In this document: positions 1 to 64,000 of the stretch, in pieces
Numbering within the stretch: the first letter of the stretch is position 1
How the letters are laid out: every line of letters begins with the position of its first letter
Source of the DNA: Nemertoderma westbladi
Taxonomy: Eukaryota > Animalia > Xenacoelomorpha
Assembly: GCA_032718475.1 (NCBI GenBank)
Contig: JAUCBJ010001698.1
Location: 1-64,000 of the forward strand
Length of the DNA: 64,000 bases
Direction of reading: 5' to 3'
Notes under the pieces: generated by a model
What the model was told of the DNA's origin: nothing
The model's input: only the letters and a program-made list of their open reading frames with translations
Databases searched by the model: none
Translations under genes and position numbers: made by a program

Positions 1-364
1 ATACAACAATTAACTGAAGACAGGGTTATGGCATAGATTCATTGTTCTCTTAACTAATGAGGAATTGCACAACCTCAGTAGTATAATATTATTGCCAAAC
101 CCTGCACCACCCTGCGGGTATCGCGGATGAGACTCATTGGGTTGATATAATCGTTGTAGTCTATTATTTCATTTGGAAAATCGACCGTTACGAAATAGTG
201 CTTGAACTCATATCTGGAATGAATTAAATTCGATCTCAAAGTACCGATTAGCAATCACACTGCACTGACAGGGGACTTTAATCATGATACCACTGAATGT
301 GGCAACTTATGTGTAAAAAGTAAAACCATATCGGTAAAACCAATAATTCCATAAATTTTATAAA

Positions 365-688
365 GTTACTAAAGTTCATCTTCTTTAATAAAATCTAATA
401 ATTTATGCCTCTAGGGTCATCATCAGAGTAAACAATTACCGAACTAGACTACACTGGACTAACTGACTAATCAATATTGAAAAAACCTTATGTAAACGTC
501 TACGTCAATAGTAAATCTAATGTCGGAGAAGACCGAATGTAGAAGTTTATATTAGGTTTACATTAGGTTTTTTAATATTGATGAGTCAGTTAGTCCATTG
601 TAGTCTAGTTCGGTAATTGTTTACTCTGATGATGGCCCTAGAGGCAGAAATATATTAGATTTTATTAAAGAAGGTGAGTTTTAGTAAC
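365..688. repeat. ~320-bp imperfect palindrome (foldback; possibly Penelope-derived)
   Basis: The left arm GTTACTAAAGTTCATCTTCTTTAATAAAATCTAAT...GTAAACAATTACCGAACTAGACTAC is the near reverse complement of the right arm GTAGTCTAGTTCGGTAATTGTTTAC...ATTAGATTTTATTAAAGAAGGTGAGTTTTAGTAAC. Confidence 0.8.
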
Positions 689-764
689 GAGGGAAGTCCC
701 CAACTCAGACCCCATAGAAAAATATGTTGTAAGATGCAATGGAGAAATTGCTTTGGTCACATAA

Positions 765-1514
765 CCCTATTAAACCCGGGGAGGGGGGTCAATATGACCC
801 CCCCCCCCGTGGTTTTTTTATTATAATTCTGAAACAAACGCAGTTGGGAATCTGAAATTTTATGACTTTTCCTAAAAATCTATTGTCTTCCTAGTAGTGT
901 AAACCGTTTTCAAAAATATTGGGTACTTTTCGAGTTATAGCACCATTTTTTAACCCTACTTTTGGCACTTTTTTTGACGTTTTTTGAAAATAACATTTCA
1001 TTAAATATGAATTGTAACATCTCTATTTTTGATTTACAACCGGTTTTTTGTTAGACTTTGTTAGAAATTTGATGGAATTCATATAAATTGATTTAGAAAT
1101 TTCAAACTTGTTTTTTTCGGTGGGGGCCAAATTTTGGTGCCAGCACCAAATTTTGGCACCCACCGAAAAAAACAAGTTTGAAATAAATTTCTAAATCAAT
1201 TTATATGAATTCCATCAAATTTCTAACACCAAAAAACCGGTGTAAATCAAAAATAGAGATGTTACAATTCATATTTAATGAAATGTAATTTTCAAAAAAC
1301 GTCTCAAAAAAAGTGCTAAAAGTAGGGTTAAAAAATGGTGCTATAACTCGAAAAGTACCCAATATTTTTGAAAACGGTTTTCACTACTAGGAAGACAATA
1401 GATTTTTAGGAAAAGTCATAAAATTTCAGATTCCCAACTGCGTTTGTTTCAGAATTATAATAAAAAAAACACGGGGGGGTTATATTGACCCCCCCCCCCC
1501 CGGGTTTAATAGGG
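765..1514. mobile_element. Palindromic piggyBac-type MITE
   Basis: Termini CCCTATTAAACCCGGGG...CCCCGGGTTTAATAGGG are flanked by ATAA/TTAA. The whole element is a near-perfect inverted repeat centred near 1140. Confidence 0.85.
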
Positions 1515-2464
1515 TTAAAGAGATGCAGTAAACTTGGGTACAATAGGAATGAAAAAGTCTAACTTTAGCGTCTTTGGAACAGTTGCTAAATTTTCGAATC
1601 AGAAAATTACCCTTGTGGTATAAACTCGATAACTGATAAATGTTTAAATTGTCAAAAAAGATATGACCCAGGTACTTAAATAAGTCAACAGTGTCAAAGG
1701 ACTTACCATTTATCGAAATAGAATCTATTAAATCACATTACAAGACTTCGGAATGTAGCGCATAAATTTAGATTTCTTGATATTTGTAACTATAGAATGT
1801 CTGTCAGCATACAACAATATCACTGATTAAATTAATTGACTGTGTCAAATAATTTATTTAAACCGGCTATCTTAATATGCGTTCAATTCTATAGGCCTAT
1901 TGTAGAATATGCATTATTGAATACTCATAAATAAAGTATCATTGGAAAGGTACATCATATATATTATATATAGTGGACTAAAATGCATGTCTGACTTTTT
2001 GGATGGCCTTGAAGTGTGGAAAAGATTCAATGAAACCTTATCTGGAATTAATTAAATATGAAGGCGGCATTGGGCCGCCTGCACACCACCACCTCGAAAT
2101 CCCAGTGATTGAATTATTATTATAGGTATCAGTTTGATTTTGCGCAAGGACAATTGATTAGTGATATCAAACAGCAATGCAACACCTCATACAACACTAT
2201 AGTATTTTCCATCTATATAGTAATTACTAAGTAAGTAACTATGTAGCACAAAGAATATGATTAACATTGCCCAAGGAAATTTTTCAGGTTTCCATGAGAA
2301 GAAAATATTAATTAAATATTTAGTTATAGAAATTGGTCATTCATTGACACGTAATAAAATATACAATTGAGACCACAGATAATAAATAACTTTATTATAG
2401 AAAATAAGAAGGAAATTTTACCATAGCATAGCCTAGCTTTTATTCTATTATCTGTACGTTATAG

Positions 2465-2693
2465 TTTTTGGAAGCGAAGAAGCACGAGATACAGACGACA
2501 AGTCAGTTCCACTGAGAGTGATGACACACCAAACTCGTCATTAGAGAAAGCGAAGACAAATGTAATCCCACCAACCAGTGATGTTGCAAAGATAGATGCT
2601 GTCAAGGATCGACGGTTCACCTGCGACACACTCCCCATAAATCCTGTGAAAAGTCTTCCTAAATCTCCCAAACGAATCGATGTTAGTTTACAA
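2465..2693 (+). CDS. Synaptotagmin-family gene, linker exon (FWKRRSTRYRRQ...RIDVSLQ)
   Basis: AG/GT-bounded open frame with a basic juxtamembrane-like start. It ends in phase 0, matching the next exon. An upstream start/TM exon was not identified. Confidence 0.55.
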
Positions 2694-3779
2694 GTAACCT
2701 AACATTATAAGATAGCTTTAGTATTTAAAAATCATCATTATGGAAACTGAGGCACGAAGGATAACATTTTGAATATTGGCTCTTGTGGACCAATATGTAA
2801 TAATGTTGCATTGATAATAATATTTGATTTACATATCAATGTCCCCATGGCCTACTTAAATATTATTTAAGTAGGCCATGATGTCCCCCAATTCCCCACC
2901 CTCTGTGTCTTTTGTACTTTTAATAAATTAATAATATATATATATACTAAATTATGAAATAATATAAAGTAATAATATAAAATATTATTGGTAGTGTAAC
3001 CTATCAATGGGTGTCAAGTTAAAGACCATACCAACAAGCATTATCTAATATTTACAGTGCAGGCCAGGTTAAGTGTCATGATCGAGATATATGTAACAGC
3101 ATACTGGCTGGTGCAATGTTTGACTCAGATTGTTCTGCTAGTAGTAGTAGTGTTTTCAGGTACATAGAATAATCGACGACTTAGAACCCACTTCCTGATA
3201 AATTTGGGGTCGCTGCCGGTTAATTAATTGCAAAGCAAATCTTGGCAATGATCGCTCCTTCAATTTGTATTCTGTATTAGAACTTGCTCATGTTGGTGTG
3301 ATAAGCTCACGAACGATGTGCTTTTGAATTTGATTGTGGATCAATTCCTGACAAGACATTCCACGATGCCAGACCTATGATTTGTGATCCTTTATGTGTT
3401 ACATTGAAAACTATATGAGCATTGTATGAGTCGATGATCCTATTTAATCACATTGCAATATAGAATTTGAAATTGACATTGACATTGTCCTTGACTTTGA
3501 TACTACTACTACTGCTACTATAATCGGCCTACTGCATTGAAACTGCACATTGAGATGCAATGCCAGCTTAACAAAAACATTTTGTTACAACCATGTTATC
3601 CACAATTGTCAAGCCCAATGCAATGTGCATTAAGAATGCTATGCCGGCTTATCATCAAGTTTGCACCGCCACAACTCCCTATCCCCCATGACTTTCGCGA
3701 GATTATCCGCATCTTCAAGGCCAGTGTCCTTTAGGATGCGACTCACGAAAGTCATGGGCTGTTTCTCTCTACGGGGCTG

Positions 3780-4010
3780 CCAAAGCACAAGATTGTTCAA
3801 AGGCTGGTCCTCACGGCGAAATCAATATCCTGCAAAGTGGAGGCGGCTTTATTCAGTGTAAAGCTTGGGGCAACCAATGAGACACCTCCAATGTTATATA
3901 GTGTCTGGTTAGAGATGTGTGCATTGTACTTGACACAATGAACCCGACGTAGCATTCTTGTGAATGTGCCATCCAGAGATTTGGTGTCCTCAGCAGTTAG
4001 AGCCCAGCAT
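3780..4010 (-). mobile_element. RTE-like LINE RT C-terminal fragment
   Basis: CWALTAEDTKSLDGTFTRMLRRVHCVKYNAHISNQTLY, then a frameshifted RLHFAG-like motif, typical of the RTE-clade post-RT region. Confidence 0.6.
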
Positions 4011-4997
4011 AATTTTAGTAATTGTGTAAGCATCAGAATGTGAATCCGATTGGGTGTTCTATTGTAAAGTAACTTAATAAATGGCATTGAGCCGCTTTGT
4101 ATAGAGAGAGAGACAGATACAATGTGATTTTTATATACGTTGTTTTGTAATTGATATGATATCATGCATTTTATGAATTCCTCGAAAGTTATTGTTGTCT
4201 GCTAGTGTTATTTTTTTGTTCACTTTTACTGTCCTTGTCCCACCCATAGAAATTATTATTTTTCTCTCTACAATAATAATTAATCCCCTTCATTACTACG
4301 CAACAGTTGCATCACATTTATCCTTCGTAGAGGTTGGTTATTAAATATACTGGGTGTGGCACCATTTTGATTTCCTGTCAAACATAAAATTAAGTGATGG
4401 TCATTGATTCTCTGTCGCTCAATTTAATTGGTGTTTATGGGCGTTTTACAAAGCCCGTGTAACCTATTAATTTATTGTCTAATACTTGTTCCACAACTTA
4501 TGTGATTAGCAACCTTTTAATTGTATACTAGCTCAACCGGTACAATAACAGTACAGCACGTAGGCGTTCACCTTCACCCACTGTTTTGTTCAGTTGCTTT
4601 AGTTGTTCGCTAGTTGCAGGCGAAAGCTGGTAAAGAAGTCAAATTATGCTCCATGGCGCTTTAATGGAACACATTAAGTTGCACAACCTCTACACTACAG
4701 TAGTTTGTCAAGTTTACGAGATACTCTCGCTCGTTGCAACTTCCATTTTTAAACAAATTTACATGACACCTTAGAATTTATATTATACATTAATATAATT
4801 ACTTTACTTCCCGTCATGAAATCTAGAGCCACGCATTGAAATATATATATTTTGACTTTAAGAATTATCTGCTAAGCTTTTACAGTTGTCAACTTAAACT
4901 CGTATAATGATGTCATTTATGAGGATTTCAACCAACTTTAAAAATTAATATTATGAGGATTTCAACCAACTTTAAAAATTAATATTATCAATTTTAG

Positions 4998-5121
4998 GGA
5001 TCCGAAGGTGGAAGAAAAGTTAGTCTGCGAAGAAGTAGTTGTAACACGAAGTATGGGGAAATCAAAGTTGGACTGAAGTACACAAAAGAGGGCCGAATAC
5101 TTACACTACAAGTCTACAGAG
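4998..5121 (+). CDS. Synaptotagmin-family exon, start of C2A (GSEGG...YGEIKVGLKYTKEGRILTLQVYR)
   Basis: ttttag|GGA...AGAG|gtatgt junctions; C2 beta1-beta2 pattern. Confidence 0.85.
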
Positions 5122-5130
5122 GTATGTATG

Positions 5131-5164
<34 letters not shown>

Positions 5165-5202
5165 TGTATGTATGTATGTATGTATGTATGTATGTATGTA
5201 TA
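5122..5202. repeat. (TATG)n microsatellite
   Basis: Direct tandem repeat right at the intron donor. Confidence 0.95.
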
Positions 5203-5500
5203 TAGCTTATAAGAGATTTATTATTGATAATAGTAATGGTGATAATAAATTATTCTTCAATGTCATTTTGTCCAGATGATACCACCTCAAAATCATTCCT
5301 AGAATCGTAACCGATAACATTTCTATTTTTTGAATGTATTTTAGTATTTTACATTTTTACCTGACGAAAACCACCCAAACCACCACCACTAAAACACCCA
5401 AACTCCCTTACCCCTCCGGAAAAGTTAGTACCGGACAAAGAACCATGCAACACTGGTACCTTTGAATATTATATTAGGCCTACATTATAATATGTTTCAG

Positions 5501-5684
5501 CTGAAGATTTGGGAGTTTTCCAGTGTATCAATCATGTGAATGCCTACTTCAAAGCTTGTTTATTGCCGGGCAAATTACAGAAGCAGCAATCGCCTTGCGT
5601 TAGAGATACAGCAAATCCAACGTTTAACAAAGAAGTAACATTTACTGGTTACAATCTCCAACAATTAGATGATATTAAACTAAG
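5501..5684 (+). CDS. Synaptotagmin-family exon, C2A (AEDLGVF...NAYFKACLLPGK...NPTFNKEVTF...IKLR)
   Basis: tttcag|CT...AG|gtatgt junctions; phases are consistent with neighbouring exons; C2 motif NPxFNxxxxF. Confidence 0.9.
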
Positions 5685-6799
5685 GTATGTTGAATTTATA
5701 TTAGAACTTAATTAAACAATGGTTCCATAAGCAAAACAGAATCAATTTGTATTGAAAGATCTAAATACCATCTCCTAAACAACTTCAGGCAGTGTCTACC
5801 AAATAGAGAGACTTTCTCCATTCTACTGGTGCATAACGTAACCTGGATGTTGGGATTCTGTGGGGCCTTGATCATGTTCCTTTATACTTTGATTAGTTTT
5901 CAGTTTTAGCATCACTGTAGAATAGATGTCTCTAAACTCCCCTCCCAGACCCAGTAATGTAATATAGATTTACGCTCCTTATCCCAGAGTTTGTTCAAGG
6001 CGCATTATATGCTATAAAATTATACAATAATCGAGTTTTCATTGGAAAAACTAGTATTTCTACTTCATCCTTTTGTCAGCCCTATCATTTCCAAATTACT
6101 TCCAACCTAAAATGGGTGTTCTCAAAACAGGGTAGTAAAGTAAAGTTATTGGTAAATAATGAAACACGAGACACTGGAGTCAACCAAAAGGCTTCCCTCT
6201 TTGACATTTGTTGTCAATCCCATATGAATTAATCGATGCCCGATCTGATACTCTATTATTCAAAGTAGAGCACCCTCTTTCCAATCTGATCAAGTAGTAG
6301 CCACACCCAGACGTTGTTTACCAATTTATTAATCTCTTTGTTCGATGTGAATTTAACATCCCACCAACAATTTATATGTTAAGTCCCAATGATTCGACGA
6401 TGTCCATCACTCTAGCATTCTTGGAATCCATATTCCACTCCCGTGTCGAAGGTGATTATCATGTTCCACTCCAGTGGCAACTACACTCACTACAATAAAT
6501 ATACAGGTACATACTGTAGGCTCAAAGTTGCATTGTTTTACAGCTTCCTAGAAAATCCGTCCTACCTAATCTTAATTAATTTTTGCATCATTCGAATTTG
6601 ATCCGGATGTTATAAAATACAGTCTTAAGGGATTAATGATTCGTAATTAATAAATATTATAAGTTTCACTGCATTCAGTCTAGAGTTCGTATTTGAACAT
6701 ATTTTGATTAGTTTACTCTCAAAATTTATTTTCTATTACATCCACTCTTTTATTAGAACATAAATGTTAATGTTTCCGTTAAAATTAGTAGATTTTAGA

Positions 6800-6949
6800 G
6801 GGGTGGAGGGGTCAATATGACCCCCCCCCCCCCCCCCCACCCCCCGCTATTTGTACAACAAAAATAATGAAGGAATAAGAAGAAAATAATAATGAAAAGA
6901 GAATAATGAAAGGTACAAGAAGAAAAATAAAAGGTACTAATAGGGTTAA
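6800..6949. mobile_element. Truncated member of the 765-1514 MITE family
   Basis: Shares GGGGTCAATATGACCCCCC and the terminal TAATAGGG-TTAA. Confidence 0.5.
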
Positions 6950-7259
6950 CCAGATAGGGGGGAGGGGGGGGGGGGGGGGGGGGGAACTGGACGCAATAAA
7001 AATTCACCCCTCTCCAGGGGAAATTCGACGCAAATAATAGCTGATTACTCTCAAAAATGAAACTGTAACCTGTTCTATTGAGTTTAGTTTATTGTTTTGG
7101 TTAAAATAACTTGCCACTGTAACCTGCTCCTTTCCCTAAATTGAGAATTTAACATTGAGACGGCATATTAATTCGCCAAGGCGGGTTTTGAGTTCAGTCC
7201 CCCCCCCCCCCCCCCCCCTGTCTCATAAAATAAGGGGTGTGCAAGCCAAGTATTACCCT

Positions 7260-7600
7260 TTGACCTGGGGCTCAATACAAAACAAAAGCCGATTTACCTT
7301 TGAGTCATTGAAAGACTTACCAAATAAATTAGGAGTGAAAATAAGGTTTAATTTCTTTGAGAGTGGCCACGGCAATGGTTCCGTTGATGGTTTGGGAAGG
7401 TTAGTGAAGCGTACTGCCGCTGAGGCAATGCTCTGGGGGTATGTTTTCAACTCAGCCACCGATCTACTGAGCTGAATCTGAGTTCCACGACATTTAGGTA
7501 CATAAGCAGTGAATCTCTGGCGATCGAAATGCAAAGACTTCCTGGTCCTTCATCATATGGTAATCACCCGAGAATAGCTGCAAGATATAGAGTGGGTTGG
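7260..7600 (+). pseudogene. DNA-transposase fragment (Sola-like)
   Basis: FNFFESGHGNGSVDGLGRLVKR resembles the HGKGxxDGxG motif that I associate with Sola-type transposases. The reading frame is broken. Confidence 0.45.
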
Positions 7601-9409
7601 GGGGAAATTTAAAATCCGCGATATTTCTTGCTATTTCGTGCAGAAGTGGTAATTTCTGTACTGACTTTCCAATCAGAAAAAAGTTAGTGAAATCAACAGC
7701 AAAGACCAACAAACCAGCAACAGCTAAGACAAGCAAACCAACAGGTAACCCACCAAACCCACAGCTAATGTAAGACTAACAATCCAACAGCAAAGACCAA
7801 CAGCGAAGACCATCAATTCCATATCTCCAAGAGGGAAGACCATCTTTTATGGCTTTGAATAGATTAATTTACGGGCAAAAGAACATTTGAATTTGAAACC
7901 CGAGACATTTACTTATATCTTTAAGTCAGTATTGTCTGTCACTGTCGGTGACCTTGACCGATTCAGTATTGTTTATCGAAGGCAACATTGGCGTTTATTG
8001 TAATTTGTGTTGCTAATTCAAATAAATCAGAATCGGAATCGTAATCCTTTGTTTATTCTGACAAGAACATGCTATGTACGATAGGCATACTGTATAGACC
8101 ACATACTGTACCTTGAAGTTACATTGTAGTCAAGGTGGTAATGTATGTGGCATTCGGTAATGTAATAACATTCAATGTCTACTTTAATTTTGTAGACCTT
8201 GAGAGGATAATTATTACTATTCAAAGTCTACATAAGTTTGTAGACCTTGAATTATTAATTCAAGGGACTACATAAGAATTGTATGTAGACCTTGAGCGAT
8301 TTATTTTAAATATTGCAGATAACTTTTTAGACATATTATCTTTATCTTTAAGTATGATATTTGAAAACACCTCGCACAGGCGGTTCCAATGATATATACT
8401 TTTATGTTTTTTTTTTTAATTTGAAAAAAAAATATTTTTGTTACATTATTTTTCACTCTATCTGAGCCAGTACCTTATAATATAAACCAGTAACTGATTA
8501 AATTTCAAAGGAATGTGTAAAAACAGCCTATTTATTTCCACGCAAAGGAAATATTAACAGAGTGGAAAAACCTACACTGACGGAGTGGAGAGTAAGGCAG
8601 GACGACGACCTTTATGTATCGCTATATCCCACCATAGTGGTAAACCGGTATTTTATGTTATCTTAATGAATTTTGATTATTCAATGCAAAATTAAAAAGC
8701 TCCATTCGTAAGTAGTAACATAATTATACAATTGGGTCTCTGGAATATGTGTTAAATAAGTGATGAATCATGTTGCATCGCTTATTTAACACATATTTTA
8801 GAGACCCAATTGTATAATTATCCTATCCATCAGCAGGCAATAAACACAACAATTGGGATAGACATATTGCCAGAGGCTGGCCGCCTTCTCATCTCTTTTC
8901 TATAAACCTCCAGCGATGGAGTGCTACAAGCACCTAAGTTCCTATTATTGATTTTTGATGGCGCCTTCAGCATTGTCATTGTTGGTCTCCAGAAACTGTT
9001 TGCCATCAGATAGGACATCCCAACTGCATGCATACGGGTTTTACGTTTCAATTGATGCACTGATGTGGGTATTGATATCAGAGCGGGACTGCAGATCAAA
9101 CCGGTGGATTGAGTTTGCTTGAAAGTTTCAGCATGAACATGGATTCAACAGATAATACTGGCAAGCAGGAGAAAGCAGGTTACGGGGGGAAGAGACAGAA
9201 AGGAGGTAAGCTGGTGTGGTGAAACCAATAGATATTGAGAAACAATTAGGATATAGCACTGGAAGAGAAACCCGGGACAAGTAGTTCAGTGCTTTTGTAA
9301 ATATATTAATCTGTATGTGTGTTGATCAGAATAATTATTAATTGTAATTATATATTTCACATTAATTAATCTTAATAATAAATATTATATTATATGATTT
9401 GTCCTTTAG

Positions 9410-9548
9410 GGTTCGGCTTTATAGTAAGAGTTCCATCATGTTTCAACGAGATAAATTCTTGGGGGAAGTTCGTATATCTCTTCGCGATACAAACCTTAAT
9501 CAAGGAGAACGAATGTGGTGTCACCTTGATTGCAAGTCATACACTGAT
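9410..9548 (+). CDS. Synaptotagmin-family exon, end of C2A (VRLYSKSSIMFQRDKFLGEVRISL...WCHLDCKSYTD)
   Basis: ctttag|G...GAT|gttagt junctions; DxFLGEV and terminal W-x-x-L of C2. Confidence 0.9.
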
Positions 9549-10299
9549 GTTAGTACATATATGCATAAACAGTCTATAAACAGTTCACATTAAAAGTTGA
9601 TGTTCTAAAACTAATTATTATTATAACCTTTATTGTCTTATTTCAGTTTTAAGAGTTTTTGCGGACACCACTAAATCGTGACAACTTACCAATAAACTGC
9701 GAAAACAAGTGAAAAATCTAGGGATTCTAGTCTGTGTCGGCAAAACTATCGGAAACAGTTAGATCGTTAAAAAGAAAACTACCTCGATACATACAGGCTA
9801 TTATAAATATCGCACTTAATTTTAGTTTTTGATAAATTTTAAATTTAGTTACATATAAAAGGGGGTGCAATAAAATGGAGATTATGAAATAACTGAAGAC
9901 TATATTCACAGTATAAATTTATTTGCCATTGAATCCCCAAATGAGAAACTTAGTTCATTAACAATACAATTAATGGCTATAAATTACAAGTCATGATAAA
10001 CAACAGACAGGCTGACAACAGCACTCTTGTAAATATAGGTGCACCAAGTGTCTCGGTATGTGGCTCAGTACAAGCCAAGCAGTAGGGTCTATTTGAAAAA
10101 ATGGCGTCATTAACAGATGAAATCAAACCATTTGGAAGTAACTTTTGGAAATAACTCAGTCCCGCTAATTAGCACATAATTAGGGGTAATTGTGAGCCAA
10201 TACTTGAAGGAAAGGAGGTTGAACAGATAGGTATACTCACCTTCAACCATGAAAGCGACAAGGTTTTTGAACCATCAACATGATCAATCGTGAATTCTG

Positions 10300-10460
10300 A
10301 ATTGTATAGTGATCACAAATCTGTTCTACAGTTCATTTTGGCTCAACATCCCGAAACCTTTACAGCATTGGGCAAATTGCAGAATCACCAAGTAGAGTTC
10401 CAAGTTGATAAAACCGTGAAACCTATAGCAATGCACCCTCGACCAACACCATCCACCAAA
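10300..10460 (+). pseudogene. Gypsy-like pol relic
   Basis: HPETFTALGKLQNHQVEFQVDKTVKPIAMHPRPTP resembles the protease-RT linker of Ty3/Gypsy elements. Confidence 0.5.
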
Positions 10461-10560
10461 GGTACCTACATATTACTACAAAATTATTACAAAATCATTA
10501 CGTATGTGTGTTTACAGGATTGCACGTTTATTTATCATTATCTTTTTACAATATTTTTAG

Positions 10561-10672
10561 GATCTCGGAATGTTGAACATTTCTGCGTGCTTCCACCAGC
10601 GTGCTAAAACTTTGTCAGTTACCATATTGAAAGCGAAAGATCTTCCAAGGAACCCTTTAACAGGAGGCCCAG
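10561..10672 (+). CDS. Synaptotagmin-family exon, start of C2B (DLGMLNISACFHQRAKTLSVTILKAKDLPRNPLTGGP)
   Basis: tttttag|GAT...CCAG|gtgact junctions; LGxL..S..L.V.ILKAKDLP is typical of synaptotagmin C2B. Confidence 0.9.
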
Positions 10673-11824
10673 GTGACTGACTATTATAATAAATTCCTAA
10701 ACCGTAGGTGTGAGTGGTAGTAGTATAAGTGGGTCACTTAGTAATCTGCGTGCAAAATGTATCACGATCAAACTGAGTCTGTGATTGGTTTACGTTATAG
10801 TTTATGGCACCACAACTCTCACAAGGAACAGTGAGAGTGAAGAGAAAATTTGGGAACATTATTTGGAAAAACAACCCGGGTGTAATAATTACCATGGACG
10901 ATATCGGATTATTGGGTTATTAGATCACACTAGAACCAACTAAAAAACTTCAATAAAACTAAAATTTCAATATCACAAAACATATTTAACGAAGGGCAAA
11001 TTTTTTGACTTCATAAGTAAAGATATGCGTTCATTTAATTTACAAAAATATTCAATATTATTAAACAATTATCATTTTCATTTCATGCACTACGAATTCT
11101 GAAATACTTGCTATAATGATAATATCAATAAATCTAGCGGACCTTCAAAAATCCCAATAAAAATAATTAAATTAATAACACCGAATATTATTATACCTGT
11201 AACATATACCGGGTGTACCATAATGATTGCCCCCAGGCCAGCCAAAACCCTCCTGAACTCCTGGACTCGAAAGAGCTCCTTCCCGGACGGTGGCAAAGGA
11301 TGTTAGCCCTTAAAAGGGCCGTTTTGGTTTGAGTTCAGTTTGATTATGCCACAGAATCACGACCTTCTCTAAAAGTAACATCTCTGATCCTGCCAACCAT
11401 ACGTTTTTCTTCAGAGCCATCGAAGATTGCACTGGAACTTGTCATTTTAATTACTTCAGTTAGGCCTAATTCAGTAAAATTACCAAAGATACACTAATAC
11501 CGGTAACTGAATACTGTAATATATTGCAGTACAGCAAAAGTCAGGCAGTAATAACTGTTATTAACCAAACAGGGCTGCAACCTGCAAAGCTGATGACTAA
11601 CGCTGACTAAATTATATATTTTTTTAATTGTGATTAAATCACAAAAATTGAAAAGTGAGATTGGTTTAAAGAATTACCTATAAGATTTTTATACTTTTGT
11701 ATTGGACCCTAAATTTTTGGACCCTAAATTTTTCTCTTTCGAATGATACAGGATATTACACTAAAGTACATGTCTGGCACTTTTGGCTGGCCAGGGGGGG
11801 GGGGGGACAATCGTTGTGGAACAC

Positions 11825-12225
11825 CCGGTATAATAAACCAATGCCTTACGAAATCCCAATTTCCGAACAAAGTAAAATTATTAAATATTACTCCAATTTA
11901 TAAAAAAGGTAAGATGCTTCCAACTACAGACCTGCAGCGATGACTAGTCATTTTGCAAAAATATATGAACGTGTGATATATAATCAGGTAAATAAATTTA
12001 TAACGCACAATAAACAAATACATAAAAAACAATTCGGTTTCAGGAAGGGATACTCAACCACGGATGCAATAACATATATAACAGAGTGCTGGAGGGATAA
12101 ATTAAATAAGGGGGATCATGTGGCAGTGGCGTTCCTGGATCTGAGCAAGGCTTTCAATTCCGTAAACAGATCCATTTTACTAGAGAGGCTAACATCCTTA
12201 GGATTTCACTCGACATCGACAGGCC
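11825..12225 (+). mobile_element. CR1/L2-type LINE RT fragment, interrupted by LTR element 1 and resuming at 30610-30642
   Basis: ITPIYKKG, QFGFRKGYST, FLDLSKAF. The frame ...LGFHSTSTG continues as LIKNYLTQRQ after the right TSD. Confidence 0.85.
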
Positions 12226-13431
12226 TGTTCGCGCTTTCAGACCTTTAGCAGTTTAACCTGCCAAATTTAGGTGTCTTCTAAGTTATAAATCGACTTTAGC
12301 CTATGACGAGTATTTGATACACTACATTAGCCGAAGCCAGCCTATGCGCGACCATTCACCTGCTGGATATACTCGGGAGACTGGATTCGGAAGCTCTGAC
12401 CTTATTGCGGTGTAGGCCTACTGTATTATTCGATTGATCGTTAATATATAATCTCTGACAAATATTATTCACTTTCGGGAAATACTAACAGTTCCTTTAG
12501 GACGTGGCGCTCTAAATATATAAACAGAGTTATGACTTATACTAAACACAACGGGATGGCTAATGATTCACGTATAAGGCGCATTCTTTAGGAGATGCTT
12601 TGTTATCTGTCACAGTCATGCACACTACCGCACAATGCTGCACACCGATCTGCCGACCTTCACTAATTTTAGTCACATATAAAGAGAACAGCAATTGACA
12701 CCTGTAGTGCCTATGAAATAGCATTAGATTCACTCCAAAACCAATATCATATAAGTCGCAATTGCTATATGTAACCGGTCTCTTACCTTCAGTATATCAA
12801 GAAGATGGGGTTTTATGATTATTTATCGATATTATCCAAATATAACAATATTCCATCAACAGATACAATTAATAACCGACAGTAAATAGCAGTAAAATAA
12901 TGCGGTGAAAGTTATGTATAGCATTTGAGTCTGACCAGTTTGGTTTGATATGTGCTGACTTGATATGGTTTGATAACAGTTATACGTTTCGGTAATCAAA
13001 GCCGTTCTAATGTTTGGATAAAGTCTGAAACACAGAATAATTCCATAGCCGATGTTCTGGCATCAGGAAAAAAGGTAAACATAAACCATAATGCATTGCG
13101 CGATTTCCCGGAGGCCTCTGTGCAAATAAAATGAAAATCGCTCTGATTGGTCGAGTGAGTGAACAGAGTGAGCCTGAACAAAGAAAGCTCCACGAGTACA
13201 CTAAATCAGCTGATAGATGTCGTAATCTGAACTACACTGTATTAAGAGTATTTTGGCGCATTGCGACACAAAATGGCTTGTTATGTCCGCCAAAGTACAC
13301 ATACAGAAAAAACTGCTTTTTATGTCCGCTAAACACCGATACAGTAAGAAAACGGCTTTTTATGTCCGTTAAAACATCTACAGAGTACTTTGCGGGGAAA
13401 ATGACTAGCTAATTCCGCAAAAGCCTTTACA
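12226..13431 (-). repeat. Element 1 3' LTR
   Basis: About 99% identical to 29399-30604 (about 9 substitutions counted by eye). Preceded on the minus strand by the purine tract GGGAGCGG. Confidence 0.97.
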
Positions 13432-13509
13432 CCGCTCCCAGAAAATGGGATTTAATTCTATAAAATATAAAAAATCACAGTTTCTAAAATATAAAAATAC
13501 TCTAAACAG

Positions 13510-16500
13510 TTAGTCTTTCTTGCGCGGACGGCGTTTACGCAGTTTTTTGAGGCTAGCAAGAGTCCTTTTCTCTTTGGGGCGAGCCACTTTACTAGGAGGG
13601 CTATAACTCCTGGGTGAAGGGTGCAATACAATTGCATCAGAAGGTTTAGGATTACGGTCGGTGTATCCACCGGTCGAGGTACCTGGTTGATCGATATCTA
13701 CTTCAGTGGAGCGAGGTCTAACGGCCTTTAGAGCGCGTCTTAGGACAGCAGCTCCTACTGGTCCCTGACGAGTCGTCTGGACAATAGCGGTAGGTGGACC
13801 GCGAGTGGTGAGAAACTTCCTCGGTTTAATGGTTCTTTCCAGCTCGCGTTCTCGGGCTCGATATTCGTAGGGCCGTCGATGTACTTCCTGTAACTCAGGG
13901 TGAGAGTTGATGAACAAATCGCCATACTCAGGGTCTTGACGGATGAAATTGGTCAAATTGTATGAATTAATATCGTTAGGATTGATATTCCTGAGATATT
14001 TACGAACAAATTTGGTGGAAATACACTCACCTACACGCTTCATTAGTTCGTAACTCGGTGTGCGCGATTTTTGTTCAACAGACGCGAATAGATAAGGATG
14101 GAACGCGTAAACTCCTTCGTAGGCGCGTCCAGGGTAATAGCGATGGCGTGACTCACAATGTAAATCCGCATTCTCTTCCCAAGCTCGGATGTAGCGCAGG
14201 GTAATCATCTCATCTACGCTTTCCAGATCGCGGTTAAAAGGGCAATCAAAACTGGCATGTCCTTTAAGTTGACAATGATGGCATTGAGTCATAAATTGGG
14301 GGCAGACTGCGAAAATGTGCGAGTTATTGAGTCTGCAATAAGCACAATAGATCTCCATCATCGGTTGTTCATGGAAATAGGAGCAGGGTACGTGTGAGTC
14401 CATAGGGGTGAAATGATCTCTCGATGCGCATAATCGGCAACGTTTTCGAGAAACATAGTTGGCGTGCCGATAATCGTATGCGGTGAGACATTGTGGACCT
14501 TGATACCATTCCAAGACGTAGTCGTTATCGCTGCTCCGGGGCGCTGTAGGCTGAATCTCCTCAGATTCTAAGCATATTGGTTCATCTTCCAATTGCATAG
14601 CTGAGGTAGGTGCGGCTGTCTCCGCAAGCGAACCCACTGTCTGAACTTCCACGACAGAATAACCCGTGGGTATTCGAGGTCTTTGTATAACAGATGAATG
14701 TAAGTTCTGTATACAGACGTCCTTAAAAAGGGCGAATCCCGTGCTGTCTAACTTCTCCGCAGCTGAGTCTCTTAAGCTGAGCTTGGTCAGAGCGCGGTCC
14801 TTGAACTGACTATCAACGTTACGGAACGGAGTCAGAAAGCGCCGGAAACATTCGAAGCGGATGAATTTATTGTGTTCATCTAGCTTGGTGAGTTTGGTTC
14901 CAAGTATTAAGGGATGGGCGCGTATGGTACGACTGCACACATCGGCTAGCCAACCGGCAAGTGCGGCGTTTTCAAAGATCGTGTATATAGCTAAGGAGGG
15001 ACGAAGTGGAACGCTCATAAAGCTATACACGGCGCCAGGTGCGGTCAATGGTCCGTCAAAGTATAATCGAGAATAATGATCTCCATATACTTGTTGGTAG
15101 TTGATAGGATTTCCAACCTTGAAATTCCATCCGTGTTCTTGAAAGGCAAGGTGTCCGATGGAGGTTCGTTGTACTTTAGTGATGCCGCTGGGTGTATTTG
15201 CATACATAGTGCGGAAGAAACCTCGGCCTTCTGCCCAGGGAGCAATCAGCTGAGTATCGACGAAAGGGTATGGAATGTTCTCCATGTTCCGAAAGTCGTT
15301 TTGGAGATCTCCATAAACAGCTCAGCCGATTTTAAGGATTCTTTCGTTAAACAACATCTCGAGCACGGGCTGGGGTAACATCAATCCATCAATACCCATG
15401 GCCGGTTTGCGCTCGGTGTCAGTGACGTAACGCTGCGCGAGTTCGAATTGTCCATGTCGGAGTTTCTTTTGTATCTCGGTAAGGGTCTCAAAAGAATAAT
15501 CAATCACATCGGAACACGCTCGAGTAAATACGTGGGTAGAACCAGCTAGTCCTCGTATATGTATCATGCGCGTAGTTCCCAGTTCTCCAACCGGAACGCT
15601 ACCTTCGCTATCGTAAGTGACAACTCCATACATCTCGATAACGTTAAGAGTCTCATTCCACTCTTTAGTGGCGTTTTCTAGAGTCATTCCCACTGGATGC
15701 CACAAGGTAGCGCATTCGCTAGCATTAGGTAGATCTCTATACTTTAAATATTGTGTAGTATATGTTTCCACATCTCCATATCGTTGTATTCTTTCCTCCT
15801 CGAATAACACGTCGAGATTCCAGTGGGCTAATCGAGTTTTGATGAATCCATCAAGATTATACGGAGGTATTGTCTCTTTCTCTATTCTGGAAACATTATA
15901 GGGTTTTCAAAATGAGTTTACTTTCACTAACTGATCCAGATGTTTCTGTAGTTGTTCGAGTTCGACAAGATCGAGAGGATTTATGAGTGGTAGAAACTTC
16001 AGACTATGTGTAGGATCTTCCGGTTTTACCATGTAATATTGAGTTAGATTGACATAATAAGGATGATCTTTAATCCCATAAAACGAGTTCGGTAAAGGTC
16101 TAGCGCGTATGTTAACCTCGTGTACCATACGAACGGACAAGATCCGCTCTATTGTCCGGAGGTTCAACGAGTATACCATCGACACGAGCGGCCTCGATTG
16201 GCGGACGTTGCAACATGGGAGCGTCAGCGATAAGATCTCGAGATCTTAGGTTGATATCAACTGGTTGAGGTTGCGCCGTGGCGAAGAGTTTGTCTCCGAA
16301 ATGGGGAACCATCGAAGGATGAATGATGGTTTTAGAATAAAGATCAGTCATAAGGATTTGAGCTTCTGGCTGGGCTAAAGCTGCTTCTTCCCTCTCATCC
16401 ATTTCTATGTGTCTCTCCTCGAGCTGATTTTCCTCCGTTTGTCGTTGGAAACGCTCGTCCAGGAACTCTTGTAGAGAATAGGTTCGTCCAAGTTCGATGT

Positions 16501-17611
16501 CTTCCTCAAGGTTCTGGATTTCTCGATCGAACTGTTAGGCCTGGGGTTAAGCCTGGACGGTTGTACGGGTTAAACGGCGATATTAGATGACCGCGTCCTA
16601 ATCCGGCTAGGTAGGGTTGGCGAATATCTAGCGAGCCCACTACCGGAGTACCGCCGATTAATTGTTCGGGTAACACAAGATCTTTAAACAGTGAGTACAG
16701 TTCAGGGGGATCCATTATACTATTAGGATCAAGCGTTTGAGGTCTCACTAAGGAATGAGGAGGTCTGACCGAGTATTCCGGAACTCTGATCATTGGTTTG
16801 TTTAAGGATCGTTTGAGCCGAGCGAGCGTAGGTGATACATCGAACAGGTTTCGCTCGAAACTCCCATAAGTATATCGTGTAAAACTGTGTTTAGCGCAAC
16901 GTCTCCGCGGATGTTTATGTCTTTCCGTTTGCTGATTGGGTCTAGGGCATTCGTCGCAGTAATACCAAAGACGCACGTCCTGCAGGGGAAACGCGGGTGA
17001 TCATTCTCCAGTTTTACAATATTCCTCCATCTGTTCGAAGCTATCTGGGACGACAGGTAGCGGTCGATCGGCGGTAAGATACATCATAGTGAAATAGAGC
17101 CGTTTGAGTTCTATCATAGGGTCATGATGTATACCTTGAGGATATCGAGTTTCTAGATTTTGTTGACTGGCAATATTGAGATATGTTTCTCTCAGGAATT
17201 CCAGATAATCGTTGAAGTCGCTGCGTTTATCTGGCTCTTCAACGTTCTGTTTCGAATAGAATTCTCGTGTTCTATTCTCGGTTTATCGTTACGACTCCGC
17301 TGGGTATGATATTTAAATAAAACCATTTCCCTTTCGGTGTCTACATCGTCCGTATCGTGTAAATCGATAGGATGGCCAGTAGTTAAGAAGTCCATATACG
17401 TACCATTACGATGCGTATAGCGAGCGGTGAATTTTCTATAGTCCAATTCACGCATAAGTTGCTCCTGGGACATTGGCGGTTCGATATAACGACCATCGTC
17501 TTCCGTAGTAGTTGGACCAGCGTCGCCGCGTATTAAGCTATCAACAAACGCTTGTAAAGGTAGAGTATATCGCTCCCTGATACCAAGATCATCTTCTATC
17601 AACTCAGTCAT
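13510..17611 (-). pseudogene. Element 1 extra ORF (ORF3): N-terminal domain, DEDDy 3'-5' exonuclease and CCHC knuckles, broken by stops and frameshifts
   Basis: Fragments 17611-17192, ~17190-16506, 16402-16112, 16185-15907, 15810-15322 and 15285-13510 are colinear with element 2 ORF3. Motifs: VTYDSEG, LPQPVLEMLFNERILKIG*AVYGDL, FVDTQ, CAYCRLNNSHIFAVC, CHHCQLKGHASFDC. Confidence 0.85.
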
Positions 17612-18431
17612 ATCTGCTATATGAGTTTATTAATATTATAATGAGTTTATATTTAGGCTAGTGGGCGTTGCTGCCTACCCCTCTCTGCCCCCGGACAGTG
17701 CAAGATCCTCAGCGCCGATGTACCGTCGTCGCTGTGTTTTCGCCAACGTGTAGCTACACAACGACAACGATAACCGGCACAAGTCACTCCACTGTCCGTC
17801 CCAAAGGCTTAGATTTACTTCAGGTTCTTATGGCAGAGTTAGGGCTACTTTCACAATTGCGACTCGCTACTGTAAACACACTTTAGTAGTAACATTCACC
17901 TATAAACGTACAAATTCCACACAACTGTCACAGATTGTACACATTCGGGCCATTTGTCCGTTAGTCAGTGCCTTCCAGAATGTCACGTTATTATTATGTA
18001 TCCTTGGATACTAGCAGTGTGCTATTTATTCCCTATGCTATTCAATGGGGCAAGCTTTCTATTGTTCTTTTTAACTCACCTCTAATTCTAGCGTGGTTGT
18101 TGCTATGGTGACATTATGGAAAGCTAGCAGTAGCATTAGGGTAATTCTCATGCATACAGATCTGGGATGCTATTTAATAGTAATTCTTTAATTGTCAATA
18201 TCCCCTTTATACATGATTTTATAAATTTTATCGGCAATTGACTATCTATTGGAGATTCTCGCACACTAATACACTTAATAGGGTGAATCTCCGCTCCCAT
18301 ATCTATTAATTAATGGAATTTTGGGAATGTTATAAATTGTATAAAATGACAATTTATCAAATTCATTAAAAGAGATGAATTAGAATTTATTCCCGTAAAT
18401 TTTATTATTTAATATTAAAATAGACACAATT

Positions 18432-18700
18432 TTATTCCAGAACATGTCTGGGAACTGGGATCCTTGATTCTAGGAATTTTGTCCTTTTAAGAGTATCGGT
18501 AAGTGCTACGATATCTTAATCGACTAGAATTTTAAAGGATCTGAAATTTGACAGATTTTATAAATATTAATGGTTAATATTTAGGATGGGCACGGGTTTA
18601 TTCCAGAACATGTCTGGGGACGTTAACCACTGATTCTAAAATTTTGTCTTTCAAGTATATCGGTGGGTGCCACGATATCTTAATCGACTAGAATTACAGA
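18432..18700. repeat. Diverged ~100-bp direct duplication (period ~166) between pol and ORF3
   Basis: TTATTCCAGAACATGTCTGGG...ACGATATCTTAATCGACTAGAATT occurs twice. Confidence 0.8.
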
Positions 18701-19243
18701 TGGTCAAAGGGTTTAACAGATTTATTTTGAGTTATACGCTACTGTTAAATGGACATCACGCTACTATATGTATTATTTAATATACGGTATGAGAGCAATA
18801 TCGCACGAAGCAATGTCAGTGTGAAGAGGCAAGTCGTTTCCAAGGTCTACCCAGAGCTTGGTTTAGCCGAGACACGAGGATCTGAATTTTTCATTCCTAA
18901 TACTCTACTTTACCAATAATACTTGAATATAGTAGGAGCTTTATTGTACTTTAATAAGTACGGATATTTCATCTTACTGTAATCACGTATTTGTAATGTA
19001 ATACGGACAGTAAGGAAAGAGAAAAGAATTATTTCTCGCCATCGCACTAAATATATAATATATAAGTAATTAAGTAATAAACACTAATATATTGCACTAA
19101 TCTACTAAATAATCGCTAAAATAACATTCTACTAAATAAAATTAAAGAAAACGATTATAATAAAATTACATAATAATACATACATAATATAAAATAATAA
19201 AAATATATGAAATAATATAGTCACACACCCACTCCAGACGCTG

Positions 19244-22200
19244 TTACGTTGGGGAGTCCCTAGATGTTTGTTGGATTAGGGAGGTGGTCGTGGGAAGAGT
19301 ATCTTGCTTTCCATAGTTTCTGGAGAGTTCTCTGTCTCTTTCCAGTAAACATAAACGACCAACTGGGCGATTGAGCTGTTGCGTCTCGAAGACAATTCCC
19401 GGCTTCTTAAAGTTACGTCGCATGACGATGAGTTCTACCGATCGCACTAAACCATCGTCCGAGATATGAGTCTCGATGATACGACCTGTCTGCCACCGCT
19501 TACGTGGAAGGTCTGAATCCACAATAAGGACCATGTCTCCAGCGCTGACGTTTTCTTGCTGCGCAAACCACTTAGTTCGAAGTTGTAGCATGGGCAGATA
19601 ATGTTTTTCGAAATGGTCAGCGAAACGACGGGATAACAACTGCATAAGTTGCCAAGTTTGCTGGCAGTATTCGTCTCCGTCTGTGATTTCCGATCGTGGG
19701 AGCATGGCTACAGGTTTTTTCAGTAGGAAGTGCGCGGGTGTTAGCACTTCCAGGGAATCTGGACTCGATGAGACTGGCATAAGCGGTCTCTCGTTGAGAT
19801 AGGCGGCGATTTCCTCCATTAACGTCCGCAAAAGTTCGTTGGTGAGATATGCGCGGCATGGCACTATAAAGTGAAATGCGGTCTTCATGCTCCTGATTAA
19901 TCTCTCCCAACTTCCTCCCCACCAAGGGGCATCGGCGGCGTTGAAGGTCCAGCTAGATGCTGTTATCCTTAGCTGATCGTCCACCTGTCTTTGGTTCCAA
20001 TCTTTGACGTAAGCCTTGATTTCATTGTTGGCACCAATGAAGTTCGTTCCCTTATCAGATTTCATCGTGTTACTAGTTCCAAAGCGAGCGATCTGTCGGC
20101 GTAAGCTCAAGATGAAGCTATTGGTAGATAAATCGTTCACCATATCGAGATGGATAGCTCTACAAGTCATACAGACAAAGATGACACACCATCTCTTGAC
20201 TATAGTCCTAGCACGATATACTTCAATAGGGCCAAATATATCTACACCGGTATTAGTGAAGGGTGGTTCATAGAAGCTTACTCGTTCCCTAGGTAATTCT
20301 GCCTCTTGCTGTGTTAAAGGCCTACTGAATGCTTTCCTACAGGGTATGCAGTTCCTAAGAACTTGGTTCAGAGCTCTACGGGGTTTATAAAAATAATAGC
20401 GGGTTCGAATTTCGCTAAGAACTCGTTCTCTACCAGCATGATAAAGCTTACTGTGAACATCTACAATCATCTTGATTTGTATTTCAAGATTTCTAATGAG
20501 TATGGGAAACTTAGTGTCAAAGGATAATGGAGCATTAGTTAGTCTTCCTCCAACGCGTATTAACCCATCTATCATTGTGCTAGAGAAACGATCCCTTAAG
20601 CGCATCTGTGGATTTCTCAACAACAGGAAATACTTATCGGAATCCTCATAGCATTGCAGGAGTCTCAGTATCTGCTTATTGCTTTCTTCATGCTCCTGGT
20701 AACTGATCTTCTCCTTCAGAAACCTGTCGGATATCTTGTATTTGGGAGTATCTTTAACAACATGGACCTGTGCAGATGTCAGTGGAGCAGTATCACTAGT
20801 GGTCTTCGTCCTGGAGTAGCGATGATGAAAACATCGCTTTAAATATGTAACGGCTTTACAGAGCCGATTCCAGGAACTACAGTGATGTATCGCTCTCTGC
20901 AGGAGGAGTGAGAGTCCTTGCGAGACGTCTGGCGTTCCAGATTTCCAATCTCTCTCTGTGATTTCCACAACAGACTTATTTGTGGCGGGGGATTGTGGAT
21001 CCAAAGCATCGTCTCCGGAAGTGTGTAGTACCGACAGATCTATCACAGGTTTAAATAACTTCGATTTACTCGCCCGGGTTTTAGGTTTGACTTTCTCCGC
21101 TCCCTTGGCCTGTCTAATCTCCGCCGTAGTAAGATAAGGAGGCCATTCATCTTCTTCTTTGCTTAGGAAGTCGGGTCCACCTAACCAGTCTGGAGTATCT
21201 ATCAGTTCTTGTGGAGTTGCTCCCCTGGAGGCGATGTCTGCTGGATTAATCGTTCCGGGGCAATGTCTCCATTGACCTATCTTCGTGCGACTGAGGATAA
21301 TGGCTACTCTGTTGGTAACAAAGACGCTGAACTGACAGACTTCATTGGTTATATACTCCAACACGAGTAAAGCATCGGTCCAATAAACAGTTTTCTCCAG
21401 TGGATAGTCGATCTGTTCTGTTACATTCCGGCCGATGGCTGTAGCGTATAGAGCCGCTTTTAACTCCGCTCGAGGAACCTTCAACTTGTGGTTAATCAAG
21501 GCCTTAGAGGTAACCAAGGCGACTTTGATTCCATCCGGAGTTTCAACTCTCAGGTAGGCTACTATACCTATTCCCATATCGCTGGCGTCTCCAAACACAT
21601 GGAGTTGATAGGAATACGTAGGGAGAACATGACCAAAATATGAACGGGAAATTATAAAGTTCTCGATGGCTGGTAGAGAATCTTCCCATTTCATCCACTT
21701 CTTTAATAGTTCTCCCTTAAGTGGATCGTCCCATGAGTGGTTTTCAAGCCACATTTGCTGTACTAAACTCCGAGCAATCAATATAACTGGGCTAATAAAT
21801 CCCAATGGATCGAAATAAGTGCTCAGGATACTTAAACAAATCCGTTTAGTCCAAACTGGATTATCTCGCTGTTTTAGCTGAAAAAACAGGATATCTCTCT
21901 CTGTGTCCCATTTCAAACCAAGAGTCTTGGTTTCTGGAAGATCGTCTTTGATTAGGTCTAGATCTTTCGCTCCTCGGTCTTCTACTGGAATCAATTCCAG
22001 AAACTCATGGGAGTTGCTGGTGAATTTAGTCAATCGAAATCCACCTCTTTTCAAGCACTCTACCGTCCCTTTGGTGACGTCAATGGCTTCTTCCACTGAT
22101 GGGAGGGACTTTAAATTGTTGTCCATGTATATATCCCGTTTGATGTTGACGATCACCTCTTTAGAGAAGGCGTCCCGGTTGTCATCAGCAGTGGTCCGCA

Positions 22201-25200
22201 CCACTGAGCAGACGTTTGAAGGGCTTGAGATGATCCCAAAAGCCTGGATGGTCATCCAGTACTCCACCGGTTTCTGATTGAGGTCTCCTTCAGGCCACCA
22301 CAGAAATCGTAGGCTGTCGCGATCCCTTTCCAGCGCCTTAACTTGTAAGAACATGCCTTCTATATCCGAAGCAAAAGCAATCGAATATTGTCGTAATCTT
22401 AAGAGTATTCCCAACAAGGATTGGAGTAAGTTGGGTCCAGGCAATAACTCGGAATTAAGTGATTAGCCCATGTAGAGGGCGGAGCCGTCAAATACTACAC
22501 GGACTTCATGGGGTTTACCGGGTTTGGGAACGTAATGATGTGTTAGATAGTACGTCCTCTCAGTTATGGGTGTTTCTTCCGGTACTCGCTCCGCGTATCC
22601 TTTGTTAATAAATTTCTTCAACTGAATCTTGTACATTTCCTTAGCTGAAGCATTTGCCGTAAGGCGTCGATGTAGTTGCGCAATTCTTTTCTCCGCCAAG
22701 GGTCGGTTGTTTACGAATTTAGGTTCCCGTTTTCGAAATGGTAGACCGATTTCATATCTACCTTGATCTTTAAGAAAACGTGTAGTTGTCTCCTGGATCT
22801 GTTTGGCTCTTTCTTCTTCTACCGATAGGGCCTTATCGTAGGAATTGGGCTCTACGGCCTCTTGAGTAAAGAATCGTACGGCGTGTTCATCCCGAGTTTT
22901 CACGTTGTAGCGATCTATTACGTCATTCAGTTCGTCGTTATAGTTGACTTGTCCTGATGGACGAATGAGTTGACATAGGTTCACTTGGTTTTGCCAAGTT
23001 TCGTTTTCCGTAAGGAGGTCGATGGTATGGTGTATGGTGTTCCCTCAGTTGGGTCATCCACCTCACTGCTCTCCACTTCCCATCACTTACTTGGTAGACC
23101 CGTTCTTTGGGTAATCTTTCCATGAGAGTTCTACGGGAAGGGCCAGTAAAGTACCAACCTACTCTAGTTCTTCCCGCATAGACTTGTAATGGTTGCGGTT
23201 GAGCACGCCGTTTCTCCAATGTCTCAAGCGCCTCATGCGCATTTTGGCCGATGAGTATTTGCACTCCAGGGTAGTCTGTGTTCAATCTAGGTATCTTAAG
23301 CTGCTGGGTGCAATCATCCTCGTCCCAGTTATAAGGTTCCACTTGGCTGGTAGCGAAGTTCTTTATCGCCACCATTTTTACTGACCTTATACTGTGTTCT
23401 CCTAGTTCATCCTGGGGGGTGGACAACGCACCTACATAGTAATCTGCAATTACTGTAGATTTCCAAACCTGCATAATTCCTGACATGTTTAACTTAGTTC
23501 GGAACTTGGGTTGTCCAGCAAAGATGTCTTCGGCTAGTTCTTTGTCGATGAATGTTCCTGTGCTGCCGGAGTCAAGAAGGGCGTTCACTATATAGCTTTT
23601 TCGTGGCCCGTGGACTCTCACCTGCACTACGGGAAATTCTCGGATTCCTACATTGGAAGTTGGTGCTTTCCAAGATGGTTGTCGGTCGGGAGTAGTTAGG
23701 GGGGGCTCACTGTCGGTGTCCTTTTCATACGTAAGTGCTCGATACACTGCGGTATTTATTAGGTAACAGGATTCGTCTTCGTCGGAGAATTCGTCCGTAT
23801 AGAATCCTTCCATCTCAGAACTTTGGTCAGTGTCGTTCACATCACTGAATTGGACATGTAGTTCGGACTCACTTACCTGACTCGGGCTGTTTCGTTCGAA
23901 TTCAGTGTGCAACAAGATATGATGCTTTGCGCCGCACTTGGCACACCTTGCGTCGGAGTAACAGGTTCGCCGTTGGTGTCCTTGTCTGAGGCAATTATAA
24001 CACAACCGCTTATCCTACATGACTTCACGTCTATCTTTTAATGATTTCTTTAGGAATTCATCACACACATTCAAACGGTGGGGCCCGTCACATAGCACAC
24101 ATTTCGGTTTGATGTTACTTACCTTATTCTGAGTAACGTTGTGTACACTCGTTCTTTCCTCGGGCTTTCTTACATGAATTCTCTTAGGAGACGTAGGAGG
24201 AGTTTTTCTTAACTGTTCTCTCCTGTCATTGGTTCGAGACTTGAATTTACCTACGTCTTTAGGCGTTTTGTTGACATAGTAAGATCTTTCAGCTGTCTTC
24301 TTCTTGAGAAGCCTGGCTTTCACCATCGTCGGTATAACACACTGGTGTTACCTTTCTCCTAGAAACGGGTTTCTCACTTACCTTATTTTCCGTTGTCTTC
24401 TCTCTGGACTGCTTTAGGAGCTGTAGTTTTACCTCGCCATCCAAGAATGACATGAGATCAGCCATGGTAGGGTCTCGTCGTTGTTGTTCCATCATATATA
24501 ACACTTTCTTGTCCCAGCGTGTACCTACTCCACCCTTTGGTAAAGTAGAGGCCACAGCTCCAATAACCATAGAACTCTGATATTCATGAGACTTACCTAG
24601 CCAATCTAATTGTCTACAGATCTCCTGAATCTCATCGGAAAACTCTATAATCCCGCTGCTAATGAACTTTCGGGGCGCTACTAATTTTGCATACAAATAC
24701 CTAGCTATGTTATTCCTATTACCATACCTGATATTTAATGTATCCCAAAATGTATCCTAATGTTATCTTTGTAATATTCATTAAAAGGTAACCATTTCAT
24801 CTCATCTCCATTGAACTTGACGATCTCTCCCACCTTTACCGCTTGACGGGCTTCGGTTCTAGCCATTTGACGCGTAAAACTTTCTTGGGCCATCGTATTA
24901 TTTAATATCGAGTTATCGGTATATAAATTTCTCGGATTATGATCAGGTCTATATGGAATATCATTGTCAACAGGTTTATAATTACCCTTAATAGGGTTTA
25001 CTATAGGAGTTTCTACTTCACTAGCAGTATAGATGCGTGTAGGCTCCACACCTTGCGCATGAAATACTTCAGACCTAACAGGTTGACACATTGTTACAGG
25101 GGGTGGTAGTATACCCTTTTGTATATTTACCAATTTATCGCGTTCTAACGCGATATTCTGCTGCACTTCTTGCAACTCTAACCTACTCTCTCTGACTGTT

Positions 25201-27213
25201 CCCTTTAACTGCTGAACAGTCCCTTCCATCTCCCGGACCTGTTGAGAGGAACACAAACGGTGTTCTCTCAGCTGCCTGAGCAGGAGACCCATCTCCCGCC
25301 GTCCTTCTTCCACCCACTCGACCGCCGAAGCGGGAGGCGCCAACATAGTAGCGGATAGACGAGGGACAACGGGCGACAAATCATTGATATTTCGCTCGGA
25401 GTCCAGAACAGGAACTGTCCCAGAGGCAGTTCTGTTGGGCACAGGTAATTTAGTACTGTGCAAAGGGAGTTTAGGGGTAGGTTCCGGGAGTACAGGTGTC
25501 TCTATCACCGAAGGGGTGGCTTCGAGAACAGGCCTAATTATTTCAGGCTCATCTACTATAGTAGGAAGTCTTTTTACTTTTAATTTGGTCTGTGGGTTCT
25601 GTACTACCTAAGTCTGTGCTAGCTAGTTGCCTTCTCACAGTTGGGGGCAAATCAGGCAATTTCTGACAGTGGGGCGTTCTTCTACGCCTGCTGAGAAGAG
25701 ATCTATTTGCTCTGCCTTCAGGATCTGTTGTATCGCCTTCATCCGATGATGAATAGCCCTGTCTCTTGGGGGTGGATCGACTTATCATCTGCATTTGACT
25801 AGCTGTTAACTGCTTATCTATGTATTCTTGCGTCTCTTGCAGATTTTCCAGCTCTAGTTGGGTGGTCTCTTCAGACGCTCTCCTTTCTGCTTCTGCCACT
25901 GCCTCTGCCGCTTTTCTTTCCGCTTCAGCTGCTGCCACTGCCGCTTTTCTTTCCACTTCTGCCGCTTTTCTTTCCGCTTCGGCCACTGCCACCGCCGCTT
26001 TTCTTTTCGCTTCTGCCTCTGCCGCTGCTGCTGTCTTTCTGTCTTCTATACGTTTTTTCTTCACTTGTTCTTCTTGGACTCTAGCGATGCGGAGGCGTTC
26101 ATCAAATTTAGCTTGGTTTGCAGCTAACATTTCCGCATCTATTGCGTCCAACACAAGCTTGGCTCCTTCACTATTAGGGCGAAGTCCAGCCAGCCGTCTC
26201 CTCAACTCTTCATCTCCTAGAAATCTTTGATAGTCTGACAGATAGATGTCAATAGCGTCCCTCGTCTGCGGTTTCTCTGCTGTCGCTTCACTTTCCACTT
26301 GAGAGAAGGTAGCGTATGTTGATTCTCCATGGGCTGAGCGCTCAGCCAACTGAGATTTCCACTGGGTGGTTCCTTGAACTTTGAGACTCACCCGCTGGAA
26401 CCAAGTCTTCACGGCAACTTGCAACGACGTGTCTTGTTTTCTTTTCGAAGCCTCCTCAAAGGCCGATAGGATTAGTCTGATTCTTAGAATTCTTTCTCTA
26501 ACTTGATAAAGCAGCTCTCCCTTCTCTTGAGGTCCTTGGGGTTGTTGAAACAGTTGTTCTTCTAATCGCTCCAAAGAGCTGAAGAATCCCTGTACATATC
26601 CTGCTGCTGACCTCTTCCACACAGCTGGATCACTAGTGTCTTTTGTCACTCCCATCTTGTATATGTCTTCCCAGGCAGCTTCCGATAAGTCAAACGGGAG
26701 TCCGGGTCCGGGGAAGTTCCATTGCGACTCGACAATAGACTTCAGTTCCTCCTTGGTGTATCCCGCATAACTGTCCTTGGTTGATCGCCTACCTCTCGCC
26801 CAATCAATTTGGTGTTCCTCCACCGCAATCAATACCTTAGTGAGTACGGCTGCAGGAAGAAGGAGAAGGGGATCCGAATAAACCGCATCTACCATCCTTG
26901 CTCCGTGTTCGGGTGTCAGCTCTACAGTATCCGAACTACTGGAGCTATCTGGTCGCTGAGAAATAAGTTCTCGGCTCGGGTGTTTCTGCTGTTTGACAGC
27001 TGCTTCTTGATCCCGCTTGACTTGAGCCCGAGTGCCTATGATAGACCTACGGTGTTGGACTAGCCTAGGGTCTGATACTACTACTGGAGGGATGATCTTT
27101 CTTATAGTAGGAGGTGAATTGAACTTCGGTCTCACACATTCCACACTCCTGTCTGGGTCACATATGGTTGTATCTAAGAGACTGTCTGACAGGTTTTGCT
27201 TTGTATCAGACAT
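19244..27213 (-). pseudogene. Element 1 gag-pol (BEL/Pao), disrupted
   Basis: Gag coiled coil, knuckles CYNCLRQGHQRRTC, protease ALLDSGS, RT, RNase H LHVFGDAS, integrase GVDIFGP/SDKGTNF/WERLI. In-frame stops at 24015 and 22463, several frameshifts, and the RT motif reads YMDN. Confidence 0.95.
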
Positions 27214-28572
27214 GTTTATTTGTACAGTTGAATGCCTACTGCTATATTACAGTTAATGCAAGTCTAATAATTCAGTATCAACTGTTAGCCTAGTAATTAA
27301 TTACCGATATCGTTACTCAGTGTAACGTGATATATATACAATATGTTACAATACCGGTATACACTTATAGTATATATATAAGTATTATTACAGACTAGGT
27401 TTGTCACAGAATACCGGTATATAATTTCAGCAAAAATATATAGATATATAATAAGCCTATCGTGAAACAGCTTATACTTATAATATATAAGTATAATTAT
27501 AGACTAGAATTAATTACAGAATACCGGTATATAATTTCAGCTTAGATTTATAGAATAAATATAATAAGCCTATTGTAAGTACCGGTATGTCAATTATTTT
27601 AGAAAAATTGAATTTCTGAATTTTTAAGGGTTACTTAGTTACTTTACTTGACTTTATTACCGTTATTTAAGCAGTAGTCCAACTGATATTAAGACCTAAT
27701 TGTTGTATGACAGGCCTACTATTTTATAAATCGGTTTGAGTTGATTTATAATATATATATACCCGTATAATGGGTTTTGTCAATGTTTGAAATAAATGTT
27801 ATTATTTCTGGGAAGGAGTCACTACACAGAAGCTATACGCTCTCAGTGAAGTGCTACTTGTTGGACACTAAAACAAATAATTCTAATTTGCCTAAGTTAC
27901 TTATTACTACAAATTACGTACAATTGCGGGGTGAGATTACAATCTCTAAGTAAACACAAAAATTACAAGTACGAATTTTTAGGGTAATTTTACAAGAAGT
28001 CTACAAACCAGCCTAACAAAGGGTTAGAATATCTGGTTATTACAACGGACAGGATACTACGGTATTTGAAAATAATACGCAGTAGTAAATATATTGCGTT
28101 GTCCAGATAGGAAAAATACCACCGTCTGACGACTTATAGCCATATCGCTATAAGTACTACGTTATGTTTCACGGAGTGTTCCTACCTAGAAGTTAATTAC
28201 CGCGGCCTACCAGAGCCAACATGCCTATTAACCACTTTACAACATAAATATACTGCCTACACACTAATTACCTTCGGAAAACACTGTACTCTAAACCCTA
28301 GATTAGGTACAAGTACTTGTATAACAAATAACCAGCAGTTAAATATACTTGTACAGCTAAAAGAACCACGGTATCTGCCGGAGTGACCAGAGCACAAAAT
28401 CTCCAGTCTTTACCTACGCCAAGCAGCCCTGATGTAGTACCGGGGTTAATTTAACTATAACGGTATGTATAACAAGCACAATTACTGTAGGAATAAACTT
28501 GGGGTTGTGAATGTTGCGAATAATCGCATAAACTCTGAATAATAAATATTGCGCTACGCGTACAGACTTCTC

Positions 28573-29120
28573 AAACAAAATACAGACAAAACGCTGGCAG
28601 ACCACTATCAAGCCTAAACAAACTACAGTATATGCAGACTCCGAAATGGTTAGTTAGTATGCGTTCTAACCTAGTAGCACGACTTATTCTTTCGGGGGGG
28701 ATTCACCTTACAACTCAAGATGCCCCCACGTTCCTAACTGGTACTTTATCGGACATACACTCTACACACACTGCAACCTCTTCAGACCTAACAACAGCCA
28801 GACAACAGTCCAGCCTACAAATTATCTGAATAAGAAATATTACGCTACCCGTACAGCCTACACAAACAAAATACAAACCAAACGCTGGCAGACTACTATC
28901 AAGCCTAAACAAACTACAATATATGCAGACTCCGAAATGGTTAGTTAGTATGCGTTCTAACCTAGTAGTACGACTTATTCTTTCGGGGGGGATTTACCTT
29001 ACAACTCAAGATGCCCACCACGTTCCTAACTAGTACTTTATCGGACATACACTCTACACACACGGCAATCTCTTCAGACCTAACAACAGTCAGACAACAG
29101 TCCAGCTTACAAATTGTCTG
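28573..29120. repeat. ~256-bp tandem duplication (period ~291) in the element 1 5' leader
   Basis: 28573-28828 and 28864-29120 are near-identical (AAACGCTGGCAGAC...GCAGACTCCGAAATGG...CAGACAACAGTCCAGC). Confidence 0.9.
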
Positions 29121-29398
29121 TACAATCTGAGCAGGCTTACACGCCTTCTGCTCAATATTAGCCTACAAATAAATAAAACTGACAGAAATAAGTAAACCAT
29201 ACAAAGGAATAAGGGGTGATCAATCCCTAATCCCCTAATAGCCTACAATATACAATATATCACAATCGAAATAATACTAGTATCTGTACTGGTGTAAGTA
29301 CCGGTCCGGGTGGTTAGGTAGTTGGGCCTACTGGTTACCGGTCGACCGGTACTTTTCAACTTTATTGCCTACTGCAATAAAGAAGCAATGACTGTTAT

Positions 29399-30604
29399 TG
29401 TTCGCGCTTTCAGACCTTTAGCAGTTTAACCTGCCAAATTTAGGTGTCTTCTAAGTTATAAATCGACTTTAGCCTATGACGAGTATTTGATACACTACAT
29501 TAGCCGAAGCCAGCCTATGCGCGACCATTCACCCGCTGGATATACCCGGGAGACTGGATACGGAAGCTCTGACCTTATTGCGGTGTAGGCCTACTGTATT
29601 ATTCGATTGATCGTTAATATATAATCTCTGACAAATATTATTCACTTTCGGGAAATACTAACAGTTCCTTTAGGACGTGGCGCTCTAAATATATAAACAG
29701 AGTTATGACTTATACTAAACACAACGGGATGGCTAATGATTCACGTATAAGGCGCATTCTTTAGGAGATGCTTTGTTATCTGTCACAGTCATGCACACTA
29801 CCGCACAATGCTGCACACCGATCTGCCGACCTTCACTAATTTTAGTCACATATAAAGAGAACAGCAATTGACACCTGTAGTGCCTATGAAATAGCATTAG
29901 ATTCACTCCAAAACCAATATCATATAAGTCGCAATTGCTATATGTAACCGGTCTCTTACCTTCAGTATATCAAGAAGATGGGGTTTTATGATTATTTATG
30001 GATATTATCCAAATATAACAATATTCCATCAACAGATACAATTAATAACCGACAGTAAATAGCAGTAAAATAATGCGGTGAAAGGTATGTATAGCATTTG
30101 AGTCTGACCAGTTTGGTTTGATATGTGCTGACTTGATATGGTTTGATAACAGTTATACGTTTCGGTAATCAAAGCCGTTCTAATGTTTGGCTAAAGTCTG
30201 AAACACAGAATAATTCCATAGCCGATGTTCTGGCATCAGGAAAAAAGGTAAACATAAACCATAATGCATTGCGCGATTTCCCGGAGGCCTCTGTGCAAAT
30301 AAAATGAAAATCGCTCTGATTGGTCGAGTGAGTGAACAGAGTGAGCCTGAACAAAGAAAGCTCCACGAGTACACTAAATCAGCTGATAGATGTCGTAATC
30401 TGAACTACACTGTATTAAGAGTATTTTGGCGCATTGCGACACAAAATGGCTTGTTATGTCCGCCAAAGTACACATACAGAAAAAACAGCTTTTTATGTCC
30501 GCTAAACACCGATACAGTAAGAAAACGGCTTTTTATGTCCGTTATAACATCTACAGAGTACTTTGCAGGGAAAATGACTAGCTAATTCCGCAAAAGCCTT
30601 TACA
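29399..30604 (-). repeat. Element 1 5' LTR
   Basis: Copy of 12226-13431, followed on the plus strand by TSD AGGCC. Confidence 0.97.
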
Positions 30605-30638
30605 AGGCCTAATTAAAAATTATCTTACACAAAGACAG

Positions 30639-30708
30639 ATTATTATTATTATTAATATTATTATAATTATTATTATATTTATTATTAATTATTATTATTA
30701 TTATTATA
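30639..30708. repeat. (ATT)n microsatellite
   Basis: Imperfect tandem ATT. Confidence 0.85.
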
Positions 30709-31790
30709 AAATTACAAAACATATCGGAAATTACTAAAAAAAAACACATCTTAACAAAATACACAAGAGACGTAACTTGAGAATTGTATTATATCTTAAA
30801 AATTAAATTAAATTAAAAAAAAATGTATATAAAAATTAAATTGTATTTATGTATGAATGGTTACTTTGAGTTTATATGTGTGTTGTGTGCGGATATGTTG
30901 TGCAAAGAAAATATCCGAATAAAAGATATAAATAAGTCTGGGCGGACCCAAGTATAATGGTCCAAGTGGGACCGGTAAGAGGGTAAGGGAGTAAGTACGG
31001 ACGGATGTATACTGCTAGCGGTTAGTCTGCTAGTACAGCCAAAGCAGGACCGTGACGCTAGGACGAGTCCGTCTGACAGTTAGTGTAACGCCCATGTGAA
31101 GAATACCAGGATTTCACTTTTCGGTCGACTTATTATTGTAATTTTATATATGAAGATTTTTTATTTTTTTTTATTTATCTTTATTAAGTGTTTTATATCG
31201 CTTATTTCTGTCTTATAACCTGTACATAAACTAATTTGTTTATTGTTTTTGTTAGATTCAGCCCTTCTGTAACCTGTATTTTTGGTGAAAACCTGGTATT
31301 CTTCACATGGGGGTAACTGCAAAGTGAAATATAACGGCAGAAAGTCTGGTATACTTCACATGGGCCTAGAGTAAGGCCGATATGGAGGCCATGCTCTGTG
31401 TACGTACAGTATGTGTAAACAATGGAGGCGTGGCTCAGTGTACGTACAGTATGTGTAAACAATGGAGGCCATGCTCAGTTTACATACAGTATATCTCAAC
31501 ATGTTGTATGTGTGTGTTTGAATGCGTGGTGTGCACATAATACATACTTTATTATTTATTAATTAATTACACATCATAATTAACATACAGTATTCCTTTA
31601 CTTTAAGTAATGTACATCATTTCTATACGTTGAGTTTTAATGAATAAAGAGTACCATTCAATTCAATTCAATTCATTTCAAGACTTAGAATTATTGAAAG
31701 AAATACAGTAGTCCTACAGTACCACTTTAAATATATTGTCTAATATAAGATTACATACGTTTTCTGATAATACTCTATTTTACCTTACAG

Positions 31791-31999
31791 ATACTTATGT
31801 TGTGCTTCGTGTCTTTCACGGTCCAATTACAATACAAAACTACTCAACCAACGTGAAACACGCTTCCTGTCACCCCGTTTTCAAACAAATATTCAACTTC
31901 CAAGTCCCCGATGGTCTAAAACAGTTGAGAGAACTGACCTTAGAGTTTTCATTATGTGAACACAGTCATGTTAGACGGCAGGATAATATATTTGGTCAG
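31791..31999 (+). CDS. Synaptotagmin-family exon, C2B (DTYVVLRVFHG...HPVFKQIFNFQVP...DNIFGQ)
   Basis: ttacag|AT...CAG|gtaaat junctions; phase matches the 10672 donor (G+AT = Asp of PDTYV). Confidence 0.9.
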
Positions 32000-32298
32000 G
32001 TAAATATTTTGAAACCGACTTCATGATACTACAGTGTGTGTAGGCTTATTTGCTAAAGTAGGCCTAGTATGTATGTACAGTATGATGTAAGAGGATGTAT
32101 GTATATGTCTATCCTAGACAATCTAAATACAGCGGGTGAGAATTCTTTATCCCGTGAATACGAGAATATTAGAGTCCATGGAACACATCGTATGAGTTAC
32201 ATACCTTAGTGGTTCACCACATGGACAGATGTAATTGTAGAAAATTACATATGGTAGACCACTACCGGTATATTTACTATCATTTACCAGCTAATTAA

Positions 32299-32946
32299 CC
32301 CTATCTGGCTCGGGCTATATTTTACAACGTAATTGGCCCGGGGGGCTATTTTACAATTTTTTTAGATCTTAGCTCAAAAATTACAATTTTGATGGGATAA
32401 GGGTTTTTGAGGTCGCTGATCACAATAAAAATTGTTAAAAATATTTTCTGTCAATGCAAACATCATTTTTGATGCTATTTCGGTCCTCCAGGACGAAAAG
32501 TACAAGTAAAAAAATGTCAAACTAAAAAATTTTGTGTTTGGTTTGATAATTCTGAAAGTATACGGATTTTAGATGTCCCTGGTCCCAATGAAACTACAGT
32601 AGTTAAAGATTTCTGGTAATGCAAACCCAATTTTTTTACATTTCTGGTGCCCCAGAACGAAAATTACAAGTAGCACACAATTATAAAGTGTTAAATTTTG
32701 CCAGAAGCTGCACTGATTTTCAAGGTCGCTGATCACGATACAACTCGTTTAAAATCATTCTTGGTAACGCAAATATCATTTTTGGTGCTTGCCTGGTGGG
32801 ACGAAAAATACAAGTTTAGTATAAAATTTCAAACGGCAAAAATCGAATTTGTTTGGATAATGCGATATTGTTAAGTGTCATATTCGTAATCAGCGTCCCA
32901 GAAAACACATAATGTATAAAAATGAGGTTGATTTGGTAATGATGTT
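32299..32946. mobile_element. TTAA/CCCT-ended MITE-like element, interrupted by LTR element 2 and resuming at ~51740-52010
   Basis: TTAA-CCCTATCTGG start. Sub-repeats (GCTGATCAC, CGAAAA..ACAAGTA) recur inverted on both sides of element 2. The right TIR was not found. Confidence 0.55.
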
Positions 32947-34890
32947 TATAGAATTATATTCTCTAAATGCCGTGGATTTTCAAAATTTTATTTTATTCGA
33001 ATTAACTTTGTAAAAGATTGCTTTGAATCCTCATTTGTATTTGTTATATCTATTGTACGCCTATTGGTCAAGTGGTTCAGTAGCTCAGTCGGTAGAGCGT
33101 TGGAAATTATATGTGTAGTAGGTATTGAGTTCGAATCCTAGTAAGAGCGAATTATTTTTTGTGCAGAATTTCAACTCATTTAAATTAACCGCTACAAATT
33201 AATTGCATTTGTCTGTACCAATGAGACTGTAGTTATTTGATTGTAACCAATGTCGTGCAAGTTATATATTAGCTGGACCAATAGCTATCTTTAAAACCCT
33301 GTTAGAACCTATAGAACAATCGAGAATTTTCTCGATTGATTGCAGCACAAATTTGCTATATAAAGGTGCGATTTGTTCATTAGTTATTCAATCTTCAATC
33401 TTATACATCTCAGTATTTACATTCATTATCTCAGTGCATTCTATCTATATCTTTCTGATCTTATTAGTTATTATCTTATCTGTTTGATTTTGTAATAAAA
33501 GTTAGAAATACTTGTCAATCTCAGCCCTTTTCTATCTGTTTTACCATGATTCACTACGGTGAACAAACCTAAGGGACAGGATGGCCGGCCAGAGATCGGG
33601 CCGCAGCAATGAACGGGAACATCGGGGGAATGTAGACGAGAGACAACCCGCAATACCATCTTGAGTTATTCGCCCATCGCCTGAAAGGTTAGACAGCGTT
33701 CGACGCCTTGCTACCTAAGTATAAGACCAAAAGATCATAAGGTAGAAGTAGTGGCACGCTGTGAGCCTAAAATTACATCTTAGGGACTGTACTGTCTTGA
33801 TTCAGGAAAAAACCACAGTAGACCTTCATATTCCTACGGGGGGGGGGGAGAGCGCAGGCAGATACTAGTACGCAGATAGGACGTAGGCACACCGGTACGA
33901 AGCATACAAATTGGTAGGGTGCAGCAAACTGTACGCCTAACTCTTGCTAAGTACAGGTGTGTGTGCGACTATTTGTAGTACGACAGTGTCCATTGCATTA
34001 GAACTTGTAGGCTAGGGGGGTTGCTGTGTTTTCACCTGAATTGGGATTGTACCGTTCAGGCGGTAGGGCAGTTTACAGCTAGGCGCAAATAAATTGAGGC
34101 TATTAGGGATACTAACATCTACCGTGTCCCCGCCAACGCCCAAATAGGAAGTTACCCGGACTACCTGGGTGACTAAAATTCTAGATAGGAGCCAGGATAG
34201 CTATTAGTAACTGTACGCCTACAGTAGTAAACTAACACATCTCTTCTTAGTATCAGGGACCTGGTACCTAAAATTGCCGAATTCTGGGCGTAGCATTAAC
34301 CTTATGCCTGAATTTGAGTCCTGGAAATACGCAAGAGGGGAAGGAACCTTATCATTCGTGAGTATTGGACCTACAAGTTACAAAATTAGAATATTCGTAA
34401 AATGCACACCGTACCCAGTAATTATATATGTGAAGGAGCAAAACTGTCTTTGACCGTTCAGAATTAACACACGCGCGTTAGAAATTATTTACACCTCAAA
34501 ATATATAAAATTAACTTTCGTCCGTACTGTGCTTTGCCCGCTAGTTAGACATCTCCAAATCTCTGCCTGTGTACCTAGCTAGCGTCCTTTCGCCCAACCA
34601 TATAAATCACACCGCGGCAAAGTGTACGAGCCTCTTAGTCCGTCAGTGAGTCAGCCTGATTTTAGGATTCGCTGCGCGGGATTTTGTTTCACCGAAGTTT
34701 GTCTGCTCGTAGACTGTTTTCTGCCTCACCGGTTATAAGAGATCAATACTGCAATATATTCGCTTACTTAGTTTACTGTTTTGGTGAGAAGGTCGGATTT
34801 ATGATTTGATTCACAAACTTTACAGTAGGATATTGCAGGTATTGTTACTGTCTCTTCCATATAGTAGGAATAGGCGTATCTCTTCCAATA
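32947..34890 (+). repeat. Element 2 5' LTR (1944 bp, TA...TA ends)
   Basis: Identity with the 3' copy starts at TATAGAATT and ends at CTTCCAATA. TATATAAA at 33357; AATAAA at 33494 and 34088. Confidence 0.95.
33074..33160 (+). promoter_or_regulatory. tRNA-derived Pol III cassette in the LTR (second copy 49921-50007)
   Basis: A box/D-arm TAGCTCAGTCGGTAGAGC, B box GAGTTCGAATCC, T6 terminator. Acceptor and anticodon stems do not pair. Confidence 0.7.
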
Positions 34891-35740
34891 GTAGGAATAT
34901 GATTATTTTAACATATTTCCTAGAATAGTAGGAATATGTTTTACTGAACTACGGTTCGGTAGGACTAAAGTTATTTGAAAATTTTGTATTTTGAGGTAAA
35001 AATTTATATTTGATTAGCTAAGTGCTAATATTTTGAAAAAAAAAAATTTGATTTGAACCGCGTGTAAAATATTTTGGAATTGAATACCGGTGTTTAAAAA
35101 AGGGTTTAAATACCATATTGTACCGGTACAAAATTTTTCGTAAAAGTAAAACCTAACTCTTTTGTTTTTCAGGATTCAGAACTCATTTCTAGACTGTAAC
35201 GGGAGCAAGACCGTGTTTAGCAAGTTTGGGAGATAGATAACTCAACAACTTTGGTTGGGAAAATCGCGTTTCGTCCGCAACGTTAAAAACGGAAAGGTTC
35301 ACGTCCGGTTTGTATCTGGGAATCTGTTTTTCTGGAGAATTATTGGAGTGGGTGAGTTCAAAAAGTTGCATAAATAAGTTAGGCATTACCGTATTAGTTA
35401 AAATTATTGTGGGTTCCACTGTCTCAAGTATTTATGCATTCCGTATGATTTCTTTGTTCATTGCTGAATTAGTCCGTATTATTGTATTTAATTTACCTTT
35501 TGATAACGCATATCGTTATCCGATTTATTTGTTATAAAATTGGCCACTAGGCTAATTTTATTATATACTTATTCCGTGACATTTATTTGCTGTAAAATTG
35601 GCCGTTTAGGCTAATTTTATCCATCTGCTATAAAATCGGCCGGTAGGCTAATTTTATAAGACTGTAATTAGTACCGTTTAGATAAAATACGGTAAGTTTG
35701 ATACTTTGACACTCACTTTACTTGACTTACAACTACCGAA

Positions 35741-38700
35741 ATGAGTGACAAACAAAACTATACGAAAAATACACAAACCGACTATGACTCATGTGACGCG
35801 GATAAGTCAGCAGCGGAAGAACAACAGGGGAAGACTCGCGAGCCTACCGAACCTACACCGTGTGCGTCACCAGTACATCCAACGGGAGTACCGGATGCCG
35901 TAGTACGAGGCGACGGCAGGACCAAGGACTTTCTAACTGTTCCGCAACCTAGATACAGGGAAACGGACATGGTGAGTTCAGCAGGAAGTCAGGAAAGCGT
36001 TGTTAGGAGCGTCGGAGGATACATGGCGCATATTACCAGGAGTATTGGAGAAGGCCAATGCGTATTAGACGAGTTGACTGCGCCGATGTCTCGATTCGAG
36101 TTCTACACCCTCCAGGTGAGAGTACAGAGTAAAGTATATAAGTCCGTAGATAACCTAATTGGTCTACAAGATCTAGCTAGACAGAGACAGGACATGGATA
36201 CTCAACTTAGAATCCTCGAGAAACTAATGATCGCTAGAGAGAAACTGATTCAGTTTAAGTCGACGATTAGACACATACAACAGGAACAAGCGGACCAGTT
36301 GTTAGGTGAGTCAGTTTCGGACGAATTATTACAGCCCGAGGAAGAACAGGAACTGTACCGACTGGATGGACAATTGAAACATCTGACGGACCACTTACGT
36401 ATGTGCGGCGAAGACGTCGGCGATTCGGAAACCGTACCGGAATATACGAGGGAAACTTCACCCGTACGAATCGAATCGGCACCGGGAATACTGGACCAAT
36501 CGTTAGTGAGTATTCGCAGCGAAATTGGCGAGATAAGTATAGTGACGTCAGAAATTTCCAGACAGCAACAACAAGTGGATAGACAACAACGGGAAGCGGA
36601 GGAACAAGCTCAACTGTTGACGGCACAAGGAGCCGTACAAGAAGAAAAACTACGCGTTGCGGATGTTGCAAGAATCTCTCATCTGCAAGAACAAGCCGAG
36701 TTGGAAGCGGCTGAGATGGAAAGGTTGGAGCTAGAAATAGCACAGCGAACAGCGGCAGCTGAGTTAGCGCAACAAGCGGCAGCAGCTGAGTTAGCGCAAC
36801 AAGCGGCAGCAGCTGAGTTAGAACGACAAGCGGCAGCAGCTGAGTTGGAAGAACACAAGCGAGTTTCGGAAGCAAGAGCTGAAATGAAAAAACGGCAAAT
36901 AAAGGCTCAATCAGTGATAAGACAAGCGGAGCTCGAGGCGCAACAACGACAGACGGAACAACGCGAGAAGGAAGTTAAACTTCATTTCGAACTCGGGAAG
37001 AAGGCGAGAGAATTAGCCAACGCGAAGGAAGATCTGGATCTGCAAGCCCGCGATCGATCAATGAGATCTCGAGACGGACATGACTTGGACCAGATAGAGG
37101 TAAGACATCGCCAAATTCAGGAATGGAAGAAGGAAGGAAGCGTAGGAGCACCCGGACGGGAACGACAATTAGTAAAGGACTTGTGTCAACGATTCCCACA
37201 GGTAACTCATATGTTTGCACCGGTTACGACTAAGGAACCTGTTTCGATTGCGGGTAGTAGTAACATTTATCCTATCCATGGTGCGACGGAACACAGGTTT
37301 GTTATTCCGGACGAGTTTACACCGCCAAGAGCAACGTCGTCGCCTATTCCGAAAGTCAAGGTAAGTAACCCACCGATTACAGATCGTAGTAGTTTATTAG
37401 TCGAACCTGTATTACTGACGACTAAACAGGTGAGTCCACCTCTGACGCCAAAACCTGTTACACACTACGCTTACCCAATGACGTTTAGGCCAACAAGGCC
37501 TTTGGATTCAAACGCTGTTACTCGACCACCGGTTCAGTTTACATCGCAATCTACGACTTCGAGGAAGACTTGTGAGCCTACCGAACAACAGAGAACAGTG
37601 GATACGCGACCGTTCAACCAATTTACATCGCAATCTACGACTTCGAGGAAGACTTGTGAGCCTACCGAACAACGGAGAACAGTGGATACGCGACCGTTCA
37701 ACAAATTTACATCGCAATCTACGACTTCGAGGAAGACTTGTGAGCCTACCGAACAACGGAGATCAGTGGACGATGTTCCAAAGCGAAACGTTAGAATTCG
37801 TACGACGCAATGGACGCGAGCACGTCGACCACCATATCCAGATGATAGTAGTACTTCGAGCGAATCGGATTACCCGAAACGCGAGGTATTTAGAACAGGG
37901 GCGGCCGATGAATACAAACGCGAGCGTTCAGACAACTCCTTTGTAGACAATCCTCCACAGAATACACCAACACAGAAGGCGTTACAACCAACGAGGCAAA
38001 TCAGTACACAACAGTTCGCCGACATCCTGCGACCAGTTGTTAACAAGTTGGCTCAGATCGAGGAGCGTCTGGAGGAAGTTCAAACCGACAGTTCGAGGAA
38101 CACTGAGTTCGAACACAATAGACACCCGAAGGAACCACAAAGACCGGTACCTTCAAAACACACATCGTATCAGGGAAAAGCGCCAAGAAGGGAGAATATC
38201 AACCTGGTTACCAACCAAGGACGCGAAACTCTGAACGTTGCCGAGGAGATAGCGAAATTCGCAGCCAGACAAGGATTGCCGGTACAACAACCACCGAAGT
38301 TTTCCGGTAGCTCAAAACACTGGCACACTTTCGTAGACTATATCGAATCCCAGATCGCCATGTGCGCCTTTACATCACGGGAGAAGTTCAATTACCTGCT
38401 CCAAACGTTGTCAGGAGAACCTAAACGTTTGGCAGAGACTTTCGTCGGTGTACCGGACGCCTTCGAACTAGCGTACGATCGTTTAACTTCGATATATGGA
38501 GGTACAGTCAGTATGGCCAGGTCAGTAATAGAGGAACTCTGTAAGGGAGGGGCTATCACTAAACCCGTCGACTTATTAAAACTGGCCGACGAGATAAAGA
38601 ACGCTATCACTACTTTAAGATCCATTGGACAACTTGACTACGGGAATACCCCTACAGTCCTATTAAAGATCATAGGACGACTCCACCATCGACTTCGTCG

Positions 38701-41700
38701 GGAGTGGAGAAAGATCGAATACCAGCGAGAAGAGCGGGGTGGATTCTTAAAACTAGAGGATGTGTACCTTTTAATATCCAGGGAGGCAGTAGTAGAAACT
38801 CGATCTAACTACACTGACCAGCACATCGTGGCAGAAGGAATCACATTGCCATCCTCCAACCGACAAAAACCCCAGACAACATCCACTAAGACGGCCACTT
38901 ACACCACACCGACGGAATCACGACAATTCTCGGACGGTAGTAGGGTATCTGCGCCCATTGGGACAAAACAGACGAGACAACAACTCGGTACCGACTTCAG
39001 CGGCTGCCAATACTGCGAGCATCTAGGCAAGCGGTATATCGGTCACAAGTTGAGGGGTTGTCGACAGTTTCGCGAGTTGAACTCGGAAGAACGACGGCTG
39101 CAGATACGGCCACTGGACTCTTGTTGGCGGTGTACGCGACACGGACACGTCCGTAAAGATTGCCCAAATACCGACACTTGTCCATCCTGTGGACGCAACC
39201 ACGACGGTCTGCTCCACACAGACAGCCACACACCGACAAAACGCTTCGCCAGGGAACACCCGGAAGCAGCAGCGAGATGTGATGCGGCCTACAGAAAACG
39301 AGAATCGAAAACGACTCCAACCTTCGTGACCCATATTGAGGATTGCTTCTCAGAACAACCCGGATCGTCGGACGAAGAGTCAGAAGACGACGACGTATAT
39401 TCGGATGGAGATGAACAGCCATCGATCGCGCTTCTGACTACTGACCAACTAAAGGGATTTAGTGTAATTCCGATTAAGATTACCGGCACAAAGGGGAGTA
39501 AAAGAATCTACGCGATTCTAGATTCAGCCTCATGTCACAGCTACGTGGATGAAAAGATAGCTGACGTCGTGACGGATCTCAGACAAGGTAAGCGCGTCAG
39601 TTATACCGTAAGTAGTATGCACGGACTACGTGCAATACCAGTGACACGAGTCAAGTTAAACTTAGACTCTCTTCTTCCGAAATCGCAACACAGCGAGAGG
39701 GAGAGGTCTTTGTTACCCTTCAAGGATTTGACCTTTGCGGCCACAAAAGACTTTAGTAACCTACTAGGTCCGGTCCCAGAACAATCCTTGGAGGACCGTA
39801 AGTATTTCAGACACCTTGGTGTACCAGAATGTCCTGTCAATTATAGATCGGTAGCCATGCTGATCGGGACAGACCAATTCAACCTACATCAAGTGTGGGA
39901 AACCAGACCATCGGCAGTCGTAGCGGGAAACGCATACGCCTGCAGAACGCCGATAGGGTGGTATACTCGAGCGCCTGTGCGCACACTGGACATAAGTGAA
40001 GAGGAAGACGATGTACGAAGTACATGTAGTTTATTAACTACAAATTCAATTCATTCCTTCTCACACGACGTGAACCATACTACACTACAGTCGACAAAAC
40101 GTGACAGACGTGTAACTAGTATGATAAGTCACAAGGAGCAGCTAATCCACCAGCGGAGTTTAGAACTTGGGGAGAAGACGAGTCAGCTAGAGATTCCATC
40201 GACGACAGATGATAACGCCGGAAGGCTTGCGAGTCTACCTACCCCAACGACATCAACAATGCCCGTCGAGATCGATGATGACGCGTTGAGAAATCATCAA
40301 ATGGAACAAGCTGCACTGGACAAAGAATTAACGGAGAAGACTATCAGGTGGTTAGAACAAGATACAGCTGAACCTGGTAGCTACGAACCTTGTATGTCGG
40401 AACAGGAGAAACAATCTCTGAAGATCATGGAAGATACTATCCGACAGACGGAGGACGGACATTATGAGGTAGGGATGTTATGGCGTAGCCAAAGTCCTAA
40501 ACTCACAAATAACTATCCACTGGCTTTAAGACGTCTACACTCAATACGGCAACGTCTATTAAAGGACGAGAAAGCCCATCTGCAGTATAACACTCAGATG
40601 GAGACGTATTTGACTAAAGGATACGCTATCCGAATGACTAACCCAGAGATAGTGACTGACCAAACATATTACTTGCCACATCACTATGTGAGACACCCCG
40701 ACAAACCAGATAAAGTACGCGTAGTCAATGACTGTGCGGCTCTGTTTGAGGGAATGTCCCTCAATAGTGAGTTGATGGATGGACCAAACATGAATAATTA
40801 TCTTATGGGGGTGATTATGCGCTTCCGTCAGCGTCAAGTAGCTTTTACTTGTGACGTTGAAGCGATGTTTCACCAAGTGAGAGCGTTAGAGCGAGACAGA
40901 GACAGTTTGCGGTTCCTCTGGTACCTGGAAGGAGACTTAAGTCTACCACCGGCGACTTACCAAATGCAAGTTCGCGTTTTCGGTGCCAGAGACAGCCCAA
41001 ATTGCACGATGTACGCCCTAAAACAAGCCGCTAGAGATCAGAAACATCTATATGACCCAGAGATAATTAAAATCGTAGAACGTGACTTTTACGTAGACGA
41101 CGGATTACAGAGTTGCGACACAGTAGAACGTGCTACAACAGTAGCACATCAATTACGGGACTGCTTAGCGGGCGGAGGTTTTAACCTCACCAAATTCGCC
41201 TCAAACAGTGCCGAATTAGTAGACTCATTCGGAACGACTGAGCGTGGAGGTGGTGACATAGACCTAGAGTTCGAACCACTACCGACGACCAAGGTGTTGG
41301 GGCTCTTTTGGGACCCAAACACGGACAACTTCCGAGTGAAAGTAAGACTGGACAGTCAAGAAAACACACTGACAAAGAGATCATGCTTGTCAAAATTGAG
41401 CCGATTGTTCGATCCGTTAGGATTCATCAGTCCAGTAATACTGCAAGCCCGCATTTATATGCGCAGTATTTGGAAGGATGGACTAACATGGGACGAGCCG
41501 ATCTCATCAGACCAAGTGGACTTATGGAAGACCTGGGAGGCGGAATTATCTTCGCTAGAGGATTATTCCATACCCAGAGTTTACTTTCCATTACAAAGTA
41601 CATTTCCTGACAACTTGGAACTACACTGTTTTTCTGACGCCAGTGACAACGGTTTTGGTGTGGCAGCGTACTTGCGCAGACAAGTAGACTCAGAAGCATT

Positions 41701-44494
41701 CGATGTTTCGCTCATTACTTCTAAGGCAAAAACAATGCCTACTAAGTATATGACGACACCACGAGCTGAGCTACAAGCCGCAACCCTGTCAACCACCATC
41801 GTGAACCTCATACAGACAGAACTACAGTCAAGTTTACAGATATTTTATTGGACTGACGCGACGTTGGTTTTATTTTACATAAACAACGACACGCTTGAAT
41901 TCAAGACATTCGTAGCTAACCGTCGCGCAGAAATTCTAGATCGTTCAATAAAAGAGGATTGGCGACATTGTCCCGGACCACAAAACCCAGCTGATATTGC
42001 GTCGCGAGGAATGATGCCTGAGGAATTCTGTAAACCGGAAAACAAAGAATTTTGGCAACACGGACCCCAATTCTTGCAGAAATCGACGCAAGATTGGCCA
42101 CCGTTATGCGACAACAAGTCTAACACCATCCCTAAGGACGCCGAAATCAAGAAACCAAAAAAGGGGAAGGCAAAGAAAAAGACGACGGCGGCAAAACTCA
42201 AGAAAAAACCGAAGGCGAAATGGAAAGATATAACTTCAAAGGTCAAGAGAGGAAGACTTGCGAGCCTTTCTACACCAGACATATCGCCAGACGGTCAACC
42301 AGACACGTTACTAGACGGTCAACCAGACGTTTTGTCAGACATATCACAAAATGTTCTACCAGACACTAGTAACATATTGACAAACAGTAAAGCCGCAGCT
42401 TCCCTATTGGAGCGGCCTTCTGTTGACAAACAACCAGATACGTTACCAGACGTATCGCCAGACACATTACTAGACAGTCGACTAGACATTTTGTCAGAAA
42501 CATCACAAAATGTTCTACCGGACATTAGTAATGTATCGACTAACAGTAAAGCCGCAGTTTCCCTATTGGAGCGGCCTTGTATTGACAAACTACCAATTTT
42601 GACACACTTGAGCAACCATAAGCATGGTGAAACCTCATGTATTACAGATGTGGGTAGTACCTACGCTAATGTAAATACAGGTGTTACTCTGCGCTCAAGA
42701 GACATACCAAACTTGCAACCTATGGTGAGACCTGGGATTAATATCGGCAGAAAAATAAGCTTACCGAAACCCACTGACCCCATAGAGTTCAAACCACCAT
42801 TAACGATCGACTTACAAAGTACTGACAATCAAGGTAAGAAGACGAAGAAGGACAAATTACTTGTAGACCCGGATGGATCAACAGTCAACAAGGGAATACT
42901 TACCGGCGGACCCGTGGGCCCTTCTAGTAATTCAAAACCTTCCAAATTCTCCATTGACTTACCTGATGACGTCACAAATACTTACGTCGACCGTATTGTA
43001 AACCTAACAGATTCTTGGACGAACGCTTGCCGAAAATTAGCGTGGATTGTACGTTTTGTACAATACGTTAAAGGCAAACGCGACTTTACACATCGACTTA
43101 CATTGGCTGAGATTGACAGGTGTGAGATTAAATTAATTCGCCATTACCAACTGCGATATTTCGCGCGCGAATTCACATCTATAAATCAAGGTCAACCAAT
43201 CAAGTCGTCACCAATACTGAGTTGGAGTCCGATTATTTATAATGGCTTAATTTGTCATAAATCTCGGCTTCAAAACATTGACTTTAACACAAACTTTAGG
43301 TACCCAATAATAATACCGCAACATCACGAACTACAACGTGCAATGATACTGGACGCACATTTACATCTGAAACACGCTGGAAGACACCACTGTCTTTCCT
43401 ACTTACGTACAAGATTTGTATTAATTAGACCCAGTAAAGCGTTAAGTTCAGTGACACGTACGTGTATTATTTGTAAAAAGGTACATTCTAGAATAGGTAC
43501 CCAAGAAATGAGTGAACTTCCACAAGCACGACTTCAAGCATTCAGACCACCTTTTACAGAGACTGGAATTGATTGCTTTGGTCCCATACATACGAAACGT
43601 GGACGTATACTAGTAAAACGCTGGGGACTGATTTTCACATGTATGTCCAGTAGGGCAGTTCACATTGAACGTGTGATGGATCTTTCCACCAACGCGTTTA
43701 TACTAGCACTGCGGCGATTTATCGCTAGACGCGGACTAGTGAAATGCTTGTACTCAGACCAAGGGACAAACTTTGTTGGTGCTCGAAATGAGATTGCTAG
43801 AGCCTTTAAGAAATTAGATCATGATCAAATCTCGAACGAACTGCAACCTCACAAGATTGTTTGGAAGTTCAATCCTCCAGATAGTCCTTGGAGAGGCGGA
43901 GTCTGGGAGAGATTGATTAGATCTATAAAGACGGCAATGGCAAAGGTCATTCCAGTAAACCACATATTGACAGATGACCAACTGACGACACTGTTTGTTG
44001 AAATCGAGGCAATACTAAATACTAGACCAATAGTATTAGTACCCGATGACAAACAATCTCAGTTCGCTTTGACACCGGCACACCTGCTTATGCAGGCACC
44101 GACCATATTGACACCTATTTCTATTCCAATAGAAAGCGACAGCTACAGTAGAAAAGCGTGGAAAATCACGCAACTACTAGCTAACAAATTCTGGGAAATA
44201 TGGCAAAACCATTATTTGCCCTCTATTTCTGCCAGAACAACATGGTACAATAACACCCGCGCATTAAAGCCGGGAGATCACGTGCTGTTAGCGGAAGTGA
44301 ATCTAAAAAGACGCTTCTGGATAACAGGTGTAATTTTAGCCACACATCCATCTATGGATGGAGTGACAAGAACTGTGACGGTACGGACAATTGACGGTCG
44401 TACAGTAGACAGACCGACTCAACGTCTCGTACTTCTTGAAGAGACTCGTAACGAGTCTGGAGACTACAAATCTCCACCTAATACTAGTAAATAA
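35741..44494 (+). CDS. BEL/Pao Gag-Pol polyprotein, 2917 aa
   Basis: Single ORF: coiled coil, Gag (PPKFSG), CCHC knuckles, protease AILDSAS, RT FYVDDGL, RNase H CFSDAS/PRAEL/YWTDA/NPADIASRG, integrase HHCC, GIDCFGP, SDQGTNF, WERLI. Confidence 0.98.
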   Translation: MSDKQNYTKNTQTDYDSCDADKSAAEEQQGKTREPTEPTPCASPVHPTGVPDAVVRGDGRTKDFLTVPQPRYRETDMVSSAGSQESVVRSVGGYMAHITRSIGEGQCVLDELTAPMSRFEFYTLQVRVQSKVYKSVDNLIGLQDLARQRQDMDTQLRILEKLMIAREKLIQFKSTIRHIQQEQADQLLGESVSDELLQPEEEQELYRLDGQLKHLTDHLRMCGEDVGDSETVPEYTRETSPVRIESAPGILDQSLVSIRSEIGEISIVTSEISRQQQQVDRQQREAEEQAQLLTAQGAVQEEKLRVADVARISHLQEQAELEAAEMERLELEIAQRTAAAELAQQAAAAELAQQAAAAELERQAAAAELEEHKRVSEARAEMKKRQIKAQSVIRQAELEAQQRQTEQREKEVKLHFELGKKARELANAKEDLDLQARDRSMRSRDGHDLDQIEVRHRQIQEWKKEGSVGAPGRERQLVKDLCQRFPQVTHMFAPVTTKEPVSIAGSSNIYPIHGATEHRFVIPDEFTPPRATSSPIPKVKVSNPPITDRSSLLVEPVLLTTKQVSPPLTPKPVTHYAYPMTFRPTRPLDSNAVTRPPVQFTSQSTTSRKTCEPTEQQRTVDTRPFNQFTSQSTTSRKTCEPTEQRRTVDTRPFNKFTSQSTTSRKTCEPTEQRRSVDDVPKRNVRIRTTQWTRARRPPYPDDSSTSSESDYPKREVFRTGAADEYKRERSDNSFVDNPPQNTPTQKALQPTRQISTQQFADILRPVVNKLAQIEERLEEVQTDSSRNTEFEHNRHPKEPQRPVPSKHTSYQGKAPRRENINLVTNQGRETLNVAEEIAKFAARQGLPVQQPPKFSGSSKHWHTFVDYIESQIAMCAFTSREKFNYLLQTLSGEPKRLAETFVGVPDAFELAYDRLTSIYGGTVSMARSVIEELCKGGAITKPVDLLKLADEIKNAITTLRSIGQLDYGNTPTVLLKIIGRLHHRLRREWRKIEYQREERGGFLKLEDVYLLISREAVVETRSNYTDQHIVAEGITLPSSNRQKPQTTSTKTATYTTPTESRQFSDGSRVSAPIGTKQTRQQLGTDFSGCQYCEHLGKRYIGHKLRGCRQFRELNSEERRLQIRPLDSCWRCTRHGHVRKDCPNTDTCPSCGRNHDGLLHTDSHTPTKRFAREHPEAAARCDAAYRKRESKTTPTFVTHIEDCFSEQPGSSDEESEDDDVYSDGDEQPSIALLTTDQLKGFSVIPIKITGTKGSKRIYAILDSASCHSYVDEKIADVVTDLRQGKRVSYTVSSMHGLRAIPVTRVKLNLDSLLPKSQHSERERSLLPFKDLTFAATKDFSNLLGPVPEQSLEDRKYFRHLGVPECPVNYRSVAMLIGTDQFNLHQVWETRPSAVVAGNAYACRTPIGWYTRAPVRTLDISEEEDDVRSTCSLLTTNSIHSFSHDVNHTTLQSTKRDRRVTSMISHKEQLIHQRSLELGEKTSQLEIPSTTDDNAGRLASLPTPTTSTMPVEIDDDALRNHQMEQAALDKELTEKTIRWLEQDTAEPGSYEPCMSEQEKQSLKIMEDTIRQTEDGHYEVGMLWRSQSPKLTNNYPLALRRLHSIRQRLLKDEKAHLQYNTQMETYLTKGYAIRMTNPEIVTDQTYYLPHHYVRHPDKPDKVRVVNDCAALFEGMSLNSELMDGPNMNNYLMGVIMRFRQRQVAFTCDVEAMFHQVRALERDRDSLRFLWYLEGDLSLPPATYQMQVRVFGARDSPNCTMYALKQAARDQKHLYDPEIIKIVERDFYVDDGLQSCDTVERATTVAHQLRDCLAGGGFNLTKFASNSAELVDSFGTTERGGGDIDLEFEPLPTTKVLGLFWDPNTDNFRVKVRLDSQENTLTKRSCLSKLSRLFDPLGFISPVILQARIYMRSIWKDGLTWDEPISSDQVDLWKTWEAELSSLEDYSIPRVYFPLQSTFPDNLELHCFSDASDNGFGVAAYLRRQVDSEAFDVSLITSKAKTMPTKYMTTPRAELQAATLSTTIVNLIQTELQSSLQIFYWTDATLVLFYINNDTLEFKTFVANRRAEILDRSIKEDWRHCPGPQNPADIASRGMMPEEFCKPENKEFWQHGPQFLQKSTQDWPPLCDNKSNTIPKDAEIKKPKKGKAKKKTTAAKLKKKPKAKWKDITSKVKRGRLASLSTPDISPDGQPDTLLDGQPDVLSDISQNVLPDTSNILTNSKAAASLLERPSVDKQPDTLPDVSPDTLLDSRLDILSETSQNVLPDISNVSTNSKAAVSLLERPCIDKLPILTHLSNHKHGETSCITDVGSTYANVNTGVTLRSRDIPNLQPMVRPGINIGRKISLPKPTDPIEFKPPLTIDLQSTDNQGKKTKKDKLLVDPDGSTVNKGILTGGPVGPSSNSKPSKFSIDLPDDVTNTYVDRIVNLTDSWTNACRKLAWIVRFVQYVKGKRDFTHRLTLAEIDRCEIKLIRHYQLRYFAREFTSINQGQPIKSSPILSWSPIIYNGLICHKSRLQNIDFNTNFRYPIIIPQHHELQRAMILDAHLHLKHAGRHHCLSYLRTRFVLIRPSKALSSVTRTCIICKKVHSRIGTQEMSELPQARLQAFRPPFTETGIDCFGPIHTKRGRILVKRWGLIFTCMSSRAVHIERVMDLSTNAFILALRRFIARRGLVKCLYSDQGTNFVGARNEIARAFKKLDHDQISNELQPHKIVWKFNPPDSPWRGGVWERLIRSIKTAMAKVIPVNHILTDDQLTTLFVEIEAILNTRPIVLVPDDKQSQFALTPAHLLMQAPTILTPISIPIESDSYSRKAWKITQLLANKFWEIWQNHYLPSISARTTWYNNTRALKPGDHVLLAEVNLKRRFWITGVILATHPSMDGVTRTVTVRTIDGRTVDRPTQRLVLLEETRNESGDYKSPPNTSK
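37533..37772 (+). repeat. 84-bp (28-aa) tandem repeat, ~3 copies, inside gag
   Basis: QFTSQSTTSRKTCEPTEQQRTVDTRPFN repeated. Confidence 0.95.
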
Positions 44495-45156
44495 TTAGGA
44501 GTTTACAAATAGATTTCCACGTACCTGTACACCGTAGTAAGGACAGCGGTAGAATTCCATTGTCTTTATATGTGAACATTGAGGGTAGTACCCTTATGTG
44601 TCATATAGGAGCGGGATTTGTAGGTATAAGAAATGGAATTCTACTTGGAACTCACAATATTGAGACATTTTCGAAAATTTAGACAATCCATTTGGATTTG
44701 AAAAATTTTTAAAAATTTTCTCCAGTGAATAGATTTCAGGGTACAGTCGGGTGGAACTTAAAATTAGAGAAACAAGAGAGGAAGACTTGCGAGCCTTTCT
44801 TAAAATTTTTAATTAAATTTTACACGGTCTTGTTTCAATAAGTTACGTCAAAATAGACTCCCCTATATTTATTTACTAATTCTTGACTGCTTATTTTCTG
44901 ATAATAGTTTGGGATCAAAAAGTGAGTATTTTAGACTCACAGCCAGTTTAGCCCAAATTCGTTTTTATTTCGGCAAAAAATTTTAGATAAGAAGCAGCGT
45001 GTCATTAAAGAAACCCTAGATCTTAGGCTATGGGTAGGAGGTTAGAGCGTTGTCGAGCCCAAAGGGCAGACGAAACTCTCACGTCTCCTCACAACTAACT
45101 ACAAACTCTGTTGTATTCCCTCTAGTAGTAATGATTATGTAACTACACCCCTAATT

Positions 45157-48100
45157 ATGGAGAAAGGGATACAAGGAGAGCCGAGATGGGGATATGATAT
45201 CCAAGAGGAGGCAGCAGCGCCATTCGAAAGATTTGGAGCCAAGGACTACACTATATTTGGTATAAAAGAATTATCGGAAAGTACAGCGAAACTCGCGAGA
45301 ACTAAATATGACTCGAATGTATTAAAGAGAAGACAAAACGCATTAAACGAAAGAATCGAAAGTTTGCGTCAAACCTTCAATGAACTTTACCCGTACGACG
45401 CTTTGTGTGATACGGGAGACATTAGCGAAGACCCCGATACTGAAATTAGTCGTTTGTATCATACCATGCAATACCTAAAGGCACACGAACCTATGCCCGC
45501 GGTAAGAGATGAATTCGATGGAATGCATCTTTACAGACGAACTCGAGGGGACGATAGAGAAACCAAGGAAGCATTTTCAGTTTATAAACTTTATTATCAA
45601 TGCGGTTCTTGAATGCGCGAACAACGAAATGCGATTCCGATGCGTTTGAATAAGGAAAATCCCGAACCGATATTGGCGAGGTGTTCGAATCATCAACAAC
45701 TACGCTACCAGGAAGGAGGGTATCCTTTATCGAATCCATATCATTCATTTGCTATGACCGGACCAAAGGCGGGAGAAACTGTCATTTACCCACCTAAGGT
45801 TGTTGAACCCGATGTATTTGAACTTACGCTGGACGAGGCGAATCAGTCAACCCGCGAAAAGAAAGAAGCTCTTAGCCTATACAGAGCCTACAAGGCTTTC
45901 GAGAAAGGTGAGATGGAAGAATGGGGTGGAAGACTCGCGAGCCTACCTTGCCATTGGACGTCACACGATCAAACTTCAGCTAAGGAGATGACACCGGAAG
46001 TTTTCGAGAGCATAAACTTTGCTCAAAACGTTATTCAGAGACTACAGATTGCATCCCCGGAGAGGACAAGAGAAATGCAACCGTATAGTACTTCAACTAC
46101 GAAACCATTGAGTACGACACTCAACTTTCCTATTAGTATACCAGTCCGACAGGATACGACGTACGAAATACCCATCGTGGATCATCCAGAAATCATTTCA
46201 AACTTGGAGTTTCTTCCTGCAGTTGTTTTCAGCGATATGAGTAAGATATATGATTTACGTAGACATATTACTCAAAAGGTCGTGTACAACGTTCCACCTC
46301 ATATTCAAGATTTCAAGGAACTGGATAGAGCTGGTGCCGATATAGCTCCGAGTAATCTGAAAGGATATCTAACCGAGACGATTCGTTTATGGATTGGAAC
46401 CGGAACCTTCGAGTCGGATACAGATATTGCCGCAGATTGGCGAGGTAAGGTTATTCGTTTCGAAGATGATAAGGATATAGAGAAGATTTGGCAACCTTCG
46501 GAAGAATTGTTGGATGAATGGAATAGGACGTTCAGATCGTTTCAGGAAAATGGTAACATGTTTTACGATAACGAGGGCGGCAGTCATCAGCAGAGTTTGA
46601 CTTCTAAGACTATACAGATTAGAGCGGCGGACGGAGTCCTGCACGTTTTCAGTAGACAGAGGAGCGACAAACGAATGCCGATACCTCCAGCGAATACAAA
46701 GCGACACCATCTTATCACCGATATAGTAAAGAAGATGGACCAAGCTTGTAATATTGACGCTAGAATGCTACCGAAGATGGTAAGAAACATGATTTTAGAT
46801 AAAACTGTTGTAAAGATTGGATCAGGAGTAAGGGAGGATTTAATTAGCGACTTCGCCGGCATGACGGACAGCGATGACCGACTACCGACACCTTACGTCG
46901 ACACTCGACCTCTTATCTTGTGGTCTATAGAACAGGGATATTTTCGTGAGTACAATACTCAGAAGACTGGAACTGGGTACATTTCCTACCTGTTATTCAA
47001 TTGGGATTATAAGGAAAATAAGAGAAACAAGTATATTGAAACTTATGGAGAAGGTGATACTCCAGATATGAGTGAGTTTGAATCACAGCTTAAATGGAGA
47101 GGATGCGTGTATTGGGCCATTACGTCACCTCCAAGAGCGGTCTTACAATATTATTTAGCAATAGAGTCGTCAGTGAATGTTTGCTTAATCGCCGACATTG
47201 TGTCTCGGACTCTCAAAAGACATCCACTTTGTCTCGGAGAAGATCATACGTTCTACATGGAAGGGAGAATTCGTACCGACGTGTTTAGACGATTCCTTGA
47301 ACCCTTCTACAACTCCGACGCTCAGTGTAATGCCTTTACTCGAGCAGGATTTAGTATATTTCGAGACGTGTATCTTCGCTGTGCGGGATCTCTTATCGAA
47401 AGACCATCTATGTTTACATTGTTACCCTATGAAGGAGAACGTATCGTGGAGATTACGGAAGAATCACGGCAGACGCGCGCGCCTATCGGTCACCTTGGTG
47501 ATGATTTCGAAGTAACTACTACGATCGCTGACGATCCTTTAGAGGAACTTCTTGAGATAGAAAGGAACCTCCCGAAGAAATCTCAGACGGAGATTCGACA
47601 ACTTGAAGCAACAGATGCTATAGTTTGTATACAACCTTCAGAAACCTACCAACCCATAGACCCAGATGATTACGATTATAGTATGGGAGGAAGCGCTCGA
47701 CCGATTGGAGATCTTATATACGAACGAGTGTGGTACCCTGCCAATACGATGTGTAGTAAATGTGGCGTCGCTGGACATCATATGACAAAGTGCAGTGGAA
47801 AGCACATTACTACGACTCAGCTAATCTGTGGATGGTGTGGGGATCAAGGGTCTCATACATTTTATACTTGCTGGAGATTTATGGCTCAATGTACTTACTG
47901 CAATATAAAGGGACATCGAGCATCTGAATGCCAATTAAGAGACATACCTTATGAACACGAATCTGTAAAACTCGTGAGGAAATTATTCGATGAGTGGGAA
48001 GATTTAGCCGACGAACATGTATCGGCACAAAGAAGACGGTTTCCGATGAGAGCGCATCTCGGATTTTGGGCGGTAAATCCCCAGACGATGATGTCGGAAG

Positions 48101-48882
48101 GATACATCTCCGCTATGCCCCAATATGACGAACTTATCGAGGTTGTCGATATTTTGCCCCACGACAGCGGATTCCGAGTGGTGCGCAAGTATCTACTACA
48201 GATTCACCCGGATAACAAAAACACGTGGAATTTTCAGAAAGTCGTTAATCGCATTACGTATGGTGAATTCGATCGTTTCCGAACCGAAAGGCGGAACAAA
48301 GGAGCTTGGTTAACCGTCGCATGGGCGTACCGAGCCGCGTTTTACCATAAACGTATACGAGCGAGCGTATTCGAGGAAGAGGAGGTCCTAGAGGCGACAA
48401 ATATACCAGCCACTCCGGTTGCGCTGTCTGCACGTCACCCTCGGGAGGACGGGCAGGGTAGGATCATACGGGTCCAAAAGGTGGGCCAACAATTAAAGAA
48501 AATTATTAATGTAGAAGAACGCAAGGGAGTTGAGCCGACTATTCGAGTTACTCGGGATACGGTATCACTTCCAAGAGAACCAGTAGGAGGATCGGGACAT
48601 ACACCAGCTGATCAACAGGGGGCGCAAGCTACTCTTGGGTCTGCGTCGTCCGCTTCTCGCGTGTTCCCAGACGTTCTACCAACTGTAGTGACGACTGATC
48701 GGTCACGAGGAATCGGTCGAGGTTTTGGGATGCCAAATAGACGAATTTGCGAGGAAATAGTCGCACCGTCTCTCAACGTCCCAAGTAAACCAGTGACTCG
48801 CCCCACGAGTCCCATATCGCGAGCAAAGTCACCTGTGCGCAGTTTTCGAGGACGCGGCAGGGCTCGATCCACTAAGCGATAA
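45157..48882 (+). CDS. Element 2 extra ORF (ORF3), ~1241 codons with one in-frame TGA (45610-45612): DEDDy 3'-5' exonuclease, 3 CCHC knuckles and a basic tail
   Basis: ExoI FYDNEG (46561), TIQIRA, ExoII LPKMVRNMILDKTVVKIGSGVREDL, YVDTR, ExoIII-like YYLAIES. Knuckles CSKCGVAGHHMTKC, CGWCGDQGSHTFYTC, CTYCNIKGHRASEC (47752-47931). Confidence 0.85.
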
Positions 48883-49793
48883 AAGGGAGGGCAAGGGTGG
48901 ACGGAAGACTCGTGAGCCTTTCTTATGATTTGTGATTTATTTGAATTTATATTTATATTTGTGTTTATTCCGAACTTAAGCAATTTGTATTGTTCCGAAT
49001 TTATGAAATTTAGAAAGTTTATATTTAGAAGGAACTTATATTTGAAAGATTTATGTTTCATATTTGAGATGCAAAGGAGTTTATATTATTCTAAACTTAT
49101 GCAGTTTATATTTATATTTAGTAAGACTTATATTTGTAAGAATTTATATTTGTGATTATTCCGAACTTATGCAATTTATATTATTCCGAACTTATGCAAT
49201 TTATATTGTTCCGAATATTATGCAATTTATATTTTATAAGCAGTATTTGTATTTACAGTGAAATAGAAAGTAAGAGTAGATGGAAGACTCGTGGGCCTTT
49301 CTTATAGTTTCATTTGTAAAGTGTTATATTTTGTATTTAGAAAGTTTTATAGTCAGAAAGTTTTGTGCTTAGAAAGACTCATATTTGTAATTATTCCGAA
49401 CTTATGCAATCTACATTTAGGCACGAAAGTGTTTGTAATTATTTGAATTTATGCAATATTTGAGATGCAATAGTAGATGGAAGACTCGCGAGCCTTTCTT
49501 ATTGTTTTCATTTATTTGTATTTGTAATTGTTTGAATTTATGCAATATTGAGATGCAATAGATTTATATTGGTGAATTTAATTTAGATTTATATTGTACT
49601 TACTTAGTAAAGCCTTAAATACGTAAAGTTTGAATTTGTAATTATTTTTGTATCGAATCATTACGTAGAAAGGAAGTATTGTTTGAAATTTAATTGTAAA
49701 TATGTAAGTACGCCCTAAGTATTCTATAGTTTGATTGATTATTGGTGAAAACCGTATATTTATGCACGATAATATCCTGTTTTCATGGAGCGG

Positions 49794-51734
49794 TATAGAA
49801 TTATATTCTCTAAATGCCGTGGATTTTCAAAATTTTATTTTATTCGAATTAACTTTGTAAAAGATTGCTTTGAATCCTCATTTGTATTTGTTATATCTAT
49901 TGTACGCCTATCGGTCAAGTGGTTCAGTAGCTCAGTCGGTAGAGCGTTGGAAATTATATGTGTAGTAGGTATTGAGTTCGAATCCTAGTAAGTGCGAATT
50001 ATTTTTTGTGCAGAATTTCAACTCATTTAAATTAACCGCTACAAATTAATTGCATTTGTCTGTACCAATGAGACTGTAGTTATTTGATTGTAACCAATGT
50101 CGTGCAAGTTATATATTAGCTGGACCAATAGCTATCTTTAAAACCCTGTTAGAACCTATAGAACAATCGAGAATTTTCTCGATTGATTGCAGCACAAATT
50201 TGCTATATAAAGGTGCGATTTGTTCATTAGTTATTCAATCTTCAATCTTATACATCTCAGTATTTACATTCATTATCTCAGTGCATTCTATCTATATCTT
50301 TCTGATCTTATTAGTTATTATCTTATCTGTTTGATTTTGTAATAAAAGTTAGAAATACTTGTCAATCTCAGCCCTTTTCTATCTGTTTTACCATGATTCA
50401 CTACGGTGAACAAACCTAAGGGACAGGATGGCCGGCTAGAGATCGGGCCGCAGCAATGAACGGGAACATCGGGGGAATGTAGACGAGAGACAACCCGCAA
50501 TACCATCTTGAGTTATTCGCCCATCGCCTGAAAGGTTAGACAGCGTTCGACGCCTTGCTACCTAAGTATAAGACCAAAAGATCATAAGGTAGAAGTAGTG
50601 GCACGCTGTGAGCCTAAAATTACATCTTAGGGACTGTACTGTCTTGATTCAGGAAAAAACCACAGTAGACCTTCATATTCCTACGGGGGGGGAGAGCGCA
50701 GGCAGATACTAGTACGCAGATAGGACGTAGGCACACCGGTACGAAGCATACAAATTGGTAGGGTGCAGCAAACTGTACGCCTAACTCTTGCTAAGTACAG
50801 GTGTGTGTGCGACTATTTGTAGTACGACAGTGTCCATTGCATTAGAACTTGTAGGCTAGGGGGGTTGCTGTGTTTTCACCTGAATTGGGATTGTACCGTT
50901 CAGGCGGTAGGGCAGTTTACAGCTAGGCGCAAATAAATTGAGGCTATTAGGGATACTAACATCTACCGTGTCCCCGCCAACGCCCAAATAGGAAGTTACC
51001 CGGACTACCTGGGTGACTAAAATTCTAGATAGGAGCCAGGATAGCTATTAGTAACTGTACGCCTACAGTAGTAAACTAACACATCTCTTCTTAGTATCAG
51101 GGACCTGGTACCTAAAATTGCCGAATTCTGGGCGTAGCATTAACCTTATGCCTGAATTTGAGTCCTGGAAATACGCAAGAGGGGAAGGAACCTTATCATT
51201 CGTGAGTATTGGACCTACAAGTTACAAAATTAGAATATTCGTAAAATGCACACCGTACCCAGTAATTATATATGTGAAGGAGCAAAACTGTCTTTGACCG
51301 TTCAGAATTAACACACGCGCGTTAGAAATTATTTACACCTCAAAATATATAAAATTAACTTTCGTCCGTACTGTGCTTTGCCCGCTAGTTAGACATCTCC
51401 AAATCTCTGCCTGTGTACCTAGCTAGCGTCCTTTCGCCCAACCATATAAATCACACCGCGGCAAAGTGTACGAGCCTCTTAGTCCGTCAGTGAGTCAGCC
51501 TGATTTTAGGATTCGCTGCGCGGGATTTTGTTTCACCGAAGTTTGTCTGCTCGTAGACTGTTTTCTGCCTCACCGGTTATAAGAGATCAATACTGCAATA
51601 TATTCGCTTACTTAGTTTACTGTTTTGGTGAGAAGGTCGGATTTATGATTTGATTCACAAACTTTACAGTAGGATATTGCAGGTATTGTTACCGTCTCTT
51701 CCATATAGTAGGAATAGGCGTATCTCTTCCAATA
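49794..51734 (+). repeat. Element 2 3' LTR (1941 bp)
   Basis: Preceded by purine tract ATGGAGCGG and followed by TSD ATGTT. Confidence 0.95.
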
Positions 51735-52122
51735 ATGTTTGATTATCAAATTTGTGCTACTTGTAGTTTTCGTGCCGCGCATTGGCATTTATACAAAAAT
51801 GCCCCAATCAACAAGGTACGATTTATTTCAGTGTCATATTCGTGATCAGCATCTAAGTAATATATGGTCATGAAATCAATTTGATTTTGTGGAGATTTTT
51901 CGCTATCATATTTGCACTACTTGTTTTTTTCGTGCCCCCCAGAGGGCACATTCAAAATTACCAAAAATTTTCTCGTATTTGAGTTCTATAATCGTGATCA
52001 GTGTGCCAGATCTTCTTTCTCATTTTTTTGTAGCTAGTTTTAGTCGCTTCCATTTACTTTCTAGAATATCAGATATTATATATTATATTATACATTGAAC
52101 AAATGACAATATATCCAGACCT

Positions 52123-52641
52123 ACACGTGTAGCCACACCCCCACCTACGCGTACACCTTCATATACACGTGTAGGCCAGACCCCCACCTACGCGTACACC
52201 TTCACATACACGTGTAGGCCACACCCCCACCTACGCGTACACCTTCACATACACGTGTAGGCCACACCCCCACCTACGCGTACACCTTCACATACACGTG
52301 TAGGCCACACCCCCACCTACGCGTACACCTTCACATACACGTGTAGGCCACACCCCCACCTACGCGTACACCTTCACATACACGTGTAGGCCACACCCCC
52401 ACCTACGCGTACACCTTCACATACACGTGTAGGCCACACCCCCACCTACACGTACACCTTCACATACACGTGTAGGCCAGACCCCCACCTACGCGTACAC
52501 CTTCACATACACGTGTAGGCCACACCCCCACCTACGCGTACACCTTCACATACACGTGTAGGCCAGACCCCCACCTACGCGTACACCTTCACATACACGT
52601 GTAGGCCACACCCCCACCTACGCGTATACCTTCACATACAC
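52123..52641. repeat. 43-bp minisatellite, ~12 copies
   Basis: Unit ACACGTGTAGGCCACACCCCCACCTACGCGTACACCTTCACAT, head to tail with no spacers. Confidence 0.95.
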
Positions 52642-52707
52642 AATACTAATACACATACGTTATGTGAACATACCTTTAGTCTGACAATTATTTCTATTTT
52701 ATTTTAG

Positions 52708-52845
52708 GTACGATTGGGAAACATGGGTACTGAAGAAAGTGAGATTTACCACTGGGCTAAAATTGTCAACTTTGCAGGTCAGCCAATCACAGAATGGCAC
52801 GCCCTGATGGAACCAGAAACTGATTTCCATTTACAAGAGTTATAG
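52708..52845 (+). CDS. Synaptotagmin-family last coding exon (VRLGNMG...HWAKIVNFAGQPITEWHALMEPETDFHLQEL*)
   Basis: ttttag|GTA acceptor; HW...PI.EWH.L is the synaptotagmin C2B C-terminal signature. Confidence 0.92.
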   Translation, partial: VRLGNMGTEESEIYHWAKIVNFAGQPITEWHALMEPETDFHLQEL

Positions 52846-52990
52846 TAGTTTGAAGTCGATACCTATTATTGCTTCAACAGATCAAATCAAATCTAATTAT
52901 ACCAAATCCTAATCTACGCAATTATATCATATAAGATGTAACAAAAGCTGTGTTACAATTGCATATTCTCTAATATATAACATAATTTAC

Positions 52991-55371
52991 TAGGGGTGTG
53001 CCGGATATCCGGCCGGCGGGCCGGAATTCCGGCCGGATTTTGAGAAAAAAATCTGGTTCCGGCTCCGGCCGGATTTCAATTCTTTGGCCGGATTTCAATT
53101 TCAACGAATTGTTGACAAAATGAACAATTAATGTAAATTTAACAAAAAAACATCAAAATAAATTTTCTTTTAAACAAAATTTTATAACCAAATTTTAACA
53201 AATAAACAAATTTTTATTTAAACATAAGCAACTACAATCCAATACAAAACAATTATTTTCATAGTTTGTATCATATTCATTCATATCATAAATATGATAA
53301 AGACTAAAGCAGAGTTATCATTTTATGATCATCTACATGCTGAGCTGACTGACTACTTTTTACCAAGAATATTTGTATTTGGTTGGACTCAGCCCCACTA
53401 ACACTTAATATATAATAAATAGTACATGTAGGCCTATGCCCATATACTAATCATAACTACTCAATAATTATTATATTGTCCCAGCGCACAAGCTTTGATG
53501 TTTGGTCTAGCTAGGGCTAGGTAGGTTTGTTATAAATTGAGATTAAGCTTACCGCCGTGAATGACCTGTTTATATATTCGACAGGCAATTTAGAAACTCT
53601 TAGTAAATCCAATTTAACTTAGAAAATATAAAAAAAACTACAGCTACTGTATTACTTCGTTCTATTTTTCAATTTGCCATTTATTTATCAAATCAATCCA
53701 TTATATCAAATCTGCGTAGGTTATGGTACAAAAACATTAGTTTCTCTCCACGATCCGGAAGTAGACGAGAGCGTTCTCATCAAATACATTACCAGCCTCT
53801 ACAAACATTCCCTCGGAATAAATTGAAGACGCTGGTGATACTAAATATACACGTTCGTGGGGCCTTCGCGCAACACGAGGCCCAGTTATGAGATACAAAT
53901 TAATATCGAGCGACTGTATCACAAAATCAGTATTTAACTTTATAAATTAGTAAAATTTAGAAATTTAACCACACCGCCAATCAATCAAAAAAAGAGGGAC
54001 AGTACGTGTTCAGCCCTTTAAATCTGCACCCCCACCCCACCCCACCCCACCCCACCCCCCCCCCCCCCCCACCCTTCCCACCCACCAATACATAACCGCG
54101 ACATCTACCACCCACGGAAGGTAGCACGAACTTATTTCCAATCGCACGTTCAATATGCGAAGCCAGGTGGTTTATAGGAATATAATCTACGCAGTACTAA
54201 ATACAGTCGATGCAGTAATGAATGATATTCAAATAATTTATTTAATATACTGTTAATGCCTCTGAAAACTTAGACAATTAAAATACACAGAAATCCCATC
54301 AAAAAATAATAAGCATAATATTTTGAGAAATAAACAATTTTGGATATAAGCCTTCTGCAGTGGTAATCTTATTGACTGACAATCATTAAATGAGATCTGT
54401 CTATTACCTGAGACTAAAGAACACAGACTCTATAGTGTAATAGGAGGTAGGGAATGCAGGTTTCAATCTCGTTAGGTCTAGCTGGCAGCCGTGTGGCTAG
54501 TTACATACAACCCCCCTCCACTGGCATTCCCAGCAACTGGCTCCCTTACACACACATCCCCCATCTATGTACCAGCCAACTTGCAAGTTGGCCAATAAAT
54601 GATCAGTATTTAATGAGAATCCATTTTTTATGCCGTTTTAATTACTTTAGATCAATTAAAGACACAATTATTAAAGCAAATCACTTGAACTAATTAAAAA
54701 CTATAATAGAATGGCGTATGTGGATTACATCTGTATAATTTTTAATTATAATTATTTAAATCTTATACTGTAAAACAATTAATTTCCTTTAAAAGGCAGG
54801 TTGAAAATGGTGTTTTCACCGTAATCAACTTAATTAACTAATTAACTGCTATTATCTTAGCTTCTCGAAGGCCACACGGAAATTCTACTTGGAAAATTTC
54901 TAAACTTTTGCCAAACAACATGTGTACCAAGTTTGGATAGATTTCATCAAAGATTGGCTGAGTTATTAACGTTTAAAATTGAACACGACAGAACGACAGA
55001 ACGACAGAACGACAGAACGACAGGTTGATTAATGGTACCACTACGCTAAGGCTCACTCACTTCGTGGCTCGCCCCACATGTACAAGTATTTGGAAATTAG
55101 GAAACGCTCTTCTCATGCCGTTTACTGTAGTTGGGATAATTGACATACTTATCTACTTCTGAATTTATACTGTAATATTAATAAAGTCAAATTCCTTATC
55201 ATGACCTTGCTGATCATGATCCAGCACGTTATCTATCGACGCAGTCTGATTCAAGGAAAAAAGTGGTGGTATATAAAAAATCCGGCTTTGGCCGGAATTC
55301 CGGCCGGATTTATTTTAGAAATCCGGCTCCGGCCTGGCCAGTTTGAAAATAGTCAATCCGGCACATCCCTA
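52991..55371 (-). mobile_element. Non-autonomous hAT transposon
   Basis: TIRs TAGGGGTGTGCCGGAT / ATCCGGCACATCCCTA; 8-bp TSD TAATTTAC; CCGG sub-terminal repeats; dimerisation-domain relic YLVSPASSIYSEGMFVEAG at ~53770-53850. Confidence 0.9.
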
Positions 55372-56297
55372 TAATTTACCATTCATAAGATGAAGCGATT
55401 CGTTTTCTCAAAATCCTAAGGAAAATACTAAAAATAGCTAATAATTGTTATTCCATAACTGTACAAATAAACGCCCGTGCAGCATATTATTATTATATAG
55501 TATTGCATGTTATTAAAGAGTACCTTGCAATATATTATTTAAATGATAAACTAATGTTTAAATATTGTGCTAAACATTAGCTGGTTATTACAGAGTATTT
55601 ATATTTGTAACTACTAATGGCTGATATAAGCTAAAAGGCATTAGGTACTACTTAATTTGGGATTATCGCCTATTTTATACAATATAATTAAAGCAATTTT
55701 CAAATGTTCATTGGGGATTTTGTGAGAAAAATTCGTGTTCAAGACCGGATCTACAGAATGTGTTATACGTATTATAACTAGATTGTCCAGTTGAAACCCG
55801 AATATATACGAATATGTACGAATATAAACGAATGTACTGTATTTCAATTATTTGTTAATAGGGCAGGAACCCTAACAACTCACTCAGAGGTTAACATTTT
55901 AATGGAATACTACCATTAACAGTCGTACAGTACAATGCAATGGTTATTGACTTGACATATTAAACAAAATAACAAGAGTTAATATTTTGTAACTTATTTA
56001 TTATAATTATTGTTCATGAAAATCATAAATTTTTTTTTCAGGGGGTGGGGGCGTGGGGTAGGGTTAGAGATCAACATTTTTTGACCTGCACATTATTCCA
56101 AAAAGCAAATAAGTAAAAATAATGTCCTTTATTTGAAACAGTGTGCAGTCCAACATTATGATTGGACTATATGGAATTCACAATTTTTTGAATAAATATA
56201 TTTTGTGACGACCTAGCAACCAGAGCATGATTTCATTTAGTTAATTAAAATGCTACTTCTTCATTATGATTAATTAAATTTATAACCTGTTGTTTAA

Positions 56298-57730
56298 CCC
56301 TATTACCACTGGGGGGGGGGGGGGGGGGGGCGAATCGGCCCCTTCCTAGTTTATAGTTGCTGTAACTATGCAACCACATTTCGTACAGGCCCAATTTTTA
56401 TTGAGCATTAGCCAAATTTAATGCCGCATTTTTTGCAAAAAACGACGTTGCAATTGGATTTCTACTTTTCGATGTGGGTGCCACCTCAAAATTTGGTCTC
56501 CAGCAGCAAATTTTTTGAAATTTTCGAATTTTACAAATTCATTCGTGATTTAGTAATTATTTATGTTTGGGCTATTTTTATTTATTTTTATTGGTTTGGA
56601 TCACTCTAATGCTCTATATAACTATATAAGTGTAGGGGTACGTCATTTTTGGAGCACCAAAATTAGGGCGTGGCACTTTAAAATTTCAAAATTACTTTAT
56701 TCGGAAAATTTACTAAAGTTTTGATTTCGAAGCATTTTTATTGGTTTTCTGGAGCGCTGAATTGATTGAAAGTAATATAGAAGCCTGAAGACGTAGGGGT
56801 TCGCCATTTTTGGAGTCCCAAAATTAGGGCGTGGCACTTCAAATTTTGAAAAATGCGAGATTCGGAAAATACACTAAAGTTTTGATTTTAAATTATTTTT
56901 ATAGGTATTCTGTAGCGCTGAATCGATTGAAAGTAATATAGATGCCTCATATCCTTGGTATACGTAATTTTCGGTGCACCAAAATTAGGGCGTGGCACTT
57001 CAAATTTTCAAAATTACTTTATTCGGAAAAAACACTAAAGTTTTGATTACAAAAAATGGCTAACCTCTAAGTCTTCAGGCTCCTATATTACTTTCAATCG
57101 ATTCAGCGGTCTAGAAAACCTATATAAATGCGTTAAAATTTCAATTTTGGTTTATTTTCCGAATCTCGTATTTTTCAAAATTTCAAGTGCCACGCCCTAA
57201 TTTTGGTGCACCAAAAATGGCGAACCACTAAGTCTTCAGGCTTCTATATTACTTTCAATCGATTCAGCGGCCCAGAAAACCTATAAAGATGCGTTGAAAT
57301 AAAAAAATTAGGGGCATTTTCTGAACATCTAATTTTTCAAAATTTTAAGTGCCACGCCCACTTCTTAGGTGCACGAAAAATAGCATCCACTTCAATTTTT
57401 GGAAATGGAATATAATCACATTCGATTCAGCGTCTTGAAAAACCTACTAAATCTAGCCAACACTGCCACACTATTAGTTTTTAGAAAACGAAAAATTTTG
57501 TAATTTTGTCCTGGACTACTTTTATTTTTCATCAAAATTATGAGTCACTGCTTATGAAATTTTAACTTTTTAAGGTTTGGTAGTGTTCATCTATAGTTGT
57601 TTCACCAACAGCCCAAATTTTGTAGGATTTCATTGGACGATTACAAAAATATAGTGGGTGGGCCGAATCGCCCCCCCCCCCCCCCCCCCCCAGTGGTGCT
57701 AATGGTCAAAACACCCCAGTGGTAATAGGG
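56298..57730. mobile_element. piggyBac-type MITE with inverted arrays of ~170-bp subrepeats
   Basis: TTAA-CCCTATTACCACTGGGG...CCCCAGTGGTAATAGGG-TTAA. AAAATTAGGGCGTGGCACTT occurs three times forward, then as reverse complements. Confidence 0.9.
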
Positions 57731-59648
57731 TTAACAATCAGAAAATCAGCTTGGTCGATTATGTGAAAACGTCTGCTGGGATATACTGTAGCTACCAATA
57801 AGATACCCGTATTTTCGCTATGGTGGTTTTCCTGGTCGTTGAATGCATTTCCGATGTCAGATGTTACATTTTTTATGGTTTCCAAACTGTCTGTTTGCCT
57901 GGCCTGGTGTCGGTTATATTTTGACGGACAGACCGACGGGCAAATGACACGAATAAGTCAAATTTGAAAACTGATAACCTGAAAATATGATAACCGATCA
58001 TAACCAGATGTTGTACTTTCTATTATTTGGACCGACATACCAAAGGAATATTATAAATTTTAATAACAAGTTTTTGCACTGATAATAAAGTGTATGCAAA
58101 TTCGGTTACATAATATGGCCTGCTATAATGCCGATGTCCACGACTTTTCTATGTAACGCCAAGCCAACAGTGTCAATTTATTCGAAAACTACAATATCTG
58201 TTTGATATACTGCTGTAATTTCGTGTCTAAAGAATAACCCAAACTCGTATGGTAGCAGAGTAAATCGAAAAAGCCGGGTTTGTAAAGAACAATGGTCCAC
58301 CGTTGTAATGCTATAAAAATGATTGGAACTATTTTATAAGAGCAGATCGCTTGGTTTCGTATCATCTGAATCGTTGGTAAATTCGCTATTGGAATATTAA
58401 CTTTATAATATAATACTTTGTCAGCCGCAGCAGTTTATTTAAAAAGTAACCACACAATTGTGTCCACCTTGCAGTAATGCGTCCACCATTACTGAATGGC
58501 ATTACAGCATGTGGACTGTTCCCGATGTAGCCTACATATTATAGAGAAAGTTTGCATTATCGCACAGTACACAGTATAGTCCCCTTAAACAATAATTATC
58601 TTGCTAGCACAGATAGAGATGGTATCCCGGTAGAGAGGGATTGAGAAGCTGTTCAGGTAACCAATAGCCTATAGAGCACCTTTCCTGCAGGGTGAAGCCC
58701 GGCCTTAATAACCGCATCATCCAATCTGCAGCTCAGGGCCAAACTTCACCCTATAGCGAGGTGCCCATTGGCTGACAACTCTATGTACCTGCAACATTAT
58801 TAGCTACACGGGCCCACTGATTGTTAATAGGATGCTAAGAACATTTACCCCCCTCACTTTCTAGTTCAACAATAATTACAGAATTTCCGATGACGGTAAC
58901 TGTAAACTGTCATCTTTAATAATAGGCCCTAGCGCAATTTAATAGAGTTTCACGGTACACGGTAAAACGCAATATTCATCTATGTGAAGTATTTGCTGTC
59001 AATCTGACGTGAAATTGACGGCAAGAACTTATCTGTGAAAATTAACGGCAAAATTCAATCTGTCGTGAATTTTCACGATAAATTCCTATTGGCTATTTTT
59101 CATATTGCTTTGTGGTGGACTTAATAGTCACTATTATAGAGCTATTTACCTCCCGAACTGACTGCTGAAGCTGGTTAGTACAGTACAACAAGCACAGTGG
59201 CACATACCAAAAGCCCGGGGATATGTAATATATGTATGATATGTAATGTATGTAACATATTGTGATATGTATTGTTCTGTTCTGGCTTTATGGTCACGAT
59301 ATCTCAGTCTCTTACAATACAACATACAGTATTTCACAGTTTCAGCGGTTAAAACAAATTAGTGAACTTCTTAACTCTAGATATTAATCACCTTATTTTC
59401 AGTGTAGGCCTACAATATAAAGTAAATAATTTTTTTACACCAGGTAAAACATGTTTGTATGAAATACATTGTGTATTTTAATTATATTTTTAATTTCAAT
59501 GTCATAATTAATATTTTTTCACGAACTACATTTAAACCTCCGAATATTTCTTATATATTTGTCTCTGTTAGACTACCTACGACTACAGACAATACAGTGT
59601 ACGATAACACAACACAACGCGGTAAAGCGGCGTTGCGAGATGCCGTTG

Positions 59649-60140
59649 TCATTGGGAGCCCGCAGTTAGAACTTGGTCGAGCTGCATATCGGCGTCGTGT
59701 GTCGGTAGATCAACCACGAGCTGTTCGTTGAATGCCAAGGCGAGCGTGTAGGGCGGATTATCCGGGAAGAGTTGCCGAGATTGGAGGATGTACCTATCGT
59801 AGAAACCTCGACCGCGACCCAATCGCTTCCCGCCCGCGGTGAAGGCGAGTCCCGGGACCAGGATCAAATCCAAACCGCCGGTCACCAGGGCCTCCTCCCG
59901 AGATGGGTCGTCGTCCGCCGGCTGTTTAATGTTCCATCGGGTGGTCGGGAGAGCCAGATAGTCCTCCATCGAGTGGACTCGGAGCATGTCCATCGCGTCG
60001 CCGACATACCGCGGTACGAAGCATTGTTTACCGGAATCCAAAGCGTCGGCTAGAAGAGGGATAGTGTCCACCTCCGAGTTTGGCATAGAAAGATATATAG
60101 AAATACGGTGACATTTCTTGTAAACGTCGTGAGAAATTAC
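59649..60140 (-). CDS. MTHFS: 5-formyltetrahydrofolate cyclo-ligase, exon 2
   Basis: ISIYLSMPNSEVDT, CFVPRY, WNIKQP, LDLILVPGLAF...RLGRGRGFYDRY, LP...D..LD.V; AG acceptor at 60142-60141. Confidence 0.95.
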   Translation of the reverse strand, partial: VISHDVYKKCHRISIYLSMPNSEVDTIPLLADALDSGKQCFVPRYVGDAMDMLRVHSMEDYLALPTTRWNIKQPADDDPSREEALVTGGLDLILVPGLAFTAGGKRLGRGRGFYDRYILQSRQLFPDNPPYTLALAFNEQLVVDLPTHDADMQLDQVLTAGSQ

Positions 60141-60356
60141 CTACAAAAATAATACAAAAAATAAAGTTTCCTTACTGCCTGACCTAATGGTACCCCTACC
60201 TACTGTATTACATAGCAGTAATACTGTTGTACTGCTGTCTGTGCTTGAGTGAACCGGAACCAACTTATACCGGTACCGGTATCCGATCCGAACATTGACT
60301 CAGACTGACCAACCTGTCTGCCGGTACAGTTAGATGAAGAAATCTACCCAACTAAC

Positions 60357-60461
60357 TTTTTTGTAAATAACACCCGATTGTCGAACTTTGTCTTTAATGT
60401 CTAACGATGATATTTTTTTCTTGATTTCTTTTCTCAAAGCGACTTTTAAATTTGCCGCCAT
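60357..60461 (-). CDS. MTHFS: 5-formyltetrahydrofolate cyclo-ligase, exon 1 (MAANLKVALRKEIKKKI...YKK)
   Basis: K..LRK.I N-terminal motif; 35 codons then a GTTAGT donor; phase 0 join to exon 2. Confidence 0.9.
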
Positions 60462-62861
60462 GTTGACATTGCAGCATTTAAATTGGATAAATTGAATAGG
60501 CCTATTTGATTGTAGGTACTGTATGCTCACGGTTGAAGATCCCGGTACACGCGAGCGAACTCTACTAAATTAAAAGTAGGGCTAGAGATCGCTATGCCGT
60601 CATCCTATAACGGTATGTTAACCTTAGCAAGTAAAAGTCACACGCAGTTACGCCAGGTAGACTAACTGAAGTAGAAGACCTACTATTTGAAGTATTTACG
60701 GCTGTCCTGTGCATGGCCTTTACTTATAGAACGCCATGGTTATAATAGAAAATTCCTGACAATGAGGTAACACTCGAGTACCTCACAACAATACAGAATA
60801 CAGTACATTCCAAATTGTGTATGTCTCCACTCCACGATCATGTCTACAGTCTACAGATGCCTTAATTCCACTCCAGACATATAGACCCCTCAAATTCCTA
60901 AGGTGACACCCCTAAGAGAATACGTTCCGAACTATATCTAAAAGGTCCATATTTTTAATCACATCTTGAAGTATCTAAAGGTCCAGGACACAGTGACGTC
61001 ATGTCCATGACCATGATCAGCTACGCTCGCTATTCATGCATTTTTTAATGTTCTGTGATAAGTTCATATGATTCTATGTTTCGTACCGTTTTTCTTTGAA
61101 CTGTTCGGTTTGCAAACAGTTTCAATTTGGTTTTGTCGTCCACAACTGTGACGCCCTTATATTTCGAAGGGCCGACACCGATAAGCATTTATCGTTAACA
61201 GTTATTCATTGGAGATGGCTGAAAAGAAGATGTACAATTTGTAATTTTGATGCATGATTTAAAACCATCGCAATAATAATAATTGTAGAAAACAACTTGG
61301 CCAACAGAACTGAAAGTAAATAACCTGAATCCGTACCAGTGGAGACATTTTTTTGTCGATTTTCCCTATACCCGTGGTTATGCTTCTTACCATTCCGGCT
61401 ATTTATCTATGCCCGTTATGAAACACTTAAAAACAATTTAAAACTAAATGAATGTTGATTTAATATACTGAAAATTATATATAATAAATGCATTAAATTT
61501 AATAAATTGCGAACGTCAGACAGTTTATTAAGTTAAATGCAGTCTGGTTGTCTGGTAGTGGCAGTTGCAGTTATACAGTTGTAGGTGTGATTTATTGTAA
61601 ATAATTTATTTATTTTAGATGAACAACACTTTTAATGGTTGGCTAGTGGTGGTTGGGGGCGCGGTAGGGAGTTTGGGAAGTTGGGAGCAGCCAATTTTGA
61701 AACAAAATTATAAGTTAAAGTTCTAAGTATTTGTCATTGGAAGCCGGTAAATTCGCCATAAATACAAAAATTTTCAAAGTGTTTTGCTACGGGAACTGGT
61801 AAAATGATATTAAAAAAAAACTGACGGACTACTGACTTATGTAACTCACATTGTGGCAAGATTCAACTATCAGGCCGGCAGGATATTGAAATGTACCGGT
61901 ATGGTGCCTGATTTGTTAAATGATTATAGTGTACTGTATCCAATGCACCATGCACCGGACGTATGATTTATGTGTTGTGTGTAGTCCTCAAGGAGAGTGA
62001 GTAATTCATAACATATTTATTATGGAACAACAGTTTTTCTAACATGCTTTGTGAAGGGAAAATCGACCTCTCATGAAAATATTTTTTACATGTTTAAATA
62101 CGCACGCTGGACTGCCTGTAAATTGAATTTCAGGTAAATTTAATGAAAATTGAGGAAATATTGCACATTTTAAAATTAAAAATTTTTGCAACAATTATAA
62201 ACACACTTGAGTTTGTGACGTGCCGCGCGAAGCGGAAATAGCATTATCTTTAAAATATTTTTTCTAAGTTGGCCACTATAGGCTGTTAAAGTTTAGGAGC
62301 GTTCTGATAAAAAATGTTCACAGTGTTTAATTGTATGGCACGGGCATTTTCGCCATGATTATTGGAAAATTAATGAAAAACATTAATGAAAAATAATTCA
62401 CACAAATTTGAAGTGCTGGCACTCATAATACACCCTTGTGGAACTCCACTGAGAACAGGAACTCATTTTTTGAGTCAGACCCGCCAGCGTATTCCCAATC
62501 CTTACACTACCAGTAGGAACACATCATGAATTGGCGCTTGGGATTAGTTAATAAACTATTATTTGATTGGACGTTGAAATCATGTAAGGAATGGAGATAG
62601 GGGTCGAACTAGTGTAAGGGTTTTTTTCACTTACTGTAGATGGCAGGTAAAGACAAAGTGTTCCATTCCAAACGCTGTAAGGAATGGAGAAAAATGTAAG
62701 GGCGGTTATTATACCAACAGTATTAGAAGAGTAGGCTAGCAGCAGCAGCAGGTGACATTAGCCTAGTTAGTAGAGGCCTATAATAGAACATCGTTGTAAT
62801 GATTTATACAGGGTTGCCTGCGTAGGGCCTATGGTAAAACAATTGGAACATTGACTACTAG

Positions 62862-63920
62862 TGTTCGCGCTTTTAGACCTTAAACAGTTTAACCTGCTAA
62901 TTTAAGTGTCTTATGAATTGATTATTGCCCGTACCAATTGACATCAGCAAAAGCCAGTCTAGCGCGGCGTATGACCCACGGGTGTGGGGGTCTGGATTCG
63001 GTTCTAGAGTAGTATTGCAGTAGGCTACTTTGTATTATTCGATTGATCACTACTATATAATCTCCGACAACTATATTTCACTTTCGGGGAAATATTAACA
63101 GTTCCTTTGGGACGTGGCGCTTTAAGTATCAAACAGAGTTATGACTAACACTAATTACAACTAGTGGCAATAAGATAACGCAAATGACGCATTCTTTAGG
63201 AATGCTTTATTAACCTTCACACTAACTTTATACAATAATATTCACACTAATGCACACTGATTAGCCGACTGTCACTGATTTTTATCATATATAAGGAGGA
63301 TTGCAACCACATGAAATAGCATTTAATTCACACAGACCACTATAATTTGAGCCACAATTGCTACTGATACACCCTTCTGCTTACCTCAGTAATTAAGAAA
63401 GTCAAGGGGGATCTTACGATTATTCATCAGTATTCTCCAAATATAACATTAATAATACATTAATATAAACAGCAATTAACAATAGTATAAAACAGTATAT
63501 TAGAAAGCAGTGCAGTGCGGTGAAATGAGTATGAATTACGATGTGAAATAAGAGTGAAATGTATGTCGAGTGATGCGTTGAGAGAGTTAATAGATTTGCG
63601 TTCCTATGACTCTAGGCCACTGATGTTAGGGCAAAGTCAGAGTGTCAGAATGTCCGAATGAATTCTGAATGAAAGAATTCTCTGAATTTGCCGCATTGCG
63701 TCATCTCTTATAGGCCACTGATAACAGAGTTAGGGAGATCGCTCTGATTGGCTGAAATATATGTCAACAAAGCACATTTCTCACACAAAGGAACAGCTGG
63801 TAGATTTTGTCATTCCAACTCTGGGTTTTTTGACAGACATGTATTTGTACAATTATAAGCCTTTTAGAGTATTTAGCGCATTGCGCAAAATGACTTATTT
63901 TGTCTGCAAAAGCTTTTATA
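62862..63920 (-). mobile_element. 3' LTR of a third BEL element, a diverged relative of element 1; the internal region runs off the window
   Basis: Starts TGTTCGCGCTTT.AGACCTT like 12226 and shares CACTTTCGGG..AATA.TAACAGTTCCTTT.GGACGTGGCGC. Followed by CCGCTCCCAGAAAATGGGATTTAA as at 13432. Confidence 0.9.
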
Positions 63921-64000
63921 CCGCTCCCAGAAAATGGGATTTAAGTCTATAAAATATATATAAAATCACAGTTTCGAATATAAAAATACTCTAAACTATC

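Follow-up and report, generated by a model that had tools for sequence, protein, structure and literature searches.

The 64-kb window, which is the whole stretch of Nemertoderma westbladi DNA analyzed here, contains two BEL/Pao LTR elements that point away from each other, and in each of them about 4 kb of coding sequence follows the integrase on the same strand. The question raised by this locus is what the third gene, ORF3, encodes, whether the two elements inherited it together with pol, and what it might do for an LTR retrotransposon. The elements and their genes are laid out as follows.

12226-30604, minus strand: element 1, a complete BEL/Pao LTR element (18,379 bp)
29399..30604, minus strand: 5' LTR of element 1 (1206 bp)
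12226..13431, minus strand: 3' LTR of element 1 (1206 bp, TG..CA ends, 99.25% identity to 29399-30604)
13432..13445, minus strand: purine-rich tract with the end GGAGCGG, adjoining the 3' LTR and common to element 2
19244..27213, minus strand: gag-pol of element 1 (protease, RT, RNase H, integrase; PF05380, PF18701, PF17921), broken
13510..17611, minus strand: ORF3 of element 1, a broken copy
32947-51734, plus strand: element 2, a complete BEL/Pao LTR element (18,788 bp)
32947..34890, plus strand: 5' LTR of element 2 (1944 bp, TA..TA ends)
49794..51734, plus strand: 3' LTR of element 2
35741..44494, plus strand: gag-pol of element 2, a single open frame
45157..48882, plus strand: ORF3 of element 2 (1241 codons, one stop at 45610, three knuckles)

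Both elements have a Pao-type pol in Pfam (PF05380, E 2.5e-36 and 4e-42, plus PF18701 and PF17921) with the order protease, RT, RNase H, integrase, and both have two LTRs and a target-site duplication, as in BEL/Pao. Element 1 is flanked by AGGCC, and 9 mismatches separate its LTRs; element 2 is flanked by ATGTT, and its LTR pair differs by four mismatches and one 3-bp gap. The purine-rich tract next to the 3' LTR is likely the plus-strand primer site of each element. ORF3 of element 1 is interrupted by in-frame stops at 17003, 15909 and 15324 and by frame changes near 17200, 16520 and 16120, and its gag-pol by no fewer than four frame changes and two stops; this copy is therefore defective in both genes. 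The ORF3 copy of element 2 is likewise interrupted, by its one stop, and its exonuclease domain (about 46414-47322) is naturally uninterrupted.

Several other features were recorded in the window. The LTR termini of element 2 are TA...TA instead of TG..CA, with a clean 5-bp duplication. A 50-nt motif with GGAAGACT(C/T)G(C/T)G occurs five times around and within ORF3 of element 2 (44759-49507, family D11), and a 43-bp tandem array adjoins this element (52046-52727). The 1.6-kb spacer from pol to ORF3 in element 1 holds a 135-nt tandem duplication (18400-18700, 79%). At 62862-64000 lies an LTR with about 71% identity to the element 1 LTR, and after it come a purine tract and a 3' leader resembling those of element 1; this is a third element, related to element 1, running off the window. 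A 163-codon open frame on the minus strand (59649-60140) matches 5-formyltetrahydrofolate cyclo-ligase (PF01812, E 6e-37) and is probably a host gene. Long palindromic repeats lie at the window start (365-1517) and near 57 kb (56632-57391).

An earlier note on this DNA had proposed that the two elements carry the same, colinear ORF3 in the absence of DNA similarity. Whole-element blastn between them gives nothing at E 0.01, and their LTRs, described there as dissimilar, have only chance matches of 10-15 nt in common. The proteins agree far better. When ORF3 of element 2, with X at its one stop, was used as a tblastn query against the window, element 1 was matched at 16005-13942 (27.6% over 744 columns, E 3.5e-62) and again at 17228-16857 (30%, E 5.5e-8). 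The Smith-Waterman score of the two ORF3s is 429, as compared to a maximum of 58 in 200 shuffles. These data bear out the proposed homology, and all five motif pairs quoted in its favor are present in the translations. In both elements, ORF3 has the polarity of gag-pol and sits downstream of the integrase, ahead of the 3' LTR. Conservation falls into three blocks: about 130 residues that form an N-terminal domain, the exonuclease domain with its extension, and the knuckles with the segment that follows. Colinearity holds for position, strand and these three blocks. It does not extend over the whole length, since neither the first ~120 codons of element 1 (17195..17611; score 33 versus a shuffle mean of 32.8) nor its linker piece (16534-16112; score 34 versus a shuffle mean of 34) has any similarity to element 2; the start at 17611 is a predicted one. 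The parts of ORF3 in element 1 are given below.

17195..17611, minus strand: first ORF3 piece, from a predicted ATG
16857..17228, minus strand: conserved N-terminal domain with CxxC..CxxH (E 5.5e-8)
14808..15720, minus strand: putative DEDDy-like 3'-5' exonuclease domain
14242..14439, minus strand: three CCHC-type zinc knuckles, the first atypically spaced
13936..14241, minus strand: conserved post-knuckle segment, no family assigned
13510..13935, minus strand: C-terminal tail, basic at its end

The two elements are 36% identical in the exonuclease domain and 30% identical in the knuckles and C-terminal part, as compared to 45% in RT/RNase H and 43% in the integrase. This agrees with the idea of an exonuclease-like gene kept over a long divergence. 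The N-terminal domain is conserved, as claimed (score 136 versus a maximum of 56 in shuffles), and is possibly zinc-binding. Its CxxC..CxxH motif, however, is complete only in element 1; the stop in element 2 falls inside it. Pfam gives no family for the N-terminal pieces. Taken by itself, the post-knuckle segment is conserved as well: its score against element 2 is 117, with a maximum of 47 and none of 500 shuffles reaching it. Among known structures, the knuckle region resembles retroviral nucleocapsids (E 7.5e-4). Lysine and arginine account for 28% of the last 60 residues in element 1 and 27% in element 2. A hydropathy scan shows no transmembrane segment (highest 19-residue values 1.19 in element 1 and 1.38 in element 2) and thus no membrane anchor of the kind expected in an env-like ORF3.

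The central domain of ORF3 is very probably a DEDDy-type 3'-5' exonuclease, as judged from sequence motifs, profiles and learned features. For residues 200-610 of the element 2 protein (P0001), ESM features return PF01612 in 24 of 30 matches (0.92), with 163 shared features, which is under the 170 typical of same-family matches. In Pfam itself, neither ORF3 matches an exonuclease family, even with the cutoff relaxed to E 10, and PDB searches with single ORF3 sequences or a two-row profile give no exonuclease. A profile built from the exonuclease domains of the two elements and run against 1.84 billion proteins retrieved only P0006 (E 1.6e-7) and P0007 (E 8e-4). Both are environmental relatives, and all four of their pairings with the elements score higher than any of 500 shuffles. 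P0006 has its knuckles downstream of the exonuclease, as in ORF3; its own Pfam matches are weak (PF01612, E 0.2; zf-CCHC, E 0.046), and its nearest ESM cluster, a lead only, combines PF01612 with zf-CCHC (0.86). A C-terminal motif of P0006 that resembles the post-knuckle segment by eye was rejected, as its score was reached in 302 and 461 of 500 shuffles.

With these relatives aligned, the catalytic motifs are assigned as follows.

Element 1, minus strand: ExoI D 15612 and E 15606; ExoII D 15309; ExoIII Y 14985 and E 14973
Element 2, plus strand: ExoI D 46567 and E 46573; ExoII D 46837; ExoIII Y 47152 and E 47164

The ExoI D and E, the ExoII D and the ExoIII Y are invariant in all four rows (the two elements, P0006 and P0007). 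The ExoIII acid, at Tyr+4, is Glu in both elements and P0006 and Asp in P0007. In a search of the PDB with the four-row profile, the best match is human EXD2, with an E-value that depends on the alignment: 0.015, 5e-4 (from an alignment that misplaces the N-terminus of P0006) or 0.006, the last beside the unrelated KRas at 0.007. The match places ExoII on Asp171 and ExoIII on Tyr242/Asp246, where numbering assumes that the chain starts at residue 76; these are the ExoII and ExoIII residues of human EXD2 given in the excerpt of PMC6648332 (PDB 6k17). The ExoIII stretch contributes just 1.7 bits to it, and the ExoI DxE, which lies outside the EXD2 alignment, was assigned by motif. Structure predictions were of low confidence (pLDDT 29.5 and 40.4). 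With a low-pLDDT model, Foldseek found nothing at E 0.001, and VIA-align reached a best Z of 3.3, with EXD1 and WRN at 2.5-2.6 among the noise; these outcomes weigh neither for nor against the fold. Word-based homolog searches over limited length ranges returned 0 of 2979 and 0 of 2554, and only P0006 itself among 7988. No match was obtained in ORF3-based locus scans of metagenomes and viral contigs or in prokaryote genomes scanned with P0006. A single tblastn match in phages was rejected as chance.

ExoIII had been described in the earlier note as unrecognizable in element 1, with the suggestion that some members may be catalytically altered RNA binders. The description does not hold: YxxxE is present in element 1 just as in element 2, and because the single Asp-to-Glu variant is common to both, element 1 is not a separately altered member. 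The variant does lend weight to another reading, in which ORF3 of both elements alike would be a catalytically dead or weak RNA binder with an exonuclease fold, comparable to EXD1 or Maelstrom and serving small-RNA granules as a decoy or adaptor. The glutamate also occurs in P0006, for which EXD1-like ESM clusters are found (0.77, a lead only), and EXD1 and Maelstrom are listed among the inactive derivatives of DEDD enzymes in the excerpt of PMC5408684. However, all four positions remain acidic and the tyrosine is retained at 25-36% identity, and the canonical Asp persists in P0007. Inactivated enzymes typically lose such acidic residues altogether, which also speaks against an inactive binder, and we regard such a binder as unlikely. 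Retained catalysis, despite the glutamate at ExoIII, is somewhat the better expectation.

How the gene came to be in both elements was examined through the integrase and through related loci. An integrase scan of metagenomes yielded 32 BEL loci at 24-41% identity, and the same scan of viral contigs yielded none. ORF3 was matched in 0 of the 32, most of which are too short to reveal one; of 23 loci measured, just 8 extend more than 2 kb downstream, so most are uninformative on its absence. Two do lack room for it: L001, a complete element in which pol ends about 60 bp before the 3' LTR, and L004, a 6.2-kb circular contig. A 978-aa ORF after the integrase of L002 was considered as an ORF3 and rejected, as it is gag. 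In L014, a 510-codon open frame about 4.7 kb past the BEL integrase (5712-7241) has neither a Pfam family nor an ORF3 match. An integrase tree of 16 rows, comprising the two elements and those 14 of the 32 loci whose match spans 300 columns or more, with no named superfamily references (BEL, Pao, Tas, Suzu, Sinbad), places elements 1 and 2 as sisters with support of 100/99. They are the closest pair in the tree, with a long-branch warning at this pair. Element 1 had been presented as belonging to a second, highly divergent family, which is overstated for the closest pair in the tree.

ORF3 was probably inherited with pol from a common ancestor of the two BEL/Pao families. Its descent with pol is plausible because the elements are sisters among the 16 rows. 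In addition, ORF3 (30-36% identity) and pol (43-45%) have diverged to a similar extent, which, together with the absence of DNA similarity, excludes a recent exchange. These observations, along with the identical position, strand and domain order of ORF3 in both elements, argue against the alternative of a mobile cassette or a captured host gene, gained separately or exchanged, which would not define a lineage and may be dispensable. Such a cassette would fit the rotifer DEDDy ORF3s, which according to the excerpt of PMC5408684 were gained at least twice and occur in Athena elements as well. It would also fit the exonuclease-knuckle layout of P0006, which is the same, and the interruption of both window copies. 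On balance, we consider it very improbable. Contigs of four public runs cover both elements lengthwise in many variant copies. From about 103,000 pieces the tool selected 32; among these, 11 of the 12 listed from element 1 ORF3, which are 10-20% different, have no gap, and all three listed non-coding pieces have gaps. The gene thus looks old and constrained, as far as these contig pieces indicate. To call it lineage-defining, as was done before, goes too far, even if descent with pol is plausible: the term rests on two families, both from one host, in which the ORF3 lineage is known.

The function that we propose for ORF3 is that of a soluble DEDDy-type exonuclease, inherited with pol and held on RNA by its knuckles, that acts against host small silencing RNAs. 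As a whole, this reading has about an even chance of being correct. In the first step, ORF3 would be expressed separately from a spliced sub-genomic RNA, a step that could equally well prove right or wrong. A motif scan finds a branch-point and acceptor-like site shortly upstream of the ORF3 start in element 2; the same scan finds no acceptor-like site in element 1. The three zinc knuckles would then hold the exonuclease on RNA, and the exonuclease would shorten or degrade the small silencing RNAs that the host directs against the element.

An active exonuclease could instead serve replication, trimming the 3' ends of element RNA, primer or cDNA inside the particle, with the knuckles as extra nucleocapsid-like modules. 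The domain evidence is the same for this reading, and the match of the knuckle region to retroviral nucleocapsid structures suits it. Processing of 3' ends was proposed by Rodriguez et al. for the rotifer DEDDy ORF3s (excerpt of PMC5408684). Moreover, no tRNA-type primer-binding site is seen by eye after the 5' LTR of either element, and the first 12 nt past the 5' LTR of element 2 (34891-34902) are the reverse complement of 33826-33837 (LTR positions 880-891), a self-priming-like signature reached in 2 of 500 shuffles. In element 1, however, the leader and LTR match over only 8 nt, as 111 of 500 shuffles do, and other BEL elements (L001 and L004) replicate without ORF3. A role in replication is judged rather unlikely.

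Small silencing RNAs are favored as the target of the ORF3 exonuclease because other BEL elements replicate without the gene and because related cellular enzymes, mut-7/Nibbler and EXD1, act in small-RNA pathways. By this analogy the target is a tentative choice, held at somewhat less than even confidence. The widest form of the proposal is that an old clade of giant BEL/Pao elements encodes an active, knuckle-guided RNA exonuclease with a D-E-D-E site that destroys silencing RNAs, and that the family is also present in unplaced environmental sequences; this we regard as doubtful. ORF3 bears on the question of whether animal transposons encode enzymes against small-RNA silencing. If true, an active ORF3 that destroys silencing RNAs would be a transposon-encoded enzymatic counter-defense in animals.

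These elements can be compared with known systems. Both have the features described for Belpaoviridae (PMC8742986): LTRs, a target-site duplication, the order gag-protease-RT-RNase H-integrase and Pao-type Pfam domains. At 18.4-18.8 kb they are longer than the 4.2-10 kb of that profile, a difference that is descriptive and not a criterion of descent, and the 1.9-kb LTR of element 2 exceeds its 0.2-1.2 kb. A tRNA-type primer site is expected in Belpaoviridae, unlike what is seen by eye here, and the only third gene in the profile is env-like, in contrast to ORF3. In comparison with DEDDy exonucleases of the EXD2/WRN type (PF01612), as far as the excerpted sources describe them, ORF3 has ExoII and ExoIII in register and a DxE at the expected ExoI position, but it differs from EXD2 in the Glu at the Asp246 position, in insertions, in falling below the Pfam threshold and in its fusion to knuckles. 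A transposon-borne DEDDy exonuclease is also found in the Dada DNA transposons of Laccaria and Ectocarpus (excerpt of PMC3706591). There it lies inside the DDE transposase with four canonical residues, whereas ORF3 is a separate retroelement ORF.

No exonuclease ORF3 in BEL/Pao is reported among the matches listed, judged by titles and the starts of abstracts; subscription journals, Repbase and supplements may differ. The word "exonuclease" is absent from the main text of PMC3118150 and PMC13524379, in the portions available. The closest parallel is in bdelloid rotifers, where DEDDy ORF3s of unproven activity occur in the Juno and Vesta LTR retrotransposons and in Athena/Terminon elements (excerpt of PMC5408684), a description repeated in the excerpts of PMC5718144, PMC6338049 and PMC6431247. 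As described there, the Juno/Vesta gene, like ORF3 here, is a non-envelope, non-membrane, DEDDy-like gene downstream of pol with unproven activity, and in each case one acidic position has changed from D to E. The motif is written DEED for the rotifer ORF3 in these excerpts and is D-E-D-E here. Compared by published description, the carrier here is BEL/Pao, unlike Juno/Vesta. In contrast to the rotifer gene as excerpted, ORF3 here runs to 1,240-1,370 codons and has in addition an N-terminal domain, three knuckles and a conserved segment behind them. A long-kept nuclease in the third-gene slot of BEL/Pao would carry the rotifer observation over to a second LTR superfamily and would suggest that retrotransposons repeatedly recruit RNA exonucleases. 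A putative nuclease third gene is known from rotifers; the present variant is distinguished by its BEL/Pao carrier, the D-E-D-E site, the knuckles and two domains with no family assigned.

Follow-up and report, generated by a model that had tools for sequence, protein, structure and literature searches.

A BEL/Pao insertion and its neighbours

Self-comparison of the window (the whole 64-kb stretch of DNA analysed here) revealed a BEL/Pao insertion of 18,788 bp, called element A below, with LTRs at 32947-34890 and 49794-51734. The two LTR copies are 99.64% identical over 1944 alignment columns, the differences being four substitutions and three G in one run. The features that delimit the element and its coding content are the following.

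32942-32946, + strand: left copy of the target-site duplication ATGTT, abutting the 5' LTR
32947-34890, + strand: 5' LTR, 1944 bp, with TAT...ATA ends, not TG...CA
35726-44494, + strand: open gag-pol frame of 2922 aa with DUF1759, Peptidase_A17, Integrase_H2C2 and DUF5641
45046-48882, + strand: extra frame after pol, split by a stop into 188 and 1089 aa and carrying CCHC knuckles
49787-49793, + strand: short purine tract directly before the 3' LTR
49794-51734, + strand: 3' LTR, with the second copy of the 12-mer described below at 50673-50684
51735-51739, + strand: right copy of ATGTT, abutting the 3' LTR

The LTR identity, the ATGTT at both outer ends and the purine tract together establish that element A is a young, recent insertion with LTRs bounded as listed, and its gag-pol frame is open. 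On one contig of run X1, the purine tract is joined to the LTR start. The 2922-aa frame contains PF03564, PF05380, PF17921 and PF18701, which assigns it to BEL/Pao, and its best protein matches are 39-44% identical with an identical domain set. Within BEL/Pao, Suzu/Sinbad is no more than a candidate branch label for the element, the RT tree being free of named branch members. The TAT...ATA ends, which an earlier note on this DNA had missed, sit beside a clean target-site duplication. A tandem array with a 43-bp period occupies 52046-52727, just beyond the 3' LTR.

A second BEL/Pao element (element B) lies at 12226-30604 on the reverse strand. It is 18.4 kb long, with LTRs of 1206 bp that are 99.25% identical and a duplication AGGCC. 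Its frames are broken by stops and shifts, its pol is 42-44% identical to that of element A, and the two group as sisters, with support 93, in a quick RT tree that was used for neighbours only and in which both stand on long branches. Another LTR (LTR C, 62862-63920, reverse strand), whose element leaves the window, is about 70% identical to the LTR of element B. The same purine tract precedes it, this tract being common to elements A, B and C. Non-canonical LTR ends were also seen in LTR C, which begins with TAT, and in a related element, L031, which ends in TA (L031:13980).

The extra frame is common to elements A and B, the homologue in element B (about 13940-16010, reverse strand) being 27.6% identical over 744 aa. 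No database homologue was found at 598-1906 aa, no Pfam match at 1e-3 and no useful PDB match. The frame was not recognised as env, and the ESM Atlas gave a weak lead only (0.85), to 3'-5' exonuclease and CCHC proteins. Since it is encoded in none of the 94 related loci surveyed below, the extra frame is not needed for the pairing signature described in the next sections.

Pairing of the 5' LTR with the site that follows it

The features of element A that bear on the start of reverse transcription are listed in order of position.

33218-33390, + strand: predicted main promoter from a motif scan, with CCAAT at 33218, 33247 and 33278, TATATAAA at 33357 and the initiator-like TTAGT at 33380
33494-33499, + strand: AATAAA upstream of the primer, overlapping a weak donor-like GTAAT at 33492
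33826-33837, + strand: candidate self-primer of 12 nt, TCATATTCCTAC, contiguous (no intron), at LTR position 880 and followed by an 11-G run
34088-34093, + strand: AATAAA downstream of the primer, in the same place as the poly(A) signal of relatives
34864-34872, + strand: 9-nt copy of the PBS motif, in U5
34891-34902, + strand: putative primer-binding site (PBS) without TGG, at offset 0 from the 5' LTR end
34911-34940, + strand: predicted leader hairpin, whose arm 34911-34922 pairs with the third motif copy (probability 0.81-0.99)
34928-34938, + strand: 11-nt (third) copy of the PBS motif, in the leader

The earlier note had proposed that element A carries, instead of a tRNA-type PBS, a perfect complement to its own LTR that starts right at the LTR end. 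All three points are borne out: no TGG follows the 5' LTR, 34891-34902 is the exact reverse complement of 33826-33837, and the offset is 0 given the LTR bounds set by ATGTT and the purine tract. Both 12-mers are unique in the 64-kb window, save for the 3' LTR copy of TCATATTCCTAC at 50673. The rarity claimed for such a match (~1e-4) is in line with our values of 1.9e-4 by LTR base composition and 1.1e-3 when six offsets are allowed. An exact complement in the LTR of element A was found for 4 of 14,831 internal 12-mers and for 25 of 45,088 other 12-mers of the window. The published criterion for a self-primer, as worded in the accessible passages of PMC6317226, is at least 10 nt located 0-5 nt from the LTR; element A has 12 nt at offset 0. 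The copies of the PBS motif at 34864-34872 and 34928-34938 had been overlooked previously.

ARAGORN detected no tRNA gene anywhere in the 64-kb window, and Rfam gave no match in 32900-35800. In U3, a tRNA-like A-box/B-box pattern, perhaps SINE-derived, was seen by eye at 33072-33148 and is called by neither ARAGORN nor Rfam. A spliced primer was considered for element A and rejected, as no acceptor abuts the 12-mer and junctions do not lengthen the match; the best spliced alternatives reach 9 nt exact, or 11 nt with a G-U at offset 3. The contigs of run X1 (RNA origin only guessed; 26% of words) span neither of the two 12-mers and show no joints within the LTR of element A.

The motifs reported previously (TATA at 33357, AATAAA at 33494 and at 34088) are all present. 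A transcript start near 33826, as the earlier note had claimed, is not upheld: the predicted strong promoter, with its three CCAAT and the TATA at 33357, lies about 470 nt upstream, in agreement with the caveat of an alternative upstream start that accompanied the claim. The match of TCATATT to the initiator consensus YYANWYY is real but uninformative, and the initiator argument was rejected because 17 such sites occur in the LTR and the consensus is found at the primer start of none of the 18 other elements checked. The primer need not consist of the first bases of the RNA, since a TATA box, in the 6 of 17 relatives that have one, lies 31-240 nt upstream of the paired stretch.

Two aspects of the LTR layout count against self-priming in cis. 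The AATAAA at 33494 precedes the primer by 332 nt, an arrangement seen in none of the 14 relatives examined, and if used it would stop cis priming from finishing; an intron with the weak GTAAT donor could remove it. In addition, 1053 nt separate the primer 3' end from the LTR end in element A, versus 44-216 nt in relatives. A second set of TATA-like and TCAGT sites can be read at 34503-34650, downstream of the primer. RNA from these sites would be primer-less, like the short Tf2 transcript mentioned in the available part of PMC5341516.

Folding predictions depend on the 5' end of the RNA. For RNA starting at 33800-33826, the 12-nt duplex is predicted with a probability of 0.98-0.99. With a longer leader it drops to 0.25 (start at 33790), 0.007 (33770), 0.015 (33750) and 0.002 (33387), because the 12-mer and the G run then pair near 34004-34017; this counts against the pairing in a long RNA, long-range folding predictions being unreliable in both directions. 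The PBS itself is predicted to be free, since the competing arm 34911-34922 is occupied by the third motif copy.

The corresponding sites of element B are as follows.

29388-29398, - strand: site after the 5' LTR of element B (29399-30604, - strand), without TGG
30146-30156, - strand: stretch of the element B LTR facing that site (8 nt paired, one mismatch, 2 further pairs)

The match in element B is contiguous and spans 8 nt in the window copy; it is shorter than in element A, and this shortness counts against self-priming. Run X1 contigs differ from the window copy inside the primer site. The site of one such contig would pair over 11 nt with the window LTR, the contig's own LTR being uncovered. 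Two joints were observed in run X1 on element B, neither with splice ends. Element B thus offers weak support at best for self-priming. The LTRs of B and C share donor-like and acceptor-like sites late in the LTR (positions 646 and 1174). A primer built in element B by splicing at these positions was rejected, as the junction is complementary to nothing in B.

Pairing in related BEL/Pao elements

An RT-RNase H alignment served to fetch relatives: 80 loci from metagenomes and 14 from genome collections, 31-45% identical; no related loci were found among viral contigs. A direct repeat flanks pol in 48 of these 94, and in 24 the repeat pair fixes the LTR end. The final set comprised 21 elements after L023 and L048 (duplicates) and L032 (partial end) had been left out. 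Contiguous and spliced pairings were both scored, with a GT[AG] donor, a YAG acceptor, an intron of at least 50 nt and an offset of 0-5. Five loci (L082, L083, L088, L089 and L091), each a full or almost full BEL/Pao element, come from contigs labelled as bacterial MAGs; these are most likely mis-binned animal DNA.

None of the 21 relatives with mapped LTR ends has TGG after the LTR, and 15 of them have a complement of 10-15 nt in their own LTR. Among the controls, 10 nt were reached in 9/525 downstream leader windows, 4/525 shuffled sites and 0/21 reversed sites. Under stricter splice filters (15 relatives with elements A and B), at least 10 nt were paired in 12 of 17 own pairs versus 11 of 272 swapped pairs, and in 4 of 850 leader windows; all 11 matching swapped pairs came from families with near-identical sites. 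In every case the duplex stops within 0-4 nt of the LTR end and has the correct polarity. In 14 of the 15 cases the pairing forms only across a predicted GT-AG intron, with a GTAAGT, GTAAGC, GTAAGG, GTGAGT or GTACGT donor and a pyrimidine-rich acceptor. The remaining one, L076, is contiguous like element A, while its neighbours in the quick RT tree, L059 and L025, are spliced.

Six of the 21 relatives stay below 10 nt and count against a general rule (L071, L083, L029, L075, L079 and L091). L071 and L083 are each one letter short at the visible junction. In L029, L075, L079 and L091 the LTR ends defined by the repeat pair lack a terminal CA, and in L029 13 contiguous nt pair at offset 8. For 11 further loci whose LTR end is not known, 12-49 candidate ends were tried for each, and at least 10 nt were found in 10 loci, nine of them spliced; this search was post hoc, includes two duplicates and was kept out of the counts.

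The earlier note had suggested covariation in related families as a check. These families are indeed devoid of a tRNA-type PBS and retain the LTR-PBS pairing with altered letters. Joint change on both sides, by 2-4 letters, was seen in 6 of 8 family pairs compared: three letters in L059/L076, two in L059/L088, L076/L088, L082/L089 and L021/L072, and four in L044/L061. One letter changed in L017/L066 and none in two L011 pairs. No close family of element A was present among the loci found, and covariation bears on its 12-mer at the level of the clade. What the sequences show directly is the pairing, its placement by the LTR end and its polarity, the loss of TGG across the clade and the joint change on both sides.

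These data bear on three other explanations. The match could be due to chance, or be a by-product of short repeats at the LTR end, the tRNA site having decayed or escaped recognition. The local repetition of the PBS motif, the mere 8 nt reached by element B and an LTR layout in element A unlike that of relatives all point this way. They are set against a chance probability of 2e-4 to 1e-3, a young element with its 2922-aa frame open, and relatives that uniformly lack TGG and mostly share the arrangement; we judge this explanation very unlikely.

Alternatively, the pairing might have been selected as a structural switch (for PBS shielding, translation, dimer formation or packaging) while the actual primer comes from the host, for instance as a tRNA fragment. 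The three motif copies and the competing hairpin arm around the LTR end would suit such a switch, as would a predicted pairing that hinges on the 5' leader. Moreover, no cleavage was observed, and half-tRNA primers occur in Ty1/copia elements according to passages of PMC6317226. A fixed host primer, however, would forbid what is seen in the relatives, namely a site that varies by family and tracks the letters of the LTR, and this change from family to family argues against a half-tRNA primer of the copia type. The constant end of the duplex at 0-4 nt from the LTR end, in the right polarity, also speaks against a switch, which we regard as unlikely.

The third possibility is priming in trans, in which a second element RNA (dimer partner or short LTR transcript) would provide the end at 33837, the template would stay whole and R would be 33387-33515. 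It would account both for the distinct CCAAT-TATA-AATAAA unit that precedes the 12-mer and for the low predicted cis duplex in long RNA. Yet 13 of 14 relatives carry a poly(A) hexamer after the primer and none of the 14 carries one before it; this is the layout that strand transfer needs and that the cis route requires. In PMC7175516 and PMC5341516, Tf1 and Tf2 are also described as priming in cis. Priming in trans therefore appears to us distinctly improbable.

Proposed mechanism and comparison with known systems

Taken together, the pairing data make it likely that element A self-primes its reverse transcription in a Tf1-like manner, and that this trait was inherited within the clade. The earlier note had inferred an independently evolved self-priming mechanism. 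Self-priming itself is supported by the pairing in relatives; an invention by element A itself is not supported, because the trait is common to relatives that are 37-43% identical in RT, mostly across an intron.

Cis self-priming in element A could proceed as follows. The RNA would start in the 5' LTR, upstream of 33826, and 33826-33837 would fold onto 34891-34902, the predicted leader hairpin keeping the competing arm busy. The RNase H of the element would then cut after 33837, as it does in Tf1, so that the new 3' end sits on the first base past the LTR. Extension by RT from there would cover U5 and whatever part of R follows the cut, before the jump to the 3' LTR. This jump would need an RNA end downstream of the primer, probably from the AATAAA at 34088, with the AATAAA at 33494 bypassed in the 3' LTR. 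Unlike the first-bases primer of Tf1, this primer would probably form the 3' terminus of a capped leader of greater length.

For most relatives, it would take host splicing of the LTR intron to create the primer. Element A is probably an intron-less derivative, since intron-less forms (A and L076) are expected from copying of spliced RNA or a spliced 3' LTR. We lean, with somewhat less assurance than for self-priming in element A, towards a wide animal BEL/Pao clade that does without tRNA priming. In this clade the spliceosome would join a primer split by the LTR intron and RNase H would free its end, so that splicing would gate reverse transcription; element A would be an intron-less offshoot with a ready-made primer in a long leader and a hairpin switch beside the PBS.

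If true, these proposals would explain the absence of a tRNA site from such elements and provide a stringent annotation test for LTR ends, and the spliced form would tie host RNA processing to the onset of reverse transcription. Element A, young and with gag-pol still open, would be the counterpart lacking the intron, and the predictions for it are single coordinates: a cut after 33837, poly(A) after 34088 and bypass of 33494.

The ICTV profile of Belpaoviridae (Semotivirus; PMC8742986) describes genomes of 4.2-10 kb with LTRs of 0.2-1.2 kb and an 18-nt PBS for tRNA-Arg or tRNA-Gly with host-tRNA priming, and calls the replication of the family poorly understood. Element A resembles the family in its LTRs, PR-RT-RH-IN gag-pol order, BEL/Pao Pfam domains, purine tract and target duplication. 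It differs from the profile in having no tRNA site, a length of 18.8 kb, LTRs of 1.94 kb, TAT...ATA ends and an extra frame. By its proteins element A is a BEL/Pao element and, as read from its sequence, departs from the stated tRNA-priming rule. Neither self-priming nor a spliced primer turned up for BEL/Pao in the openly searchable literature, repeat databases and most subscription papers lying beyond the scope of the search. In the text available by term, no PBS or priming passages occur in PMC554778, PMC3118150, PMC6238403 and PMC2996953, generic ones only in PMC8220671 and PMC3601003, and BEL is absent from the priming passages listed for PMC3286476.

Hairpins near the 5' end have been proposed as a stand-in for the PBS in the PBS-less fungal GalEa copia elements and bivalve TRIMs, in passages of PMC6934838. 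As presented there, they are local inverted repeats of the internal region, whereas element A has an LTR-to-PBS duplex.

Tf1 offers a close parallel. The 11 bases at the start of its RNA are paired with the PBS, and RNase H cleaves between bases 11 and 12 (PMC7175516); self-priming is demonstrated for Tf1 and Tf2 and proposed for Tj1 in PMC4600332. Like these Tf1/sushi (Ty3/gypsy) elements as described in these two papers, element A has no tRNA site, and a stretch of its 5' LTR complements the site after the LTR. Its domains are those of BEL/Pao, not of a Ty3/gypsy polyprotein, and element A is not a member of Tf1/sushi. It also differs from Tf1 by pairing over 12 nt and by the location of the paired stretch, which begins 880 nt inside an LTR of 1.9 kb and is remote from the predicted start. 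In its relatives, unlike in Tf1, the paired stretch is split by a predicted intron.

Outside Tf1 proper, self-priming is predicted, in the accessible portion of PMC6317226, for the plant Ty1/copia TAR lineage (Houba, Osr-1) and Tcn1 chromoviruses, which implies that it arose more than once. These elements share the sequence-based self-primer criterion with element A; they belong to other superfamilies and hosts, and the portion in question mentions no primer intron. Self-priming in BEL/Pao is likely to be independent of that in Tf1/sushi, and the BEL/Pao clade would, if the present reading is true, be the third LTR superfamily with self-primers.

Follow-up and report, generated by a model that had tools for sequence, protein, structure and literature searches.

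The window, that is, the whole stretch of 64,000 nucleotides analysed here (contig JAUCBJ010001698.1 of Nemertoderma westbladi, positions 1 to 64,000), contains two young BEL/Pao LTR elements, E1 (18.4 kb) and E2 (18.8 kb), whose features are listed in Table 1. Both have LTRs and 5-bp target duplications. The LTR pairs are 99.3% (E1) and 99.6% (E2) identical, and the two pol regions share 43% identity. The gag-pol of E2 is intact (2922 codons) and contains DUF1759, three knuckles, protease, RT, Peptidase_A17, integrase and DUF5641. The order PR-RT-RH-IN fits BEL/Pao, and Pfam matched Peptidase_A17 (E=4e-42), DUF5641 (4e-20) and DUF1759 (7e-11). The original prediction had placed an exonuclease gene in the env slot of a BEL/Pao element, and both the family and the position were upheld by sequence profiles. 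On a tree of integrases from unnamed loci only, E1 and E2 cluster with support 100/98, a pairing flagged as long branches meeting. LTRs, a 5-bp duplication and a single gag-pol with PR-RT-RH-IN are likewise described for Belpaoviridae (PMC8742986 and the available text of PMC3118150), as are the family-typical Pfam domains and, in the text available, a third gene past the integrase. Unlike the family norm of 4.2-10 kb, which is a typical range and not a criterion of descent, E1 and E2 reach 18-19 kb, and the LTR of E2 is 1.9 kb (PMC8742986). They are unusually large members of BEL/Pao and only distantly related to each other.

Table 1. Features of the two BEL/Pao elements in the window
Feature	Position	Strand	Remarks
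E1 3' LTR	12226..13431	-	
E1 ORF3 homologue	13510..17611	-	at least 3 frameshifts and 3 in-frame stops
E1 gag-pol	19244..27246	-	six fragments of at least 150 codons
E1 5' LTR	29399..30604	-	1206 nt, TG...CA; target duplication GGCCT; 9 mismatches to 3' LTR
E2 target duplication	32942-32946 and 51735-51739		5 bp, ATGTT
E2 5' LTR	32947..34890	+	1944 nt, ends TA...TA; 4 mismatches and 3 gap columns to 3' LTR
E2 candidate self-primer in LTR	33826..33837	+	exact reverse complement of 34891-34902
E2 primer-binding position	34891..34902	+	tRNA-type TGG site absent; complementary to 33826-33837
E2 splice donor in leader	35352..35357	+	GTGAGT, intron start; context GG/GTGAGT
E2 gag-pol	35741..44494	+	single open frame
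E2 branch point, pyrimidine tract and acceptor AG	45095..45125	+	CTAAC...ctctAG; exon 2 from 45126
E2 uORF	45131-45142	+	3 codons, between exon 2 start and ORF3
E2 ORF3	45157..48882	+	1241 codons, one in-frame stop; follows integrase, env slot
In-frame TGA, codon 153	45610-45612	+	ATG immediately after; aligned E1 position open
DEDDy-type 3'-5' exonuclease domain (predicted)	46498..47200	+	D471, E473 (ExoI), D561 (ExoII), Y666, E670 (ExoIII)
Three CCHC knuckles	47752-47793, 47827-47871, 47890-47931	+	
Post-knuckle region	47932..48306	+	conserved in E1, P0002, P0003; no family match
Pro/Ser/Thr-rich, basic tail	48307..48879	+	
E2 3' LTR	49794..51734	+	purine tract GGAGCGG just before
Third LTR	62862-63920		a 3' LTR

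The third gene of E2, ORF3, begins its frame 662 nt downstream of gag-pol. It had been described as an open frame of about 1240 codons after the integrase; the frame from 45157 and its place were correct, but it is not open, as the TGA at codon 153, which was missed, divides it into 152 and 1089 codons. No transmembrane segment is evident, as had been stated (maximum 19-residue hydropathy 1.38), and hydropathy together with Pfam, PDB and profile searches gave no signal peptide, membrane anchor or fusogen homology. A 440-residue N-terminal region matching no known type precedes the exonuclease domain; its first 151 residues showed no Pfam or Atlas match and no internal repeat. The three knuckles (47752-47931) and the Arg-rich tail (Arg at 7 of the 20 final positions) were found as described.

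The quoted motifs all lie in the frame from 45157: FYDNEG at 46561-46578, YVDTR at 46894-46908 and YYLAIES at 47149-47169, with KIGSGVREDL at 46813-46842. D-x-E, KxGxxxxxD and Y-x-x-x-acid are conserved in all four aligned sequences (E1, E2 and the unnamed proteins P0002 and P0003) at 20-35% identity. The last ExoIII residue is E in E1 as well as in E2, as had been noted for the latter, while P0002 and P0003 have the canonical D. In hhalign, the ORF3 alignment matched 14 bacterial RNase D/PolA-type domains with 88.3% (E=2.9e-6, score 45.8), compared with a maximum of 16.6 in 60 column shuffles and 16.8 for the reversed control; with the rows of the window alone, the probability was only 21%. 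E. coli RNase D aligned with ExoII and ExoIII in register (E=0.0039), and further profile matches were EXD2 (E=0.0045), DnaQ (E=0.033), Egalitarian (E=0.065) and the PolA proofreading domain (0.3). ESM Atlas gave 0.93 to a PF01612 cluster. Single sequences stayed under the cut-off of Pfam, which returned no exonuclease match for ORF3; no single target exceeded 1.1 bits with the 14-sequence bacterial HMM, and single-sequence PDB searches gave nothing relevant. Rows of HIV RT p51 at E of about 0.2 were treated as chance.

The structural checks proposed with the original prediction failed, as did its Pfam check. Two AlphaFold models had pLDDT of 30 and 35, with no confident structure, and Foldseek found no match at E<=0.001. 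Among the 46 Foldseek rows listed, 11 are RNase AS or EXD2, all at E of at least 0.5; three of these are titled 'uncharacterized' and we take them to be of that identity. A VIA-align fold search returned helical bundles only. Several weak lines converge: sequence profiles support an RNase D/EXD-type DEDDy exonuclease, though no confident fold was obtained. In EXD2, Egalitarian and RNase D, which belong to the Pfam DNA_pol_A_exo1 group, ExoI, ExoII and ExoIII are in register with ORF3; ORF3 differs from them by its score below the Pfam threshold, the E at ExoIII, an insertion between ExoI and ExoII, the knuckles and the 440-residue N-terminal region.

The knuckles have yeast Air2 as the closest solved structure (E=6.6e-5, a Cys-biased score). 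Air1/Air2 of TRAMP also have three knuckles with the spacing of ORF3 and five residues in the middle one (C-x2-C-x5-H-x4-C in ORF3), but the match is limited to the Cys-rich array with a composition-biased score and is a resemblance only. An origin as a copy of E2's own Gag knuckles was not detectable (E 0.56).

E1 carries a homologue of ORF3 in the same slot after the integrase (27% identity over 747 columns, E=2e-60), and its gag-pol is as disrupted as its ORF3. A full homologue scan gave three matches, P0001, P0002 and P0003, while word-indexed searches were empty. P0002 and P0003 have the same exonuclease-knuckle architecture; P0001, a plant protein matching the knuckles only, was dropped. 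The copy in a second element and this shared architecture suggest that the predicted exonuclease-knuckle gene is unlikely to have arisen by chance. Homologue searches, including the full scan, found no host gene of such architecture, and scans of metagenome and viral contigs and phages found no ORF3 locus. The ORF3 profile matched none of 31 BEL integrase loci, of which only 8 have at least 2.4 kb downstream and 5 at least 4 kb. The long downstream frame of locus L002 was considered as an env and rejected, as it is another gag.

ORF3 is intronless and is preceded by a splice acceptor of its own. A splice joint at 35350-45125 (GT..AG, cut +1) links the leader donor to the acceptor 31 nt upstream of ORF3, with canonical signals on both sides; it was read in one contig of one run (X4), with 29 letters on the short side. 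It suggests that ORF3 of E2 is reached by a splice from the leader, resembling an env message. In E1, an AG lies 2 nt upstream of the ATG, and a pattern search found no donor and no strong branch/acceptor consensus.

In BEL/Pao elements the primer site is typically 18 nt long and pairs with the 3' terminus of tRNA-Arg or tRNA-Gly (PMC8742986). Unlike these, E1 and E2 have no evident site of this type: TGG, the site for the tRNA CCA end, is absent in the 100 nt past both 5' LTRs, and no tRNA or Rfam match was found within the window. The first 12 bases past the 5' LTR of E2 instead pair with a stretch inside the LTR. This duplex is anchored exactly at +1 and is matched by 0 of 5000 resampled LTRs; its energy is -18.1 kcal/mol, the next best being -10.8. 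The candidate self-primer starts with TCATATT, which we take to be initiator-like. The match in E1 is weak, at 8 nt only, and is equalled in 200 of 5000 resampled LTRs. A primer site at the 5' LTR complementary to an LTR-internal stretch is also described for Tf1 and Tj1 in the available text of PMC4600332 and PMC6317226, where such self-priming is reported in Ty3/gypsy and some Ty1/copia, with no BEL/Pao element and no exonuclease gene named. The Tf1-like pairing is strong in E2 and weak in E1, and the identity of the self-primer as the transcript 5' end is putative.

We propose that the accessory ORF3 of these two diverged elements encodes a predicted DEDDy exonuclease with RNA-binding knuckles that may trim the 3' ends of the element's own RNA, a reading to which we give a probability of about 0.4. 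That ORF3 is a spliced DEDDy-fold cargo kept by the lineage is very probable; that its product acts on the element's own RNA ends is putative and tentative. The knuckles would bind RNA of the element and draw the protein into the particle; the nuclease may trim single-stranded 3' tails back to the duplex. RNase D/T-type enzymes chew single-stranded 3' tails to a duplex in this way. The RNA started in the LTR could anneal by its 5' end to the first 12 bases past the 5' LTR, and trimming would then make or clean a 3'-OH primer for reverse transcription. The missing tRNA-type site and the 12-bp self-primer of E2 give indirect support to the idea of primer or RNA-end processing that had been put forward. 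On the other side, Tf1 produces its self-primer through the RNase H activity of its RT, so that in principle an exonuclease could be dispensed with. It seems unlikely that, in a further step, a giant BEL/Pao lineage dropped tRNA priming and self-primes from its 5' end, with the spliced exonuclease-knuckle gene making the primer as an Rrp6/Air2-like unit in one protein.

The main rival to trimming of the element's own RNA ends is a role in counter-defence, which we regard as somewhat doubtful: acting in trans, the protein would trim or degrade silencing RNAs of the host or dsRNA of the element and so let the element evade piRNA/siRNA control. A separate spliced unit suits a trans-acting factor, and the best solved relatives, EXD2 and Egalitarian, are kin of the small-RNA trimmers Mut-7/Nibbler and EXD1. 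However, mature piRNAs carry a 2'-O-methyl group on their 3' end and would resist such a nuclease, and the absence of a tRNA-type primer site is left unexplained. DEDDy cargo recurs in the unrelated Juno/Vesta, Terminons and, in the available text, Dada DNA transposons, and the Lassa NP exonuclease, which digests dsRNA and suppresses immunity according to the accessible part of its source, counts in favour of this role too; in bdelloids, on the other hand, DEDDy ORF3 had no clear correlation to copy number or small-RNA escape (PMC5408684). The D-to-E change at ExoIII in E1 and E2, the Egalitarian match (E=0.065) and the Air2-like knuckles could also indicate an adaptor: a weak or inactive nuclease fold that, as in Egalitarian or EXD1, binds RNA and would serve to transport or assemble the RNA of the element. 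We consider this quite unlikely, as the five catalytic positions all remain acidic or Tyr and the canonical D is kept in P0002 and P0003. In the Klenow fragment, moreover, D-to-E at the ExoIII site keeps much activity.

A role in proofreading or in polishing cDNA ends, serving an 18 kb genome of unusual length, would agree with the size of E1 and E2, about twice the 4.2-10 kb of the family (PMC8742986), with the association of nidovirus ExoN with genome growth in the available part of its source, and with the proposal that Dada exonucleases process 3' DNA ends (available text of PMC3706591). Yet ORF3 is not fused to the RT, its RNase D/EXD match is better than that to the PolA proofreading domain (E=0.0039 vs 0.3), and the knuckles suggest RNA as the target. 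We judge it very unlikely, and it is the weakest of the three functions first suggested, since the gene is spliced separately and lies outside Pol. Finally, the gene may be a captured host gene of no benefit that is now decaying, as neither copy in the window is intact and there are deletion variants without the domain. This is extremely improbable: the gag-pol of E1 is equally broken, the motifs are kept at 27% identity between the elements, the gene is intronless with its own acceptor, and homologue searches found no host gene of such architecture.

The original prediction was correct that DEDDy ORFs occur in bdelloid rotifer retroelements: Juno and Vesta carry a DEDDy-exonuclease ORF3, shared with Athena/Terminon (PMC5408684). 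Like E1 and E2, these are young elements in which an RNase D-like gene follows pol in the env slot, lacking transmembrane or coiled-coil env features, and the function is putative in all. They belong to a different family; the elements treated in PMC5408684 are Juno, Vesta, TelKA and Mag, and no BEL/Pao element is named there. Compared by description, their motif is DEED and that of E1/E2 is D-E-D-E, and the main text describes no knuckle fusion such as that in E2. In Dada, DEDDy sits inside the DDE transposase, unlike the separate gene of E1/E2 (available text of PMC3706591). As the original prediction had supposed, no BEL/Pao case of a DEDDy ORF3 or exonuclease-knuckle fusion was found in the literature searched, in which similar cargo was known earlier solely from other kinds of mobile elements.

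Since the bdelloid report of 2017, in which no function was demonstrated, it has been asked why retroelements capture 3'-5' exonucleases. A case from another LTR family, in which the gene has knuckles and splice signals of its own, indicates that the capture was repeated or is shared across families. That the predicted exonuclease gene of E2 goes together with a primer site not of the tRNA type makes a specific, testable hypothesis. If self-priming with a primer made by the ORF3 product is true, it would give retroelement DEDDy cargo its first concrete job, and BEL/Pao a way of self-priming unreported for the family in the literature searched. The predicted exonuclease-knuckle product stands where the available text on Belpaoviridae has an env-like gene, and BEL/Pao third genes should not be called env from position alone.

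Both copies of ORF3 in the window are broken, once in E2 and repeatedly in E1, which counts against trimming of the element's own RNA ends as the best explanation. So do internal deletions (45296-47329, 45316-47441) in contigs of runs X1, X3 and X4, which lose the exonuclease region. In favour of that explanation, among 12 listed of 89 indels none lies in gag-pol or ORF3. Among 40 listed of 909 differences, 7 are in ORF3; 5 of these are silent and 2 replace a residue, which is too few for use.

We found that E1 and E2, the two BEL/Pao LTR elements of the window, carry a homologous gene, ORF3, in the same env slot after the integrase (27% identity over 747 columns, E=2e-60). The motifs quoted in the original prediction were all found in the E2 frame beginning at 45157, and its claim that the product has no TM segment agreed with a hydropathy that is nowhere above 1.38. 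The single ORF of ~1240 codons that it described is, in contrast, interrupted by a TGA at codon 153 with an ATG immediately after it, giving 152 and 1089 codons. Since a second E1/E2 match (30% identity over residues 59-189) spans the stop position, this stop probably represents damage to the E2 copy, judging from the homology; translation restart at the adjoining ATG is possible. ORF3 of E1 is disrupted by at least three frameshifts and at least three stops, and its gag-pol is likewise broken, being split into six pieces.

The 2922-codon gag-pol of E2 is a single open frame, and its predicted BEL/Pao identity held, as Pfam found the usual domains of the family in it (Peptidase_A17, DUF1759, DUF5641). 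Aligned with each other, the LTRs differ by 4 mismatches and 3 gap columns in E2 and by 9 mismatches in E1, and the RT and integrase regions of the two elements are 42-43% identical. At 18.4 kb (E1) and 18.8 kb (E2), the elements are about twice as long as the family range of 4.2-10 kb given by ICTV (PMC8742986). The E2 LTRs have TA...TA termini (32947, 51734), not TG...CA, and the target duplication fixes the limits. The E2 gag contains 84-nt and 27-nt repeats. The presence of BEL/Pao sequence and a flanking gene with an apparent intron suggest an animal host.

Coordinates of the two elements and of other features of the window
Feature	Positions	Strand	Description
E2, complete LTR element	32947-51734	+	LTRs 1944 and 1941 nt; target duplication ATGTT
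E1, complete LTR element	30604-12226	-	LTRs 1206 nt; target duplication GGCCT
ORF3 of E2	45157-48882	+	
ORF3 of E1	13510-17611	-	
E2 LTR end	34853-34940		motif around TAGTAGGAATA in three copies
E2 leader	35140-35175		second branch-point/acceptor-like signal (CTAAC, pyrimidines, CAG); no joint there among those listed
E2 pol, RNase H-integrase interval	42200-43100		long low-complexity insert with 159-nt tandem repeat
E2 3' untranslated region	48900-49790		AT-rich imperfect repeats, length differs among copies
E1 leader	29399-27246	-	untranslated, 2.1 kb; 291-nt tandem duplication; 9-bp hairpin directly after LTR
3' LTR of a third element	62862-63996	-	element related to E1, ~71% identical; same purine tract
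Host 5-formyltetrahydrofolate cyclo-ligase gene	59649-60460	-	Pfam E=6e-37; apparent upstream exon
Tandem array	52046-52727		43-nt unit
Array	56632-57391		161-nt unit, inverted arrangement
Nested long inverted repeats	401-1479		

The claim that ORF3 encodes a DEDDy 3'-5' exonuclease was supported by the profile comparisons, but Pfam detected only the CCHC zinc knuckles in ORF3, below the cut-off, and two structure models (pLDDT 30.4 and 34.5) were too low to show the fold. A full scan of 1.84 billion representatives gave three matches to ORF3; two unnamed ENA proteins, P0002 and P0003, matched at E=1.4e-5 and 4.9e-4. As in ORF3, the exonuclease motifs are followed in both by an acidic linker, a Cys/His cluster and the conserved region after the knuckles, and their ExoIII acid is the canonical D. 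These two proteins have canonical DEDDy residues and no Pfam exonuclease match. When a profile built from E1, E2 and these proteins was compared with solved structures, the six best matches included Air2 (E=6.6e-5), EXD2 (0.0045) and Egalitarian (0.065), the other three being knuckle proteins. A comparison with E. coli RNase D brought ExoII, ExoIII and the DT motif of this profile into register (E=0.0039). The hhalign comparison with 14 bacterial RNase D/PolA-type domains reached 88.3% with a score of 45.8 covering ExoI and ExoII, against a maximum of 16.6 in 60 column shuffles and 16.8 for the reversed profile; with the window's rows only, the probability falls to 21%. The E2 domain alone matched DnaQ at E=0.033, and in the ESM Atlas it scored 0.93 to a PF01612 cluster (166 shared features) in which half of the members have the family and which three unnamed clusters equal in rank. 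No individual search was strong; judged from sequence, ORF3 is very probably a DEDDy exonuclease.

It is reported that a tRNA primer site of the CCA-end type is typical of BEL/Pao (PMC8742986). TGG is absent from the 100 nt after the 5' LTR of E1 and E2 alike, and therefore both lack such a site. Positions 33826-33837 in the E2 LTR are the exact reverse complement of the first 12 internal bases, with the match beginning at +1. This length was attained by 4 of 14,872 other internal starts in E2 and by none of 5000 resampled LTRs, and the 12-bp duplex has -18.1 kcal/mol (next best -10.8). The pairing has the layout of Tf1/Tj1 self-priming as presented in the accessible text of PMC4600332 and PMC6317226; no self-priming BEL element is named in the accessible portions of the literature searched, these two included. 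The anchored match in E1 is weak, at 8 nt, and was equalled by 200 of 5000 resampled LTRs. Because the sole control locus in which both LTRs are complete also has no TGG within 25 nt past the LTR, BEL elements may have non-tRNA sites more often than the ICTV profile says, and these sites are not necessarily tied to ORF3.

Contigs from four public runs were compared with E2. Among the 15 joints listed of 89, a single contig of run X4, a run whose type is guessed ('DNA?'), joined 35350 to 45125 with GT..AG ends and a short side of 29 letters. The donor reads GG/GTGAGT, and the acceptor (CTAAC, pyrimidine tract, AG) lies 31 nt upstream of the ORF3 ATG and is the only match to an acceptor with branch point in the pol-ORF3 interval. 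Whether this contig represents cDNA or a spliced copy that had been reverse-transcribed, an RNA was spliced at the joint. Messages for env arise by such leader-to-gene splicing. The empty insertion site of E2 was seen in X1 and X3, so some chromosomes are without the insertion. Contigs of both runs also have a shorter version of the TAGTAGGAATA repeat, and GTAGGAATATG still adjoins the LTR.

The gene, its slot, its motifs and its splice signals are observed, as is the primer-site pairing. We suggest, with a probability of about 0.4, that ORF3 acts as an accessory RNA exonuclease: the knuckles would hold the predicted enzyme on element RNA, the protein would be packaged, and it would trim RNA of its own element at the 3' ends, in the most specific version the self-primer. 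A counter-silencing role for the putative nuclease is the foremost alternative, though somewhat less likely, and proofreading is quite unlikely. ExoIII reads Y-x-x-x-E in both E1 and E2, so the predicted exonuclease may or may not be active; that ORF3 serves as a non-catalytic adaptor appears improbable. None of the 12 indels listed of 89 falls in the coding frames of E2, and an X4 contig of 1887 nt over the exonuclease region had 41 differences and zero gaps. These data weakly suggest that the reading frame is kept among copies; the contigs also include deletion variants without the exonuclease region. We consider it very improbable that ORF3 is a passenger.

According to the accessible text, bdelloid Juno and Vesta elements and Terminons carry DEDDy ORF3s with DEED motifs and a function not demonstrated (PMC5408684), which the available parts of reviews also cite (PMC6431247, PMC6338049, PMC5718144), and Dada DNA transposons have a DEDDy exonuclease inside the transposase (PMC3706591, in part). 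A BEL/Pao exonuclease was not found in the open literature searched; subscription journals, Repbase, figures and supplements may contain one. The third genes mentioned in the ICTV profile (PMC8742986) and in the accessible portions of the 2011 BEL/Pao survey (PMC3118150) and a 2026 env survey are all env-like, and 'exonuclease' has 0 occurrences in those portions of the two surveys. The ORF3 feature is real, of a known cargo type in an element family new for it; the knuckle fusion, expression by splicing and perhaps a connection with self-priming come in addition.

In a tree built from the integrases of the two elements and of 19 of 31 metagenome BEL loci (12 were dropped for <250 aligned columns), E1 and E2 cluster at 100/98, with a long-branch warning attached. 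The ORF3 profile matched 0 of the 31 loci, five of which have at least 4 kb downstream. The most parsimonious, though unproven, interpretation would be a single ORF3 capture in a common ancestor of E1 and E2.

The nested long inverted repeats elsewhere in the window are possible foldback or MITE-like elements. The LTR of the third element starts with TA, compared to TG in E1, and this element extends past the right end of the window.
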